Below, one piece after another: positions 1 to 64,000 of a DNA stretch of 64,000 nucleotides (positions are counted from its first letter, which is position 1; every line of letters starts with the position of its first letter). Origin of the DNA: an uncultured Gammaproteobacteria bacterium (GTDB lineage: Bacteria > Pseudomonadota > Gammaproteobacteria > Steroidobacterales > Steroidobacteraceae); contig CAVQJL010000012.1 in assembly GCA_963712815.1 (NCBI GenBank), positions 925,027 to 989,026 of the forward strand, in the 5' to 3' direction. The translations under genes were made by a program, and so were the position numbers. Below the pieces are notes generated by a model. The model was given only the letters and a program-made list of their open reading frames with translations. It ran no database searches and was not told the DNA's origin.

Positions 1-16
1 GGGGAGAGCGGTTGGT

Positions 17-3601
<3,585 letters not shown>

Positions 3602-3769
3602 GAGCAGTTCTCCCTTCGATGGGTCCACGCGGGCGTGAGCCGCAGTTTGCGGCACCGCAACAGAATTGTTAACAGGAGTTTCCGAGACGGGCCCGCCCGG
3701 CACGGGACCTGCCGGGCGACGGGCGCGCGACCCGGCCGCCCGCGGGCGTCGTCCCGGTAAACTCCACGG

Positions 3770-5728
3770 ATGACCCGAAATCATCCCGCCCGGACCGCAG
3801 CCCTGCTGCTGCTCGCCGTCCTCGGCACGGCGCAGGCCGATCCGCTGGCGCCCGCCCGAAACGAGTTCATGGCCGCCTACGAGCGCGTCGGCAAGTCGAC
3901 GACCGAGCCCGCCGCCGACGACAGCGACCAGCTGCGTGGCTACCCGCTCTATCCCTACCTGCAGGCGGCCCGGCTGCTCACCCGCCTCGAGGACCCGGTC
4001 GCCGCGACGGACATCGAGGCCTTCCTCGCGACCCACGGCGGCGCAGCGGTCGCTCGCCCGCTGCGCCGCGCCTGGTTGATGTCGCTGGCGCGGCGCGAGG
4101 CGTGGGAGCCCTACCTCGCCGCGTACCGGGACGACGTGGACGACTCCACGGCCGCCCGCTGCCACGCCCTCGCGTCGCGTGTCGTCCTCGGTCGTACCGC
4201 GGGCCTGGCCGAGGCCGTGACCGAGACCTATCTCAGCCCGCGCAGCCTGCCACCGGCCTGCGACCCCGCCTTCGACTGGCTGCGGGCCGAGGGGCACCTC
4301 ACGCCGGACCTCGTCGAGCAGCGGGCCCGGCTCGCGCTGCCGGCCGGCGAGGCGGGACTCGCCCGGTATCTCGCCCGGTCGCTGCCCGCGGAGCGGGCCG
4401 CGCCGATCGAGCAGTGGGCCGCGCTCATCGAACAGCCGCGCTCGTCGATCGAGGCGCTGATCGAGCAGCCGTCCCGCAACGTCGAGCCGGCCGCCCTGCT
4501 CGACGGCTGGTGGCGCTTCGCGCGCGCCGACGCCGAGGCCGCTGCCGCGCGCTATCCGGATTTGCTCGAGGCCCGCGGCCTCGACGCGCGGGCAGCCAGT
4601 CCGTTCGCGCTCGCCGTCGCGCAGGCGCTCTCGTGGAGCCGTCTGCCGCGATCGCTGGAGTTCTTCGCCCTCGGGCACCCCGACGATTTCGACGAGCGCG
4701 CCCACGAGTGGCACGTCCGCGCGGCACTGTGGGCCGGCGACTGGGCACGCGTCCGGCAGGCGATCGCGGCCATGCCCGAGTCGCTGCGCACGCAGCACCG
4801 CTGGCGCTACTGGGCGGCCCGGGCCGACGAGCAGCTCGACGAGCGCGAGGCCGCACGCGCGGGCTATGCGGCCGTGGTCCCGAGCGACAACTGGTATGCC
4901 GCGCTCGCCGCGGCCCGCCTCGACCAGCGCTTCACCCCGACGCTCGAGCCCCTGCCTCGCAACGAGCCGATGCTCGATCGCGTCGCCGCCGAGCCGGGCC
5001 TGGTGCGCACCCGCGAGCTGGTCCTGTGCGACATGCAGAGCGAGGCAAACCTCGAGTGGCGCGTCGCGCTCGAGGCGCTCACGCCCGAGCATCAGACCCA
5101 GGCGGTCCGGCTCGCGTCGTCGTGGGGCTGGCACCTGCAGGCCATCGCAGCCGCGGCGCGCCTCGGCCTGTTCAACGATTACGAACTGCTCTACCCGCGC
5201 CCCTTCGACGACGAGGTTCGCCGCGCGGCGCGGGCGAACCGACTGCCGCCCTCGCTCATCTACGCCGTGATCCGCCAGGAGAGCCTGTTCCGCGCCGACG
5301 CCGCCTCGGGCGCAGGCGCGCTCGGGCTGATGCAACTGCTGCCGGCGACGGCGAAAATCACGGCTCGCAAGGCCGGGTTGCCCTCACCCTCGCGCAGCGA
5401 GCTGCTCGAGCCGTCCGTCAACATCCCGCTCGGCTCGGCCTTCCTGCGCGATCTCATCGACCGCGCCGACGGGCAGCAGCCGCTTGCCGTGGCAGGCTAC
5501 AACGCAGGACCGGCGGCGGCCCGCCGCTGGCTGCCCGCCGCGCCCATGGAGACCGACGTGTGGGTGGAGAACATCCCGTTCAACGAAACCCGCGCCTACG
5601 TGCAGCGCGTGCACTGGCACGCGCTGGTGTTCGACTGGCTCGAGGACCGAAAGCCTCGCGACGCCGGGGCATGGCTCGGCCCGGTTCGCCCACTGGCCAG
5701 CTCCCCCGTGCCGTCCGCCAGCGACTGA
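3770..5728 (+). CDS. slt: Soluble lytic murein transglycosylase (Slt70-like)
   Basis: It has a signal peptide ([12 protein letters not shown]), a superhelical N-terminal region, and a C-terminal SLT domain with [25 protein letters not shown]. Confidence 0.85.
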
Positions 5729-5779
5729 CGGTGAGCGACCGGCGGCTCGCGAAGGAACGGCGGCCAGCCCCCTGCCCGC

Positions 5780-6307
5780 TCAGGCCGCGCGCGCCGCCCG
5801 GCCGCCTTCGACGGCGGCGAGCAGCGCGCCACGTTCCCGTGGCAACGGCCCGTCGGCGACGAGATCGAGCCAGTCCTGCAGGAACCGCGCGGCGAGTGGG
5901 CCCGGCACTGTGCCCTGGGCCCGGCAGGCCGTCTCGACCTCGTTGGCCGACAGGCCCAGGCGCAGCGGCACCAGGCACACGCAGGCGCGCTCGTCCTCGA
6001 GGGCGAGCAATGCGCCGAATACTGCGCCGCGATTGAGCGCGAGGCCGCGCCGCACCCACTCGACCGCATCGGCCAGCGCCGCCTCATGCTCCCTCGCGGT
6101 TGCGGCCGATGCGACGTACGCCCGAGTGGCGGCGGCGACGACGCCTTCGTCCGCGTCGCCCAGCGCGTAGGGCAGCAGCGCGGAACGCACTTCGAGACCG
6201 GCGCACACCCGGTCGCGCACCGCCTCCAACGAGCGGCGGCGTGCAGCGGCCGATTCGGCCGGCAGCCTGAGCCAGTAACTGATCAGGGCATTCGTCATCG
6301 GCGACAT
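5780..6307 (-). CDS. Hypothetical protein
   Basis: ATG at 6307 (MSPMTNALISYW) has GGAGG 7 nt upstream. The composition looks coding. I recognised no family motif. Confidence 0.5.
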   Translation of the reverse strand: MSPMTNALISYWLRLPAESAAARRRSLEAVRDRVCAGLEVRSALLPYALGDADEGVVAAATRAYVASAATAREHEAALADAVEWVRRGLALNRGAVFGALLALEDERACVCLVPLRLGLSANEVETACRAQGTVPGPLAARFLQDWLDLVADGPLPRERGALLAAVEGGRAARAA

Positions 6308-6390
6308 GGTCAAACCTCCAGGCCCTGGCAAGGGCGTTGCAGACCTGACCGGGGGTCAAACGAGCGGCGCGCGACGGGCGGGAGGCGGAG

Positions 6391-6431
6391 ACGAAAAACC
6401 CTCCGCGCCACGTGTCGAGCGCCGGAGGGTT
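6391..6431 (-). terminator. Intrinsic terminator on the minus strand
   Basis: The minus-strand transcript reads AACCCTCCGGCGC-loop-GCGCGGAGGGTT followed by a U-run (plus-strand AAAAA at 6394-6398). The stem is about 12 bp with one bulge. It lies about 160 nt downstream of the stop at 6596. Confidence 0.55.
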
Positions 6432-6595
6432 CAGAAAGCTCTTACCCGCTTCGTTGCCTTCCGGCCGCATCCGCGCCTCGCGGCGCGCACCACCTTGCCC
6501 GGGGAGGCAGGTTGGCGGGGCGTGAGCCCCTTTCGTGATGCTGGGCGCGAGTATAGTGGGCCGGCGCCCGGACCGGCAACAGAAGCTGCCGGCCC

Positions 6596-7183
6596 TCAGC
6601 CGCCGAACCAGATCCGTAGCAGCCAGTCCGTCGGGACGAACACGAACAGGACGAACCCGACGAACAGCAGCGGCACGAAGATCCAGCCCGGCCAGCGCAC
6701 GCGCTGCGCGCCGAAGCCGTAGGTCCAGTTGATGTTCTTCTCGGGCGTGCTGAGGATCCGGCTCCAAGGCAGCACCACCGCGCCGAGCGCGACCGCGCCC
6801 GGCAGCCCCACCGAGGCGTCGTAGCCGTACGCCGCGATCATCCACAGCAGCACCAGCGGCAGCGGCACGTGGAACAGCGACAGGCCGCGCAGCTGCAGCA
6901 GGCGGTCGGGCTCGAACATGTAGTCGGTCAGACCCGTGATCCGCCGCCGCAGCGCCAGTCGAAGCGCGTAATCGACGTTCCACAGCAGTTCCGGTATCAG
7001 CACCGCCACGGTGAGCACGCTCGCGAGCGCCGCACTCTCGAGCCACATTGCCGGCACCGCGCCGATGAACGCGATGTCTGAGAACCAGAGGAAATTCTTC
7101 CAGCCGTAGTGCTTCCACCACACGGCCATCACGTACAGGACGAAGGCCGTGTACGCGAGCTTGAACCACAGCGGAATGGTCAC
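6596..7183 (-). CDS. Hypothetical polytopic inner-membrane protein
   Basis: It has a GTG start and several hydrophobic segments rich in W/F/L (MTIPLWFKLAYTAFVLYVMAVWW...). It is co-oriented downstream of the GTPase gene. Confidence 0.6.
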   Translation of the reverse strand: MTIPLWFKLAYTAFVLYVMAVWWKHYGWKNFLWFSDIAFIGAVPAMWLESAALASVLTVAVLIPELLWNVDYALRLALRRRITGLTDYMFEPDRLLQLRGLSLFHVPLPLVLLWMIAAYGYDASVGLPGAVALGAVVLPWSRILSTPEKNINWTYGFGAQRVRWPGWIFVPLLFVGFVLFVFVPTDWLLRIWFGG

Positions 7184-7298
7184 GCGCTCACCAGCCCATC
7201 ACGGAGAAGTACACGAGGTACACGATACTCCAGCCGGCGGCCCGCAGCGTCCACAGCACCCGGTCGGCGCGTGCGGCCCGCGCGCGGACGGCGACGGT

Positions 7299-8339
7299 TC
7301 ACGCGTGCAGTTCGAGCACGTCCCCGTCCGCGAGGCGGTGTTCGCGGCCGACGTGCTGGCCGTCGGCCGCGACCGACGCTCCCCAGACGCGGGCGAACCT
7401 GAGCGTGCGCGCCATGTCGCGGTGGACGAGCCGGGCCGCGTCCGCCACGGTTTGCTCGCCGGCACGCAAGGTGAACGGACGATCGCGCTCCGCGGGCTTG
7501 CCGGGCGCCTTCGTGTACACGCGGATCAGCCCGAGCGCGCGCCAGAGCCGGGACCCAAGCCCGCCGAGCCCGAGCCCGGTCTGCGCCGAGACGAGCATCA
7601 CGGGGAAGTGCGGCTCCTCGAGTTCGGCCAGCACCTCGAGGTCGGTCTCGGGATGCTCGAGCAGGTCGGCCTTGTTGGCGAGCAGTAGCGTCGGCAGCCC
7701 GAGGGCGAATACATCGTCGTCCGCGGCGGATGCCGCTGTGACGGTGCCGCAGTCGCCCGGCTCGCCGGGCCACCGGGTCACGAGGTTGGTCCTGCGCTCC
7801 GCGAGCTCCGCCTGCACGGCGGCGACCTGCTGCAGGCATTCGGGATCGGCCAGGTCCACGACCAGCAGGCATGCGTCGGCGGTCTGCAGGCTGCCTGCCA
7901 GCCAGGGCAACGGATGCTCGGCGGCAACGGGCGGCAGGTCCACAAGCTGGAAGAGCACTTCCTCCCAGCGCAGCATGCCCGGCTCGGGGTACTGGGTGGT
8001 GTAGGGATACGGGCCGCTTCGGGCCCCGGAGCCCGTGAGCCGGTCGTGCAGCAACGACTTGCCGCTGTTCGGCGGGCCCACCAGCGCGATCTGCGCAGCG
8101 CCCTCGGGCCGCACCATCAGCGCCGGCCCGCCGCGGGCGCCGCCCTTCTTCGGGCCCGCGACCTCCTCGTCCAGTTCCTTGATGCGTCGCTTGAGATCGG
8201 CCTGCAGGTGATCCGTGCCCTTGTGCTTCGGGATCACGCGCAGCATTTCGCGCAGGTGCTCGAGCCGCTCCTGCGGGTCGCGTGCCTTGCGGAAGGCGTC
8301 GGCGGCAGCTTTGTACTCGGGTGAAAGATTGGCAGGCAT
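7299..8339 (-). CDS. Obg/DRG-family GTP-binding protein with a C-terminal TGS-like domain
   Basis: Start is MPANLSPEYK at 8339. It has the P-loop GPPNSGKS, FQLVDLPP (G3-like) and NKADL (G4), and a TGS-like tail (IRVYTKAPGK...GDVLELH). Confidence 0.75.
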   Translation of the reverse strand: MPANLSPEYKAAADAFRKARDPQERLEHLREMLRVIPKHKGTDHLQADLKRRIKELDEEVAGPKKGGARGGPALMVRPEGAAQIALVGPPNSGKSLLHDRLTGSGARSGPYPYTTQYPEPGMLRWEEVLFQLVDLPPVAAEHPLPWLAGSLQTADACLLVVDLADPECLQQVAAVQAELAERRTNLVTRWPGEPGDCGTVTAASAADDDVFALGLPTLLLANKADLLEHPETDLEVLAELEEPHFPVMLVSAQTGLGLGGLGSRLWRALGLIRVYTKAPGKPAERDRPFTLRAGEQTVADAARLVHRDMARTLRFARVWGASVAADGQHVGREHRLADGDVLELHA

Positions 8340-8618
8340 CTTCGGTTCGCCGGGACTGGGGCTCGAGAGGTCGGCGGTTACGAACCGGTCCGCGATCACC
8401 CGGCTTCGGACATCGCAACGATACATGGAGACGCCAGCGTGATCACCGTGGGGATTGGGGGGATCAGTATCGGGAGACGATCATGAGGTACCGGATTCTC
8501 GACCGGCGGCGGTTGGCGGGGCGCGCGGCGGTCGCACGGCGGGGATTGCACACCGGCCGTGGAGCCGGTATCCATCGGCCTGCGAATGGCCGGGTATCCC
8601 ACCCTGGAGCGAAAGATC

Positions 8619-10028
8619 GTGCAGACCCCATCCGTGGCTCCGAGCGATGCGCTGGTGATCTTCGGCATCACCGGCGACCTCGCGTACAAGAAGATCTTCC
8701 CGGCGCTCGAAAATCTCGAGCGGCGCGGACGCCTGCCGGACATCGTGGTGGGCGTGGCACGCGGCGGCATCACCCGCGACGCGCTCATCTCGCGGATGCG
8801 CGAGAGCCTTGCGCAGAACGACACCCATACCGACGCCGAGGCACTCGGCCGGCTCGAGGCGAAGCTGCAGTTCGTGGACGGCGACTACCGCGACGAGGCG
8901 ACCTTCGCGGCACTGCGCCGCGCACTCGGCAACGCAGCCCGACCCTGCCACTACCTCGCGATCCCGCCGAGCCTCTTCGCTGCCGTGGCCGGGAAGCTCG
9001 GCAGTTCGGGCTGCGCATCGGGTGCGCGCGTCGTGGTCGAGAAGCCGCTCGGCCGCGACCTGTCGAGCGCCCAGACCATCAACCGCGCGCTGCAGCAGGT
9101 CTTCGACGAGGGCTCGATCTTCCGCATCGACCATTTCCTCGGCAAGGAGCCCGTCCAGAACCTGCTCTATTTCCGCTTCGCCAACTCGATCATCGAGCCC
9201 ATCTGGAACCGCGTGCACGTCGAAAGCGTGCAGATCACCATGGCCGAGAAGTTCGGCGTGGAGGGCCGCGGGCGGCTCTACGAGGAACTCGGTGCGGTGC
9301 GCGACGTCGTGCAGAACCACCTGCTCGAAGTGCTGGCGATCCTCGCCATGGAGCCGCCGGTGGGAGCGGCCTCGGAGGCCCTGCGCGACGAGAAGACGAA
9401 GGTGCTGCGCGCGGTCCAGCACCCCGAGCGTCGCGGCATCGTGCGCGGCCAGTACGCGGGCTACCGGCACGAGGACGGCGTCGCGTCGAACTCGGACGTC
9501 GAGACCTACGCCGCGCTGCGCTTCGACATCGACTCGTGGCGCTGGGCGGGCGTGCCGTTCTTCGTCCGCTCCGGCAAGCGCCTTCCGGTGACCGCCACCG
9601 AGGTCATGGCCACGTTCCGCCAGCCACCGCAGCGCCTGTTCGACGAGTCGCTGCCGGCCCGCCCCAACTACCTGCGCTTCCGGCTCGGGCCCGATCGCGT
9701 CGCGATCGCGCTCGGCACGCGCGTCAAGTCCCCGGGCGAGGCGATGGCGGGCCGCGAGATCGAGCTCTACGCGTGTAATTCGCACGCCGACGAGATGACG
9801 CCCTACGAGCGGCTGCTCGGCGACGCGATGCGCGGCGACACCACGCTGTTCGCAAGGCAGGACTCGGTCGAGGTCGCCTGGGACATCGTCGATCGCCTGC
9901 TCGCAAGCGGCCCGCAGGCCGAGCCGTATGCGCCGGGCAGCTGGGGTCCCGCCGCCGCCGAGCGCATGGTCGAGCGCTTCGGCGGCTGGTACGACCCGCC
10001 GGCGAACGGCGACGCGCAGTGCGACTGA
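8619..10028 (+). CDS. zwf: Glucose-6-phosphate 1-dehydrogenase
   Basis: Motifs [20 protein letters not shown] and [13 protein letters not shown] are present. GTG at 8619 is preceded by GGAG. An alternative in-frame ATG lies at 8559. Confidence 0.9.
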
Positions 10029-10128
10029 CTGGGCCCGACCCGTCAGCGAAGGACGAGTCGCGATTCCGATCGCAAACGCTTGATTTCCTTTGCGGTGCGG
10101 GGTGGGCGGAGACGCCGGTACGCGACTC

Positions 10129-11682
10129 CTAGATCCGGTCGGTCTCCCGGATGAACCGCGCGAGGTCGTCGCGGTACTTCTTCATCGACGGCCCGTGCAG
10201 GTACATCATGTGCCCGGCCTGGTAGTACTCGACCGCGATCCGCTCGCGCGCTTCCGGCGCGATGCGCAGGTGGTCGAGGTCGTGCTTCATGATGAAGTGC
10301 GGCGTGGCGAGGTCGTACCAGCCCTGCTGCACCAGCACGTGCAGTCCCGGGTTCATGGTCAGCGCGCGCGCGAGGTCGGGCACGGTGTTGGGGGCCGGCG
10401 AGAACCAGTCCTCGGTGCCCGGCTGCTTGTGCTTCCAGTCCCACTCCACGTCGAAGGCCGAGACGCGATACTCCTCGTCGCGGCCGAACTCGAGTTCGTT
10501 GTGCAGGTAGTCGAGGAACGCGGCCGTGTAGGCCGGCCCGACGGCCGGGAAGAACGGGTCGTAGTTCATGTGCTCGGCGAGCGGGTTCATCGCCGGGCCC
10601 ACGAAGCGCGAGTCGATGCGCCCGGCGATCTGGCGCTGGTCGCGCTTCAGCTCCTGCAGGAACTGCGTGTGGGTGACGCGCAGGTCGGCCTTCTCCCAGT
10701 AGTCGGGGCGGGTGCCGGTGTAGGCGGCGAGCTTGGCGGCGACCGCGCGCTTCTCCTCGGCGGAGATCGTGTAGCCGCGCGTCAGGGCCGGCAGGTACTC
10801 GTCGTAGGCGAAGCGCTCGACCTCGGCCATGTACGCCTCGAGCGAGGCGGGCTTGTTCGCGATCAGGCCGTGGTACCAGGCCGTCGCGGCGAACGTCGGC
10901 AGGTACAGCGCGTGCGGCAGGTCCACCTCGATGCCGTCCACGCCTGAGCTCGAGTTCAGGAACGGCGACACCAGCACCACGCCGTTGAGGTTCATGCCGT
11001 GCACGCTCTGCAGGTGGTCGGCGAGGCCCGCCGAGCGCATGCCGCCGTAGCTCTCGCCGAGCAGGTACTTGGGCGACGCCCAGCGCCCGTTCTCGGTGAC
11101 CCAGCGCTTGATGAACGCGCCGACGGACTTGATGTCCTGGTCCACGCCCCAAAAGTCGGCGCCCTTCGCCTCGCCGAGCGGCTTGCTGAAGCCCGTGCCG
11201 ACCGGGTCGATCATCACGATGTCGGTGACGTCGAGCACGCTGAACTCGTTCTCGACGCGCTGCGACGGCGGCGGCGGCGAGAACGCGGGATCGCTCACCA
11301 CGACGCGCCGCGGCCCGAGGATGCCCATGTGCAGCCAGATCGACGAGGAACCCGGGCCGCCGTTGTAGGCGAACATCACCGGACGGCGCGACAGGTCCTC
11401 GACCCCGTCGCGCGTGTAGGCCGTGTAGCCGAAGCGCGCGATCGGCTTGCCCTCGTCGTTCTTCATGATCAACCAGCCCGCCGTGGCGGTGTAGCGCACC
11501 ACCTCCCCGCCGATGCGAACCTTGTGCTGCGTGCGCGAGGAGCGGGGCTCGGGCGGCGGTCCCGCGTCAGCCGAGGGCTTCGCGGCCGCGTCCGGACTTG
11601 CGGTCTCGACGGCCGGCGCAGGTGCGGCCAGGGCGAGCAGCAGCGCGGCGATCGCGATCGCCGGCAGAACGCGTGTGTACAA
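10129..11682 (-). CDS. Secreted serine carboxypeptidase, S10 family
   Basis: It has a signal peptide (AIAALLLALAAPAPA), the GESYGG nucleophile motif, and an overall length of 517 aa. Confidence 0.75.
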   Translation of the reverse strand: MYTRVLPAIAIAALLLALAAPAPAVETASPDAAAKPSADAGPPPEPRSSRTQHKVRIGGEVVRYTATAGWLIMKNDEGKPIARFGYTAYTRDGVEDLSRRPVMFAYNGGPGSSSIWLHMGILGPRRVVVSDPAFSPPPPSQRVENEFSVLDVTDIVMIDPVGTGFSKPLGEAKGADFWGVDQDIKSVGAFIKRWVTENGRWASPKYLLGESYGGMRSAGLADHLQSVHGMNLNGVVLVSPFLNSSSGVDGIEVDLPHALYLPTFAATAWYHGLIANKPASLEAYMAEVERFAYDEYLPALTRGYTISAEEKRAVAAKLAAYTGTRPDYWEKADLRVTHTQFLQELKRDQRQIAGRIDSRFVGPAMNPLAEHMNYDPFFPAVGPAYTAAFLDYLHNELEFGRDEEYRVSAFDVEWDWKHKQPGTEDWFSPAPNTVPDLARALTMNPGLHVLVQQGWYDLATPHFIMKHDLDHLRIAPEARERIAVEYYQAGHMMYLHGPSMKKYRDDLARFIRETDRI

Positions 11683-11685
11683 AGG

Positions 11686-12612
11686 TCAGCCTCCCGAGTT
11701 GTTGCGCGTGACGGCGTGGCCGCCGAAGGACTGGCGCAGTCGTGCCAGCAGCCGGTCCGAATAGTCGCCGCGGCCCTGGCTGGCAAATCGCTGCATCAGT
11801 GCGAGCGTCATGACCGGCGTCGGCACGCCGAGTTCGACCGACTCGATCGCCGTCCAGCGCCCCTCGCCCGAGTCGGCCACCACCGGGGCGATGGATTCGA
11901 GCCCGGCGTCCTCCGCCAGGAACTCGGCCATGAGGTCGAGCAACCACGAGCGGATCACCGTGCCATGACGCCAGGACTCCGCGATCTTCGCGACGTCGAG
12001 TTCGAGGTCACCGCGGGCGCGGAGCAGCGCGAAGCCCTCGGCGTAGGCTTGCATGAGGCCGTACTCGATGCCGTTGTGCACCATCTTGGTGAAGTGTCCC
12101 GCGCCGCTCGGACCGCAGTGCAACCAGCCCGTCTCGGGACCGGGCGCGAGCGCGCGCAGGAAGGGCTCGACACGCTGCACCGCCTCGACGGCGCCGCCGA
12201 CCATCAGCCCGTAGCCATTCACGAGGCCCCACACGCCGCCGGAAACTCCGGCATCCACGTATCCAAGGCCCAGCGGTGCCAATTCGGCGGCGCGCCGTAT
12301 GCTGTCGCGGTACCAGGCATTCGCCCCGTCGACGACGACGTCGCCCGGCGCCAGCAACTCGCACAACTCCGCGAGTGTCGCCTCGGTCGGTGCACCGGCC
12401 GGCAGCATCATCCACAGCACGCGGGGGGCCGCCAGCGACTCCACGAGTGCGGGCAGCGTCCCGGCCACGGTCACGCCTTCCTCCCCCGCGAGGCCGGCCC
12501 GAGCACCCGCGGCACGGTCCCACGCCGCAACCTCGAGCCCGGCGCGGGCGATCCGACGGGCCATGTTCCCGCCCATGCGACCAAGTCCGACCATGCCGAT
12601 CCGATCTTTCAT
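11686..12612 (-). CDS. gnd: 6-phosphogluconate dehydrogenase, decarboxylating (short ~300-aa form)
   Basis: Start is MKDRIGMVGLGRMGGNMA (Rossmann fold). Motifs GVSGG and GHFTKMVHNGIEYG are present. The track ORF is extended upstream of the real start. Confidence 0.85.
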   Translation of the reverse strand: MKDRIGMVGLGRMGGNMARRIARAGLEVAAWDRAAGARAGLAGEEGVTVAGTLPALVESLAAPRVLWMMLPAGAPTEATLAELCELLAPGDVVVDGANAWYRDSIRRAAELAPLGLGYVDAGVSGGVWGLVNGYGLMVGGAVEAVQRVEPFLRALAPGPETGWLHCGPSGAGHFTKMVHNGIEYGLMQAYAEGFALLRARGDLELDVAKIAESWRHGTVIRSWLLDLMAEFLAEDAGLESIAPVVADSGEGRWTAIESVELGVPTPVMTLALMQRFASQGRGDYSDRLLARLRQSFGGHAVTRNNSGG

Positions 12613-12799
12613 GCGATTCCCCCTGAGTGGCTGCGGCGGGTCGGCGGATGGTGGCTTGGGACGACGGCCCGCACAAGGGGCGCGCACGCCTGCGAGAATC
12701 CGCGGCCCGGCAAAGAGATCCACGTATTTCCCGCGGCAGTGCACCGGGGTATCACTAACGCCGCCGGGGCCCGGCGGTCGGGCCCGACGAGGGATCCCG

Positions 12800-15580
12800 A
12801 TGACCACCAGTGAACGAAAATGGGTGTATGCGTTCGAGACCGGCGACGGCAGGAACAAGATGCTGCTCGGCGGCAAGGGCGCCAATCTCTGCGAGATGAC
12901 GCGCATCGGGCTGAACGTCCCTCCCGGGTTCGTGATCACCACCGAGGCCTGCCTGGCCTACCTCGAGGACACCCAGCGCCGGCTGCCCGAGGGCACGATG
13001 GACGAAGTGCGCGCCCACATGCGGGCGCTCGAGCAGAAGACCGGCAAGAAATTCGGCGGCAGCGACGACCCGCTGCTGGTCTCGGTGCGCTCGGGCTCGG
13101 CCATGTCCATGCCCGGCATGATGGACACGATCCTGAACCTCGGCCTCAACGAGACCACGCTCGCCGCGCTCATCCGCCGCACCGGCAACGAGCGCTTCGG
13201 GTACGACGCGTGGCGACGCTTCGTCCAGTTGTTCGGCAAGGTCGCCCTCGGCGTGCCGGATGCCGCGTTCGACGAGCAGTTCGAGGCCGTCAAGGCGCGC
13301 GTCGGCGTCAAGCAGGACGTGATGCTCGGCCCCGACGACCTGCGCGACATCGGCGAGCGGTTCCTCAAGGTCGTTCAGCAGCACACCGGGCGGCCCTTCC
13401 CGGCCGACCCCTACGAACAGCTCGAGATCGCGATCAAGGCGGTGTTCAACTCGTGGATGGGCAAGCGCGCCATCGACTACCGGCGCGAGTTCAGGATCAC
13501 GCCTGCCATGGCGAACGGCACGGCGGTGAACGTCGTCACCATGGTGTTCGGCAACATGGGCAACGACAGCGCCACCGGCGTGGGCTTCACGCGTAACCCC
13601 GCGACCGGCGAGAACCAGATCTACGGCGAGTACCTCACCAACGCGCAGGGCGAGGACGTGGTGGCCGGCATCCGCACCCCGAAGCCCATTGCCGACCTCT
13701 CGATGGAGATGCCGGCGATCTACACGCAGCTCGTGGACCTGCGCAATCGCCTCGAGCGGCACTACCGCGAGGTGCAGGACTTCGAGTTCACCATCGAGCG
13801 CGGCACCCTCTACTGCCTGCAGACGCGCAACGGCAAGATGAACGCGGCCTCCATGGTGCGCACCTCGGTCGAGATGCACGAAGAAGGGCTGCTGTCGCGC
13901 GAGGACGCGATCCTGCGCGTCAACCCCGCGCACCTCGAGCAGATGCTGTTCCCGCGCCTCGATCCCAGGCACAAGGCTCAGCCGCTCGCGACCGGCCTGC
14001 CGGCCTCGCCGGGCGCGGCGAGCGGCCAGGCGGTGTTCGACGCCGACCGCGCCGAGACGCTCGGCCGGCAGGGATCGAAGGTCATCCTGGTGCGCGAGGA
14101 GACCAAGCCCGAGGACATCCACGGCTTCTTCGCGTCGCAGGGCATCCTGACGAGCCGCGGCGGCAAGACCTCGCACGCGGCGGTGGTGGCCCGCGGCATG
14201 GGCAAGCCCTGCGTGGCGGGCGCCGAGGGCATCCACGTGGACGTCTCCGCCCGCCTCGCGTTCGTCGGCGACCAGGTCATCAAGGAAGGCGACGTGATCA
14301 CCATCGACGGCAGCAACGGCCGCGTGTTCCGCGGCGAAGTACCGACGGTCGAGGCGGATTTCTCGCCCGCTCTCGTGAAGCTGCTCAGCTGGGCGGACGC
14401 GTTCTCGCGACTCGGCGTCCGCGCCAACGCCGACACGCCCGACGACGCGGCCCGCGCCATCCGCTACGGCGCGAAGGGCATCGGCCTGTGCCGCACCGAG
14501 CGCATGTTCAACGCCGCCGACCGGCTGCCCGTCGTGGTGGACATGATCGTGGCCGACACCCCGGAGGAGCGGCGCGCTGCGCTCGATCGCCTGTTGCCGA
14601 TCCAGCGCGCCGACTTCGCCGGGATATTCAAGGCGATGGCCCCGCACCCGGTCACCATCCGCCTGCTCGACCCGCCGATCCACGAGTTCCTGCCGACCGA
14701 GCGGCAGCTCGAGGAGGACATCGCGCTGCTCAACGAACTGCGCGGTGCCGCTCGCGGCATGGAGGTGCTCACCGAGGCGGCGCGGGCCGTGTCCGCGGAC
14801 GGCAAGCTGCCGGCGACGCTGCGCGACCTCGCCGAGACCCGGCTGATCGACAGCGTCGTCGCGCGCAAGGAAGCCGTGCTGCGCAAGGCGCGCGCGCTGC
14901 GCGAGGTGAACCCGATGCTCGGGCACCGCGGCGTGCGCCTGGGGCTCACCTACCCCGAGATCTACACCATGCAGATCCGCGCGGTGCTCGAGGCCGCGGC
15001 CAACTGCATCCGCGCGGGCATCGAGGTGTACCCCGAGATCATGGTGCCGCAGGTCTGCACCGCGCAGGAGCTCAAGCTGGTGCGCGACTACATGACCGCC
15101 GTGCAGCGCGAGGTCGAGATCACCTACGGCGTGCCCGTGCCCTGCAAGTTCGGTACCATGATCGAGGTGGTGCGCGCCTGCATGCGCGCCGAGAACCTCG
15201 CCGAGGTCGCCGAGTTCTTCTCCTTCGGCACCAACGACCTGACCCAGGCCACGTTCTCGTTCTCGCGCGAGGACGCCGAGAACAAGTTCCTGCCCATGTA
15301 CAACGAACGAGGCATCCTGCAGGACAACCCGTTCGAGGTGCTCGACGTGAAGGGCGTGGGGCGGCTCATGGCGCTCGCGGTCGACTGGGGCCGCGCGAGC
15401 CGCGCCGGACTCAAGGTCGGCATCTGCGGCGAGCACGGCGGCCATCCGGCCTCGATCCGCTTCTGCGACTCGATCGGGCTCGACTACGTGTCGTGCTCAG
15501 CGCCGCGAGTGCCGATCGCGCGGCTGGCGGCGGCGCACGCGGCGATCGCGGGGGCGGTGGCGGCGGACAAGGCGGCCTGA
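12800..15580 (+). CDS. ppdK: Pyruvate, phosphate dikinase
   Basis: Start is MTTSERKWVYAFETG. It has LLGGKGANLCEM, the phospho-His loop GGKTSHAAVVARGMG, and the PEP-utilising C-terminal GICGEHGG. Confidence 0.93.
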   Translation: MTTSERKWVYAFETGDGRNKMLLGGKGANLCEMTRIGLNVPPGFVITTEACLAYLEDTQRRLPEGTMDEVRAHMRALEQKTGKKFGGSDDPLLVSVRSGSAMSMPGMMDTILNLGLNETTLAALIRRTGNERFGYDAWRRFVQLFGKVALGVPDAAFDEQFEAVKARVGVKQDVMLGPDDLRDIGERFLKVVQQHTGRPFPADPYEQLEIAIKAVFNSWMGKRAIDYRREFRITPAMANGTAVNVVTMVFGNMGNDSATGVGFTRNPATGENQIYGEYLTNAQGEDVVAGIRTPKPIADLSMEMPAIYTQLVDLRNRLERHYREVQDFEFTIERGTLYCLQTRNGKMNAASMVRTSVEMHEEGLLSREDAILRVNPAHLEQMLFPRLDPRHKAQPLATGLPASPGAASGQAVFDADRAETLGRQGSKVILVREETKPEDIHGFFASQGILTSRGGKTSHAAVVARGMGKPCVAGAEGIHVDVSARLAFVGDQVIKEGDVITIDGSNGRVFRGEVPTVEADFSPALVKLLSWADAFSRLGVRANADTPDDAARAIRYGAKGIGLCRTERMFNAADRLPVVVDMIVADTPEERRAALDRLLPIQRADFAGIFKAMAPHPVTIRLLDPPIHEFLPTERQLEEDIALLNELRGAARGMEVLTEAARAVSADGKLPATLRDLAETRLIDSVVARKEAVLRKARALREVNPMLGHRGVRLGLTYPEIYTMQIRAVLEAAANCIRAGIEVYPEIMVPQVCTAQELKLVRDYMTAVQREVEITYGVPVPCKFGTMIEVVRACMRAENLAEVAEFFSFGTNDLTQATFSFSREDAENKFLPMYNERGILQDNPFEVLDVKGVGRLMALAVDWGRASRAGLKVGICGEHGGHPASIRFCDSIGLDYVSCSAPRVPIARLAAAHAAIAGAVAADKAA

Positions 15581-15596
15581 TCCAGCACAAGGAGCA

Positions 15597-16223
15597 ATGC
15601 GCATGAGACTACCGATCTTTCTCCTGGCTTCGGGCCTGCTGATCGCCGCGGCCCCGGCCGGGGCCGTCGACCGCGGCTTCTACGCCGGCGCCGGCCTCGG
15701 CCAGATGAACACCGAGGTGGACGACGTACTCGGCCTGAACTATGACTTCGACGAGGATGACACCGGGTTCAAGGTGTTCGGCGGCTACCGGTTCTTCCCG
15801 TGGCTGAGCGTCGAGGGCGCGTACATCGACGGCGGAAACCCGTCGATCAAGGAGTCCGAAGGCGGCGACACGGTGAAACTCGGCATCGATGTGCAGAGCC
15901 TCGTGGCGGCAGCCGTATTCGCGCTTCCGATCGGCGAGCGCTTCGAGCTGTTCGTCAAACCGGGCATCGCCTACTGGGACGCCGAGACGAGCCTGAGTTT
16001 CAGTTCCCAGACCTTCTCGGACAGCTTCAGGGAGGACGACGACGGCAGCGCGTTCTTCCTGGGTGCCGGCGCAGGATTCGACGTTACCGAAAATTTCGGG
16101 CTGCGCCTCGAATACGAGTGGTTCGAAGTGGCACCGGAGTGGGACAGCGACAACGACGAATTCATCGACGAGCTGGATGCCAACGCGGGCTTCTTCTCGG
16201 CGAGCTTCCTCTTCAGGTTCTAG
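15597..16223 (+). CDS. Small outer-membrane beta-barrel protein (OmpA-barrel/OprF-N-like)
   Basis: AAGGAG RBS and a signal peptide are present. It shows alternating aromatic/Gly beta-strand patterns and the terminal sequence SASFLFRF. Confidence 0.7.
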   Translation: MRMRLPIFLLASGLLIAAAPAGAVDRGFYAGAGLGQMNTEVDDVLGLNYDFDEDDTGFKVFGGYRFFPWLSVEGAYIDGGNPSIKESEGGDTVKLGIDVQSLVAAAVFALPIGERFELFVKPGIAYWDAETSLSFSSQTFSDSFREDDDGSAFFLGAGAGFDVTENFGLRLEYEWFEVAPEWDSDNDEFIDELDANAGFFSASFLFRF

Positions 16224-16248
16224 GCGCTGCCGTACCGTCGGCCGATCC

Positions 16249-16275
16249 GCACGGGGGCAAGCCCCCCCGTGTGCG
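16249..16275 (+). terminator. GC-rich hairpin after the OMP gene (possible terminator, no T-run)
   Basis: GCACGGGGG-CAAG-CCCCC(CC)GTG(TG)C lies 26 nt after the stop at 16223. Confidence 0.3.
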
Positions 16276-16346
16276 CCGTCCACCGCGTTGAGTTGCAGAC
16301 GGCAAGCGATCATGCTCTCCGGCCAAATGCACGTGCCCCGCGGTTC

Positions 16347-16673
16347 ATGACTTCCACCGGACACAGCCGGCATCGCGCGGACTTCAGGATCGATCCTGAC
16401 CATCCCGCCCTTCCTGGACACTTTCCCGGCCGACCGGTAGTGCCAGGCGTGCTGTTGCTGGACGGCGTCATCGAGACCGCCGCCCGCTGGCTCGGCGTTC
16501 CGATCCAAGTGCGCAGCCTGCGCCAGGCGAAGTTCATTTCGCCGCTCCTGCCGGGCGAGGTGGCATGTATCGAGCTGGCGCTGGCCGGCGATTCGATCGA
16601 CTTCGCCGTCCAGCGCGACGGCACGATTGTCGCGAAGGGCTGCCTGGTCCTCCACCAGGCGATCGATTCGTGA
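16347..16673 (+). CDS. Hotdog-fold (FabA/FabZ-like) dehydratase, first gene of the APE cluster
   Basis: It has the HPALPGHFPGRPVVPGVLLL motif typical of FabZ-like dehydratases. Its stop overlaps the next start (GTGA). Confidence 0.75.
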   Translation: MTSTGHSRHRADFRIDPDHPALPGHFPGRPVVPGVLLLDGVIETAARWLGVPIQVRSLRQAKFISPLLPGEVACIELALAGDSIDFAVQRDGTIVAKGCLVLHQAIDS

Positions 16674-17626
16674 CGAAAGCCTGGCTCGAACGACCCGAAG
16701 GGGGCAGCGCCTGGGCCCTGAAGCTGATCCTCCTCGTCGCCTTGCGACTGGGGCGGTCCGTCTCCCGGCTGGTCCTCGTCCCGATCACCTGCTATTTCCT
16801 GGCGCGCCGGGCACCGGAACGCCGGGCCTCGCGTGAATACCTGACGCGCATATTCGGCCGCGCGCCCACCTGGCTCGAGGTGGCGAGACACTTCCACACC
16901 TTCGCGGGCGTGACGCTCGACCGCGTCTACTACCTCACGCAAAGACCGGATTATTTCGACACCCGACTCGTCGGCATCGAGCAACTGCATCACGCGATGG
17001 ACCTCGGGCGGGGCGTGCTGCTGATCGGCGCGCACGTGGGCAGCTTCGACGCCTTGCGCGCCACGAGCACGCTGCGGCCCGACGTCACCGTGAGGGTGGT
17101 GCTCGACGCCGAGCACAGCCCGATCCTCTCGGCCCTGCTGCGGCAACTCAACCCGAAGATCGCCGAGGGCATCATCAATCCGCGACAGGACGGCACGGCG
17201 GTCGCGCTCGAGATCGGCGCAGCCCTGAACTCCGGTGCGCTGGTGACGATGCTCGGCGACCGCGGCCGCCCCGGCAATGCGACGGTCAGCGCGGAGTTCC
17301 TGGGCAGCCCGGCCGAGTTTCCGACGGCGCCGTGGCAGATCGCCGCGGCATTGCACGTGCCCGTCGTGCTCTGCGCCGGGCTGTATCGCGGCGGTCGGCG
17401 CTACGACCTGCACTTCGAGCTGGTCGCCGAGCGGCTGCACGTGGAGCGCAGCCATCGCCAGCAGCAGCTGCGCGTGCTCGTCCAGGACTACGCCGACCGG
17501 CTGGCAGCGCTGCTGCGCTCGGCCCCGTACAATTGGTTCAACTTCTATGACTTCTGGAACCAACCCGGTCCCGGCGATCGTCGCCGCCCTGCTGGCGCTC
17601 GCGACGGTCACGCTGCAGGCGGCTGA
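16670..17626 (+). CDS. Lipid A biosynthesis (LpxL/HtrB)-like lauroyl/late acyltransferase family protein
   Basis: GTG start overlaps the upstream stop. The translation contains ...LLIGAHVGSFD... and ends ...PYNWFNFYDFW, typical of APE/xanthomonadin cluster acyltransferases. The 3' end overlaps the next gene by 80 nt. Confidence 0.7.
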   Translation: MTKAWLERPEGGSAWALKLILLVALRLGRSVSRLVLVPITCYFLARRAPERRASREYLTRIFGRAPTWLEVARHFHTFAGVTLDRVYYLTQRPDYFDTRLVGIEQLHHAMDLGRGVLLIGAHVGSFDALRATSTLRPDVTVRVVLDAEHSPILSALLRQLNPKIAEGIINPRQDGTAVALEIGAALNSGALVTMLGDRGRPGNATVSAEFLGSPAEFPTAPWQIAAALHVPVVLCAGLYRGGRRYDLHFELVAERLHVERSHRQQQLRVLVQDYADRLAALLRSAPYNWFNFYDFWNQPGPGDRRRPAGARDGHAAGG

Positions 17627-18200
17627 GCTCGATGGCGAGGCGCTGATCGCCAGCCTGGCCCGTCCGGCGCCGGAGTCGACCGGATTCGTCGAGGTGCGCC
17701 ACTCGGCGCTGCTCGTCGAGCCGATGGTGGTCGCGGGACATCTCGAGCATCGCGTCGACGGCACGCTCGTGCGCCGCGTCGAGTCCCCCTTCCAAGAGAC
17801 CACGGAGCTGCGTGGCGAGAACGTCGTGGTCGAGCGCGAGGGCAACCGTCCGCGACGGTTCTCGCTCGATCGCGCTCCCGGGCTGCGCGGTATGCTCGCG
17901 AGCTTCGGATCGCTGCTCTCCGGCGACGCCGCCACGCTCAGGCGACATTTCGTCGTCGCCGTCAGCGGCGAGGCGGACCGCTGGCAGATCGAGCTGACGC
18001 CGCGGGACGACAGGCTGCGAGCACGCCTCGCCAGGATCGTGGTGGACGGCACCGCAGACCGCGCCTCCTGCTTCACGCTCACCGAGCCCGACGGCGATTC
18101 GACGATCATGGCGATCGGCGTGGACGACCGGGCCGCGCTGCCAGCCTCGCTCGAGCGCGACGCCCTCCGGGCGTGGTGCGCCGGCGCGGCGGGGCGCTGA
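17547..18200 (+). CDS. LolA-like outer-membrane lipoprotein-carrier family protein
   Basis: It has a signal peptide (MTSGTNPVPAIVAALLALATVTLQA). Size and position immediately upstream of the MMPL exporter match APE clusters. Confidence 0.65.
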   Translation: MTSGTNPVPAIVAALLALATVTLQAAELDGEALIASLARPAPESTGFVEVRHSALLVEPMVVAGHLEHRVDGTLVRRVESPFQETTELRGENVVVEREGNRPRRFSLDRAPGLRGMLASFGSLLSGDAATLRRHFVVAVSGEADRWQIELTPRDDRLRARLARIVVDGTADRASCFTLTEPDGDSTIMAIGVDDRAALPASLERDALRAWCAGAAGR

Positions 18201-18205
18201 AGCGG

Positions 18206-20525
18206 ATGTCGCCCGCCGGACGGGGCCTGCTGCTCGCCGCCTGGATCGCCGTGCTCGCCCTGTTCGGCGGACTCGTCGAACGCAGGCTCGAGGTCGGGAC
18301 GGACTTGCGGCTGTTCATGCCGACGCCGCGCACGACGCAGGAGCGGCTGGTGCTCGAGGAGATCGGCGAGGGTCCGGCGTCGCGCCTGCTGCTGCTCGCC
18401 ATCAACGGCCCGGACCCGGCGGCAGCGGCGACCACCTCCAGCGCACTCGTCGCCCGCCTGCGGGGCAGCGAGCAGTTCCGGTGGGCCACCAACGGCGAGT
18501 CCGATGTCGGGAGCCTGCCCGAGGATCTGCTCGCCTACCGCTACCTGCTGTCACCGACCCTCGATGATCAGCGACTCGATGCGCCTTTCCTGCGGGCGCA
18601 GCTCGAGGAACGGCTGCGTGACCTCGCCTCGCCCGCCGCGGGCTTCCTGGAGCCGTGGCTGCCGCGCGACCCAACGCTCGAGCTGCTGAAGCTCGCCGAG
18701 TCGTGGCAACCATCGAGCCAGCCACATCTGCTGCACGACGTGTGGTTCGACTCGACCGGCCGGCAGGCGCTGCTTGTGGCTGAGACCCGCGCGGCCGGCT
18801 TCGATCCACAGGGCCAGCGCGAGGCCGCCGACGTGCTGCAGCGCTCCTTCGAACAGGTCCGCACCGATCCGGCGCTCGAGCTGGTGACGAGCGGCCCTGG
18901 CGCATTCTCGGTGCTGATGAAGGAACGCACCCAGCGCGAGGCGCAGAGGCTTGGGGGCCTCGCGACACTCGGCATGGCAGTGCTGCTGCTCGTCGCGTAC
19001 CGCAGTGCCTGGCTGCTCGTGCTCGGCCTGCTGCCGCTCGCCAGCGCCGGGCTGGCCGGCCTCGCGGCCGTGAGCACCGTGTTCGGTCCCGTGCATGGCA
19101 TCACGCTCGCGTTCGGCTTCACGCTGATCGGCGTGGCCCAGGACTATCCGATGCACCTCTTCAGCCACCAGCATGGCGGCGTCGACCCGCGCCACAACGT
19201 GCGCGCGCTCTGGCCGACGCTGGCCACGGGCGTCGCCAGCACCTGTGTCGCGTATCTCGCCTTCCTGTTCTCCGGCGTGCGCGGCCTGGCGCAGCTCTCG
19301 GTGTTCACGGTCGCCGGCCTCGCCGCCGCCGGCCTCACGACGCGCTTCCTGCTGCCCTTCCTCGTCCCTGTCCGGGGCACCGACGCCGCAGAGTCAGCGG
19401 CACTCGGACGGCTCTGGGATCGACTCGCAGGCTTGCCGCGCCCGCTGTGGCTCGGCGTGGGTGCCGCGGCGGCTTGCGTCGCGGTGCTCGCGCTGTCGCC
19501 GCGTCCGTTGTGGCAGGACGAGCTCGGCGGCCTGACGCCGGTGCCGCGGCACCTCATCGAGCAGGACTCGACCCTGCGCCGCGAGCTCGGTGCGCCCGAC
19601 GTGCGCTACCTGCTCCTGATCCAGGACCGGGATCCGCAGCAGGTTCTCGCGCGGGCGGCCGCGCTCGATCCGAAGCTCCAAGGACTGGTGGCGACCGGTG
19701 CGACTTGTGGGCTTCGATCATGCGGCGCGTTACCTGCCGACGCTCGAGCAGCAGGAGCGACGCCGGGCGGCCCTGCCGGCTCCGGTGGAGTTGCGGGACG
19801 CGCTCGATGCCGCCGCGGCCACCACCCCTTTCCGGCCCGGCGTGTTTGCGCCGTTTCTCGAGGACGTCGAGCGTGCCCGCCACCTGCGGGCACTCGGCCC
19901 GCAGGACCTCGCCGACACGCCGCTCGAGGCCCGCGTCGGCGGACTGCTGCTCGAGAGCGGGGCCCACTGGACGGGCATCGTCACGCTGACCGGGCTCACC
20001 GACCCCGCCTCGGTCGGGCGCGTCGTCGCCGACACCGACGGCGCGACGCTGCTCGACCTCAAGCAGGCCGCCGAGGACCTCGTCGCGAATCAGCGCACGC
20101 GGATCCTGTGGTGCCTCGCAGGCTCGGCCTTCCTGCTCGTGCTGGTGGTGTCCGTCGCGCTGCGCGACGCTGGACGCGTCTGGCGCGTGCTCGCACCGAT
20201 GGCCCTGACGACGCTGGTCGTGCTGGCTGCGCTGCACGCCAGCGGCCTGTCGCTCAGCCTGTTCCACCTGATTGCACTCGTGCTCGCGGCGGGACTCGGG
20301 CTCGATTACGCCCTGTTCTTCGAGCGCGCCGCCGACGACCCGGCGGAGCAGCGCCGGACGCTGCATGCGGTGCTGGTGTGCTCGCTGTCGACTCTGATGG
20401 TGTTTGCGCTGCTCGCCACGTCGAGCCTGCCCGTGCTGCGCGCCATCGGCGTCACGGTCTCGGTGGGAGTGGTCAGCAACTTCGTGCTGGCGCTGATGCT
20501 CACGCGTCCGGGGCGCGCCGCGTGA
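18206..20525 (+). pseudogene. MMPL/RND-superfamily exporter of the APE cluster, interrupted by an apparent +1 frameshift near 19703
   Basis: The N-terminal half is in the frame of 18206 (..LDPKLQGLVATGA). The C-terminal half (LVGFDHAARYLPTLEQQ...TM segments...LTRPGRAA) is in the frame of ORF 19698..20525. The original frame continues as Arg/Ala-rich nonsense. Confidence 0.8.
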
Positions 20526-20956
20526 CGATCGAGCCGCGCGTCGCGACGCTCGTGCCGCATGCCGGCAGGATGTGCCTGCTCGAGCGCATCGTGTCCTGGG
20601 ACGACAGCCGCGTGACCCTCGCCACGACCACGCATCGCGACCCCGCGAACCCGCTGGCGCGCGCCGGCCGGCTGCGCGCGATCCACCTCTGCGAGTACGG
20701 GGCCCAGGCCATGGCCGTGCACGGCGGCCTCGTGGCGACGGCACGGGGCGAGCGGTCGCGGCCGGGGCTGCTGGTCTCGCTGCGCGACGTCGTGCTGGCC
20801 TGCGACTACGTCGAGGACCTCGACGGCGAGCTGCTCGTCGAGGCCAGTCGCGTGCACGGGGGCGCCGAGGCCTGGCAGTACGACTTCCGGGTCTCGCATG
20901 CGGGCCGCCCGCTCGCTCACGGTCGCGCGATGGTCTCGCTCGGGTCGGCGACCTGA
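20522..20956 (+). CDS. Hotdog-fold dehydratase/thioesterase-like protein
   Basis: GTG overlaps the exporter stop (GTGA). The translation reads VTIEPRVATLVPHAGRMCLLERIVSWD..., typical of an APE-cluster hotdog protein. Confidence 0.65.
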   Translation: MTIEPRVATLVPHAGRMCLLERIVSWDDSRVTLATTTHRDPANPLARAGRLRAIHLCEYGAQAMAVHGGLVATARGERSRPGLLVSLRDVVLACDYVEDLDGELLVEASRVHGGAEAWQYDFRVSHAGRPLAHGRAMVSLGSAT

Positions 20957-20972
20957 GAATCGGAGCGCCCGC

Positions 20973-22580
20973 TCAGGCCGCAGTGTCGAACAGCAGGCTC
21001 GCTGGCGCCGAGGGTGATGCGTCGAGCAGCGCAAGCACCGCGTCGGCACGGAGGTTCGGGTGCCTGGCGCAGGCGGTCCCGACGATCTCACGCGCAAGCT
21101 GCCGCAGCAGCGACGTGGTCGTGCGCATGCGCAGCTTGAAGGCGTCGTCGTCCAGCGGGTCCCGCAGCCCGCGGTTGAGTTCGGCGAACCACTCGAGCCC
21201 GGCCTGATCGAGCAGCGTCGCCGGATTGCGATGGTCGCTGACGGCCGACCACTCCCTCAGGAAGTCCTGCATCGCGGCATTGAGGGCCTTGCTGCCCGCA
21301 AGCTCATCCCGCAGGCGCGACAGCATGGTGAGGTCGGCAAGCCGGCGCTGGAAGCACAACTGGCACAGCACGCCCCAGTAATACGCGTAGTCCCACATGA
21401 CCTTGACCGGAAGCACCTCCGGGTCGCCGAAGATCGCGTACTGGTTGCGGTACAGCGACATCGTGCTGTCGTAGAACGACATGAAGAACTGCTGGTAGAT
21501 GCGCGCGTAGGACGCAACCGGCTGGCCGGCGCGGTCGTGCGCGATCAGCTCCGTGATGTAGGTGTTGGCAATGGCGATGAAGTCGCTGCCCGGGGAATAG
21601 AACGGGTCCAGGAACACGCCCGCCTCGCCCGTCATCGCCCAGCGGTCGCCAGAGAAAACCTGCCTGCAGCCATGGGAAAAGTGCTTCAGGAACGCGAAGT
21701 CCTGCAGCAGGTGACGCTTCGACTCCAGGTCGTCCGCCAGGCGAGGCTGGAACTCCCGCAGCCACTCCATGGCCCGGGCGAAACTGTTGATGCGCTGCCA
21801 CGGGTGCAGGCGGCCGTCGGCGACGATGCCGACCGAATGGGAGCCCGAGGCCAGCGGGATCAGCCAGACCCAGTAGCCCTTGCCGACCAGGTGGTTGGTC
21901 GAGAGCCAGCGATCCGGCGGGTCGCAGCGCTCGAGCCAGGCACGGTCGTCCGACCACTCGTTGACGTCGATGCGGGCACCGATGCGGAACCAGCAGGCGT
22001 TCACGTCGTGGTCGTTCTCGACTTCCAGGTCGAGCTGGCGCTTGAGCAGGCCGGCGCGGCCCGAGGCGTCCACCACCCAGCGTGCATCGAACTCGAGTGG
22101 GGCGCCGTTGCGATCGCAGCGCACCCGGTGGACGTCGTCGCCCGCGCCGAAATCGACGCCGCGCACGGTGACGCCGTCCAGGAACCCGGCACCGGCCGCG
22201 CGCGCCCGCTCGCCGAGGAAGTTCTCGAAGATGCCGCGATCGATCTGGTAGCTGGGAGTCGAGAGGTAATGGCTCGCGCCGAGCTCGAGCACCTGCTCGA
22301 TGTCGCGCCGGCCCTCGGAGAAGAAGAAGCGAAAGCCGAACTTCTTCAGCTGACGGGCGACGAGGTGATCCTTCAGGCCCAGCACGGTGTCGAAATAGTG
22401 GGCGGCGATCTCCACCGACGACTCGCCCACCTTGTGCGTCGCCTCGGGCACGGGATGCCGCCGGCGCTCGAGCACCACCACCTCGACGTCAGGGAAACGC
22501 TGGCGCAGCTGCAGGGCCAGCGTCAGCCCCGCGAGCCCGCCGCCGAGGATGGCGACGTCCACGTGTTCCCGTCCGGCCAC
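20973..22580 (-). CDS. Flavin-dependent halogenase
   Basis: It has the FAD motif ILGGGLAGL, the WxWxIP motif GYWVWLIPL, and the FxxPxxSxG motif FLDPFYSPGSDF. Confidence 0.8.
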   Translation of the reverse strand: MAGREHVDVAILGGGLAGLTLALQLRQRFPDVEVVVLERRRHPVPEATHKVGESSVEIAAHYFDTVLGLKDHLVARQLKKFGFRFFFSEGRRDIEQVLELGASHYLSTPSYQIDRGIFENFLGERARAAGAGFLDGVTVRGVDFGAGDDVHRVRCDRNGAPLEFDARWVVDASGRAGLLKRQLDLEVENDHDVNACWFRIGARIDVNEWSDDRAWLERCDPPDRWLSTNHLVGKGYWVWLIPLASGSHSVGIVADGRLHPWQRINSFARAMEWLREFQPRLADDLESKRHLLQDFAFLKHFSHGCRQVFSGDRWAMTGEAGVFLDPFYSPGSDFIAIANTYITELIAHDRAGQPVASYARIYQQFFMSFYDSTMSLYRNQYAIFGDPEVLPVKVMWDYAYYWGVLCQLCFQRRLADLTMLSRLRDELAGSKALNAAMQDFLREWSAVSDHRNPATLLDQAGLEWFAELNRGLRDPLDDDAFKLRMRTTTSLLRQLAREIVGTACARHPNLRADAVLALLDASPSAPASLLFDTAA

Positions 22581-22597
22581 CCGCGTCTCCGGCCCGG

Positions 22598-23158
22598 TTA
22601 TTGCGGGTCGTACCCGGTCGGGCCGCCGACAGGCTGCTCGTAGTTCATGAGCAGGTACTTGTTCGTCAGCAGGACGATCCTGTGCATCATGTCCTTGTCC
22701 TGGCCGCCGACCGTCCAGGCTCCGCTCATGGCGGCGGCACGCTGGTAGAACTCGGGCTCGCCGAGCACGGTACCGCTCGGCTGCTCCACGATGCGCAGCT
22801 TAATCACGACGTACGAGTCGCCGGCAAACGCGCCGGCCCAGAATCGCGCCCCGCCACTGACGACCTTGAGCTTCTCGATGTGCGGCTCGAACAGCAGGGT
22901 CTGTCCCCGCGTGCTTCCCGCGGCGTCGGTGTTCCACTGCGCGATGATCGGGCCGGTCTCGTTGTTCATGTGTTCCTGGATCTTCCCCTTGGCCTTCTCC
23001 TTGCCGGCGTCGCCGGCAAGCGGCGGACCCATCGCGATCGGTGCCAGCTCATAGGCGTCGTAACCCCCCAGCGCATTCAGCGGCGGCGGATTCTGCGGCT
23101 CGGCGACGACCGCCGCACTGACCGTGAGCATCAGGATGCACGCGAAGATCATTCTCAT
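22598..23158 (-). CDS. Exported protein of unknown function
   Basis: It has a signal peptide (MRMIFACILMLTVSAAVVA). It is tightly packed between the CLF and halogenase genes. Confidence 0.6.
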   Translation of the reverse strand: MRMIFACILMLTVSAAVVAEPQNPPPLNALGGYDAYELAPIAMGPPLAGDAGKEKAKGKIQEHMNNETGPIIAQWNTDAAGSTRGQTLLFEPHIEKLKVVSGGARFWAGAFAGDSYVVIKLRIVEQPSGTVLGEPEFYQRAAAMSGAWTVGGQDKDMMHRIVLLTNKYLLMNYEQPVGGPTGYDPQ

Positions 23159-23179
23159 GGCCAGGGTTCTCCAGCCGAC

Positions 23180-23977
23180 TCAGGGGAAATCGAACTCCAT
23201 CTCCAGCAGCAGGGCAGGACTGAGTCCCACCCGGATCGTCCGGGGCTGCCGCAGTGCCACAGCTTCGCAGAACGGCAGGCAGGCCGCCATGGCGTTGTCC
23301 GCGACTGCCGCGAGGTTACGCGCGAGCGGTGCGGTCCGTTCCGTCCCGCGTGCGGTGCGCCAGCGCACCCGTGCCAGCGTCCCCGGACCGGGCGCCGGCG
23401 CCAGCACCACCCCCATGCCGAGGACACCGTGGCTCGTGACCACCGTGGCGAGCGGGCCGCGCGCCTCGATGTCGTACGCGACCAGCAGCGTCGGGCGTCC
23501 GCCCGCCTCGGCCTGGGTCATCGCCTCGAGCAGGCCCTCGCCGAACGTGTCCTCCCAGGCCGTGAGCGCGGTGCAGGACTGCATCGAGCCGATCCCGATG
23601 CTCCAGTAGCCCGCGGCGGCGTTGAGCACGGAGTTGTGGAAGCGGATCGGCGATACCAGCGCTGGCGTGCGCGCCAGCGTCTCGCTCATGTAGTCGTTGA
23701 TGGCCAGGTCGCCGTGAGTGGTTGCGAACACGCTGGCGACCTCACGCGGTTCGACGCCCGCGCTCTCGCAGGCGCGTGCCGCGACCTCCAGTGCGATGGC
23801 CACGGTATCCGGCGCGCGGCGACGCTCGGTCGCCGCGAGCATCGTCGGCGCCGGCCTCGTGGCCTGCGGCTCGGGCACCGCCGCCTCGCCGCGCAGCACG
23901 GGCGCCGCGACGGCCCAGCCCGGCAGACGTGGTGCCCAGAGCGAGATCCCGGTCACGTGGACCGTGTGCGGCTTCAT
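23180..23977 (-). CDS. Beta-ketoacyl synthase-like protein lacking a canonical active site (chain-length-factor type)
   Basis: It has KS N-terminal-like sequence and is 265 aa. It lies immediately downstream of a full KS, the pairing seen for the APE KS/CLF. Confidence 0.7.
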   Translation of the reverse strand: MKPHTVHVTGISLWAPRLPGWAVAAPVLRGEAAVPEPQATRPAPTMLAATERRRAPDTVAIALEVAARACESAGVEPREVASVFATTHGDLAINDYMSETLARTPALVSPIRFHNSVLNAAAGYWSIGIGSMQSCTALTAWEDTFGEGLLEAMTQAEAGGRPTLLVAYDIEARGPLATVVTSHGVLGMGVVLAPAPGPGTLARVRWRTARGTERTAPLARNLAAVADNAMAACLPFCEAVALRQPRTIRVGLSPALLLEMEFDFP

Positions 23978-23984
23978 GGCGACC

Positions 23985-25172
23985 TCAGTCGATGCGCTCG
24001 CGGCCGAACAGCAGCGCGCAGTTGCTGCCGCCGAAGCCGAACGAGTTGCTGAGCGCGACCCGCACGTCCGCCCGCTCCGTGGCGAGGCGAACCTGCGGAC
24101 CGCAGGCGGGGTCCAGCGTCCCGGTGTTCAGGGTGCCGGGCGCGAAGCCCTGCTCGAGCGCGATGAATGCCACGATCGCCTCGACGATTCCGGCTGCGCC
24201 GAGCGTGTGCCCGGTCCAGCCCTTGGTCGAACTGGCGCGCGTCGTCGCCGGGAAGATCTCGGCGATCAACCTCGCCTCGACCTCGTCGTTCTTCTGGCTC
24301 GCCGTGCCGTGCAGGTTGATGTAGTCGACGGCTTCGGGCCCGAGCGAGGCGCAGCCGAGCGCCGCCTCGATCGCGAGCCGCGCCCCGAGGCCCTGCGGGT
24401 GGGGCGAGGACATGTGGTGCGCGTCGCTCGACTCGCCGTAACCGAGGAGCCACGGACCGGCCTCGCCGTCGCGCTCCAGCAGTGCAAAGCCACCGGCCTC
24501 GCCGATGCTGATGCCGCGGCGGGCCGCGTCGAACGGGCGGCACGGCTCCGGCGAGACGAGTTCCAGTGAACTGAAGCCGAACAGCACGCTGCCGCACAGC
24601 GTGTCCACGCCGCCGACCACCGCGGCGTCGGCGATGCCGAGCCTCAGCAGCCGCTCGGCGTGGGCGAATACCTTGGCGCTCGAGGAGCAGGCCGTGCTCA
24701 CGGTCACCGCGACGCCTTCGATCCCGAGGACGACGCGCACGAAGTCGCCCAGCGAGTGTGGCGTGTGCACGATCGGACGACGCAGATCCTCGGGGTAGCG
24801 GCCGTCCGGGAGCAGCCGCCGATAGGCCTCTTCGGTCGCGCCGATGCTGGAGGTGGAGGTTCCGAGCACCAGCGCGACGCGATCGGCGCCGTAGCGCTCG
24901 CGCGCTGCGAGCGCCCGCTCGCGGAAGCCGTCGCAGCCCAGCGCCAGCCACGCCAGGCGATTGTTGCGGCAGTCCCAGGCCGCGAGGTCCGCCGGCAGGT
25001 CGCAGTCCTCGACCCCTGGCACCCGGCCGATGAAGGTCGCGAGCGGTGCTTCGGTGAAGTCGTTGGCGCGCAGTCCGCTACGGCCCTCACGCAGCGCTGT
25101 GGAGAGCGCGGGCACGCCCGCACCGCACGCGGTCGCCACGCTGCAGGCCGTGATTCGCAGGGGTCGCATCAC
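23985..25172 (-). CDS. Beta-ketoacyl-ACP synthase (FabB/FabF-like) of the APE cluster
   Basis: It has the active-site Cys in TVSTACSSSAKVF, plus INLHGTAS and GHTLGAAG (His/His). Confidence 0.85.
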   Translation of the reverse strand: MMRPLRITACSVATACGAGVPALSTALREGRSGLRANDFTEAPLATFIGRVPGVEDCDLPADLAAWDCRNNRLAWLALGCDGFRERALAARERYGADRVALVLGTSTSSIGATEEAYRRLLPDGRYPEDLRRPIVHTPHSLGDFVRVVLGIEGVAVTVSTACSSSAKVFAHAERLLRLGIADAAVVGGVDTLCGSVLFGFSSLELVSPEPCRPFDAARRGISIGEAGGFALLERDGEAGPWLLGYGESSDAHHMSSPHPQGLGARLAIEAALGCASLGPEAVDYINLHGTASQKNDEVEARLIAEIFPATTRASSTKGWTGHTLGAAGIVEAIVAFIALEQGFAPGTLNTGTLDPACGPQVRLATERADVRVALSNSFGFGGSNCALLFGRERID

Positions 25173-25214
25173 ATGGGGACTTGCGGCGGGAACCGCCGAT
25201 CCCGTGGCAATCGG

Positions 25215-25625
25215 TCAGCCTCCCTCGGCCTGCGACTGCGCCAGGGCAAGTTGCACGGTGATGTCGTTCCCGAGGTTGGTCACCCACTTCGGGTAATTGC
25301 GATGTATGTACCGGTTGCCCTTCTTGACCTCATAGTCGAGGTTGGTACTGGCGAGGTAGGTCAACTGGATCGACTTCGTGTCGTACTTCGCGCCGACCTT
25401 AGCCATGTGGGTGCGGATGTTCAGCGTCAACTCCATGGAGCCCGGGTCCTGGCGCGTGACGATCCAGCCGCGCTGGGCACCACCGAGGCGGATCGCCGTG
25501 GCGACCGCCTTGTCGTCGAGCCCGGCCGGCACGGGAATGGGTGCGGGGTCCACCAGCGGTGTGGCGGCCATCAGCAGCAGCGCGACGGGCAGCAGCCACA
25601 GCGCCCTGAGCCTGTTTGCGATCAT
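25215..25625 (-). CDS. Small exported protein / lipoprotein-like, unknown function
   Basis: Start MIANRLRALWLLPVALLLMAATPLV is a signal peptide. The product is 136 aa. Confidence 0.55.
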   Translation of the reverse strand: MIANRLRALWLLPVALLLMAATPLVDPAPIPVPAGLDDKAVATAIRLGGAQRGWIVTRQDPGSMELTLNIRTHMAKVGAKYDTKSIQLTYLASTNLDYEVKKGNRYIHRNYPKWVTNLGNDITVQLALAQSQAEGG

Positions 25626-25690
25626 GAATGACAGCCCTCTCTCTGGGTGGACCTGGAATGCTGCAAGGCGCTGGCCCACGGGCGCCCGGA

Positions 25691-25963
25691 TCACGCGGCG
25701 CGCTTGCCCACGATGTAGTCCGACAACGCCCTGAGCGACGCGAAGATGCGCTTGTTGTCCTCGTCGTCCGCCTTGAGCTGGACTCCGTAGCGCTTCGAGA
25801 TCTCGAGCGCCAGCTCGAGCGCGTCGATGGAATCGAGCCCGAGCCCGGAGCCGAACAGGGCCGCGTCGGGGTCGATTCCGGCCGGGTCCACTCCCTCGAG
25901 GTTCAGCGCGCCGACGATCAGTTCGGCGAGTTCTTTCTGCTCTGCTGTCTGGGGTGCGGCCAT
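25691..25963 (-). CDS. Acyl carrier protein
   Basis: The product is 90 aa and carries the phosphopantetheine attachment motif GLDSIDALEL. Confidence 0.85.
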   Translation of the reverse strand: MAAPQTAEQKELAELIVGALNLEGVDPAGIDPDAALFGSGLGLDSIDALELALEISKRYGVQLKADDEDNKRIFASLRALSDYIVGKRAA

Positions 25964-25995
25964 GGGTCCGTTGGCGCGGGCGCGCCGCTTTCATG

Positions 25996-26009
25996 CACTC
26001 TCGAAAGTG
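25996..26009. promoter_or_regulatory. Imperfect 14-bp palindrome CACTCTCGAAAGTG in the divergent ACP / halogenase-like promoter gap (candidate operator)
   Basis: 12 of 14 positions are symmetric. It sits in the only sizeable AT-containing gap inside the cluster. Confidence 0.25.
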
Positions 26010-26045
26010 TATCATGCGGCCCGCGACTAGCCAGAGCGCGAACCC

Positions 26046-27392
26046 GTGTCGAGCAGCACCGCGCCCTCTTGTACAAGGCCTCCATCGCAGTGCGACGTGA
26101 TCGTCGTGGGCGGCGGTCCGGCCGGCTGCACGGTAGCCACGTTCCTCGCGCGGCAGGGGTGGTCGGTCACGCTGCTCGAGAAGGAACGACACCCGCGCTT
26201 TCACATCGGCGAATCGCTGCTGCCTATGAACCTGCCGATTCTCCAGCGCCTCGGCGTGCTCGAGGCGGTCGAGCGCATCGGCGTACGCAAGATCGGCGCC
26301 GACTTTCCGGCGCCCACGCCCGACGGTTACAACGTCTTCCGCTTCGCCCGCGCGCTGGACCCGAGCTGGCCGCATGCCTTCCAGGTCCGTCGCGACGAAT
26401 TCGACACGCTGCTGTTCGAAAACGCCCGCGCTGGCGGCGTCAGTGCCTGGCAGGGTCACCGCGTCACCGAACTCGACCTCGGCGCGGACGCCGTGACGGT
26501 TTCGGGCCAGTCGGATGACGGCGTCCAGTTCGCTTGCCGAGCGCGCTATCTCGTCGATGCCACCGGCCGCGACACGCTGCTCGGAAACCGGCTGCGCCTC
26601 AAGCGCCGCAGCGGGCGGCACCAGAGCGCGGCCCTGTTCGCGCACTTCCGGGGCGTCGAGCGTCGCCCCGGCGACGACGCCGGCAACATCAGTATCTACC
26701 GCTTCGGGCACGGCTGGGTCTGGCTGATCCCGCTGCGCGATGGCATCACGAGCGTCGGCGCGGTGTGCTGGCCCGACTACCTGAAACAACGCCGCGGGGA
26801 CAACCGTGAGTTCCTGCTGCAGACGCTGCAGTCGATCCCGCAGCTGTGGCGGCGGATGGAACACGCCGAGATCACCGGCAACCTTCACGCCACCGGCAAC
26901 TACTCCTACGCGTGCACGCGCATGGCCGGGCACCGCTGGATCATGGCCGGCGACGCCTATGCGTTCGTGGACCCGATCTTCTCGAGCGGCGTGTACCTGG
27001 CGATGCACGCCGCCGAGGAAGCGGCCGGAGTCGTCGATGGCGCGCTGCGCGACCCGGCCTCCGAGCGCGCGCGGCAACGCGCGTACCGCCGGCAGGTCGA
27101 GCACGGGCTCGCCACGCTGTCGTGGTTCATCCACCGTTTCACCTCGCCGGCGATGCAGAAGCTGTTCGACAATCCGCGCAACGACCTGCAGCTCGAGCAG
27201 GCCATGATCTCGATGCTCGCCGGCGACGTGTTCCGCGACTACGGCGTGCACTGGCGCCTGCGCGTGTTCAAGGCGATCTACTTCGCGACGGCACTCGGCG
27301 ACCTGCAGGCCCAGTTCCGCAGCTTCCTAGGACGCCGCCGCCAGGCCGGTGCGCTCTTCAGCGGTGGCACCACCGGGCAGGACCCCGCCTGA
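26046..27392 (+). CDS. FAD-dependent halogenase/monooxygenase-like protein (XanB1-like position upstream of xanB2)
   Basis: It has VIVVGGGPAGC, HIGESLLP, GWVWLIPL (WxWxIP) and FVDPIFSSGV. Its stop lies 1 nt before the xanB2-like start. Confidence 0.75.
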   Translation: MSSSTAPSCTRPPSQCDVIVVGGGPAGCTVATFLARQGWSVTLLEKERHPRFHIGESLLPMNLPILQRLGVLEAVERIGVRKIGADFPAPTPDGYNVFRFARALDPSWPHAFQVRRDEFDTLLFENARAGGVSAWQGHRVTELDLGADAVTVSGQSDDGVQFACRARYLVDATGRDTLLGNRLRLKRRSGRHQSAALFAHFRGVERRPGDDAGNISIYRFGHGWVWLIPLRDGITSVGAVCWPDYLKQRRGDNREFLLQTLQSIPQLWRRMEHAEITGNLHATGNYSYACTRMAGHRWIMAGDAYAFVDPIFSSGVYLAMHAAEEAAGVVDGALRDPASERARQRAYRRQVEHGLATLSWFIHRFTSPAMQKLFDNPRNDLQLEQAMISMLAGDVFRDYGVHWRLRVFKAIYFATALGDLQAQFRSFLGRRRQAGALFSGGTTGQDPA

Positions 27393-27393
27393 C

Positions 27394-28386
27394 ATGCCGT
27401 CGCGCCCACGGCAGGCGGGCGACCTGCGTGCCAGCTACTCGACGCTCGGCACGTCAGCGCTCGCCGACGACGTCCTGGCGGCCGCCGTATTCGGCGCGGG
27501 GACTGCGGCGCCCGCCGACCCGCGCTGCCTGCGCATCGACCTCGCGCCCCTCGTCGGCGCCGGACTGAGCGAGGTCTGGCAGGGCGATGGGCGCATGCGC
27601 ATCGGCGCGGCCGGCCCGATCCGTTACGTCGAGGACGGCCGGCATCTCGCCGGGTGGATCGACCTGGAGGAGGCAGGGTTCGACGGGCTCGACGAGACCG
27701 CCGAGGCCGCGTACCTCGGTCTGCTGCAGTTCCACGCGACCACACCGTACCGCCATGTCTGGCGCATCTGGAGTTTCGTCACGGGGATCAACGAGGGGAT
27801 TGGCGACGACGAGCGCTACAGGCAGTTCTGCCTTGGGCGTGCCCGGGCCTTTGCGGCGGTGCATGCGGCGCTGCCCGGCAACGGCTATCCGGCGGCCACC
27901 GCGGTCGGCAAGCAGGCCGGTGCGCGCAGCCTGCAGATCTGCTGGCTGGCGGGGCGGGATCCGGGCGTGGAGATCGAGAACCCGCGCCAGCTCGCTGCCT
28001 ACCGGTATCCGCGCCGCTATGGCCCGGCCGCACCGAGCTTTTCCCGGGCGATGCTCGTGCCCGGGCCGCTGCTGCTCGTGTCGGGCACGGCCAGCATCGT
28101 CGGGCACGAGTCCGTTCACCCCGGCGACACGGTCGCGCAGCTGCACGAAACGCTCGACAATCTCGATGCGCTGCTGCGGCGCGCCAGCGAAGTGTCCGCG
28201 CGCCCCGTCGCGCGCCTCGGCCCGGAGAGCCTGCTCAAGATCTACCTGCGGCACGCCGAGGATGTGACGCCGGTCGTGCAGCAACTGCATGCTCGTCTCG
28301 GTGTCGAACTTCCGATCGTCATCCTGGCCGCGGATATCTGCCGCGAGGAACTGCTGCTCGAGATCGAGGCTATCGTTCCGGCGTGA
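27394..28386 (+). CDS. xanB2: FkbO/Hyg5-family chorismatase (XanB2-type 3-/4-hydroxybenzoate synthase)
   Basis: An N-terminal FkbO-like region is followed by a C-terminal YjgF/RidA-like domain (LLLVSGTASIVGHESVHPGDTVAQLHETLDNL). The context is aryl-ligase/ACP/KS. Confidence 0.7.
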   Translation: MPSRPRQAGDLRASYSTLGTSALADDVLAAAVFGAGTAAPADPRCLRIDLAPLVGAGLSEVWQGDGRMRIGAAGPIRYVEDGRHLAGWIDLEEAGFDGLDETAEAAYLGLLQFHATTPYRHVWRIWSFVTGINEGIGDDERYRQFCLGRARAFAAVHAALPGNGYPAATAVGKQAGARSLQICWLAGRDPGVEIENPRQLAAYRYPRRYGPAAPSFSRAMLVPGPLLLVSGTASIVGHESVHPGDTVAQLHETLDNLDALLRRASEVSARPVARLGPESLLKIYLRHAEDVTPVVQQLHARLGVELPIVILAADICREELLLEIEAIVPA

Positions 28387-28413
28387 GGCGCGCGGCGATC
28401 CGCGCGCGCAAGC

Positions 28414-29766
28414 TCAGCGCCCGAGGGCGGCGAGCAACTGCTCGCGCGGCAGCTTGCCCATTTCGTTGCGCGGCAGCCGAGAGACGAACACCAGGGGCCG
28501 CGGCAGGAACACTGGGTCCATGCCGGACGCAAGCTGCTCCAGAACCGCGGTTTCGGACAAGCCCTCGGCGACCACCAGTGCCGCAAGACGCTGGACCGGG
28601 GCGTCGCCCACGCGGTCGGGCTGGAAGACGACTCCGTCGCTGACCCCCGGCACGGAAAGGAGCCGCCGCGTCAGGTCCGCGAGCGACGCGCGCTTGCCGC
28701 CGACCTCCACCATGTCGGCGTTGCGACCACGCACGACGAACGTGCCGTCGGCGCCCACCTCGAGCGCGTCCTGCAGCAGCGTCGGGGCCGCGAACCAAGG
28801 TGCGTTGACCTCGGTGCACGCTTCGACGGGCCGCAGCGACACGCCCGGGTACGGACGCCAGGCGACCTCGTGAGCGCTGCGCCGCGAGGCGATCACGCAG
28901 GTCTCCGTAGAACCGAAGAACTCGACCAGCGCCGTGCCGTAGCGCTGCTCCACGCGTCGCGCCACCTCCGGCGCAAGTGGCGCCGTCGCGGAGACGACGA
29001 CCGCGACAGGCGGCAGGTCGATATCCGACTCGAGCAATGCCCGCAGGTGCACGGGCGTCGTCACGAGGATCCGCGGCTCCGGCAGCTCCGCGAGCGCCGT
29101 CGCGATGTCCGCCGGAAACAGCGGATGCGCGGCGTGGAGCCCCATGTCGGCGAGCAGCGGCAGGAGCACGGCGGTCTCAATGCCGTACATGTGCTGGGAG
29201 GGAACGGTGGCGAGGATCCAGGGCCTGTGAGCGGAGTGTGCAGCCGGGATTGCTTCGCGGATGCGTGCCGCGTTTAACCCGGTCGCGGCGACCAATGTGG
29301 CCCATGTCTTCGGATTCGGCTGCGGTCTGCCGGTGCTTCCTGACGTGTAGCCGACGAGCACGCTCCGCTCCGGAGCGATCGCATGCAATTCGACCCGGGT
29401 CGTCACGATCGCCGCGCTGCCGCGATCGACGACAGCGTCGTCGACGCAGTGGCAGCCGGGATGCTCTCTCATGACCTCCTCGATCACCGCCGGTGCACGC
29501 GAGGGCGGCAGCAGGCATGCCTGGTCACGTATCAGCAGCGCGACGATTGCTATGAGGAAATTGCCGCGATGCTCGCACAGGTTAACCGCACCAGGCGCCG
29601 GCGGCAGCGTCGAGGCCAGCGTCGCAGCCCGTGCCACAAGCTCCGGACCGCTCACCGCGCCCTGGGATGTAAGGAGGAGATCGCGGTCCACCGCCATCCG
29701 CTGCGCAAGGGCGAGCACGTCGCATTCCGCATGCGACCGGCGAACATGGCCAAGCGATTCAAGCAT
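28414..29766 (-). CDS. AMP-dependent synthetase/ligase (aryl-acid:ACP ligase, XanA2-like)
   Basis: It has the adenylation core motif GYTSGSTGRPQPNPK and the C-terminal ...LPRNEMGKLPR. Confidence 0.8.
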   Translation of the reverse strand: MLESLGHVRRSHAECDVLALAQRMAVDRDLLLTSQGAVSGPELVARAATLASTLPPAPGAVNLCEHRGNFLIAIVALLIRDQACLLPPSRAPAVIEEVMREHPGCHCVDDAVVDRGSAAIVTTRVELHAIAPERSVLVGYTSGSTGRPQPNPKTWATLVAATGLNAARIREAIPAAHSAHRPWILATVPSQHMYGIETAVLLPLLADMGLHAAHPLFPADIATALAELPEPRILVTTPVHLRALLESDIDLPPVAVVVSATAPLAPEVARRVEQRYGTALVEFFGSTETCVIASRRSAHEVAWRPYPGVSLRPVEACTEVNAPWFAAPTLLQDALEVGADGTFVVRGRNADMVEVGGKRASLADLTRRLLSVPGVSDGVVFQPDRVGDAPVQRLAALVVAEGLSETAVLEQLASGMDPVFLPRPLVFVSRLPRNEMGKLPREQLLAALGR

Positions 29767-29856
29767 GTTCCCGTTCTACGTATTGAAGCGGTCGGCAGGG
29801 AGGCGAAACATAGCGCTGGTCTCCATGGAAAGACCGCGAATCTAAAGGAGTCTACG

Positions 29857-30543
29857 ATGAGATCCAACACGAGCCGACGGCTTCGCTCCGCCTTGCCCGC
29901 CGTGATCACACTGCTGGCGGCGTCGCTGCTCGGCGGCTGCGTCACGCCGATACCACTCGAGAAGGAAGCCCCCGACCTGTCCTACAGGGCGACGACCACC
30001 GTCGTGGTCTCGGTCCTGGATGAACGCGACGTGCTCGCGGACGGCAAGCCGCCCACCTTCATCGGCCGTGCGCACTCGATGTTCGGCATCCCGACGGACA
30101 TGCAGGTCTACCCGTGGTTCGTCAGCGACAAGGCCCGCAAGGATCAGACGCTGGCCCAGGCCCTGGAGGAACGGATCGTCGTCGGCCTGTCGGACGAAGG
30201 GTGGCAGGTCTCAGGCGCCGGCAGCACCGCTGGCCTGGCGCCTGACGAGGTCGTGTCCATGCTCGCCTCGCGGGGCGCACAGCGCATGGTGGTCCTGTCG
30301 ATCACGAAGTGGTTCGCGAGCATCAACCTCAACTGGGTCACGGCGTTCAACTTCGACTGGGGCTACCGCATGGACGTGCTGGATGCACAAGGCCGCATGG
30401 TCGCCAGCGTCGCCGATACCGGACGCGACGTCGTGGACGAGAAGTCGGACCAGTCGCCGCAAAACATGCTCAAGCTGGCGTTTCGGGAGCGCCTGATCAA
30501 GATCCTGGAGCGACCGGAACTCAAGGCCGCACTGCAGCCCTGA
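29857..30543 (+). CDS. Lipoprotein of unknown function
   Basis: AAGGAG lies 6 nt upstream of the start. A lipobox LLGGC follows the signal peptide. Confidence 0.7.
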   Translation: MRSNTSRRLRSALPAVITLLAASLLGGCVTPIPLEKEAPDLSYRATTTVVVSVLDERDVLADGKPPTFIGRAHSMFGIPTDMQVYPWFVSDKARKDQTLAQALEERIVVGLSDEGWQVSGAGSTAGLAPDEVVSMLASRGAQRMVVLSITKWFASINLNWVTAFNFDWGYRMDVLDAQGRMVASVADTGRDVVDEKSDQSPQNMLKLAFRERLIKILERPELKAALQP

Positions 30544-30550
30544 TTAGGTG

Positions 30551-31780
30551 TCAGCCCGGCCAGCGACGGAACACCAGCGACGTGTTGACCCCGCCGAACG
30601 CAAAGTTGTTGTTCATCGCGAACTCCATCTCGAGTCCGCGGCCATCGCCCGTGATGTAGTCGAGCTCCCCACACCGCGGGTCCACGTTCTCGAGGTTCAC
30701 CGTCGGCGCGAACCAGCCGCTGCGCATCATTTCGATCGTGAACATGGACTCGAGCGCGCCGCAGGCGCCGAGCGTGTGCCCGAGGTAGCTCTTCTGCGAG
30801 CTGAGCGGCATGCGCGGGCCGAACAGCGCCGACGTGGCGCGCGTCTCGGCGATGTCGCCCTGCTCGGTGGCCGTGCCATGTCCGTTCACGTAGCCGATCG
30901 CGTCCGGCTCGAGCGCCGCGGAGGCGAGCGCGAGTTCCATCACGATGCGCATCGTCTCCTCCTCGGGGCGGGTGACGTGCGTGCCGTCCGAGTTGGTCGC
31001 GAAGCCGACGACCTCGGCGTAGATGCGCGCTCCACGGGCCTGCGCGTGGCCAAGCTCCTCGAGCACCAGCATGCCGCCGCCCTCGCCGATCACGAGGCCG
31101 TCGCGATCGCGGTCGTAGGGACGCGGCGTCGAGCCCGGGTCGTCGTTGCGGCGACTCGTGGCGTACAGCATGTCGAAGGCCATCGCCTCGCTCGGGCAGA
31201 GTTCCTCGGCGCCGCCGCCGAGCATCACGTCCTGGTATCCGTGCTTGATCGCCTCGTAGGCGAAGCCGACGCCCTGGCTGCCGGACGTGCAGGCCGTCGA
31301 GGTGGGAATGATCCGTCCGCGCAGGCCGAAGAAGATGCCGACGTTGGCGCCGGTCGTGTGCGGCATCATGCGCACGTACGAGTTGGCGTTGAGGCCGGGC
31401 GCATCGCCGCTGAGCAGCATCTGGGCGAAGTCGCTGATGTCCGGGGTGCTGCCGATGGACGAGCCACAGGCCACGCCGACGCGACCCGAGCGCAGCAACG
31501 GGTCGCCGAGCAGGCCGGCATCCTCGAGCGCGATCTCGGCCGCGCGCACGGCAAGCTGCGACACGCGGCCCATGCTGCGCAGCTGCTTGCGGCTCCAGTG
31601 CGCCGGCGCCTCGAAGTCGGGGATGGGGGCTGCCAGCCGCGTGTTGAGGTCCTTGTAGACGTCCCACCCGGGCATGTGCCGGACAGTGTTTCGGCCACGG
31701 CGCAGTCCGGTCTCGATCGCGGGCCAGTCGGATCCCAGCGCGCAGAGGCCGGCCATGCCGGTGACCACCACGCGGCGCAT
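30551..31780 (-). CDS. Beta-ketoacyl-ACP synthase II-like (FabF-like)
   Basis: Start is MRRVVVTGMAGL. It has the Cys motif PTSTACTSGSQG, plus NGHGTAT and GHTLGACG. Its start overlaps the FabG stop by 1 nt. Confidence 0.88.
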   Translation of the reverse strand: MRRVVVTGMAGLCALGSDWPAIETGLRRGRNTVRHMPGWDVYKDLNTRLAAPIPDFEAPAHWSRKQLRSMGRVSQLAVRAAEIALEDAGLLGDPLLRSGRVGVACGSSIGSTPDISDFAQMLLSGDAPGLNANSYVRMMPHTTGANVGIFFGLRGRIIPTSTACTSGSQGVGFAYEAIKHGYQDVMLGGGAEELCPSEAMAFDMLYATSRRNDDPGSTPRPYDRDRDGLVIGEGGGMLVLEELGHAQARGARIYAEVVGFATNSDGTHVTRPEEETMRIVMELALASAALEPDAIGYVNGHGTATEQGDIAETRATSALFGPRMPLSSQKSYLGHTLGACGALESMFTIEMMRSGWFAPTVNLENVDPRCGELDYITGDGRGLEMEFAMNNNFAFGGVNTSLVFRRWPG

Positions 31781-32514
31781 CAGCACAGGCCTCCGTTGAC
31801 GGCGATCACCTGCCGCGTCACGTACGCCGCGTCCGGCGACATCAGGAAGGCGACGACCGCCGCCACTTCCTCGACCGTGCCCATGCGTTGCGCGGGCACG
31901 GCCTTCAGGATCTCCTCGATCGGCGCGTGCTCCGCGGTCAGATCGGTCTCGATCAATCCGGGCGCGACGCAGTTGACCGTGATCGCGCGCTTCGCCAGCT
32001 CGACCGCGAGCGCCTTCGTCGCGCCGATCACGCCCGCCTTCGCGGCGCTGTAGTTCACTTGCCCGCGGTTGCCCACCAGCCCCGACACCGAGGACAGCGT
32101 GACGATGCGTCCCGGTGCCCGGCGACGCACCATCGGCATCACCAGCGGCTGCAGCACGTTGTAGAAGGAGTCGAGGTTCGCGCGGATGACGGTGTCCCAG
32201 GCCTCGCCGCTCATGGCCGGAAACGCGGTGTCGTGCGCGAGACCGGCGTTGCACACGACGCCGTAGCAGGCGCCGTGCGCGGCGACGTCGGCCTCGAGCA
32301 GCTCGGCGCAGCGCGCACGGTCGGCCACGTCGAACTGCAGGCAGCGCGCGCCACGGCCCAGCGCCCGGACCTCGGCGGCCACGGCCTCCGCCTCGGCGAG
32401 CCGGGTGCGGCAGTGCACCACGACGTCGTAGCCATCACGCGCGAGGCGCAGCGCGATGCCGCGACCGATGCCGCGACTCGAGCCCGTCACCAGTACCGTC
32501 CGTCCGTCAGTCAT
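31780..32514 (-). CDS. 3-oxoacyl-ACP reductase (FabG-type SDR)
   Basis: It has the motifs VLVTGSSRGIGRGIA and YSAAKAG. Confidence 0.88.
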   Translation of the reverse strand: MTDGRTVLVTGSSRGIGRGIALRLARDGYDVVVHCRTRLAEAEAVAAEVRALGRGARCLQFDVADRARCAELLEADVAAHGACYGVVCNAGLAHDTAFPAMSGEAWDTVIRANLDSFYNVLQPLVMPMVRRRAPGRIVTLSSVSGLVGNRGQVNYSAAKAGVIGATKALAVELAKRAITVNCVAPGLIETDLTAEHAPIEEILKAVPAQRMGTVEEVAAVVAFLMSPDAAYVTRQVIAVNGGLC

Positions 32515-32980
32515 CGCGAGCGCACTCCCGATCGAGGAACGAGTCGTCCGCCGGCTGGAAGACGGTCAACGTCCCCGACGCGACGACCTGGCCGCCCGTT
32601 CGAATGATGCCGTCGAACACCGCACGCCCCTCCTCGTCCTCCGACGATTCGACCACCTCGACGTCGAGTTGCTCGCCCGGACGAAACTCCCCCGCGGTCG
32701 CCGTGTAGCCGCGTACGCCGAGCAGCAGGCCGATCCCGGCGGCGCGTCCGTTCGCTTGCAGCGAACGGTAGCCGGACAGCGCGGCGATCGCCTCGGCCAT
32801 GATCTCGGGTCCGACCCAGCCCGGCAGGCTGCCCGACCCGTCACTGAACGCCGTTCCGGGGCGAACGACGAGGCGGGCGGTGAGCCGGTCGGCTTCGGCC
32901 CCTGTGATCACGTCGAGCAGCACTGCGTCGTGGCGATGCGGCAGCAGCTCGGCAGGCCGCGGCAACGAGGCGTGGCTCAC
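32507..32980 (-). CDS. Hotdog-fold 3-hydroxyacyl-ACP dehydratase-like protein
   Basis: GTG start overlaps the upstream stop (GTGA). The sequence is hotdog-like and the product is 157 aa. Confidence 0.65.
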   Translation of the reverse strand: MSHASLPRPAELLPHRHDAVLLDVITGAEADRLTARLVVRPGTAFSDGSGSLPGWVGPEIMAEAIAALSGYRSLQANGRAAGIGLLLGVRGYTATAGEFRPGEQLDVEVVESSEDEEGRAVFDGIIRTGGQVVASGTLTVFQPADDSFLDRECARDD

Positions 32981-33414
32981 GCGGCCTCTCCTTCCAGCGC
33001 AGCGCGCACGGCCGCGAGGAAATCCGGCGGACTCGCGAACTGCAGCGCCCCGCTGCCGCCGTCCACCGCCACCTGCACGGTGCGGGCCCGCAGGATGCGC
33101 ACGCCGTCGGCTGGACGGGAGATCAGGTAGTTGATGCCGATGCGGTTCTCCCACTCCGTCAGCGAGGCGCGCACGCGCAGCCGCTCGCCGAAGTGCGCCG
33201 TGCCCACGTACCGCGTGTGCAGATCGACGATGGGCCAGGCGAAGCCCGAATCGATCATGCGCTGCAGGCCGTAGCCGAGGTGGTCCATCAGCGCCCAGCG
33301 CGCGTTCTCGAGATAGCGGACGTAGTGGCCGTGCCAGACCACGCCCACCATGTCGACGTCGTGGAAGGCGACGTCCACGTCCAGGTCGATGTACAGCTGG
33401 CCCTGGGATCTCAT
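32977..33414 (-). CDS. Acyl-CoA/ACP thioesterase, 4HBT/YbgC-like
   Basis: The translation reads DVAFHDVDMVGVVWHGHYVRYLENAR, typical of 4HBT-fold thioesterases. ATGA overlaps the GT2 stop. Confidence 0.75.
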   Translation of the reverse strand: MRSQGQLYIDLDVDVAFHDVDMVGVVWHGHYVRYLENARWALMDHLGYGLQRMIDSGFAWPIVDLHTRYVGTAHFGERLRVRASLTEWENRIGINYLISRPADGVRILRARTVQVAVDGGSGALQFASPPDFLAAVRAALEGEAA

Positions 33415-34178
33415 GGGGACGCGCCGGACCGTGCCGTGGTGGCCGGACGCGAGCGCCGCGCCAGCAGTCGCGGCGACCGGCGCAGCATGCCCGCGAACAT
33501 GCGCAGGTGCATCAGCGTGATCAGCCAGTTGTCGCGCACCAGGCGGAAGTGCGAGACGCCGTCGGCCGGATAGCTCACGCACGTCGACAGCCAGTGCATC
33601 GGCACGCCGTGCCAGTGAAGGCGAACCAGCGTCTCGATGTCGAAGTCCATGCGCCGCCCGGGCGGCTCCGCGGCGAGGACCGGGACCACGACCTCGAGGG
33701 GATAGACGCGCAGGCCGCACATCGAGTCTCGGATCTCGAGCGACAGCGTGTTGAGCCACACCATCGCGTGCGTCAGGTAACGCAGGACCAGGCGATGACG
33801 CGGGATGGAAGCGTCGAACACCGGCTGCCCGCAGACCAGCGCCCCGGGATCGGCGAGCGCGGTGGCGACGAACCTCGGTATGTCGGACGGATCGTGCTGG
33901 CCGTCGGCGTCCATCTGCAGCACGTGGCTGAAGCCCGCCTCCGCGGCGGCGGCAAATCCCGCCATCACGGCACCACCCTTCCCCTGGTTGACGGGCAGGC
34001 GCACCAGTCGCACCTGCGGATCCACCGTTGCGAGGCGGTCCAGCTCCGCCGCGCACGCCGGCCCCGAGCCGTCGTCGACGAGGATCACCGGCAGGCCGTG
34101 GGCGCGCAGGCCGGCGACCGTGCCGGCGATCGCGTGCTCGTGGTCGTAGACGGGCACGACGGCGCAGACGCTAGGCAT
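33411..34178 (-). CDS. Family 2 glycosyltransferase
   Basis: It has VVPVYDHEHAI, VDDGSGP and the DxD-type motif QMDADGQHD. Confidence 0.8.
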   Translation of the reverse strand: MPSVCAVVPVYDHEHAIAGTVAGLRAHGLPVILVDDGSGPACAAELDRLATVDPQVRLVRLPVNQGKGGAVMAGFAAAAEAGFSHVLQMDADGQHDPSDIPRFVATALADPGALVCGQPVFDASIPRHRLVLRYLTHAMVWLNTLSLEIRDSMCGLRVYPLEVVVPVLAAEPPGRRMDFDIETLVRLHWHGVPMHWLSTCVSYPADGVSHFRLVRDNWLITLMHLRMFAGMLRRSPRLLARRSRPATTARSGASP

Positions 34179-34863
34179 GCGCGTCCCCGAACTGAACGCG
34201 GCCGCCGGAGACGGCCGTCGATCCCAGCGAATACTCGAAGTGCAGCTGCCGGCTCAGGTCGTGGCCGTCGAGGCGCAGGCCGAGGTTCATTCCGGGCTGC
34301 AGGACGCGCCGGAACTTCGCACCGCTGATCCCGGCGAATGTCCCGTTCACCACGCCCTGTGCCCGAGCGATGTCCACGGCCCAGCCGATCTGGACGACGC
34401 CCGGGACGATCGGCCGCGACGGGAAGTGGCCGCGCAGCACCGGCAATTCGTACGGCACCCGCACGCGGCAGGTGAGCGATGGTCGCTGGGCATCGCGGAT
34501 GAGGTCGCTGACGATCGGTACGGTCCGGGAAGCGTCGACCTTGGCCTCGTCCTCTCGCCCGGCAAGTGGCAGCGCGTCCACCAGCCACAGGTCGAATGCC
34601 GGCGCCGGACGTTGCCCCGTGCCGCTGAGGAAGGGCTCCCACGCAGCGACGAGTCGCTGCTTGCCGCCGAATCGCAAGGCGCGCACGCCCTCGGCGCTGG
34701 GCACCACGAATGCGGTGGGCCGCTCCGACTTCGCGTCTCGGCGCACGTCTGCTGCCGCGAGGAACAGCCGGGCCTCCCGCACCCACGGGTGCGCACGCAG
34801 TCGGCTCGCCAGGTCCTCCAGCCGGCGCTCAGGAGATTCCAGGGCTGGGGACCCGGGTCTCAC
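34171..34863 (-). CDS. Two-domain protein: AMP-ligase C-terminal-like region fused to a FabZ-like hotdog dehydratase
   Basis: The N-terminal part reads ...HPWVREARLF..RPTAFVVP. The C-terminal part reads LPVLRGHFPSRPIVPGVVQI. Confidence 0.65.
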   Translation of the reverse strand: MRPGSPALESPERRLEDLASRLRAHPWVREARLFLAAADVRRDAKSERPTAFVVPSAEGVRALRFGGKQRLVAAWEPFLSGTGQRPAPAFDLWLVDALPLAGREDEAKVDASRTVPIVSDLIRDAQRPSLTCRVRVPYELPVLRGHFPSRPIVPGVVQIGWAVDIARAQGVVNGTFAGISGAKFRRVLQPGMNLGLRLDGHDLSRQLHFEYSLGSTAVSGGRVQFGDAHA

Positions 34864-35108
34864 GCCTGCACGAGCGTGCAGACCGCGTCGACGAGGTCGC
34901 CGACGGTCCGAACGGTGCGGAAGCTCTCGGCCGAGATCTTCCGGCCGGTCTGGCGACGCAGTCGGTCGATGAGGTCGACCGCGTCGATGCTGTCAATCTC
35001 GAGGTCCTCGTTGAGCCTGGCGTCGGGGGTGATGCGGCCCGGATCGATCTCGAACAGCTCGACCAGCGCAGCCGTGACGTGCTCGGTGACTTCTTCCTTG
35101 CTCTGCAT
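34860..35108 (-). CDS. Acyl carrier protein (second ACP)
   Basis: Attachment motif is LEIDSIDAVDL. The MQSKEE start at 35108 is preferred over GTG at 35135, which has no RBS. Confidence 0.8.
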   Translation of the reverse strand: MQSKEEVTEHVTAALVELFEIDPGRITPDARLNEDLEIDSIDAVDLIDRLRRQTGRKISAESFRTVRTVGDLVDAVCTLVQA

Positions 35109-35180
35109 AGGACCCCGCTCGCCCGGCTCGATCACGGTTGTGGGCAGTGCGGATCGTCCGCCTCCCTCACTCGGCCGGTG

Positions 35181-35966
35181 TCATTGCGCCGCATTATACC
35201 CAGCTGCCCGCCCAAGCCTGGCTTCGTAATGCGACAGCAGCCACGCATTGAGCTCGCGGGACGCCCTGGGCGGCGGCGCGCGCCGATACGGTTCGAGGTC
35301 GATGTCCTCGCCCACGACGAAGTCGAGCTGCGGCGGGCGTGGCGGCACCCGGTACCACGGCTGGGCCTTGTGCAGAAGGGGCTGATCGACCCGGATGTAG
35401 ACCGGGGTGAGCACGGCCGCGGCCTGGACCGCGATGCTGGCCACGCCACGGTGGAAGTGCAGGGGCTCGCCCGGGCGCGTCCGGGTACCCTCCGGGAACA
35501 TCACCAGGCAGTCCCCGGCGCGCAGGGCCGCAGTCGCCTGCTCGATCATGAGGTCCGTGGGAAAGTTGCTGGTATAACCCGCGGCACTGACCACCCAGCG
35601 GGTGAACGGGTTGGCGAACAGCGCCGCCTTCACGACGCAGGCTGGCGAGGGCGTGAAGGCGACGATGAAGACGACGTCGATCAGTGTCGGGTGGTTGGCG
35701 ATGATCAGCTGGCCCGGGCGCCCGAGGCGCTCGCGACCCTCGAACCGGTAGCGGAGCCCGCGCAGTCCGCTCATAACGGCCACGAACATCCGGAAGGATT
35801 TCTGGACCAGGCGGCGCGTGCGGATGCGGCGCCCCGTCGGCCCGCCGGGCAGCAGCAGTAACATCGGCAGAACCAGCAGGCCGAGGACGAGCCCACCGAT
35901 GCCGAACAGTACGAAGCAGGTTCCGGTGACGAAGACACGCCACAGATACGTTTGCCTCGCTCCCAT
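35181..35966 (-). CDS. 1-acyl-sn-glycerol-3-phosphate (lysophospholipid) acyltransferase, PlsC family
   Basis: It has an N-terminal TM segment, the HX4D-type box NHPTLIDV, and FPEGTRT. Confidence 0.8.
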   Translation of the reverse strand: MGARQTYLWRVFVTGTCFVLFGIGGLVLGLLVLPMLLLLPGGPTGRRIRTRRLVQKSFRMFVAVMSGLRGLRYRFEGRERLGRPGQLIIANHPTLIDVVFIVAFTPSPACVVKAALFANPFTRWVVSAAGYTSNFPTDLMIEQATAALRAGDCLVMFPEGTRTRPGEPLHFHRGVASIAVQAAAVLTPVYIRVDQPLLHKAQPWYRVPPRPPQLDFVVGEDIDLEPYRRAPPPRASRELNAWLLSHYEARLGRAAGYNAAQ

Positions 35967-36071
35967 GTCGCCCGGGTGCTCCGTCAATGCCGTCGGCTCC
36001 TGTCGTCTCGCGACAGGCCACGATGAAGTGCACCGTCCAGCGATGCAAGCGGCCGCTGACGCCGGCAGCGG

Positions 36072-36758
36072 ATGATGCCTCGAGCCTTCGCTGCCGCCGC
36101 GGAAGTCTGGCTTGCGACGCCGGCCGCAGCCCGTGCATTCGACCCGTCGAAACTCGGAGCCGCTGACCGGGCCAAATGGGACGCCCTGCACACGACTCGA
36201 CGCCGGGAAGACTGGGCGTCGAGCCGGGCCCTGCAGGCGGCCGCGCCCGTGTCTGCCGGTGACGCCAGCAGCCTGTCCCACAGCCGCGGGTTCGCCGCGC
36301 TCTTGCGCGCACCGCGGCAAGTCGAGGTCGGCGTCGACGTCGAGTGGCTGTCGGCGCGCGACTTCCTGAGCATGGCCCGCACGGCTTACTCGCCGGCCGA
36401 GGCCGACGAACTCGAATCACTCCGGGATCCGACCGAGCTACGCGCGCGGTTCTACGAGTCCTGGACCCTGAAGGAGGCTTTCGCCAAGGCCCTGCGCCTG
36501 CCCCTCGCCGACGCCCTGGGCCAGTGCTGCTTCGGCGTCGCGCACGAATCCGTGACGGCGCGGGTCCCGACGACACGATCGTGGTCGGCGACGGTGTTCG
36601 CCCCGCGGCCGCAGTTGCGAGTCGCCGTCGTCATGGTCGCCGACGACAGCGCCGCCCTGCCGCGCGAACTGCGCACGTTGGAGTGGCCACCCACCCTCGC
36701 CGTGGCATGGCCCGTCGTCCGAAGCCTCGTCAGCGGCGCCGCTGCGGCGACATGCTAG
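36072..36758 (+). CDS. Sfp-type 4'-phosphopantetheinyl transferase
   Basis: It has the motifs VGVDVE and WTLKEAFAKA. Confidence 0.75.
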   Translation: MMPRAFAAAAEVWLATPAAARAFDPSKLGAADRAKWDALHTTRRREDWASSRALQAAAPVSAGDASSLSHSRGFAALLRAPRQVEVGVDVEWLSARDFLSMARTAYSPAEADELESLRDPTELRARFYESWTLKEAFAKALRLPLADALGQCCFGVAHESVTARVPTTRSWSATVFAPRPQLRVAVVMVADDSAALPRELRTLEWPPTLAVAWPVVRSLVSGAAAATC

Positions 36759-36777
36759 CCTCCGGGGCCCAACGCCC

Positions 36778-37539
36778 ATGAACACTCCCGCGGCAGTGCC
36801 GATCCGAAAGCCCGTGCGCACGGGGACCCTGCTGCTCATGGGAGCGTCATACCCGGTGCTTGCCCATGTCGCCGCGCTGACCGGCCGACCCGCGCTGATC
36901 GCCGCGAGCCTCGGCCTGCTGATCTTGCTGGTGCTGATGCCCGCGTTGCTGAACGGACGACCGCTGGCCTGGATGATCCTCGCGATCGCGACGTACGGCG
37001 TGTACGTCGCCGTGGCGTCGGGAAAGGCGGTGTCCCTGCTGATGCTGCCCCCGGTGCTCCTGAACGGCTTCATGGCATGGCTGTTCGGACGCACACTTCG
37101 GGCAGGGCAGATGCCGCTCATCGAGCGGGCGGCCCGCGCCATGCGCGGACCCGGGGCAGTCCTGGCGCCCGAGGTCGTTGCGTACGCACGGGGCGTCACG
37201 CAGGCCTGGACCGCGCTGTTCGTCGTGCTGGCGGTCGTGAACCTCGGCTTGGCGGCGCTCGCCCGCCCCGGGGGCCTGCTGCTCGCCGCAGGCTTCGAAC
37301 CCGGGGTCTCGGTCCCGCTCGGCGCCTGGTCGCTGTTCGCCAATGTGCTCAGCTACCTGTTCATCGGCGCGCTGTTCGCGATCGAGTTCATCGTGCGCGG
37401 CCGCCGCTTTCCTCACCAGCCCTACAGCGGGCTGGTCGATTTCGCGCGTCGGCTGGCGGCGCAAGGCCACTTGTTCCGGCCCGGGGCAAGCCGCCGCGGT
37501 CCCGGCACCGAGCTTGGACCGAAGGGACCCGGCGGTTAG
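36778..37539 (+). CDS. Polytopic membrane protein of unknown function
   Basis: It has multiple hydrophobic helices and is tightly packed between the PPTase and radical SAM genes. Confidence 0.6.
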   Translation: MNTPAAVPIRKPVRTGTLLLMGASYPVLAHVAALTGRPALIAASLGLLILLVLMPALLNGRPLAWMILAIATYGVYVAVASGKAVSLLMLPPVLLNGFMAWLFGRTLRAGQMPLIERAARAMRGPGAVLAPEVVAYARGVTQAWTALFVVLAVVNLGLAALARPGGLLLAAGFEPGVSVPLGAWSLFANVLSYLFIGALFAIEFIVRGRRFPHQPYSGLVDFARRLAAQGHLFRPGASRRGPGTELGPKGPGG

Positions 37540-37551
37540 CATCCCGCGGCC

Positions 37552-38892
37552 ATGCGCATCGCCTTCATATCCGCCAATCGGGAGAACATGCCGGATGCAG
37601 TCATCCCGATCGGGCTGCTGCAGGTGATGGCCGCGGTGCCGGAGCGGCACGAGAAGCTGTTCTGGGACCTGTGCTTCGAGAGCGATCCCTTCGCCGCGGT
37701 CGCGGACAAGCTGCGCGAGCACCAGCCCGATCTCGTGGCGATCGGGCTGCGCAACATCCAGAACATGGACTACACGAACATCACCGTGAACCTCGACTAC
37801 TACCGGCGGCTGATGGCCACGGTGCGCGCGCACTCGGCCGCGCCCGTGGTGCTCGGTGGCGGCGGGTTCTCGGTCATGCCGCGCGAACTGATGGATGTGC
37901 TGGGCGCCGAGTACGGCATCGCCGGGGAAGGCGAACGGGCCTTTGCGGAGCTGCTCGAGCAGCTCGAGCAACCGTCACCGACCCTCGGGCACATCGAGCG
38001 CCTGCACTATCGCGTCGACGGGGTCCTGCGCAGCAACGCCAGCATGCCCGAACCGCTGGACCTGGATGGGCAGCTGCGGGCCGACCGCAGCGTGCTGCCC
38101 GAGCGGTATTACAGCGAGTGCGGGATCGAGTCGCTGCAGACGAAGCGCGGCTGCCCGCTGCACTGCGAGTACTGCACCTATCCGCTCATCGAGGGCGCCC
38201 GCAGCCGCATGCGCGACCCCGCCCGGGTCGCCGATGAGTTCATGCAGATCTGCACGCGCAAGGGTGTCGAGCACGTGTTCATCGTGGACAGCGTGTTCAA
38301 CCTGCCGCCGCGACATGCCAAGGCCGTCTGCCGCGAGCTCGTCGCGCGCGACAACCGCACGCCGTGGACGAGTTACGTCAACCCGATCGCGTTCGACGAC
38401 GAGCTTGCCGGGTTGATGGTTGGCGCCGGGGCCGCGGGGGTGGAGATCGGCTCCGACAGCGGCTGCGACGAGGTGCTCGACCGACTCCGCAAGGGATTCC
38501 GGACCGACAAGATCCGGCGACTCGCACAGATCTGCAGGACCCACGCACTCAAGGACTGTCACTCTTTCATCCTCGGCACCCGGGGCGAGACGCTGGACGA
38601 CGTCGATCGGTCGCTCGATTTCGTCGAGGAGCTCGGACCCTTCGCCGCGCTGATGCTGGTCTGGGTCGAGGACCGCGAGGTGGTCGACGCCGGCACCGAG
38701 CGCGATCGACGCGCTTTCCGCGACGCGATCTACGCGCGCCTGGCCGAACGGGCGTCGCGCCAGCCGCGCTGGTCGGTGCCGAGACTCGGCATCCGCTTCG
38801 ACCCGCGCAGCTTCGCCGTATTGAGAAAGTTCGGGCTGCGCGGGCCGCTGTGGCAGCACCTGGACCGGGTGCCGACCGAGCGGCTCGCTTAG
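37552..38892 (+). CDS. B12-binding-domain radical SAM protein (class B rSAM)
   Basis: An N-terminal cobalamin-binding-like Rossmann region (MRIAFISAN...DLVAIGLRN) is followed by the radical SAM cluster motif CPLHCEYC. Confidence 0.8.
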   Translation: MRIAFISANRENMPDAVIPIGLLQVMAAVPERHEKLFWDLCFESDPFAAVADKLREHQPDLVAIGLRNIQNMDYTNITVNLDYYRRLMATVRAHSAAPVVLGGGGFSVMPRELMDVLGAEYGIAGEGERAFAELLEQLEQPSPTLGHIERLHYRVDGVLRSNASMPEPLDLDGQLRADRSVLPERYYSECGIESLQTKRGCPLHCEYCTYPLIEGARSRMRDPARVADEFMQICTRKGVEHVFIVDSVFNLPPRHAKAVCRELVARDNRTPWTSYVNPIAFDDELAGLMVGAGAAGVEIGSDSGCDEVLDRLRKGFRTDKIRRLAQICRTHALKDCHSFILGTRGETLDDVDRSLDFVEELGPFAALMLVWVEDREVVDAGTERDRRAFRDAIYARLAERASRQPRWSVPRLGIRFDPRSFAVLRKFGLRGPLWQHLDRVPTERLA

Positions 38893-38975
38893 CACGCGGC
38901 GTCCTCGGGTGCCGTCGGTCCCCGCAGCGACCGAGGGTCGGCCTTCCTGCCCGCTCTCCGCCGGTCGCCGACGGC

Positions 38976-39623
38976 TCAGAGCCCGCCGATCTGGCGCCCG
39001 ATGTCGTCCGGCGTCAGGTAACCGTCGCCGTCGCGATCGAGCAGCGCGAATCGCGCCGCGAGCCCCGGGAATGCGACCTGCGCTTCGGCGAGGTCGAGCT
39101 TGCCGTCGCGATTCACGTCGGCGGCCCGCAGGCGCTCGATCACGCGCTGGCGCACCAGCTCGCGATCGCGCAGCTGGGCGAGCTCGGCCAGGGACACCTG
39201 ACCATCGCCATTCGCGTCCACGAACTCGAAGTGCTCGTAGAGGCGCGGCGTTCCGGCTCGCGCTTCCTCGCGGCTCAGCTGGCCGTCGGCGTTCACGTCC
39301 GCGGCCCTGAACTGCGCCAGCAGCCGCGCGCGGGCCTGCTCGCGCACCTGCTCCGTCCACGCGGTGATCTCACCGCGGCTCAGCTGCCCGTTCCTGTCGG
39401 CGTCGATCGCGTCGAAATGCCGGAGCACCCAGGGTTCGCCGTTCGCCGCCGCAGCGCCGGCAGCGCCCGGGACCACCGGTGCAACCGCCGGCACGACCGC
39501 CGTCACCGGCGCGGGCTGTGCGGTGCGCTTCTTCTTTTTCGGCCCCTTCGCATCCACATCGCCGGCGGCCAGGAGCGCCGCGCACACGGCGGCGGTCAGA
39601 ATGAACCCTCTGGAAATCGCCAT
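38976..39623 (-). CDS. Secreted EF-hand calcium-binding protein (five EF loops)
   Basis: AGAGG RBS and a signal peptide are present. The loops are DADRNGQLSRGE, DVNADGQLSREE, DANGDGQVSLAE, DVNRDGKLDLAE and DRDGDGYLTPDD. Confidence 0.75.
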   Translation of the reverse strand: MAISRGFILTAAVCAALLAAGDVDAKGPKKKKRTAQPAPVTAVVPAVAPVVPGAAGAAAANGEPWVLRHFDAIDADRNGQLSRGEITAWTEQVREQARARLLAQFRAADVNADGQLSREEARAGTPRLYEHFEFVDANGDGQVSLAELAQLRDRELVRQRVIERLRAADVNRDGKLDLAEAQVAFPGLAARFALLDRDGDGYLTPDDIGRQIGGL

Positions 39624-39711
39624 GTCACTTACCTCTTGCCGGGAATTCGGCCGTTCGATCTGTTGCAACGCGTCGGAGTCCTGCGCGTTGACGCGCGCCG
39701 ATTCCTTGAGT

Positions 39712-40098
39712 TCATCCGCCGCGGTCGGCGGTCACGCCCATCCAGTCGAGGACGGCCGTCGTCGGCTCGTCCACGGGCCGGTAACGGAACGTGGACACCC
39801 ACTCGCGCAATGCCTGCTGCACGCAGCCCTCGCCCGACTCGGAGGCGACCGACTCGACGCGACCGTCCGGCCGCACGACGAATGCCGTGCGGTACACCGC
39901 ACCGCTCTCCGGGTCGCAGTCCGGCGGGACCTGCAGCGTGCCCGCGTCGACCAGCTGCAGTTCCGCGGCCGGAGGCCGTGCGGGCTGAGTGGAGACACAT
40001 CCGCCGAGCAGCACGCCAGCGCACAGCGCGAGCGCGCAGGCGTGCCGGGAACTGCGTTCGATCTCACCCTGTCCAGCGACATTGCCCACCCGCGTCAT
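39712..40098 (-). CDS. Lipoprotein with a TonB C-terminal-like domain
   Basis: It has the lipobox LLGGC and a C-terminal pattern VYRTAFVVRPDGRVESV...ALREWVSTFRYRP resembling the TonB-C fold. An alternative start lies at 40113. Confidence 0.55.
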   Translation of the reverse strand: MTRVGNVAGQGEIERSSRHACALALCAGVLLGGCVSTQPARPPAAELQLVDAGTLQVPPDCDPESGAVYRTAFVVRPDGRVESVASESGEGCVQQALREWVSTFRYRPVDEPTTAVLDWMGVTADRGG

Positions 40099-40112
40099 GG
40101 CTTCGCCCTCCA

Positions 40113-40805
40113 TCACACGATCCTGGCCGTCGGGAAGGTCATGCGGAACGACTCGACCTCGAGGACCGCCAGCACCCGGGCATCCGCAAGATTGGGAAAC
40201 AGCCTCGCATCGAAGCGCCACCCGACCAGCCGGCCCGGCCGCACCCGGCCGCGCGCCTCCGGGGCGTAATAGTACGTCCGTCCGCGAAGCCGTTGCGCGA
40301 GGGTGCGCAGTCCCGCCGGCAGCAGGCCGCCGTGGATCGGCAGCGGCGGCGCCAGCCGTGCCGCAGCGAAGCGCAGTTCGCACAGTTCCCGTCCCTCGCT
40401 CGTCACCCGCACGCGCTCTTCGCGACGCGCGCCGGCCGGGCGCTCGACCTCGAAGTCGGCACGGTCCTTCGGAATGCCCCAGTTGTTGCGGCCGTTGACG
40501 ACGCTTTCCCAGGTCGACACTAGGATGCGCCCGATGGTGTGGTGGCGCCGCCCGTCCTCGAAGGGGAAGGACCCGGGAATGAACAGCAGCTCACGGTAGG
40601 GCCCGCAGCCCGACTCCGCGTAGTCCACGTACATGAGGAACGATGCGAGCCCGCGGCCGCGGCCGGCCAGCTCCGGGGGCAGGAAGGCGTCGCGCGCTGG
40701 CGACCTCGGTGGCAGCTTGAGCGCGACGATCCAGCCCGAGCCCCGGAGGTCCCAGGGGGCGGGGCTGAGCGGAACGTCGGGCAGGCTCGAGTCGGGCTGC
40801 AGCAT
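40113..40805 (-). CDS. Acetoacetate decarboxylase (ADC)-family protein
   Basis: It has an ADC-like pattern ...FLMYVDYAESGCGPYRELLFIPG... and is 230 aa. Confidence 0.55.
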   Translation of the reverse strand: MLQPDSSLPDVPLSPAPWDLRGSGWIVALKLPPRSPARDAFLPPELAGRGRGLASFLMYVDYAESGCGPYRELLFIPGSFPFEDGRRHHTIGRILVSTWESVVNGRNNWGIPKDRADFEVERPAGARREERVRVTSEGRELCELRFAAARLAPPLPIHGGLLPAGLRTLAQRLRGRTYYYAPEARGRVRPGRLVGWRFDARLFPNLADARVLAVLEVESFRMTFPTARIV

Positions 40806-40811
40806 GGTCGC

Positions 40812-41516
40812 TTACACCAGCGCCGGTGTCGTGGCGATCAGGAGCTGCGCCGCGTAGTAGAGCGGCAGCCCCCAGGCGCGGTTCAGGAATTCATGTCGCA
40901 CGAAACGGTCGCGCGCCACGGAAATGTCGGACGCGGTGAACGCGAGCGCCCCGACGGCCACCGCCCAGGGCCCGCCCGCCGCGCTCACGCCGCAGGCCAG
41001 CGCGGACATGACGCCGATCACCAGCATGTAGATCCGCACCGGCCCGACCATGTCCGCAGGCAGCGCGGGCCCGAGCCAGCGCAGCACGGCCAGCAGCAGG
41101 ATCGCGAGCAGCACGGCGCCGACCGCAAGGCCGAGCGGATCGAGCGGTCGGGTCAGGAAGGCAGCCGAATACGCGAGGTGCCCGGCGAGGAACGCGAACA
41201 CGCCGGCGCGGAACACGGCGGGTCGCTCGAGCGGGATGAGCAGCACGTCCCCGAGCAGGCACAACACGAGGCCGAGCAGCACGAGTTGCCCATAGCCCGT
41301 CTCGAGCGCGCCCATGGCGATCGCGACCCAGAGGAAGGCGAGCGAGGCAACCGGCTTGGCGAGCCACAGGCCCGTGCGCGAGCCCCGGCGCTCGGCCCAC
41401 AGCAGGCCCGCGACCGCGGCCGCGCAGAGCAGGTACGGACCCCAGTTGCCCACGCCTCGACCCGATCCGTCACCGCCGCAATCCGGCGCGAGGAAGCATG
41501 ACGCAGCGTCGTCCAT
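40812..41516 (-). CDS. YhhN-family membrane protein (lysoplasmalogenase family)
   Basis: It has 7-8 TM helices. Motifs LLGDVLL, AGHLAYSAAF and FTASDISVAR are typical of YhhN. The start is uncertain. Confidence 0.65.
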   Translation of the reverse strand: MDDAASCFLAPDCGGDGSGRGVGNWGPYLLCAAAVAGLLWAERRGSRTGLWLAKPVASLAFLWVAIAMGALETGYGQLVLLGLVLCLLGDVLLIPLERPAVFRAGVFAFLAGHLAYSAAFLTRPLDPLGLAVGAVLLAILLLAVLRWLGPALPADMVGPVRIYMLVIGVMSALACGVSAAGGPWAVAVGALAFTASDISVARDRFVRHEFLNRAWGLPLYYAAQLLIATTPALV

Positions 41517-42841
41517 TGCGCCATGTGCGGGTTCCTTGCGCGCGCGTCGCCGGCTTACAGTCGGCCGCATGTCCGCAGGCCCGATCCTATTACGCCGCGA
41601 CCGCGCACGAGGCGCCCGCACACCCGGCGCTCGCGGGCGATGCGAGCTGCGACGTGTGCGTGGTGGGCGCGGGCCTCACGGGTTGCGCGGCGGCGCTCGA
41701 GCTCGCGGAGCGTGGCTATCGCGTCGTCGTGCTGGAGGCCGAGCAGGTCGGCTGGGGCGCTTCGGGTCGCAGCGGCGGCCAGGCGATCGTCGGCTACGGC
41801 ACGAGCCAGGCCAGCCTCGCTGCGCAGGTCGGCATCGAATCGGCGCGCCGCATGTGGGACGTCTCGGTCGAAGCCCTCGACTGGGTGCGCGACCGGGTCG
41901 CGCGCCACGGCATCGACTGCGACCTCAACTGGGGCCACCTGCACGTAGCCACCCGGCCGCGCCAGCGCGGCGAGCTGCTGGACCTTCAACGCGAACTGGC
42001 GGACGTGTACGGATACCACTCGCCGCGATTCATGGAGCGCAGCGACGTCGAGTCGCTGCTCGCGACGACGCGCTACTGCGCCGGGCTGTACGACCCGAGG
42101 AGCGGCCACCTGCACCCGCTCAACTACACGCTGGGCCTGGCACGCGCCGCCGTCGCCGCCGGGGTCGTCATCCACGAGGGATCGCCGGTCGCGCGCATCG
42201 TGCAAGGCGATCCGCTGCGGCTCGTCACGCCCCGCGGCACCGTCACGGCCCGCCATGCAGTGCTGTCGCGCGGTGGCTATCTCGCCGGCTTGCGCACGCC
42301 CGCCGACTGGCGCGTGATGCCGGTGGGCACGTACGTCGTGGCGACCGAGCCGCTGGGTGCAGAGCGCATCACGGCGCTGATCCGCGAGAACGTCGCGGTG
42401 GCCGACGTGAACTTCGTCCTCGACTACTTCCGCCGCTCGGCCGACCACCGCCTGCTGTTCGGCGGGCGGGTCAGTTACTCGGGCATCGACGCGCGCGACA
42501 CCGGGCGCGCGACCGGCGCGCGCATGCGTCGGGTCTTCCCGCAGCTCGCGGGCGTGCGGCTCGACTACGTCTGGGGCGGCTACGTCGACATCAGCATGAA
42601 CCGGGCGCCGGACTTCGGCCGCATCGGCGGCAACCTCTACTACCTGCAGGGGTTCTCCGGTCACGGTGTCGCGCTGTCGGGGATGGCCGGGCGGCTCGCG
42701 GCCGAAGCGATCGCGGGCCAGGCAGGGCGATTCGACCTCTACCGGCGGCTGCACCACCGCCCGTTCCCCGGCGGGCGACTGCTGCGCACGCCGGCGCTGG
42801 TGCTCGGGATGCTGTGGTACCGGCTGCGCGACCTGCTCTGA
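41498..42841 (+). CDS. FAD-dependent oxidoreductase (DAO family, gamma-glutamylputrescine-oxidase-like)
   Basis: It has SYYAATA..., VCVVGAGLTGCAAALELAERG and GWGASGRSGGQ. The start is probably downstream of 41498, because 41498 overlaps the divergent yhhN start. Confidence 0.75.
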   Translation: MTQRRPLRHVRVPCARVAGLQSAACPQARSYYAATAHEAPAHPALAGDASCDVCVVGAGLTGCAAALELAERGYRVVVLEAEQVGWGASGRSGGQAIVGYGTSQASLAAQVGIESARRMWDVSVEALDWVRDRVARHGIDCDLNWGHLHVATRPRQRGELLDLQRELADVYGYHSPRFMERSDVESLLATTRYCAGLYDPRSGHLHPLNYTLGLARAAVAAGVVIHEGSPVARIVQGDPLRLVTPRGTVTARHAVLSRGGYLAGLRTPADWRVMPVGTYVVATEPLGAERITALIRENVAVADVNFVLDYFRRSADHRLLFGGRVSYSGIDARDTGRATGARMRRVFPQLAGVRLDYVWGGYVDISMNRAPDFGRIGGNLYYLQGFSGHGVALSGMAGRLAAEAIAGQAGRFDLYRRLHHRPFPGGRLLRTPALVLGMLWYRLRDLL

Positions 42842-42889
42842 GCAGCCGGCATTCCGGCCCGGCGCGAAATCCTCTAGAGTCCCGGACGC

Positions 42890-42967
42890 TCAGCCCCGCC
42901 GTTTCGTGCGCAGGTACAGCACGTAGGCGATCAGCACCACGATGAGCAGCAGCAGGATCTTGGTCAT
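42890..42967 (-). CDS. Possible 25-aa single-TM micropeptide
   Basis: The peptide MTKILLLLIVVLIAYVLYLRTKRRG has a hydrophobic helix and a basic tail. GAGG lies about 11 nt upstream. It is AT-richer than its surroundings. Confidence 0.3.
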   Translation of the reverse strand: MTKILLLLIVVLIAYVLYLRTKRRG

Positions 42968-43007
42968 GATCGGGATTACCTCGTCGCTCGGCGGGATCAT
43001 ACCCGCG

Positions 43008-44090
43008 GTGAGCATCGACTCGCTGGTGTCGTTCCGGGCCGGTCCGGGCGCCCTCGCGCACGTGCGCGATCGACGGACTCGCACCGGCCGACATCGCCTG
43101 CATCCCGGCCGCGGCCGGCGGCCCGAAGGGGCTCGCGCTGCTGCCGCTGGACCGGCTGCTCCACCGCGAGTGGCTGCAGCCGCACGCGATGGAAATCGAG
43201 TTGATGGGCGCCTCGATCGGCGCCTGGCGCATGGCCGCGCTGGCGCAGCCCGACGCCGGCGCGGCGCTCGACCGGCTCCAGCACGCCTACGTACGCGACC
43301 AGGACTACCCGTCGAAAAGCCGTCGCCCGACGAAGTCGCCGCGACCTGCCGGCGCATCGCCCGCGCGGTGCTGGGCGGCCGGCCCCTCGAGGTCCGTGAG
43401 GGCGTGGCGCTCACCGTGGTCACCGCGCACGCGCGCGGTCCGCTGCACGGGACGGAGTCGAAGCTCGCCTTCGCGCGGGCGACGCTGAGCAACGCCATCG
43501 CGCGTGAGCGACTCGCCCCGTACCTCGAGCGCGTGCTGTTCGAGGCCGGCCGACCGGGGTTCCTGCACCAGCCCTTCGACGCGTTCGGGCTGGTGCGGGT
43601 GGCGATGGATGCGGGCAACGCCGAGGACGCGCTGCTCGCCTCGGGCACCATTCCGCTCGTGTGCTCGCCGGTGCGCGACATCGCCGGCGCGCCGCCCGGC
43701 AACTACTGGGACGGCGCGCTGGTGGACTACCACCTGCTGCTGCCCTACCCCGAGCTCACCCGCGCCGGCGGGCGCCGCCGCCTCGTGTTCTACCCGCACT
43801 TCAACGACTACGTGACGCCCGGCTGGCTCGACAAGCACCTGCCCTGGCGCAAGGCGCCGCGCGGCCACCCCTGGCTCGAGGACATGCTGCTCGTGGCGCC
43901 CTCGCCCGCCTTCCTCGCCGGCCTGCCGGACGGCAAGCTGCCCGAACGGCAGGACTTCTACCGCTACGGTCCGGACCACGCCGCGCGCATCCGCGCCTGG
44001 GAACGGGCCATCGGCGAGTGCGAGCGCTTCGCCGAGGCCGTGCTGCGCTGGCTGGAGCGGCCCGATCCCTCCCTGCTCCGGCCGATCTGA
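43008..44090 (+). pseudogene. Patatin-like phospholipase gene with two compensating 1-nt frame breaks (about 43074 and about 43312) that bracket the catalytic motifs
   Basis: N-terminal FRAGPGALAHVRD and the C-terminal 260 aa are in frame 0. The oxyanion/nucleophile segment AAGGPKGLALLPLD...LMGASIGAWRMAA is in frame +1 (ORF 43189..43488). Confidence 0.7.
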
Positions 44091-44107
44091 ACGGCTATCA
44101 TTTCCCG

Positions 44108-44683
44108 ATGTCGAGACCCGGTCCACGCTGCGTCGAACTGCTACGCCACGCCGGCTCGCCGCCGTCCGGCGTGGTGCGTCGCATCGACGTCGAGATCTCG
44201 ACGACGCGCGAAGGCGCGCTGCGCCTGCGTTACTTCGTGGACGGCGACGTGCGCCGGATCGTGGTGCCGCCGCCGGCCCCGGCAAAGGCGGCCGACGGCC
44301 TGTGGCGCCAGACCTGCTTCGAGGCGTTCATCGCCGGGCAGGCCTCGACGGCGTATTTCGAGTTCAACTTCTCGCCGTCCTCGCAGTGGGCGGTGTACGG
44401 GTTCACCAGCTATCGCGAGGGCATGGCGCCGCTCGAGCACGTCCTGCCGCCGCAGGTGACCGCGAGCATCACCGACGACCGCATCGCGCTCGAAGCCGTC
44501 GTGCATCGCGAGACCCTGCTCGGGCTGCCGGGCGCCGCGAGCCTGCGACTCGGGCTGGCGGCCGTGATCGAGCGCTCCGACGGCGGTCTGTCGCACTGGG
44601 CGCTGGCCCACCCCTCGGAGCGACCGGACTTCCATGACCCGGAGGGCTTCGTGCTCACTATCAACCGCGCCCCGCCATGGTGA
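44108..44683 (+). CDS. Hypothetical protein (beta-sandwich/DOMON-like guess)
   Basis: The ATG is in frame within the track ORF and the composition looks coding. The gene overlaps the namZ-like start by 7 nt. Confidence 0.5.
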   Translation: MSRPGPRCVELLRHAGSPPSGVVRRIDVEISTTREGALRLRYFVDGDVRRIVVPPPAPAKAADGLWRQTCFEAFIAGQASTAYFEFNFSPSSQWAVYGFTSYREGMAPLEHVLPPQVTASITDDRIALEAVVHRETLLGLPGAASLRLGLAAVIERSDGGLSHWALAHPSERPDFHDPEGFVLTINRAPPW

Positions 44684-45885
44684 GCTTCGGCCTCGACCGG
44701 CTGATCGCCGAGCCCGGGCTGCGGCGGCCGCTCGCCGGCAGGCGCGTGGCGCTGCTCGCCCATCCGGCCTCCGTCACCACGGACCTCACGCATGCGCTCG
44801 ACGCGCTCGCGACACTGGGCGACCTGAAGCTGACGGCCGCCTTCGGCCCGCAGCACGGCCTGCGCGGCGACAAGCAGGACAACATGATCGAGTCGCCGGA
44901 CTTCCTCGATCCGGCGCACGGCATTCCGGTCTTCAGTCTGTACGGCGAAGTGCGGCGGCCGACGCCGGCGATGCTCGACTCCTTCGACGTGCTGCTGGTG
45001 GACCTGCAGGACCTCGGCTGCCGCATCTACACCTTCATCACCACGCTGCGCTACGTGCTCGAGGCCGCGGCAACCCGGGGCAAGTCGGTCTGGGTGCTCG
45101 ACCGACCGAACCCCGTCGGCCGCCCGGTCGAGGGCCTCACGCTGCGCGCGGGCTGGGAGAGCTTCGTGGGCGCGGGCCCGATGCCCATGCGCCACGGCCT
45201 CACGCTCGGCGAACTCGGTCACTGGTTCGTGCGGCACCTGAAGCTCGACGTGGACTACCGCGTTATCGGGATGCAGGGGTGGGAGCCTGATCGCGCGCCC
45301 GGCTACGGATGGCCGCTGGGCGAACGCACCTGGGTGAACCCGAGCCCCAACGCACCGAACCTGTGGATGGCGCGCTGCTACCCGGGCACCGTGATGCTCG
45401 AGGGCACGACGCTCACCGAGGGCCGCGGCACGACGCGCCCGCTCGAGCTCTTCGGTGCGCCGCATCTCGATGTCGGAGCGCTCGTAGCCGAGATGCGGCG
45501 GTTCGCACCCGACTGGCTGCGCGGCTGCGCGCTGCGTCCGTGCTGGTTCGAGCCCACCTTCCACAAGCACGCGGGGAAGCTGTGCGCCGGTTTGCAGGTG
45601 CACGTGGAGGACGCCGCCTACGACCACGAGGCGTTCCGTCCGTGGCGCGTGCAGGCGCTCGCCTTCAAGGCGCTGCATCGGCTGCTCCCGGACTACGACC
45701 TGTGGCGCGACTTCCCCTACGAGTACGAGCACGGCCGGCTCGCGATCGACCTCATCAACGGCAGCGACCTGCTGCGACGCTGGGTGGACGATGCGGCCGC
45801 GACGGCCGACGACCTCGACGCACTCGCCGCACCCGACGAGCGGGCGTGGCGCGAGCAGCGAGAGGAGTTCCTGCGCTACCGTTGA
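44677..45885 (+). CDS. namZ: DUF1343 / NamZ-family exo-beta-N-acetylmuramidase-like protein
   Basis: It has FGPQHGLRGDKQDNM, VDLQDLGCRIYTF and MRHGLTLGEL, patterns typical of DUF1343. Confidence 0.7.
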   Translation: MVSFGLDRLIAEPGLRRPLAGRRVALLAHPASVTTDLTHALDALATLGDLKLTAAFGPQHGLRGDKQDNMIESPDFLDPAHGIPVFSLYGEVRRPTPAMLDSFDVLLVDLQDLGCRIYTFITTLRYVLEAAATRGKSVWVLDRPNPVGRPVEGLTLRAGWESFVGAGPMPMRHGLTLGELGHWFVRHLKLDVDYRVIGMQGWEPDRAPGYGWPLGERTWVNPSPNAPNLWMARCYPGTVMLEGTTLTEGRGTTRPLELFGAPHLDVGALVAEMRRFAPDWLRGCALRPCWFEPTFHKHAGKLCAGLQVHVEDAAYDHEAFRPWRVQALAFKALHRLLPDYDLWRDFPYEYEHGRLAIDLINGSDLLRRWVDDAAATADDLDALAAPDERAWREQREEFLRYR

Positions 45886-46106
45886 GCGCGGCGCCGTACG
45901 TCCGCTCTAGAGATCGCGCATGTGTCGGATCGACCGATGTCGGACATCATGCCGCCGCGCGGCAAAGCAGTTGCCGACGATCCGAAGCGGGCGTTTCACG
46001 GCCGCTGCAGCCGGCACGGGACGTACTGACATTTCGGCCCCGCGCGTTCACAGTCTCACACGTGCCACCTGGTTTCATCTCGTGCAATATGCTTCAGTGA
46101 GATAAC

Positions 46107-47540
46107 GTGTCGAAAAAGCGATGGTGGAAAAGGCTGCTCATTGGCGCCGGCTTGGTGCTGGGGCCTCTGGCGGTGCTGATTGGCGTCTTCGTCGCGCGCT
46201 TTGTTCCATTCCCGCCGGATGCGGACTATCCGCCGCCTGCCGATCGGATCGAGGCGTTCCGCCAGGATCTCGACTTCCTGCGACGCTATCCTGAGTACGA
46301 CTGGTCGTTCTCAGACAGCGAAGAGGCGGCGTTCCAGGCCACGATCACGGAACTCGAGTCGAGGCTCGACTCTCTCACACAGGCAGAGTTCGAATTGGGT
46401 GTCGCCAGGGCCGTGGCCCACGCGAACAACGCTCATACCAACGTCTCGCCGATTTCGCGACGCGCTCGCGTCAATGCACTGCCGTTGCGATTGGCCTGGT
46501 TCGACGACGGTCTGTACGTCGTGCTTGCCGACGCGGCGTACGCTGATCTGCTTGGTGCCAGAGTCGTCGGCATCGAGGGACGGACTCCCGACGAGATCGC
46601 AGTGATCTTCCGGCCGACCTTTGGCGGCCATGCCGGCCGTTCGCGCTGGATCAGCAGCCTGAACATGGAATCGCCGGATCTTCTGCATGCTGCCGGCGTC
46701 ACCGCAGACCCGGAGCGTGTCGAGATGCAATTCGATCTAGCCGATGGCCAGCGGACCTCACGCACGATTGCCAGCATACCGGCATTCACCGACGTAGCGC
46801 TGCGGCGTTACGGTGGAGATCTGCTTGAGTATGTCGTTCCGGAACCGGTCGCCAGCGATTGGCACCACGTGATGCAGGGACAGACGCCTCCGCTGTACCT
46901 GTCTCAGCCCGATGCACCGTTCTTCGCCGAGTGGATCGAGACCCGCGCGGGGCCGGGGTTCTACATGCGACTGGAGATGACGATGGACGTGGGCGGACAC
47001 ATCCTGTCGGATTTTCACGCCCGAGCGCTGGACGCCTTGGAGAGTCGCGACGCGCGGTTCGTTGTCGTCGACCTGCGCCACAACGGTGGGGGCACCGTCG
47101 ACGCGGGATTTGCCACGGCCGTCACAAGGAAACTGGCCGCCGACGACAAGGTGTTTATCGTGACGTCGCCGCAGACTTTTTCTGGCGGCATCACGGAAGC
47201 TGCCTACTTCAAACACTACGGCGGCGATCGTGCCCTCGTGCTCGGCGAGCCGGTGGGGGATGATCTCGTGTTCTGGGGCAATGCCGGCACACCGATGACA
47301 CTGCCCAATTCACAGATATCGGTGCAGATCTGGGTTGCGAAAGAGGACTGGGAGAACGGGTGCGACGACTGGTGGCTGTGCTTCTGGCCAACGATGCTCA
47401 CCGACGTCGGCGTCGGCACCTTGGAGCCAGACGTCCGCGTGCCGATGACCTTCGCTGATTACCGCGCCGGACGGGACCCTGTCATCGAGCGCTTGATCGC
47501 CATCGTAGAGGCGGACGGACGGGCCTTGGCCGAGGAGTGA
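46107..47540 (+). CDS. Membrane-anchored S41-like (tail-specific/Tricorn-core-type) peptidase family protein
   Basis: It has an N-terminal TM segment (WWKRLLIGAGLVLGPLAVLIGVFV), VVDLRHNGGG and VTSPQTFSGG, resembling S41 motifs. GC content and codon usage are visibly lower than in the neighbours. Confidence 0.5.
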   Translation: MSKKRWWKRLLIGAGLVLGPLAVLIGVFVARFVPFPPDADYPPPADRIEAFRQDLDFLRRYPEYDWSFSDSEEAAFQATITELESRLDSLTQAEFELGVARAVAHANNAHTNVSPISRRARVNALPLRLAWFDDGLYVVLADAAYADLLGARVVGIEGRTPDEIAVIFRPTFGGHAGRSRWISSLNMESPDLLHAAGVTADPERVEMQFDLADGQRTSRTIASIPAFTDVALRRYGGDLLEYVVPEPVASDWHHVMQGQTPPLYLSQPDAPFFAEWIETRAGPGFYMRLEMTMDVGGHILSDFHARALDALESRDARFVVVDLRHNGGGTVDAGFATAVTRKLAADDKVFIVTSPQTFSGGITEAAYFKHYGGDRALVLGEPVGDDLVFWGNAGTPMTLPNSQISVQIWVAKEDWENGCDDWWLCFWPTMLTDVGVGTLEPDVRVPMTFADYRAGRDPVIERLIAIVEADGRALAEE

Positions 47541-47633
47541 GCAATCGCGTCAGTGCTTTTACCCCACGCACGGCCTCGCGGCGATCATGTCCGGCTAACC
47601 GCCACGCCATCGCGTGCTTCCGTCGCTTGGATA

Positions 47634-49019
47634 TCAGCTTCCTGACTCGACCTTGCGCATTTCGCGCAGCGTCACGAACTCCTCGGCCGCGGTCGGGTGG
47701 ATGGCCACGGTCGCGTCGAACTGTTCCTTCGTGAGCCCCGCCTTCACCGCGATCGCAATGCCCTGGATGATCTCCGGCGCATCGGGCCCGACCATGTGCG
47801 CGCCCACCACGCGCTGGCTCGCCTCGTCCACCACGAGCTTCACGAGCGTGCGCTCGTTGCGCCCGGAGAGCGTGTACTTGAGCGGACGAAAGGTGGTGGC
47901 ATAGACCTCCACCTTGCCGAACGCGGCTTCCGCGTCCGCCTCCGACAGTCCGACAGTCCCGACAGGCGGCTGGCTGAACACGGCCTGCGGCACGTCCCGA
48001 TGATCGACCGCAACGCGGCGGCGGCCGAACAGCGTGGTCGCGAGCGCCGCCCCCTCGCGGATGGCGACCGGCGTGAGGGCGATGCGATCGGTGACGTCGC
48101 CCACCGCGTGGATGTTCGGCACGCTGCTGGTGGAGTACCCGTCCACGGATACCGCGCCCTGCGCGTCGAGGACGACACCCACCGCTTCGAGTCCGAGGCC
48201 CGCAGTCGCGGGCCGGCGACCGACTGCAAACATCACGGCGTCGGCCTCGACCTGCTCCGCTCGCCCGGCGGTCGTGAGCGCGGCGAGGAGCGAGCCGTCC
48301 GCACGTCGCTCGATGCGGGTGAGATGGCTCTGCAGTCGCACGTCGAGGCCCTTCAGAACGAGCTCGTGGTGCAGGTGCCTGCGCACGTCGTCGTCGAAAC
48401 CGCGCAGGATCTGCTCGCCCCGATAGGCCAGCGTCACCCCGGCGCCGAGGCCGTGGAAGATCCCTCCGAACTCGACGGCGATGAAGCCCCCGCCGACGAT
48501 CAGCACGCGACCCGGGAACTCGGGCAACTGGAACGCTTCGTTCGAGGTGATCGCCAGCTCGGCACCCGGAATCGCGGGACGGACCGGCTGCCCGCCCGTG
48601 GCGATCAGGATGTGCGCGGCCGTGAAGCTCCGCTCCGCGACCTGCACCGTGTGGCGGTCGACCAGCGTGGCGTGCCCCTCGATGAGCGCGACACCGGCCG
48701 CCTTGAGCAGCGTCCGGTAGATGTCCTCGAGGCGGGTGATCTCGCGGTCCTTGTTGGCGATGAGCGCGGGCCAGGAGAAGCTCGCCTCGGCGGTCCAGCC
48801 GTAGGCCGCCGCGTCCTCGAGGTCGTCGCGGAAGTGAGCGGCGTACACGAGCAGCTTCTTCGGCACGCAGCCGCGGATGACGCAGGTGCCTCCGGGCCGG
48901 TAGGACTCGGCGATGGCGACCCGCGCGCCGAACCCGGCCGCCACGCGGGCCGCCCGCACGCCGCCCGAGCCGGCGCCGATCACGAACAGGTCGTAGTCGA
49001 ACTGCGCCGGCCCCGTCAC
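47634..49019 (-). CDS. gor: Glutathione-disulfide reductase
   Basis: It has DLFVIGAGSGGVRAAR, the redox-active GGTCVIRGCVPKK, and the C-terminal dimerisation HPTAAEE. Confidence 0.88.
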   Translation of the reverse strand: MTGPAQFDYDLFVIGAGSGGVRAARVAAGFGARVAIAESYRPGGTCVIRGCVPKKLLVYAAHFRDDLEDAAAYGWTAEASFSWPALIANKDREITRLEDIYRTLLKAAGVALIEGHATLVDRHTVQVAERSFTAAHILIATGGQPVRPAIPGAELAITSNEAFQLPEFPGRVLIVGGGFIAVEFGGIFHGLGAGVTLAYRGEQILRGFDDDVRRHLHHELVLKGLDVRLQSHLTRIERRADGSLLAALTTAGRAEQVEADAVMFAVGRRPATAGLGLEAVGVVLDAQGAVSVDGYSTSSVPNIHAVGDVTDRIALTPVAIREGAALATTLFGRRRVAVDHRDVPQAVFSQPPVGTVGLSEADAEAAFGKVEVYATTFRPLKYTLSGRNERTLVKLVVDEASQRVVGAHMVGPDAPEIIQGIAIAVKAGLTKEQFDATVAIHPTAAEEFVTLREMRKVESGS

Positions 49020-49468
49020 GACTCCTCGGCACCGAACGTAGTGAGCAGCCGGCGCGCACCCGCCTCGATCTGGTCCATCATCACGGCAAAGCCGTCGGCC
49101 TCGCCGAAGTACGGGTCGGGCACCTCGCGGTCACCGAGGAAGAGTTCCATGCGCACGGCGCTCCCGGCCGGTAGGCGCTGCTCGAGCTGCCGCAGGTTGT
49201 CGCGGTCCATCGCGAGTATCAGGTCGGTGGTGGCGAAGTCCTCCGCGGCGATCTCGCGGCAGCGAAAGGCGCCGAGGTCGTAGCCGCGCGCCTCGCAGGC
49301 CGCGATGGTTCGCGGGTCGGCGGTGTCGCCGGCGTGCTTGTCCTTGAGGCCGGCGGAGGCGAACGACACGCGCCCTTCGAGAGTCGCATCGCGGGCCAGT
49401 TTGCGGCACACCGCTTCCGCCGCCGGCGAACGGCAGTAGTTGCCCGCATCAACGAACAGGATCTTCAT
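49016..49468 (-). CDS. Low-molecular-weight phosphotyrosine phosphatase / ArsC-fold protein with Asp at the nucleophile Cys position
   Basis: MKILFVDAGNYCRSP contrasts with the canonical V-C-x-G-N-x-C-R-S. LILAMD and VPDPYF are conserved. There are 4-nt overlaps with both dctP (upstream) and gor (downstream). Confidence 0.7.
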   Translation of the reverse strand: MKILFVDAGNYCRSPAAEAVCRKLARDATLEGRVSFASAGLKDKHAGDTADPRTIAACEARGYDLGAFRCREIAAEDFATTDLILAMDRDNLRQLEQRLPAGSAVRMELFLGDREVPDPYFGEADGFAVMMDQIEAGARRLLTTFGAEES

Positions 49469-50511
49469 TTGACTCCTCCGTCGTTCTGCTCACACGCGGT
49501 CACCGCCGCGTCGAGGCGCTCCAGCCATTCGGGACCGTAGCGATTGGCGTACCAGTCGCGCAGACCCCGGGTAGCGGCGCGGAACTGCCCGCGCTGCTCC
49601 GCCGTGATCTCGTCCACGGTACCGCCCGAGGCGCGAAATGTCTCGAACGCCGGCGCCTGCCGGCTCGCGGCGGCCTCGCGCGTGGCGAGCGCAAGCACTC
49701 GAAAACCCTCGGCCACGACGGGCTTGAGATCCTCGGGCAGCGACTGCCACTGCTTTTCCGAGTACCACCACATCGCGCCCATGTAGCTGTGACGGTCCAC
49801 CAGCAGGAAGCGCACGTGCTCGTGCAGCTTCATGCCCACCACGTCCTGCACGCTGTTCTTGGTGCCGTCGAGCAGCCCGGCGGAGAGCGCGTAATACACC
49901 TCCGACCACGGCAACGGCGTCGGGCTGCCGCCCAGCGCCCGCACCATCTCCTGCTCGAGGGCCGAGGGCAGCGTGCGGATCCTCAGGCGGTCGAGGTCCG
50001 CGGGCGAGCGGATGCGCTTGCGGGTCGTCGCAAAGCTGCGCCAGCCGCCCGTGTTGCCCACGGCCATGAGCCGCAGGCCGAGGCCCTGGCCCAGGATCGA
50101 CTGACCTATCTCGTCGAGCAGCGGTCCGTCCATCACGCACTCGGCCACGGCGTCGTCCGCGAAAGTGTAAGGCAGGTCGAGCACCTGCGCGGGCCCGAAC
50201 AGCGCCGCGAGCCCGCCGAACGTCGTCTGGTGCATCTCGAGCATGCCGCCCTGCAGCGCCTCGATGCACTCGCGCTCGCTGCCGCAGTACTGCCCCGACG
50301 GGAAGACCTGCACAGAGACCCGGCCGCCGGCCGCCGCCTCGACGCTGTCCTTGAACGCCATGGCGCCCACGTAGTCCTCGTCGTCGCTGGAGGCGAGGAA
50401 GGCGATTCGGATCGTGATCTCGGCGCGCTCGGCGCGCGACGTGTACACGCCCGCCGCGCAGACGGCCAGGATCAGCAGGAGCAGCACGCGCATGAGCACC
50501 GGGTTCGTCAC
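49465..50511 (-). CDS. dctP: TRAP transporter substrate-binding protein (DctP family)
   Basis: It has a signal peptide and a DctP-like pattern ...GNTGGWRSFATTRKRIRSPADLDRLRIRT.... Confidence 0.8.
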   Translation of the reverse strand: MTNPVLMRVLLLLILAVCAAGVYTSRAERAEITIRIAFLASSDDEDYVGAMAFKDSVEAAAGGRVSVQVFPSGQYCGSERECIEALQGGMLEMHQTTFGGLAALFGPAQVLDLPYTFADDAVAECVMDGPLLDEIGQSILGQGLGLRLMAVGNTGGWRSFATTRKRIRSPADLDRLRIRTLPSALEQEMVRALGGSPTPLPWSEVYYALSAGLLDGTKNSVQDVVGMKLHEHVRFLLVDRHSYMGAMWWYSEKQWQSLPEDLKPVVAEGFRVLALATREAAASRQAPAFETFRASGGTVDEITAEQRGQFRAATRGLRDWYANRYGPEWLERLDAAVTACEQNDGGVK

Positions 50512-50518
50512 GGCGCCG

Positions 50519-51808
50519 TCACTGGATCAGCCCGAGCCAGCGCGGCAGCGCCAGCGTGAGCGGCGGGAAGAACGTGACGAGCAGCAGCACCGCGATCTCG
50601 ACGGCGAGGAACGGCAACATGGCGCGCACGATGCTCTCGACGCGCACGCCGGCCACCGAGGAGGTGACGAACAGCACCAGTCCCATCGGCGGCGTGGCGA
50701 GCCCGAGTGTCAGGTTGATGCACATGACCAGCGCGAAGTGCACCGGGTGAACGCCCATCTCGACGAAGATCGGCGCCAGCACCGGCCCGAGGATCAGGAT
50801 GGCCGGGCCGGCGTCGAGAAACATCCCGATCAGCAGCAGCAGGACGTTGACCAGGAACAGCAGCACCGTTGGGTCGTCGCTGATCCTGAGCATCGCACTG
50901 GCGATGCCTTCCGCCATGCCGGACACCGTCACCAGCCACGCGAAGGTGACCGCGGCGCCTACGAGCATCAGGATGACGCCCGACTGCATGGCGGTGGCGA
51001 CGAAGATGCGTCGCATCTCGGCGAAGTCGACGGTTCGAAGGACGAAGGGCGCGACGATGATCGCGTAGCCGGCCGCGACGGCGGCAGCCTCGGTGGCGGT
51101 GAAATAGCCGGAGAGCATGCCGCCGAGCAGGATGACCGGCATCACGAGTGCCAGCGCCGCCTTGCGGAAGGCCAGCCCGCGCTCGCGCCAGGTTGCGCGC
51201 GGCGACGCGACGGGGAGGTCGTTCCGCGTTGCGAGGATGCGCGTCGTGAGCATGAGCCCGAGGCCGATCATGATCCCCGGCACCACGCCCGCGGCGAACA
51301 GCGCGCCGATGGATACGTTCATCACGAAGCCGTACAGCACCATGATGCCGGACGGCGGGATGATGGGCCCGATCACGGCCGCCGCCGCCGTCACGGCGGC
51401 CGCGAAGCTGCGCTTGTAGCCGTTCTGCTCCATCGCCGGCACCAGCATCTTGCCGATGGCGGAGGCATCGGCGACCGCCGAGCCCGAGATGCCCGCGAAC
51501 AGCATCGAGGACAGTATGTTCACCTGCGCGAGTCCGCCGCGGAAGTGGCCGATCAGCGACTGGCTGAAGTTCACGATCGAGCGGGTGATACCGCCCGAGT
51601 TCATGAGCTCGCCGGCGAGGATGAAGAACGGCACGGCGAGCAGCGGGAAGCTGTCCACGCCGTTGTAGAAGCGCGAGAGCAGCGAGGCGAAGAACTGCCG
51701 CTGGTCGTCGAGCACGAGGCTCAGGCCCGGCCCGATCAGCAGCGCGAAGACGACCGGCGTGCCGAGCGCGAGCAGCGCGATGAACAGCCAGAAGAAGGCC
51801 GTGGACAC
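50519..51808 (-). CDS. dctM: TRAP transporter large permease (DctM family)
   Basis: GTG start at 51808. The product is 429 aa and polytopic, with FFILAGELMNSGGIT and SGSAVADASAIG motifs. Confidence 0.85.
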   Translation of the reverse strand: MSTAFFWLFIALLALGTPVVFALLIGPGLSLVLDDQRQFFASLLSRFYNGVDSFPLLAVPFFILAGELMNSGGITRSIVNFSQSLIGHFRGGLAQVNILSSMLFAGISGSAVADASAIGKMLVPAMEQNGYKRSFAAAVTAAAAVIGPIIPPSGIMVLYGFVMNVSIGALFAAGVVPGIMIGLGLMLTTRILATRNDLPVASPRATWRERGLAFRKAALALVMPVILLGGMLSGYFTATEAAAVAAGYAIIVAPFVLRTVDFAEMRRIFVATAMQSGVILMLVGAAVTFAWLVTVSGMAEGIASAMLRISDDPTVLLFLVNVLLLLIGMFLDAGPAILILGPVLAPIFVEMGVHPVHFALVMCINLTLGLATPPMGLVLFVTSSVAGVRVESIVRAMLPFLAVEIAVLLLVTFFPPLTLALPRWLGLIQ

Positions 51809-51813
51809 CGCCC

Positions 51814-52368
51814 TCAGTCCTCGATCACGGCGGGCATGGCGCCTTCCATGACGATTCCGGAGGGCCCGCCGGCAAGGTGCAGCAGCAGCCGGCCGATGAG
51901 TTCGATGCCGACCAGGATCAGCATGGCGAACGCGGTCGGAACGATCGCGTAGATCCACGCCATCTTGATCTCGAGGGTCGAGGCCATGATCTCGAGTCCG
52001 CGTCGCCAGAAGGCGAAGCTCTCGATGAAGAGCACCGCGAGGATCCAGACGATGAGGCCGTTGAGCACGAGGCTGGCGAAGGCGAGCAGCCGCGGCGGGA
52101 GCGCTTCGGCGAACGACACGATCGCGACGTGTGCACCCTTGCGGTAGGCGAAGGGCGCGACCAGCAGCACCGACCAGACCAGCGCCACCCGCGCCAGTTC
52201 CTCGGCCCAGTCGAGCGAGTAGTGGAACACGCCCCGGGACACGATCTGGGCGAGCGCGAGGAGAAGCATCACCGCGAGCAGTGCGCCGGCGAGGTTGCGG
52301 GCGGCCAGCGCGAGCGGGCCGTTCACGCGGCCGAGCGCCCGGACAAACCCCGTGAGCAACGATTTCAT
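51814..52368 (-). CDS. dctQ: TRAP transporter small permease (DctQ family)
   Basis: It has four TM helices and lies immediately upstream of dctM. An alternative start lies at 52380. Confidence 0.75.
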   Translation of the reverse strand: MKSLLTGFVRALGRVNGPLALAARNLAGALLAVMLLLALAQIVSRGVFHYSLDWAEELARVALVWSVLLVAPFAYRKGAHVAIVSFAEALPPRLLAFASLVLNGLIVWILAVLFIESFAFWRRGLEIMASTLEIKMAWIYAIVPTAFAMLILVGIELIGRLLLHLAGGPSGIVMEGAMPAVIED

Positions 52369-52477
52369 GCGCCGGGCCACTCCCCCGCGACGGAACCCAC
52401 CGACAACGCGGGCCGCCCGGGGGCGGCCTGCGCCGGATTATGGGCCAGGCCGCGCCGGGGCGACGCGGCCGACGTCG

Positions 52478-54859
<2,382 letters not shown>

Positions 54860-54954
54860 GGTCTGATCTCCCCCAGGACTGTTGTCGATGTATTGCGCCG
54901 CTGCCGCTGGCGCGGCACGGATTCCTGATACGAATAACGTAGCATGAGATTTCT

Positions 54955-54981
54955 ATGTCTTACAACCCTTATATAAGACAT
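54955..54981. promoter_or_regulatory. Candidate GntR/HutC operator in the TBDR promoter: inverted repeat ATGTCTTA-N11-TAAGACAT containing CTTATATAAGAC (54968-54979)
   Basis: The arms are exact reverse complements. The same 12-mer recurs at 61361-61372. It sits in an AT-rich island in about 70% GC DNA, about 100 nt upstream of the TBDR start. Confidence 0.55.
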
Positions 54982-55005
54982 CTGAGACCAGACAAGCGCG
55001 TCGTT

Positions 55006-55048
55006 GCCGGCCTGACCGCGCAATCCAGTCGCGCGGCGCCCGGCCGGC
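55006..55048 (-). terminator. Compound GC hairpin after the GH31 gene (terminator/attenuator-like, no U-run)
   Basis: The outer arms GCCGGCC/GGCCGGC enclose inner arms CCGCGC/GCGCGG. It lies between the GH31 stop (55112) and the operator. Confidence 0.35.
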
Positions 55049-55111
55049 GACGGCGTCGGCTCCACTCCAGTGAAAGTGCAGGCCCCGTCTGCGGGCGGCT
55101 GCGGGTCGATG

Positions 55112-57181
55112 CTAGACGGCGCGCCAGGTCTCGACGACCTCGGGCAGCTCGCCGAGCTCGCCCGTGTGGCGCACCGTGGGGCCGAGCGGGATCTCGGCGC
55201 CGCGCCGCGCGAATACGGCGAGCTCGTCGAGCGCGAGCACGAGGTCGTGGGTTCGCCCGCCCTCGAGAGGCTCGCCGCCCGCAAAGCGGCGCCACTCGCC
55301 CTCGGGCAGGTAGACGCGCACTCGCCCGCCGGGGTTCAGGCAGGGCGCGACGAGCAGATCCTCCCCGCAGAAGAACTGGTGGTCGAAGCCCCAGGCCTCC
55401 GGCTCGTCCGGGCAGGCCAGCGCCATGGCGCGCTGCATCGGCAGGCCGGTCGCACTCGCCTCCTCGACCGTTCGCCACAGGTACGGCAGCAGCCGGTAGC
55501 GCAGTTCCAGCGCAGCCATCGCGGCGCGCTCCGCCTCCGGGCCGTAGGACCAGGGCTCGCGGGCGCCGATGCCGTGCAGGCGCATGTGGGCGGAGAACAC
55601 GGACGCCTGCGCCCAGCGCACGTACAGCTGTGGATCGCGCCGGTCGCCGTAGAAACCGCCGACGTCGGTCGCGTAGAACGGCGCGCCGGTGAGGCCCCAC
55701 GAGAGGCCACCGCGGATGCTCGCCGCGAGGCCGCCCCAGTCGGCCTGCGGGTCGCCGCCCCACTGCGAGGGATAGCGCTGAGAACCCGCCCAGGCAGCGC
55801 GGCTGAACAGGAAGGCCCCGTCCTTTCCATAGCGGCTCGCCGCCTCGTACACGCAGCGGTTGTAGAGCAGCGCATAGACGTTGTGCAGCGCGTCGCCCTG
55901 CGCGCCGTCGGACGCCACCATGTGCGGCTCGACCTGCTCGCCGAAGTCCGGCTTGATCATGTCCACGCCGAGCTCGAACAGCTCCCGGTGGCGATCGCGC
56001 CAGTAGGCATAGGCGTCGGGTTGCGTGAAGTCGAGCAGGCCCGACTCCGGCAACGGCGTCAGTACCGCGCCGAAGGGCTCGAGGTCCCACTGGTAGCGAT
56101 ACGCTTCGCCGCTGCGGGCATCCTTGAGCAGCCAGCCCTTGTCCGCCAGCTCGGCGAACAGCGGGTTGCGCACCGACACCAGTGGGTACTCCCACACGCA
56201 CACGCGGAAATCGAGCGTCTTGATCTCGGCGATTACCGCCCGCGGATCAGGGTAGCGGACCGGATCCCACTCGAACGCGAAGCGCGTATCGGTGTCCTGC
56301 CAGGCACGCCCGTCGAAGGTGATCGTGTCGCAAGGCATGCCGCGCTCGCGCACTTCCCGCGCGACCGCGAGGATCTCCTCGGCGGTGCGGTAATAGGCCT
56401 TGGAGAGGATCACCCCCAGGCTCCACAGCGGCGGAACGGGCGCACGCCCCGTCAGCGCGGTGTACTGGCCGAGGACCTGGGCACCGTTCGCGCCGTCGAG
56501 CACGAACAGGTCGAGCGAGGGTGAGTCCACCTTGAGGGCGTAGGCCCGCTGCGACCACGGCGCGTATCCCACGCCGTGCACGACCGGGGCCACGGTGTGC
56601 ACGAACACGCCCCAGCCTTCCGGGCTCCAGGCGAAGGGCGCGTTCTTGTAGCTCGCCTCGGCGTTCACGCCGAGCGCGTCGTGGTTGTACGAGCGCACGA
56701 GCTGCCCGCGCCGGTCGAGGCGACCCCACTTTTCGCCGAGGCCGTACACCGGCGTGTCGTGGCCGAGCTCGAGGCTCACGAGCCAGCCGTCACCGAGCCG
56801 TGCGAAGGGCGGCAGGCGGAAGCGGCGCACGAAGTGCCCGTCGCCCGGGGACGACTGCACGGCGCGCCCCGACACCGTCAGCGCAAACGAGAGCGGCGCA
56901 TGGCCGATCTCGAGCACACGCTCGCCGGCCACGAGCCGCGTGCCACCCTCGATGGCTTCGACGCGCGACGTGAGCACCGCGGGCTCGCGAACGAGTATCC
57001 CGTAGTCGCGTGCGTCGGGCCCGAGGCGCAGGCGCAGGCCGGACTCGAGCATCGCGACCCGCAGGATCCCGGCATCCGTCGGAATCGCGACGCTGCCGTC
57101 CGGCTGCACGGCGGGGGCGGCGGTCACGTGCACCGGCGGGATGCGCCCCCAGTTCGGCGCCTCGACGTCGAACGCGCCCAC
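55112..57181 (-). CDS. GH31-family alpha-glycosidase (YicI-like architecture)
   Basis: It has FEWDPVRYPDP and CVWEYP, the nucleophile box GVDMIKPDFGE, and the acid/base region FYATDVGGF. GTG start lies 2 nt after the isomerase stop. Confidence 0.85.
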   Translation of the reverse strand: MGAFDVEAPNWGRIPPVHVTAAPAVQPDGSVAIPTDAGILRVAMLESGLRLRLGPDARDYGILVREPAVLTSRVEAIEGGTRLVAGERVLEIGHAPLSFALTVSGRAVQSSPGDGHFVRRFRLPPFARLGDGWLVSLELGHDTPVYGLGEKWGRLDRRGQLVRSYNHDALGVNAEASYKNAPFAWSPEGWGVFVHTVAPVVHGVGYAPWSQRAYALKVDSPSLDLFVLDGANGAQVLGQYTALTGRAPVPPLWSLGVILSKAYYRTAEEILAVAREVRERGMPCDTITFDGRAWQDTDTRFAFEWDPVRYPDPRAVIAEIKTLDFRVCVWEYPLVSVRNPLFAELADKGWLLKDARSGEAYRYQWDLEPFGAVLTPLPESGLLDFTQPDAYAYWRDRHRELFELGVDMIKPDFGEQVEPHMVASDGAQGDALHNVYALLYNRCVYEAASRYGKDGAFLFSRAAWAGSQRYPSQWGGDPQADWGGLAASIRGGLSWGLTGAPFYATDVGGFYGDRRDPQLYVRWAQASVFSAHMRLHGIGAREPWSYGPEAERAAMAALELRYRLLPYLWRTVEEASATGLPMQRAMALACPDEPEAWGFDHQFFCGEDLLVAPCLNPGGRVRVYLPEGEWRRFAGGEPLEGGRTHDLVLALDELAVFARRGAEIPLGPTVRHTGELGELPEVVETWRAV

Positions 57182-57182
57182 G

Positions 57183-58580
57183 TCAGGCGAGCTCGAGCAC
57201 GGGCAGGTTCCAGCGCGCGGCGATGGCCCTGAGCGCCGGCTTGTGGTCGCCGTACGCGAGCGCGAAATGGTGTTCGAGCCCCTCCTCCATGATGGTGCGG
57301 CCCACGTCGGCCGCCGGCCGGTCGAACCTGACCGTGCCCGAGCATCCCGTGAACGCCATCGGCGCGCGGATCACCTCGGCTCCCGCGATCATGAGCTTGG
57401 TCTCGTTGCGCGCGCGCGAGAGCCGCGCCAGCGTCACGCGGCCCGGCTTGATGGGGAACTGGTGCAGCAGCGGCATCCTGCGGTTGGTGTGGATGGTCGC
57501 TTCCGCGTGCGCTTGGGGATCGCGCATGGAGATCGGGGCGAGCCCGCAGTGCCAGAGCACCGCCGTGTCGTCGGCGGGCGTGATATCCACGAGGTCGGCC
57601 ATCCAGGCGGGCTCGCCGGCGAGTTCCTGCAGCATCAGCTGCGACAGCGAGCCGTGCACGTCGGCCTCGCAGGCCGCGGGCACCTGCTTCTGGTTCATCA
57701 TCGCCATCGGGCCGCAGGCGGCGCAGCCGTACTCGGTGAACATCTCCGGCCAGCAGCGCACCGCGAGCCCGCTGGCGTGGCTCTCCTGCTGCACGTCCTC
57801 GAGCGCGCAGAAGACGCGGAACGAGCGGTCGAGCTGCTCCTGGTCCACGTCGTCGAGCCCTTCGAGCTCCGCCGCGGCGCCGGCGCGCGCCGCGCCGACC
57901 CGTGCCGGGTCCATCGCGCGGGCCTTGTCGAACAGCTCCCCGAGCTGCACGGTCTCGACGCGCATGCCGGCGAGGTCGAACAGCAGCTTTTCGTCGTATT
58001 CGCAGGTATCGAAACCGTCGGGATGCCTTCCGACGACGGCGATCTTCGCGCCGCGCAGCGAGTCGAGCACGCGCTGGGCCGCGGGGTCCGCACTCGCCTG
58101 CGCCGGACGCGCACGCGACGGCACGCTCACCGCCGGCGTGGCAAGCGCGCGCAGGCTGGACGCGAGACCCGGCGCGTCGGGCGCCGCGTACAGCCAGCCG
58201 TGCGGCACGCCGGCCCGGCCGAGCGCATGCGCCGCGAGGTTGAGCCCGCAGTAGGCATTGAGACGCAAGCGTCCGCCGATGCGCGGCTCGGGCACGGCCC
58301 AGATCGCGATCGGCGTGGTCGCCTCCTTCGCGAGCTTCACGGTCATCGTCGCGTCCGTGAAAGTGATCTGAAGGATCAGCAGCAGGTCGATCGGCCCCGC
58401 GGAGCGGATCTGCGCCACGGCCCGCTCGGCCGCGGCGCGGTCGAACAGCAGCTCGCGCGGACCGACCGTGCGGATGCCGGCCGCCTCGAGCGCCGCGAAA
58501 GCCCGCGTCTTCATGTCCTCCGCGAAGGGGACGTCGAATGTGGGGCGCGCCAGCACCGCCACGCCGTAGGTCAGCGACAT
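57183..58580 (-). CDS. L-fucose/L-arabinose isomerase-family protein (sugar aldose-ketose isomerase, substrate unknown)
   Basis: GGAGG lies 5 nt upstream of ATG at 58580. The translation contains ...CWPEMFTEYGCAACGPMAMMN...CEADVHGSLSQ..., typical of the fucose-isomerase-like fold. Confidence 0.65.
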   Translation of the reverse strand: MSLTYGVAVLARPTFDVPFAEDMKTRAFAALEAAGIRTVGPRELLFDRAAAERAVAQIRSAGPIDLLLILQITFTDATMTVKLAKEATTPIAIWAVPEPRIGGRLRLNAYCGLNLAAHALGRAGVPHGWLYAAPDAPGLASSLRALATPAVSVPSRARPAQASADPAAQRVLDSLRGAKIAVVGRHPDGFDTCEYDEKLLFDLAGMRVETVQLGELFDKARAMDPARVGAARAGAAAELEGLDDVDQEQLDRSFRVFCALEDVQQESHASGLAVRCWPEMFTEYGCAACGPMAMMNQKQVPAACEADVHGSLSQLMLQELAGEPAWMADLVDITPADDTAVLWHCGLAPISMRDPQAHAEATIHTNRRMPLLHQFPIKPGRVTLARLSRARNETKLMIAGAEVIRAPMAFTGCSGTVRFDRPAADVGRTIMEEGLEHHFALAYGDHKPALRAIAARWNLPVLELA

Positions 58581-58581
58581 G

Positions 58582-59628
58582 TCATCCTCCAAAGCCGGCA
58601 TATGCGTGCCGGAAGCTCGAGTCCGCGGGCTCGACGCGCGCGCCGCCCGGCCCGAAACAGGGGTGCGCGTGCCACGGCCTCGCCGCCGCGTCGGTCAGCG
58701 AATTGAGTCCGCGCATGTAGGGGACGGCTTCCCCGCGAAGCTCGTCGCGTATGCCGTCCCAGTCGGGAAACCGCTGGAACGCCGCGAGCCAGATCGCGCG
58801 GCCCGCCAGGTAACCGGACGCACCCGCCGCGTACGCGTAGTGCAGCACGCGCTTGAATTCGTCCATCCCCGCTCCGGCCGACAGCATCACCCAGGGGCGG
58901 CCCGCGGCGTGATCGAGCTCGTGGAACAGTGCCTGCACGGCCTGCGATCCCGGCGCGCCGGGCTCCGGCACGTCACCCGCCGGCACCGGGCTCTCGAGCT
59001 TGAACAGGTCCACGCCGAAGCGCGGGTCGGCAAAGGCGCGCACGCTGTCGATGACGAGCCCGGCCTGCTTCGTCTTCATCTCGACGTAGTCACGCGTCTG
59101 CTCGGCGTCGCCCGCGAGCGGGTACACGAGCAGCTCGAAGACGAAAGGAATGTCGTAGCGCCTGCAGGCCTCGCCGATCCGGCGAGTGAATTCCTGCTGC
59201 GCGGCGCAGACCGCGGGGTCGCCGTCCGGACGGTACCAGGTGAGCACCTTCACGGCGTCGCCGCCCGCGCGCTTGATCTTCCCGACCGACCAGTCGTCGA
59301 TCTCCGAGGACAGTCGGCCGCCCGCCGTCTCCTGGAAGATCGAGTCCTCGAGGGTGAGGATGAGTCCGAGCCGCGCGTCGAGCATCGTGACGCCGCGCGG
59401 ATAGGCGTAATGCGGGTCGAGCAGCATCGCCGAGGACTCGCCCTGCAGCTCGCGGATCAGCAGCTCCTTGAAGCGCGCGACGTCCTCCCACGGAGCCTCG
59501 GGCGTGCCGCGCTTCGCCCTGATTGGATTCTTGATCGGTGGGCGCTGGTCCACCGCCGTCATCTTGTAGCGCCCGGCCGCATCCGCCATGCGGCGCATGC
59601 CCCAGTACTTGCCTGCGGAAACCGTCAT
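58582..59628 (-). CDS. Class I aldolase of the DeoC/LacD (tagatose-bisphosphate / YihT-like) family
   Basis: The N-terminal pattern is ...RMADAAGRYKMTAVDQRPPI... It also has VKVLTWYRPD and FKLESP, and is 348 aa. Confidence 0.65.
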   Translation of the reverse strand: MTVSAGKYWGMRRMADAAGRYKMTAVDQRPPIKNPIRAKRGTPEAPWEDVARFKELLIRELQGESSAMLLDPHYAYPRGVTMLDARLGLILTLEDSIFQETAGGRLSSEIDDWSVGKIKRAGGDAVKVLTWYRPDGDPAVCAAQQEFTRRIGEACRRYDIPFVFELLVYPLAGDAEQTRDYVEMKTKQAGLVIDSVRAFADPRFGVDLFKLESPVPAGDVPEPGAPGSQAVQALFHELDHAAGRPWVMLSAGAGMDEFKRVLHYAYAAGASGYLAGRAIWLAAFQRFPDWDGIRDELRGEAVPYMRGLNSLTDAAARPWHAHPCFGPGGARVEPADSSFRHAYAGFGG

Positions 59629-59649
59629 GTGGGCCCCTTGCGTGTCGTG

Positions 59650-60552
59650 TCAGGCCGCGGGATACGCCGCGAGGAACCCGTCGAGCTCGGCGCGCGTGGG
59701 CGCGCCCGAGCGCCCGCCGGTCCGCTGCACCTTGAGTGCGGCGGCCGCGGAGGCGAAGCAAACTGCCGCGGCCTCGTCGCGGCCCTCGGCCAGCGCCAGC
59801 GCGAAGGCACCGTGCCAGACGTCGCCCGCACCGAGCGTGTCCACCACGGGCACCGCGAAGGCCGGGAATCGGCTCAGTTCGCCTTTGTCGAGCGCGTACA
59901 CGCCCTCGGCGCCCGCGGTGACGGCGCACCAGCCCGGCAGGTCACGCCCGACCTCGACGAGCGCGCGCGCGGGATCGTCGATGCCGCTGAAGTCGGCGAG
60001 CGCGTCGGCCGAGAAGGCCACGTGAGAGGCCTCCCGCAGCAGCGCACCGTCGGCCGGAACCGGGCGGTCGGCGTCGAGCACGCCCGGGAGGCCCGCGGCG
60101 CGGGCCTCGAACAGCGCCGCGAGCGCACCCTCGGGCCAGCGCGTGTCGACGAGCACCACGTCGGCGCCGGTGACCCACGGAGCCGGAAGCCAGTCCGGGT
60201 CGGCTGGCAGAGCGGCATCGAGGTGGTTGACGATCATGCGCTCGCCGCGGGCGTCCACGATCACGGCGGAGACGGACGATGCGCAACCCGCGCAGCGCCG
60301 CACCAGCGTGCAGTCCACGTCGTACGACTGGAGCTCGGCGATGATCATGTCGGCCGCGGCATCCTCGCCGACCCGCGCGGCCAGCATCGCGCGCCCGCCG
60401 AGCAGCGCGATTGCTGCCGCCGCCGTCGCGGCGGGCCCGCCGCCCACGCTCTCGAAGCGCGTCGCCCGGAACTTCCTGGCCTGTTGCGGCAGCTCGGGCA
60501 CGGTGAACACGAAGTCCTGCACTGCATGGCCAACGCACAGCACGGTCGGCAT
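59650..60552 (-). CDS. PfkB-family sugar(-phosphate) kinase
   Basis: It has VGGGPAATAAAAIALLG and GERMIVN, and the anion-hole/catalytic box DTLGAGDVWHGAF. GAGGGA RBS is present. Confidence 0.85.
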   Translation of the reverse strand: MPTVLCVGHAVQDFVFTVPELPQQARKFRATRFESVGGGPAATAAAAIALLGGRAMLAARVGEDAAADMIIAELQSYDVDCTLVRRCAGCASSVSAVIVDARGERMIVNHLDAALPADPDWLPAPWVTGADVVLVDTRWPEGALAALFEARAAGLPGVLDADRPVPADGALLREASHVAFSADALADFSGIDDPARALVEVGRDLPGWCAVTAGAEGVYALDKGELSRFPAFAVPVVDTLGAGDVWHGAFALALAEGRDEAAAVCFASAAAALKVQRTGGRSGAPTRAELDGFLAAYPAA

Positions 60553-60563
60553 GGAAGCGTCCC

Positions 60564-61286
60564 TCAGGACAGGGTGACGGCGTACACGAGTTGCGTCGTG
60601 TCGCAGCGGCTCGCGCGCCATTCCACCCGCACGCCTTCGAGCGACAGCGCCACGCGGTCGATGTGCAGCAGGGGCGAACCCGGCTCGAGCTTGAGCCGGC
60701 GACAGTCCTCCTTGCGGGCGGTATCCGCTCGCAGTTCCTCCTCGGCCGAGACGATGTTGACCCCGTACTCGCGCTGGTACAGCGCGTACAGCGCATTCGG
60801 CAGCGGGGCGTGTTTCTCGAACCCGGCGAACACCGCCGCCGGCAGGACGATCTTCTCGAGGACGACGGGCTCGCCGTCCACGAGCCGCATGCGGTTGATC
60901 TCGAACACGTCGGCTCCGGGCTCCAGGGCGAGCCGCGCGACGTCGGCGGCGCGTGCCGGGCGGCGCTTGAGCGTGTCCCCGGCGCTCGTCGGCACGGCGC
61001 GCGATCCGCCGCCGGGCCGGGTGAGCCGGAAGAAGCGGAACAGCGCCCGCTCCTGCGTGTGTTCGGCGACGTACGTGCCCTTGCCCTGCCGGCGGTCGAT
61101 GAGGCTGTCGGCCGCGAGCGCGTCGAGCGCCTTGCGTACCGTGCCCTGGCTGACGTTCAGTCGCCCGGCGAGCGCCTGTTCCGAGGGCAGCGCCTCGCCG
61201 GGGCCCCACTCGCCCGTCGCGATCTGCTTCACGAGGAACTCGTAGACCTGCTGGTAGAGGGGCCGGTAGCGTGGTGACTCGTCCAT
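60564..61286 (-). CDS. GntR-family transcriptional regulator, HutC subfamily (wHTH + UTRA)
   Basis: The N-terminal part reads PLYQQVYEFLVKQIATGEWGPGEALPSEQALAGRLNVSQGTVRKALDAL, and a UTRA-like C-terminus follows. GGGAGA RBS precedes ATG at 61286. An alternative start lies at 61346. Confidence 0.85.
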   Translation of the reverse strand: MDESPRYRPLYQQVYEFLVKQIATGEWGPGEALPSEQALAGRLNVSQGTVRKALDALAADSLIDRRQGKGTYVAEHTQERALFRFFRLTRPGGGSRAVPTSAGDTLKRRPARAADVARLALEPGADVFEINRMRLVDGEPVVLEKIVLPAAVFAGFEKHAPLPNALYALYQREYGVNIVSAEEELRADTARKEDCRRLKLEPGSPLLHIDRVALSLEGVRVEWRASRCDTTQLVYAVTLS

Positions 61287-61359
61287 GGGCGGTTCTCCCG
61301 GACCGAGCCCGCATCGTACGCGGCCGCTTGCGCCTGTGTCCATCATCTGCTGTATAGTA

Positions 61360-61371
61360 TCTTATATAAGA
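61360..61371. promoter_or_regulatory. Perfect 12-bp palindrome TCTTATATAAGA in the divergent gntR / suyA-like promoter (candidate operator)
   Basis: It is self-complementary and shares CTTATATAAGAC with 54968-54979. It sits in an AT-rich patch between starts at 61286 (minus) and 61413 (plus). Confidence 0.6.
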
Positions 61372-61412
61372 CTAGACGGCCCATGCCGGCCGTCCCCTAC
61401 GGAGGACCCTGC

Positions 61413-61700
61413 GTGACCACCCCCCACCTGCTCGTGCACGACCCGAAGGACAACGTCGGCGTAGTGGTCGTCGAGGGCCTCGAGGCCGGCACCGAGATGC
61501 TGTGCGTCGTGACCCACGACAATTCGGACTTCCGCCTCGTGGCGCGGCAGGCGGTGCCGATCGGCCACAAGGTCGCGCTCCGGGACCTCGAGGCGGGCGA
61601 CACCGTGATCAAGTACGGCCAGGACATCGGCCGCATCGTCGCCGACGTCAGCCAGGGCGAGCACGTGCACGTCCACAACCTCAAGACCAAGCGCTGGTAA
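61413..61700 (+). CDS. suyA: SAF-domain small subunit of a split UxaA-type (de)hydratase/lyase; SuyA-like (tentative)
   Basis: GGAGGA lies 7 nt upstream of GTG at 61413. The product is about 95 aa and reads [11 protein letters not shown]...[20 protein letters not shown] (SAF). It is followed by the large subunit. Confidence 0.55.
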
Positions 61701-61713
61701 ACGGAGGCCCACC

Positions 61714-62886
61714 ATGAGCACGGGCAAGAAGATCTGGGCCTACCGCCGCGAGAACGGCCGCGTCGGCGTCCGCAACCACGTCGCCATCCTCCCGGTGGAC
61801 GACATCTCGAACGCCGCCTGCGTGGCTGTGGCGAACCACATCCAGGGCACGATCGCGCTGCCCCACGCCTATGGACGCCTGCAGTTCGGCGAAGACCTCG
61901 AACTGCACTTCCGCACCATGATCGGCACCGGCGCCAATCCGAACGTGGCCGCCTGCATCGTGATCGGCATCGAGCCGGGCTGGACGCAGAAGATCGTCGA
62001 CGGCATCGCCGCCACCGGCAAGCCCGTCGCGGGCTTCTGGATCGAGGGCAATGGCGACATCGCCACCATCGCCGCCGCCTCGCGGAAGGCCAAGGAGTTC
62101 GTGCACCAGACCTCCGGCCTGGTACGCGTCGAGTGCGACCTCGAAGAACTGTGGATCGCGGCCAAGTGCGGCGAATCCGACACGACGACCGGGCTTGCCT
62201 CCTGCCCCACCGTCGGCAACATGTACGACAAGCTGGTCCCGGCCGGGCTCTATGGCTGCTTCGGCGAGACGTCGGAACTGACCGGCGCCGAGCACCTCGC
62301 CGCCGCGCGCGCCGCGACCCCGGAGGTGCGCGAGAAGTTCATGAAGACCTGGCAGGCCTACCAGGACGACGTGATCGAGGCGCACAAGACCTCCGACCTC
62401 TCCGACAGCCAGCCCACCAAGGGCAACATCGCGGGCGGCCTGACCACGATCGAGGAAAAGGCGCTCGGCAATCTCGAGAAGATCGGCAAGAAGGTGAGCT
62501 TCATCGACGTGCTCGAACCCGCCGAGGCGCCGGCGCGCGGCCCGGGCCTGTACTTCATGGACACCTCGTCGGCCGCGGCGGAGTGCTGCACGCTGCAGGC
62601 GGCCGCGGGCTACGTGCTGCACATCTTCCCGACCGGCCAGGGCAACGTGATCGGCAACCCGATCATGCCGGTCATCAAGGTCACGGGTAATCCGCGCACG
62701 GTCCGGTTAATGTCCGAGCACGTGGACGTGGACGTCTCCGGGATCGTGCGCCGCGAGATGACCATCGACCAGGCGGGTGACGCGCTGATCGACATGATCG
62801 TGCACACCGCGAACGGCCGCTACACGGCGGCCGAGGCACTCGGCCACCAGGAATTCGTGATGACCAAGCTTTACCGGAGCGCCTGA
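61714..62886 (+). CDS. suyB: UxaA/GarD C-terminal-type large subunit; SuyB-like (R)-sulfolactate sulfo-lyase candidate (tentative)
   Basis: The product is 390 aa and reads [21 protein letters not shown]... with several Cys typical of Fe-dependent UxaA-family enzymes. The gene architecture is split. Confidence 0.55.
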
Positions 62887-62892
62887 CCCGCG

Positions 62893-63912
62893 ATGAGCGA
62901 GCCCGTCCGACTGGCTCTCGCAGAGGCCGAGGCGCTCGCCTGCGAGGCTCTCGCCGCCAGCCGCACGAGCACCGCTAACGCGCAGGCAACCGCGCGCGCG
63001 CTGGTCGCCGCGGAAGCCGACGGCCAGGCCGGCCACGGCCTGTCGCGCGTGCCCTCCTACGCGCTGCAGGCGCTGGCCGGCAAGGTCGACGGCCACGCGA
63101 CGCCGCGAATCGCGCAGGTCGCAGGGGCCGCGCTGCGCGTGGACGGCGGCTTCGGCTTCGCCTACCCGGCCATCGACCTCGCGATCGCGGCGCTGGCGCC
63201 GCTCGCGCACGAGCACGGCATCGCGGTCGCCGCCCTCCACCGCTCGCACCACTTCGGCCAGGCGGGCGCGCATGCCGAGCGGCTGGCCGAACGCGGCCTC
63301 GTCGCGATCGTGCTCGGCAACTCGCCCAAGGCCATGGCCTTCTGGGGCGGCCGGCGGCCGACACTCGGGACCAACCCCCTGGCTTTCGGCGCGCCCCTGC
63401 CGGGCGGCGCCGATCCGCTCGTGATCGACCTCGCGATGTCGGTGGCGGCCCGCGGCAGGATCGTCGCCGCCGAAAAGGCCGGCAAGCCGATCCCGGGCGA
63501 CTGGGCCGTCGACGCGCAGGGCCGCCCGACCACCGACCCGAAGGCCGCGCTCGGCGGCACGCTGCTGCCGATCGGCGGCGCCAAGGGTGGCGCGCTGGCA
63601 CTGATGATCGAGATCCTCGCGGCAGCGGTCACGGGCGGCGCCTTCGGCTGGGAGGCGAGCTCGTTCTTCGACGACCAGGGCGGCCCACCGAACATGGGCC
63701 ACGTGCTGATCGCGCTCGACCCGGGGCGGCTGTCCGCCGGCCGGTACGATGAGCGCATGGCGACCCTGCTCGCGGCCATCGCCGCCGAGCCGGACGCCCG
63801 CCTGCCGGGCACACGCCGCCTCGCGAACCGCGCGCGTGCGGCGGCAAACGGCATCGCCATCCCGGCAGCGCTGCACGACGAGATCCGCGCACTCGTCGAG
63901 CGGCCCGCCTGA
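62893..63912 (+). CDS. Ldh_2-family (malate/L-sulfolactate-type) NAD(P)H-dependent oxidoreductase, ComC-like
   Basis: It has GHGLSRVPSY, SHHFGQAGAHAERLA, NPLAFGAP and GGAKGGALALMIE, patterns of the Ldh_2 family. Confidence 0.7.
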   Translation: MSEPVRLALAEAEALACEALAASRTSTANAQATARALVAAEADGQAGHGLSRVPSYALQALAGKVDGHATPRIAQVAGAALRVDGGFGFAYPAIDLAIAALAPLAHEHGIAVAALHRSHHFGQAGAHAERLAERGLVAIVLGNSPKAMAFWGGRRPTLGTNPLAFGAPLPGGADPLVIDLAMSVAARGRIVAAEKAGKPIPGDWAVDAQGRPTTDPKAALGGTLLPIGGAKGGALALMIEILAAAVTGGAFGWEASSFFDDQGGPPNMGHVLIALDPGRLSAGRYDERMATLLAAIAAEPDARLPGTRRLANRARAAANGIAIPAALHDEIRALVERPA

Positions 63913-63944
63913 ACGCCCCGGCCGCGCCGGTTCGGAGACCCGTC

Positions 63945-64000
63945 ATGCCCGAGATCGTCATAACCGAATTCATGGACGAGGCTGCCATCGAGGCCCATTT
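63945..64000 (+). CDS. 5' end of a D-isomer-specific 2-hydroxyacid dehydrogenase-like gene (partial, runs off the window)
   Basis: GGAG RBS is present. Only MPEIVITEFMDEAAIEAH is visible, which resembles the N-termini of PGDH-like 2-hydroxyacid dehydrogenases. Confidence 0.4.
   Translation, partial: MPEIVITEFMDEAAIEAH

Follow-up and report, generated by a model that had tools for sequence, protein, structure and literature searches.

A GntR-controlled gene cluster predicted to serve the complete catabolism of sulfoquinovose glycosides in a proteobacterium

Introduction

Do the genes for a glycosidase, an isomerase-kinase-aldolase trio and a candidate sulfolactate-lyase module, gathered at one end of a 64,000-nucleotide stretch of proteobacterial DNA (the window), serve a single catabolic purpose? 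An earlier note on this DNA had proposed one regulon that couples the uptake and cleavage of a sulfosugar glycoside, EMP-like processing by the trio and the desulfonation of sulfolactate, and this core idea is supported here by residue-level tests together with comparative genomics. We consider it likely that the locus is a GntR-controlled regulon for the complete catabolism of sulfoquinovose (SQ) glycosides, sulfoquinovosyl glycerol being the most likely of these. Very probably, it is a single regulated cluster with which a soil or freshwater proteobacterium imports the plant sulfosugar SQ as the glycerol glycoside, splits it in EMP-like fashion and removes the sulfur as sulfite. What is directly demonstrated is the protein families, the conservation of specificity residues and of the operator, and the synteny.

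Results

Each gene listed earlier was recovered as an open reading frame at or near its expected position and identified by Pfam and NCBIfam profiles. The minus-strand operon is headed by a GntR/HutC regulator (60564-61286) with a GntR helix-turn-helix (1.8e-21) and a UTRA effector domain (2.6e-30), whose start at 61286 is backed by orthologs of 239-240 aa. A PfkB kinase (59650-60552), a DeoC/LacD class I aldolase (58582-59628), a FucI-like isomerase (57183-58580) and a GH31 alpha-glycosidase (55112-57181) follow on the same strand with gaps of just 11, 21, 1 and 1 nt, as had been claimed. A wider gap of 252 nt separates GH31 from the gene of a TonB-dependent receptor (52478-54859, minus strand; Plug and beta-barrel domains). 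The hairpin placed there by the earlier note exists as a GC-rich stem-loop, but it does not stand out from chance: shuffled sequence folds as well as the region after GH31 (z = -0.32), which also has no U-tract.

The supposed AT-rich operator proved real. The 64 kb window has exactly two copies of GTCTTATATAAG, far beyond chance: at up to two mismatches 0.08 matches are expected, and the observed count was reached in none of 100 shuffles. Site 1 (61361-61372), in the 96 nt that part the regulator operon from the divergent suyA, is a perfect palindrome, TCTTATATAAGA, inside GTCTTATATAAG; site 2 (54968-54979), upstream of the receptor/transporter operon, is the other copy of GTCTTATATAAG and matches the palindrome at 11 of 12 positions. 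The 12-bp element, present at both promoter regions, is shared by 71 of 80 related loci, in EMP-, SDO- and ED-type clusters alike. Most related loci carry TCTTATATAAGA in the GntR/suyA intergenic region and TCTTATATAAGG/A upstream of the receptor gene; L084, L085 and L086 have TCTTATATAAGA as well. Orthologs of the regulator share 52-95% identity in EMP-type and 34-48% in marine SDO-type loci, with the operator TCTTATATAAGA in each case, as also in a Caulobacter ED-type locus (59% identity). The GntR/HutC protein is presumed to be the repressor of the whole regulon.

Regarding the glycosidase, the earlier note had described GH31 as YicI-like rather than YihQ-like and had treated absence of the YihQ sulfonate triad as a refuting test. 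The description stands: identity is 36% with YicI and 29% with YihQ, and GH31 conserves the catalytic D412 and D477 but lacks the Arg/Trp/Tyr triad of YihQ. The test, however, is not valid. SqgH, the sulfoquinovosidase of Alteromonas macleodii whose characterisation dates from December 2025 (PMC12780224), likewise lacks the triad and has a residue set of its own, so that loss of the triad is no refutation. GH31 keeps all four of the binding residues reported for AmSqgH, with R300/T375/K410/F510 corresponding to R302/T377/K412/F513 (PMC12780224), a mapping made by way of a Paraglaciecola ortholog whose numbering is offset by a constant +1. YicI, by comparison, has W315 where GH31 has R300 and is devoid of the T375 loop. 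GH31 belongs to the SqgH clade, for which a YicI-like look is typical. Its orthologs (60-70% identity) have SQ enzymes of four independent kinds as neighbours: the sulfo-SDO set of a TauD-type dioxygenase, AKR and SulP; a YihS-family gene; the EMP trio; and SuyAB with glycerol genes.

These features bear on a rival interpretation, an ordinary carbohydrate locus in which an alpha-xylosidase or alpha-glucosidase would work with a ketose kinase, an aldolase and a sugar-acid dehydratase of the altronate/galactarate type. Automatic homolog names ("alpha-xylosidase", "UxaA family hydrolase") point that way, as does YicI being the best curated model for GH31. Yet the scores fall below cutoff (YicI 426 against 606; galactarate dehydratase 130 against 730), the YicI xylose-pocket residues W315, C307/F308 and W380 are replaced, and the sulfonate triad of the kinase, described below, is intact. 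A check for uronate neighbours found sulfonate or glycerol genes, not uronate/aldarate genes, in the annotated related loci. We consider the ordinary carbohydrate locus highly improbable.

The trio is read here as acting on SQ. The isomerase (Fucose_iso_C domain) is indeed FucI-like and not a YihS, as proposed earlier, but it is not a new type: SqvD/SftI, a family of sulfoquinovose isomerases whose role has been described (PMC9594981), includes it. A search of solved structures found no homolog, and the sole NCBIfam match is an end-to-end one to NF048012 "sulfoquinovose isomerase SftI" (3.7e-79), at 266 bits under an equivalog cutoff of 700. The kinase, of YihV type, has E. coli sulfofructose kinase 7ag6 as its best solved structure (7e-60, 206 bits, compared to at most 93 bits for ribokinases) and is 42% identical to EcYihV. 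The K-N-R sulfonate triad defined for YihV (PMC8006165) is complete, K27/N109/R138 becoming K33/N115/R144; with D13, S95, D162 and D244 also conserved, all seven substrate and sulfonate residues are kept. The cluster contains neither a mutarotase nor SqvB.

The aldolase, a Schiff-base enzyme of the PRK12858 subfamily (328 bits; cutoff 184), is more distant from its sulfoglycolytic counterpart. Its best PDB match is 8tnf, an unpublished "DUF2090" protein (1e-94); LacD scores ~1e-41 and YihT only 1e-19. Identity to YihT is 32% in a pairwise MAFFT alignment and 26-30% in tblastn matches across related loci; the Schiff-base lysine K210 and R277 (YihT R253) are conserved, and the protein is nearer to tagatose-bisphosphate aldolases than to YihT. 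In the related loci (tblastn) it is always accompanied by kinase and isomerase, and we propose it as a candidate sulfofructose-1-phosphate aldolase. The "tagatose 1,6-diphosphate aldolase" name of its subfamily and the low identity to YihT would fit the same architecture used for another sulfosugar, namely glycosides of sulfofucose (6-deoxy-6-sulfo-galactose) or another 6-sulfohexose, degraded via sulfotagatose-1-phosphate. LacD-type aldolases are, however, lax about C3/C4 configuration, the kinase residues D19 and S101 correspond to those with which YihV binds O3/O4 of sulfofructose, and sulfofucose is rare while the cluster is very widespread. A PfkB and PF01791 pair adjoining SuyAB in Paracoccus wurundjeri has been raised as a candidate for a sulfotagatose route (PMC12421959); against another sulfosugar stand, for the present cluster, the four retained SQ residues of GH31 and the presence of GH31 orthologs in sulfo-SDO clusters with demonstrated action on SQ (PMC12780224). 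A sulfosugar other than SQ as the substrate seems quite improbable to us.

Divergent from the regulator, on the plus strand, lie a SuyA-like small subunit (61383-61700), whose SAF domain protein matches the N-terminus of galactarate dehydratase, and a SuyB-like large subunit (61714-62886) with the second and C-terminal domains of UxaA/GarD. Orthologs of the former are called at 95 aa, and its true start may therefore be the GTG at 61413. The SuyB-like protein is 74-98% identical across related loci; matches at 88-98% bear the JGI name "(2R)-sulfolactate sulfo-lyase subunit beta", which we propose as its probable function, and Caulobacter sp. KR2-114 has a 91% identical copy beside a textbook sulfo-ED operon. 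The Ldh_2 protein (62893-63912, plus strand) finds its best NCBIfam match in L-sulfolactate dehydrogenase, at 184 bits under a cutoff of 500; sequence alone does not mark it as ComC-like in particular, DpkA and type-2 MDH scoring higher. The window end cuts a D-2-hydroxyacid dehydrogenase gene after its first 18 codons (63945-64000, plus strand), the N-terminus of which matches a full-length 2-Hacid_dh gene of the relative L009. Together, these genes form a SuyAB-ComC-SlcC-like module.

The earlier note had suggested looking to the right of the window for genes such as a sulfolactaldehyde dehydrogenase and a sulfite oxidase; close relatives have neither there and carry SlcC-like, GlpD and GlpK genes instead. 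In relatives the full-length SlcC-like gene is a 2-Hacid_dh, followed by GlpD and often by GlpK or a YeiH-type exporter, and in the closest relatives GlpD and GlpK stand inside the suy operon, where they would process the glycerol moiety of sulfoquinovosyl glycerol. With sulfolactaldehyde dehydrogenase absent from the window and from most related clusters, one step of the chain is unaccounted for. L032 and L072 are exceptions, with a GabD-like aldehyde dehydrogenase between regulator and kinase.

EMP-type and marine loci alike conserve the receptor gene beside GH31. The receptor adjacent to SqgH in A. macleodii is upregulated 107-fold on SQ (PMC12780224). Presumably, the receptor encoded here takes up sulfoquinovosyl glycerol or SQ. 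Downstream on the minus strand is a TRAP transporter (49465-52380: DctQ 51814-52380, DctM 50519-51808, DctP 49465-50511). TRAP systems are known importers of sulfonates. This, the missing dehydrogenase link and the occurrence of the Suy module with other front ends could suggest two adjacent but separate functions, the minus-strand genes running sulfoglycolysis with excretion of sulfolactate or DHPS, and SuyAB with TRAP taking up and using external sulfolactate, with no obligatory internal hand-over. We judge that arrangement unlikely: one regulator governs the two halves through an operator that their promoter regions share; EMP genes and SuyB occur together in 36 of the 52 related loci with sufficient flanking sequence for a synteny count; and L032 and L072 do carry an aldehyde dehydrogenase. 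Moreover, TRAP genes stay with GH31 even where both EMP and Suy genes are missing (L047, L075, L079, L081), which favours SQ or its glycoside as the TRAP substrate.

Next to DctP come an LMW-PTP-like gene (49016-49468, minus strand; LMWPc 1.5e-30) and, overlapping it by 4 nt, gor (47634-49019, minus strand). All solved LMW-PTP homologs have Cys at the catalytic position that is Asp here (FVDAGNYCRSP), and Asp is found in 45 of 45 orthologs. The gene is present only with the EMP trio (43/43), and in P0368 it is fused to the LacD-like aldolase. We regard it as a conserved accessory gene of the cluster. The gor product is a true glutathione-disulfide reductase (652 bits, cutoff 606), as annotated earlier, and is probably co-transcribed in this window, but the cluster does not conserve it: among relatives only the closest, L003, L009 and L070, have it.

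Discussion

Based on the collective evidence, we infer every catalytic activity, what is transported, which effector acts and how sulfolactaldehyde becomes sulfolactate, as follows. The glycoside would enter through the TonB-dependent receptor at the outer membrane and the TRAP system at the inner membrane, and the SqgH-type GH31 would hydrolyse it to SQ and glycerol. The SqvD/SftI-type isomerase would convert SQ into sulfofructose, the YihV-type kinase would form sulfofructose-1-phosphate, and the LacD-like aldolase would cleave this into DHAP and sulfolactaldehyde. An enzyme encoded outside this locus may oxidise sulfolactaldehyde to (S)-sulfolactate, which the SlcC-like and ComC-like dehydrogenases could invert via sulfopyruvate for SuyAB to release pyruvate and sulfite. 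Glycerol would be used by GlpK and GlpD, from the same divergent operon in close relatives. The HutC-type repressor would bind TCTTATATAAGA both at the divergent promoter and ahead of the transport operon, to be released presumably by SQ or a derivative.

Compared to known systems, the cluster is new in combining SqgH, a hybrid sulfo-EMP pathway and sulfolactate desulfonation in one regulon, and in having a LacD-type enzyme as the likely sulfofructose-phosphate aldolase. New also are the lack of a sulfolactaldehyde dehydrogenase in most clusters and the strict co-occurrence of an LMW-PTP-like protein with Asp invariably in place of the catalytic Cys. Sulfoglycolysis and desulfonation within one organism, unusual according to the literature, are yet common in uncultured bacteria.

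Organization of the cluster and its relatives

All of the genes named in the earlier note are present according to the ORF listing and profile searches. In the window, which has a G+C content of ~70%, a GntR/UTRA regulator (60564-61286) is followed on the minus strand by a PfkB kinase (59650-60552), a DeoC/LacD aldolase (58582-59628), a FucI-like isomerase (57183-58580) and a GH31 glycosidase with three GH31 domains (55112-57181), all recognized by profile search and separated by 11, 21, 1 and 1 nt. After a gap of 252 nt, a second minus-strand group comprises a TonB-dependent receptor (TBDR, 52478-54859), the TRAP genes dctQ, dctM and dctP (49465-52380), an LMW-PTP-like gene (49016-49468) and gor (47634-49019), the latter encoding a genuine glutathione-disulfide reductase by profile search and overlapping the stop of the LMW-PTP-like gene by 4 nt. 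Transcribed away from the regulator, on the plus strand, are a SuyA-like SAF protein (61383-61700), a SuyB-like UxaA-type protein (61714-62886), an Ldh_2 dehydrogenase (62893-63912) and, from 63945 to the window end, the beginning (18 codons) of a 2-hydroxyacid dehydrogenase gene.

Left of gor, the ten genes that were scanned, among them those for NamZ, a DAO-family oxidoreductase, YhhN and a radical SAM protein, are unrelated, and the cluster is therefore understood to span from ~49.0 to beyond 64.0 kb. While gor had been counted among the cluster genes and is indeed there, its role as a conserved pathway member is rejected, for only the closest relatives (L003, L009 and L070) have gor at this place; a connection with sulfite stress may exist but is speculative. 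The hairpin noted earlier after the GH31 gene does not hold as a meaningful terminator: the segment folds no better than shuffled sequence (z = -0.32) and has no U-tract. By tblastn, the 64 kb of the window contain no GabD-like aldehyde dehydrogenase, SuyZ/YeiH exporter, GlpK or GlpD, and no TauD-type dioxygenase, AKR or SulP. The Ldh_2, SuyB-like and GH31 proteins of the window had no identical sequence on record, and the rightward continuation was read from close relatives (L070, L009, L084/85).

Related loci were collected from one genome per GTDB species, giving 351 stretches with GH31 relatives of which the best 80 (60-91% identity) were retained. These 80 come from Steroidobacteraceae, Nevskiaceae, Caulobacterales, Parvularculaceae, Sphingomonadales and Azospirillaceae, together with Halieaceae, Cellvibrionales, Paraglaciecola, Colwellia and other Gammaproteobacteria. 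When all window proteins were tallied by tblastn against the 52 loci with enough flank, the genes of the EMP trio (isomerase, kinase, aldolase) occurred jointly with SuyB in 36, SuyB without EMP genes in two, EMP genes only in one, and neither in the remaining 13. The related loci with the EMP-type cluster are all from MAGs. Where EMP genes are missing, the GH31 has other enzymes of sulfoquinovose metabolism as neighbours. Several marine Gammaproteobacteria show the order GntR, aldo-keto reductase, TauD-family dioxygenase, SulP, GH31, SSF symporter and TBDR, which is the layout of the dioxygenase route (sulfo-SDO). Around the Azospirillaceae GH31 lie GntR-SuyAB-Ldh_2, a YeiH-type exporter, a 2-hydroxyacid dehydrogenase, glycerol kinase and GlpD. 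Two Nitrospirillum loci differ in showing no other genes of the window cluster within 10 kb: in N. amazonense BR 11880 (L040, around 8269-12052) an SqgH-like GH31, 69% identical to the window's, has a YihS-family (PF07221) gene directly before it, and in Nitrospirillum sp. BR 11164 (L041) the GH31 is 70% identical.

A predicted sulfoquinovosidase of the SqgH clade

The description of the GH31 as YicI-like rather than YihQ-like is borne out by overall identity (36% to YicI, 29% to YihQ) and probably does not extend to function as YicI. The protein fails both curated cutoffs, with 426 bits against 606 for the YicI equivalog (GH31_3; NCBIfam) and 206 bits against 553 for the YihQ model (GH31_13). 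The catalytic pair D412 and D477 is kept, aligning with D416/D482 of YicI and D405/D472 of YihQ, yet the residues of the YicI xylose pocket (C307/F308, W315, W380) are replaced by G291/A293, R300 and E368; on this score and these replacements, a reading as α-xylosidase, which the closer identity to YicI might have favoured, was rejected.

Such a position, nearer to YicI than to YihQ and below both cutoffs, is what one would expect of SqgH, a clade of sulfoquinovosidases that was described from Alteromonas macleodii in December 2025 and is formally close to GH31_3 (PMC12780224). SqgH acts on PNP-SQ and sulfoquinovosyl glycerol but not on PNP-Xyl or PNP-Glc; it lacks the Q/E-RWY motif of YihQ and uses R302, T377, K412 and F513 in its place (PMC12780224). 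The window GH31 has the fold, the Asp nucleophile and the Asp acid/base of this clade, and its R300, T375, K410 and F510, invariant also in five orthologs, correspond to the SqgH binding residues by an indirect mapping, made via a Paraglaciecola (Alteromonadaceae) ortholog and not the A. macleodii sequence (AmSqgH) itself: the Paraglaciecola residues R301, T376, K411 and F512 are each numbered one lower than their AmSqgH counterparts. The loop that holds T375 is missing from both YicI and YihQ. Clade membership has been defined by a minimum of 50% identity to AmSqgH or by clade placement (PMC12780224); as a proxy for this, the window protein shares 60-64% identity with orthologs of Alteromonadaceae, Colwelliaceae and Cellvibrionales, most of whose loci contain SDO genes.

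The earlier note had held that absence of the YihQ sulfonate triad would count against a sulfoquinovosidase. The triad (Arg301-Trp304-Tyr508) is indeed absent, the respective columns holding D298, F301 and F510, but the criterion had to be discarded as invalid, since SqgH itself is without it (PMC12780224). Given that the orthologous group occurs in four independent contexts related to sulfoquinovose (SQ), namely with the EMP trio, with sulfo-SDO genes, with a YihS-family gene and with SuyAB plus glycerol genes, the case for a predicted SqgH-type sulfoquinovosidase is strong.

Kinase, isomerase and aldolase

The kinase finds its nearest solved structure in the E. coli sulfofructose kinase YihV (7ag6; 7e-60, 206 bits), with ribokinases scoring at most 93 bits. 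In YihV, substrate binding involves a sulfonate triad of K27, N109 and R138 together with D13, S95, D162 and the catalytic D244 (PMC8006165). At 42% identity in pairwise alignment, the window kinase retains the PfkB fold, the catalytic Asp of the GXGD motif (D250) and all seven sulfofructose-binding residues (K33, N115, R144, D19, S101, D168 and D250, in the same order).

For the isomerase, the sole curated-family match is an end-to-end one to the NCBIfam sulfoquinovose isomerase SftI (3.7e-79), at 266 bits against an equivalog cutoff of 700; the structure search found no solved homolog. The protein is thus an SftI homolog and, from its gene context, a likely ortholog. That it would be an isomerase other than YihS was correctly anticipated, and it is FucI-like; its family is however already known (SqvD/SftI), and hybrid clusters replacing YihS by an isomerase of this type are documented (PMC9594981).

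The aldolase belongs to class I and to the LacD-like PRK12858 subfamily (328 bits, cutoff 184). Its relationship to YihT is distant (1e-19), with identities of 26-30% in the tally by tblastn and 32% when the two proteins are aligned pairwise. The Schiff-base K210 and R277 (Lys193 and Arg253 in YihT) are kept, the equivalent of S227 is Ala, and conservation of the two kept residues is probably a trait of the superfamily as a whole. Sulfofructose-phosphate aldolases have been described as YihT and as class II SqiA (PMC10665668); in a strict sense the window enzyme is of neither type, and it points to a predicted third one. The nearest structure, PDB 8tnf (1e-94), may be that of an aldolase of the same type. 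It is deposited as 'DUF2090 domain-containing protein', is ~52% identical to the window aldolase by eye, and a text search for 8tnf or 'DUF2090' found no publication explaining it.

A proposed desulfonation module and glycerol genes

The two-gene architecture of SuyAB, in which a small SAF subunit is paired with a large UxaA-type subunit that has no SAF domain of its own, is found here: the SAF protein has 105 aa, and 13 nt behind its gene begins that of a 390-aa protein with GD_AH_second and GD_AH_C domains. Proteins with 88-98% identity to the latter carry the automated JGI name '(2R)-sulfolactate sulfo-lyase subunit beta'. More telling than this naming is the cultured isolate Caulobacter sp. 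KR2-114 (L086; JBMSEC010000001.1, 1237144-1258319), in whose tandem sulfo-ED and SuyAB cluster a 91% identical SuyB is accompanied by SuyA, Ldh_2, a 2-hydroxyacid dehydrogenase and a YeiH-type 'putative sulfate exporter'; these genes are divergent from a textbook sulfo-ED operon of SDR dehydrogenase, SGL lactonase, aldose epimerase, ILVD/EDD dehydratase and HpcH aldolase. An assignment of the module to uronate or aldarate metabolism was rejected on model scores and on the neighbouring genes in the annotated relatives.

A ComC/SlcC pair had been proposed beside suyAB, and an Ldh_2 and a D-2-hydroxyacid dehydrogenase do adjoin these genes; their specificity is not readable from sequence. Nothing in the sequence of the Ldh_2 protein marks it as ComC in particular; its assignment rests on context. 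In the closest relatives, the SlcC-like dehydrogenase to the right of the window end is followed by GlpD (733 bits) and GlpK. Both fit sulfoquinovosyl glycerol as natural substrate, because its hydrolysis yields glycerol. In L084/L085, the closest JGI relatives, the suy-glp operon ends, behind glpK, with a gene of the fatty-acid-hydroxylase family (PF04116; 16199-17344).

The earlier note had also proposed a look at the region right of the window for a sulfolactaldehyde dehydrogenase or reductase and a sulfite exporter or oxidase. There, close relatives yield GlpD and GlpK and, in some cases, the YeiH-type exporter, and they yield no such dehydrogenase. The window itself has none; GabD-like enzymes occur in only two related clusters, in each case between regulator and kinase, one from a Sphingomonadales MAG (L032, 5176-6639) and one from a Parvularculaceae MAG (L072, around 5167). 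The same enzyme has been noted as missing in Paracoccus wurundjeri (PMC12421959). A mutarotase or SqvB beside the SqvD-type isomerase is also absent from the cluster.

A predicted regulator and operator common to several SQ pathways

The AT-rich operator motif reported previously is real: GTCTTATATAAG occurs in exactly two copies (61361-61372 and 54968-54979), compared to a chance expectation for the window of 0.08 matches with up to two mismatches. Its 12-bp core, TCTTATATAAGA, is a perfect palindrome and is found with at most two mismatches in 71 of the 80 related loci (best 80 of 351), typically between the GntR gene and suyA and ahead of the TBDR gene. It is present also in the marine SDO-type loci and in the ED-type locus of Caulobacter sp. 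KR2-114, the latter encoding a 59% identical GntR protein. Across loci L002-L086 from Alpha- and Gammaproteobacteria, operator core and orthologous GntR/HutC regulator are thus common to clusters with three catabolic cores, sulfo-EMP, sulfo-SDO and sulfo-ED. This supports the single regulon proposed before, and it suggests SQ or its glycoside as the effector. GntR/HutC and TCTTATATAAGA together look like a predicted portable regulator/operator pair for SQ.

An Asp-variant phosphatase-like protein linked to the aldolase

The LMW-PTP-like protein still belongs to the fold family and keeps the DPY general-acid loop, but its P-loop (D-A-G-N-Y-C-R-S) departs from the catalytic CX5R(S/T) motif in having Asp for the nucleophilic Cys. 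The exchange is found in 45 of 45 orthologs among loci L002-L081 (best 80 of 351), with the motif FVDAGNY[C/S]RSP. All solved LMW-PTP homologs carry Cys, and among the best 150 representatives at 50% identity only the 10 nearest the query have the Asp. The gene is found only where the EMP trio is present (43/43), two EMP loci being without it. A metagenomic protein of 504 aa (P0368) has a LacD-like aldolase, 52% identical to that of the window, fused to an Asp-variant LMW-PTP-like domain, which is suggestive only because it comes from a single 2-kb metagenome contig. Going by its link with the aldolase, the LMW-PTP-like protein may act on that enzyme's substrate or product.

Several roles are conceivable. 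The protein could hydrolyse sulfolactoyl phosphate arising from a GAPDH-like oxidation of sulfolactaldehyde, which would fill the missing step from sulfolactaldehyde to sulfolactate. Alternatively, a sulfonate-binding P-loop might handle sulfofructose-1-phosphate or sulfolactaldehyde, or the protein might stand in for the missing mutarotase or SqvB. Among the matches listed, no paper connected sulfoquinovose with a tyrosine phosphatase in any relevant manner.

Discussion

The cluster is very probably an SQ glycoside utilization system, with uptake by TBDR and TRAP, glycoside cleavage by the GH31, conversion by isomerase, kinase and aldolase, and sulfite release from sulfolactate by SuyAB, each of these catalytic steps being deduced from the genes. 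Each enzyme family involved is already known. In line with the earlier note's impression that the gene combination is undescribed, the searchable literature gave no description of the hybrid in which SqgH, SqvD/SftI, YihV and a LacD-like aldolase are united with SuyAB-ComC-SlcC and glycerol genes. Neither did it give one of SqgH outside the marine sulfo-SDO context, of an operator common to SQ clusters or the portable GntR/HutC-TCTTATATAAGA pair, or of the Asp-variant PTP-like gene; and no paper among the matches listed connected sulfoquinovose with Steroidobacter, Caulobacter, Parvularcula or Nevskia.

SQ is made on the gigatonne scale, and its mineralisation is usually described as a community process of two steps, in which sulfolactate or DHPS is excreted by primary degraders and then desulfonated by specialists. 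A single regulon as proposed here would cover both steps in widespread uncultured Steroidobacteraceae-like Gammaproteobacteria and several alphaproteobacterial orders. Genes for sulfoglycolysis and desulfonation have been considered 'rarely co-inherited' (PMC13436972), and their coexistence in one bacterium 'unusual' (PMC12421959). The 36 loci having EMP genes together with SuyB argue against such rarity and for tandem coexistence being common in uncultured soil and freshwater Proteobacteria. The SqgH sulfoquinovosidase is thereby taken out of its marine sulfo-SDO context, and two concrete gaps are highlighted, the missing sulfolactaldehyde dehydrogenase and the Asp-variant phosphatase-like protein. 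Tandem GntR clusters may even be the normal mode of SQ mineralisation in soil and freshwater Proteobacteria, contrary to the two-tier picture of cross-feeding; taken together with a catalytic part of the Asp-variant protein in sulfoglycolysis alongside the aldolase, this is a tentative proposal to which we give rather low credence.

Considering the known systems, the logic of glycosidase, aldose-ketose isomerase, 1-kinase and class I aldolase is that of E. coli sulfo-EMP (YihQ/R/S/V/T/U, CsqR), with a kinase that is a true YihV homolog and an aldolase in the Pfam family of YihT. Distinct from E. coli, the glycosidase is of SqgH instead of YihQ type, the isomerase FucI-like instead of YihS, and the aldolase of the LacD-like subfamily; mutarotase and sulfolactaldehyde reductase are missing; the regulator is GntR/HutC and not DeoR; uptake involves TBDR and TRAP and not YihO/P; and the C3 sulfonate would be desulfonated, whereas E. 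coli excretes it as DHPS. The FucI-like SqvD/SftI isomerase is shared with sulfo-EMP2 and the EMP1/EMP2 hybrids, in which the mixing of non-orthologous isozymes is known already (PMC9594981, PMC10665668, PMC13372026). Compared to sulfo-EMP2 (SqvB-SqvD-SqiK-SqiA), however, the kinase is PfkB/YihV and not the PfkA-type SqiK, the aldolase class I LacD-like and not the class II SqiA, SqvB is missing, an SqgH glycosidase is present, and the hosts are Gram-negative lineages of soil and freshwater.

The A. macleodii SqgH/sulfo-SDO system has in common the GH31 clade with its four binding residues and the TBDR adjoining the glycosidase (PMC12780224), and the marine loci orthologous to it share the GntR regulator and operator. 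Reports of SqgH are confined to the SqoD dioxygenase route of marine Gammaproteobacteria (PMC12780224), whereas here it is predicted to feed an EMP route and SuyAB in Steroidobacteraceae-like, Caulobacterales, Parvularculaceae and Sphingomonadales genomes. The split SAF and UxaA lyase followed by Ldh_2 and 2-hydroxyacid dehydrogenase is shared with SuyAB-ComC-SlcC of Paracoccus pantotrophus and Chromohalobacter salexigens, and some relatives of the window cluster have the YeiH/SuyZ-type exporter, as in known SuyAB systems. Lastly, the tandem sulfofucolytic-sulfolyase pathway of P. wurundjeri (PMC12421959) likewise combines a sulfosugar front end with sulfolactate desulfonation in one organism. 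Its front end is of ED type and acts on free sulfofucose, with transport by ABC or TTT systems, whereas the cluster described here would couple an EMP-type front end for an SQ glycoside to TBDR/TRAP transport and to glycerol genes in the same operon.
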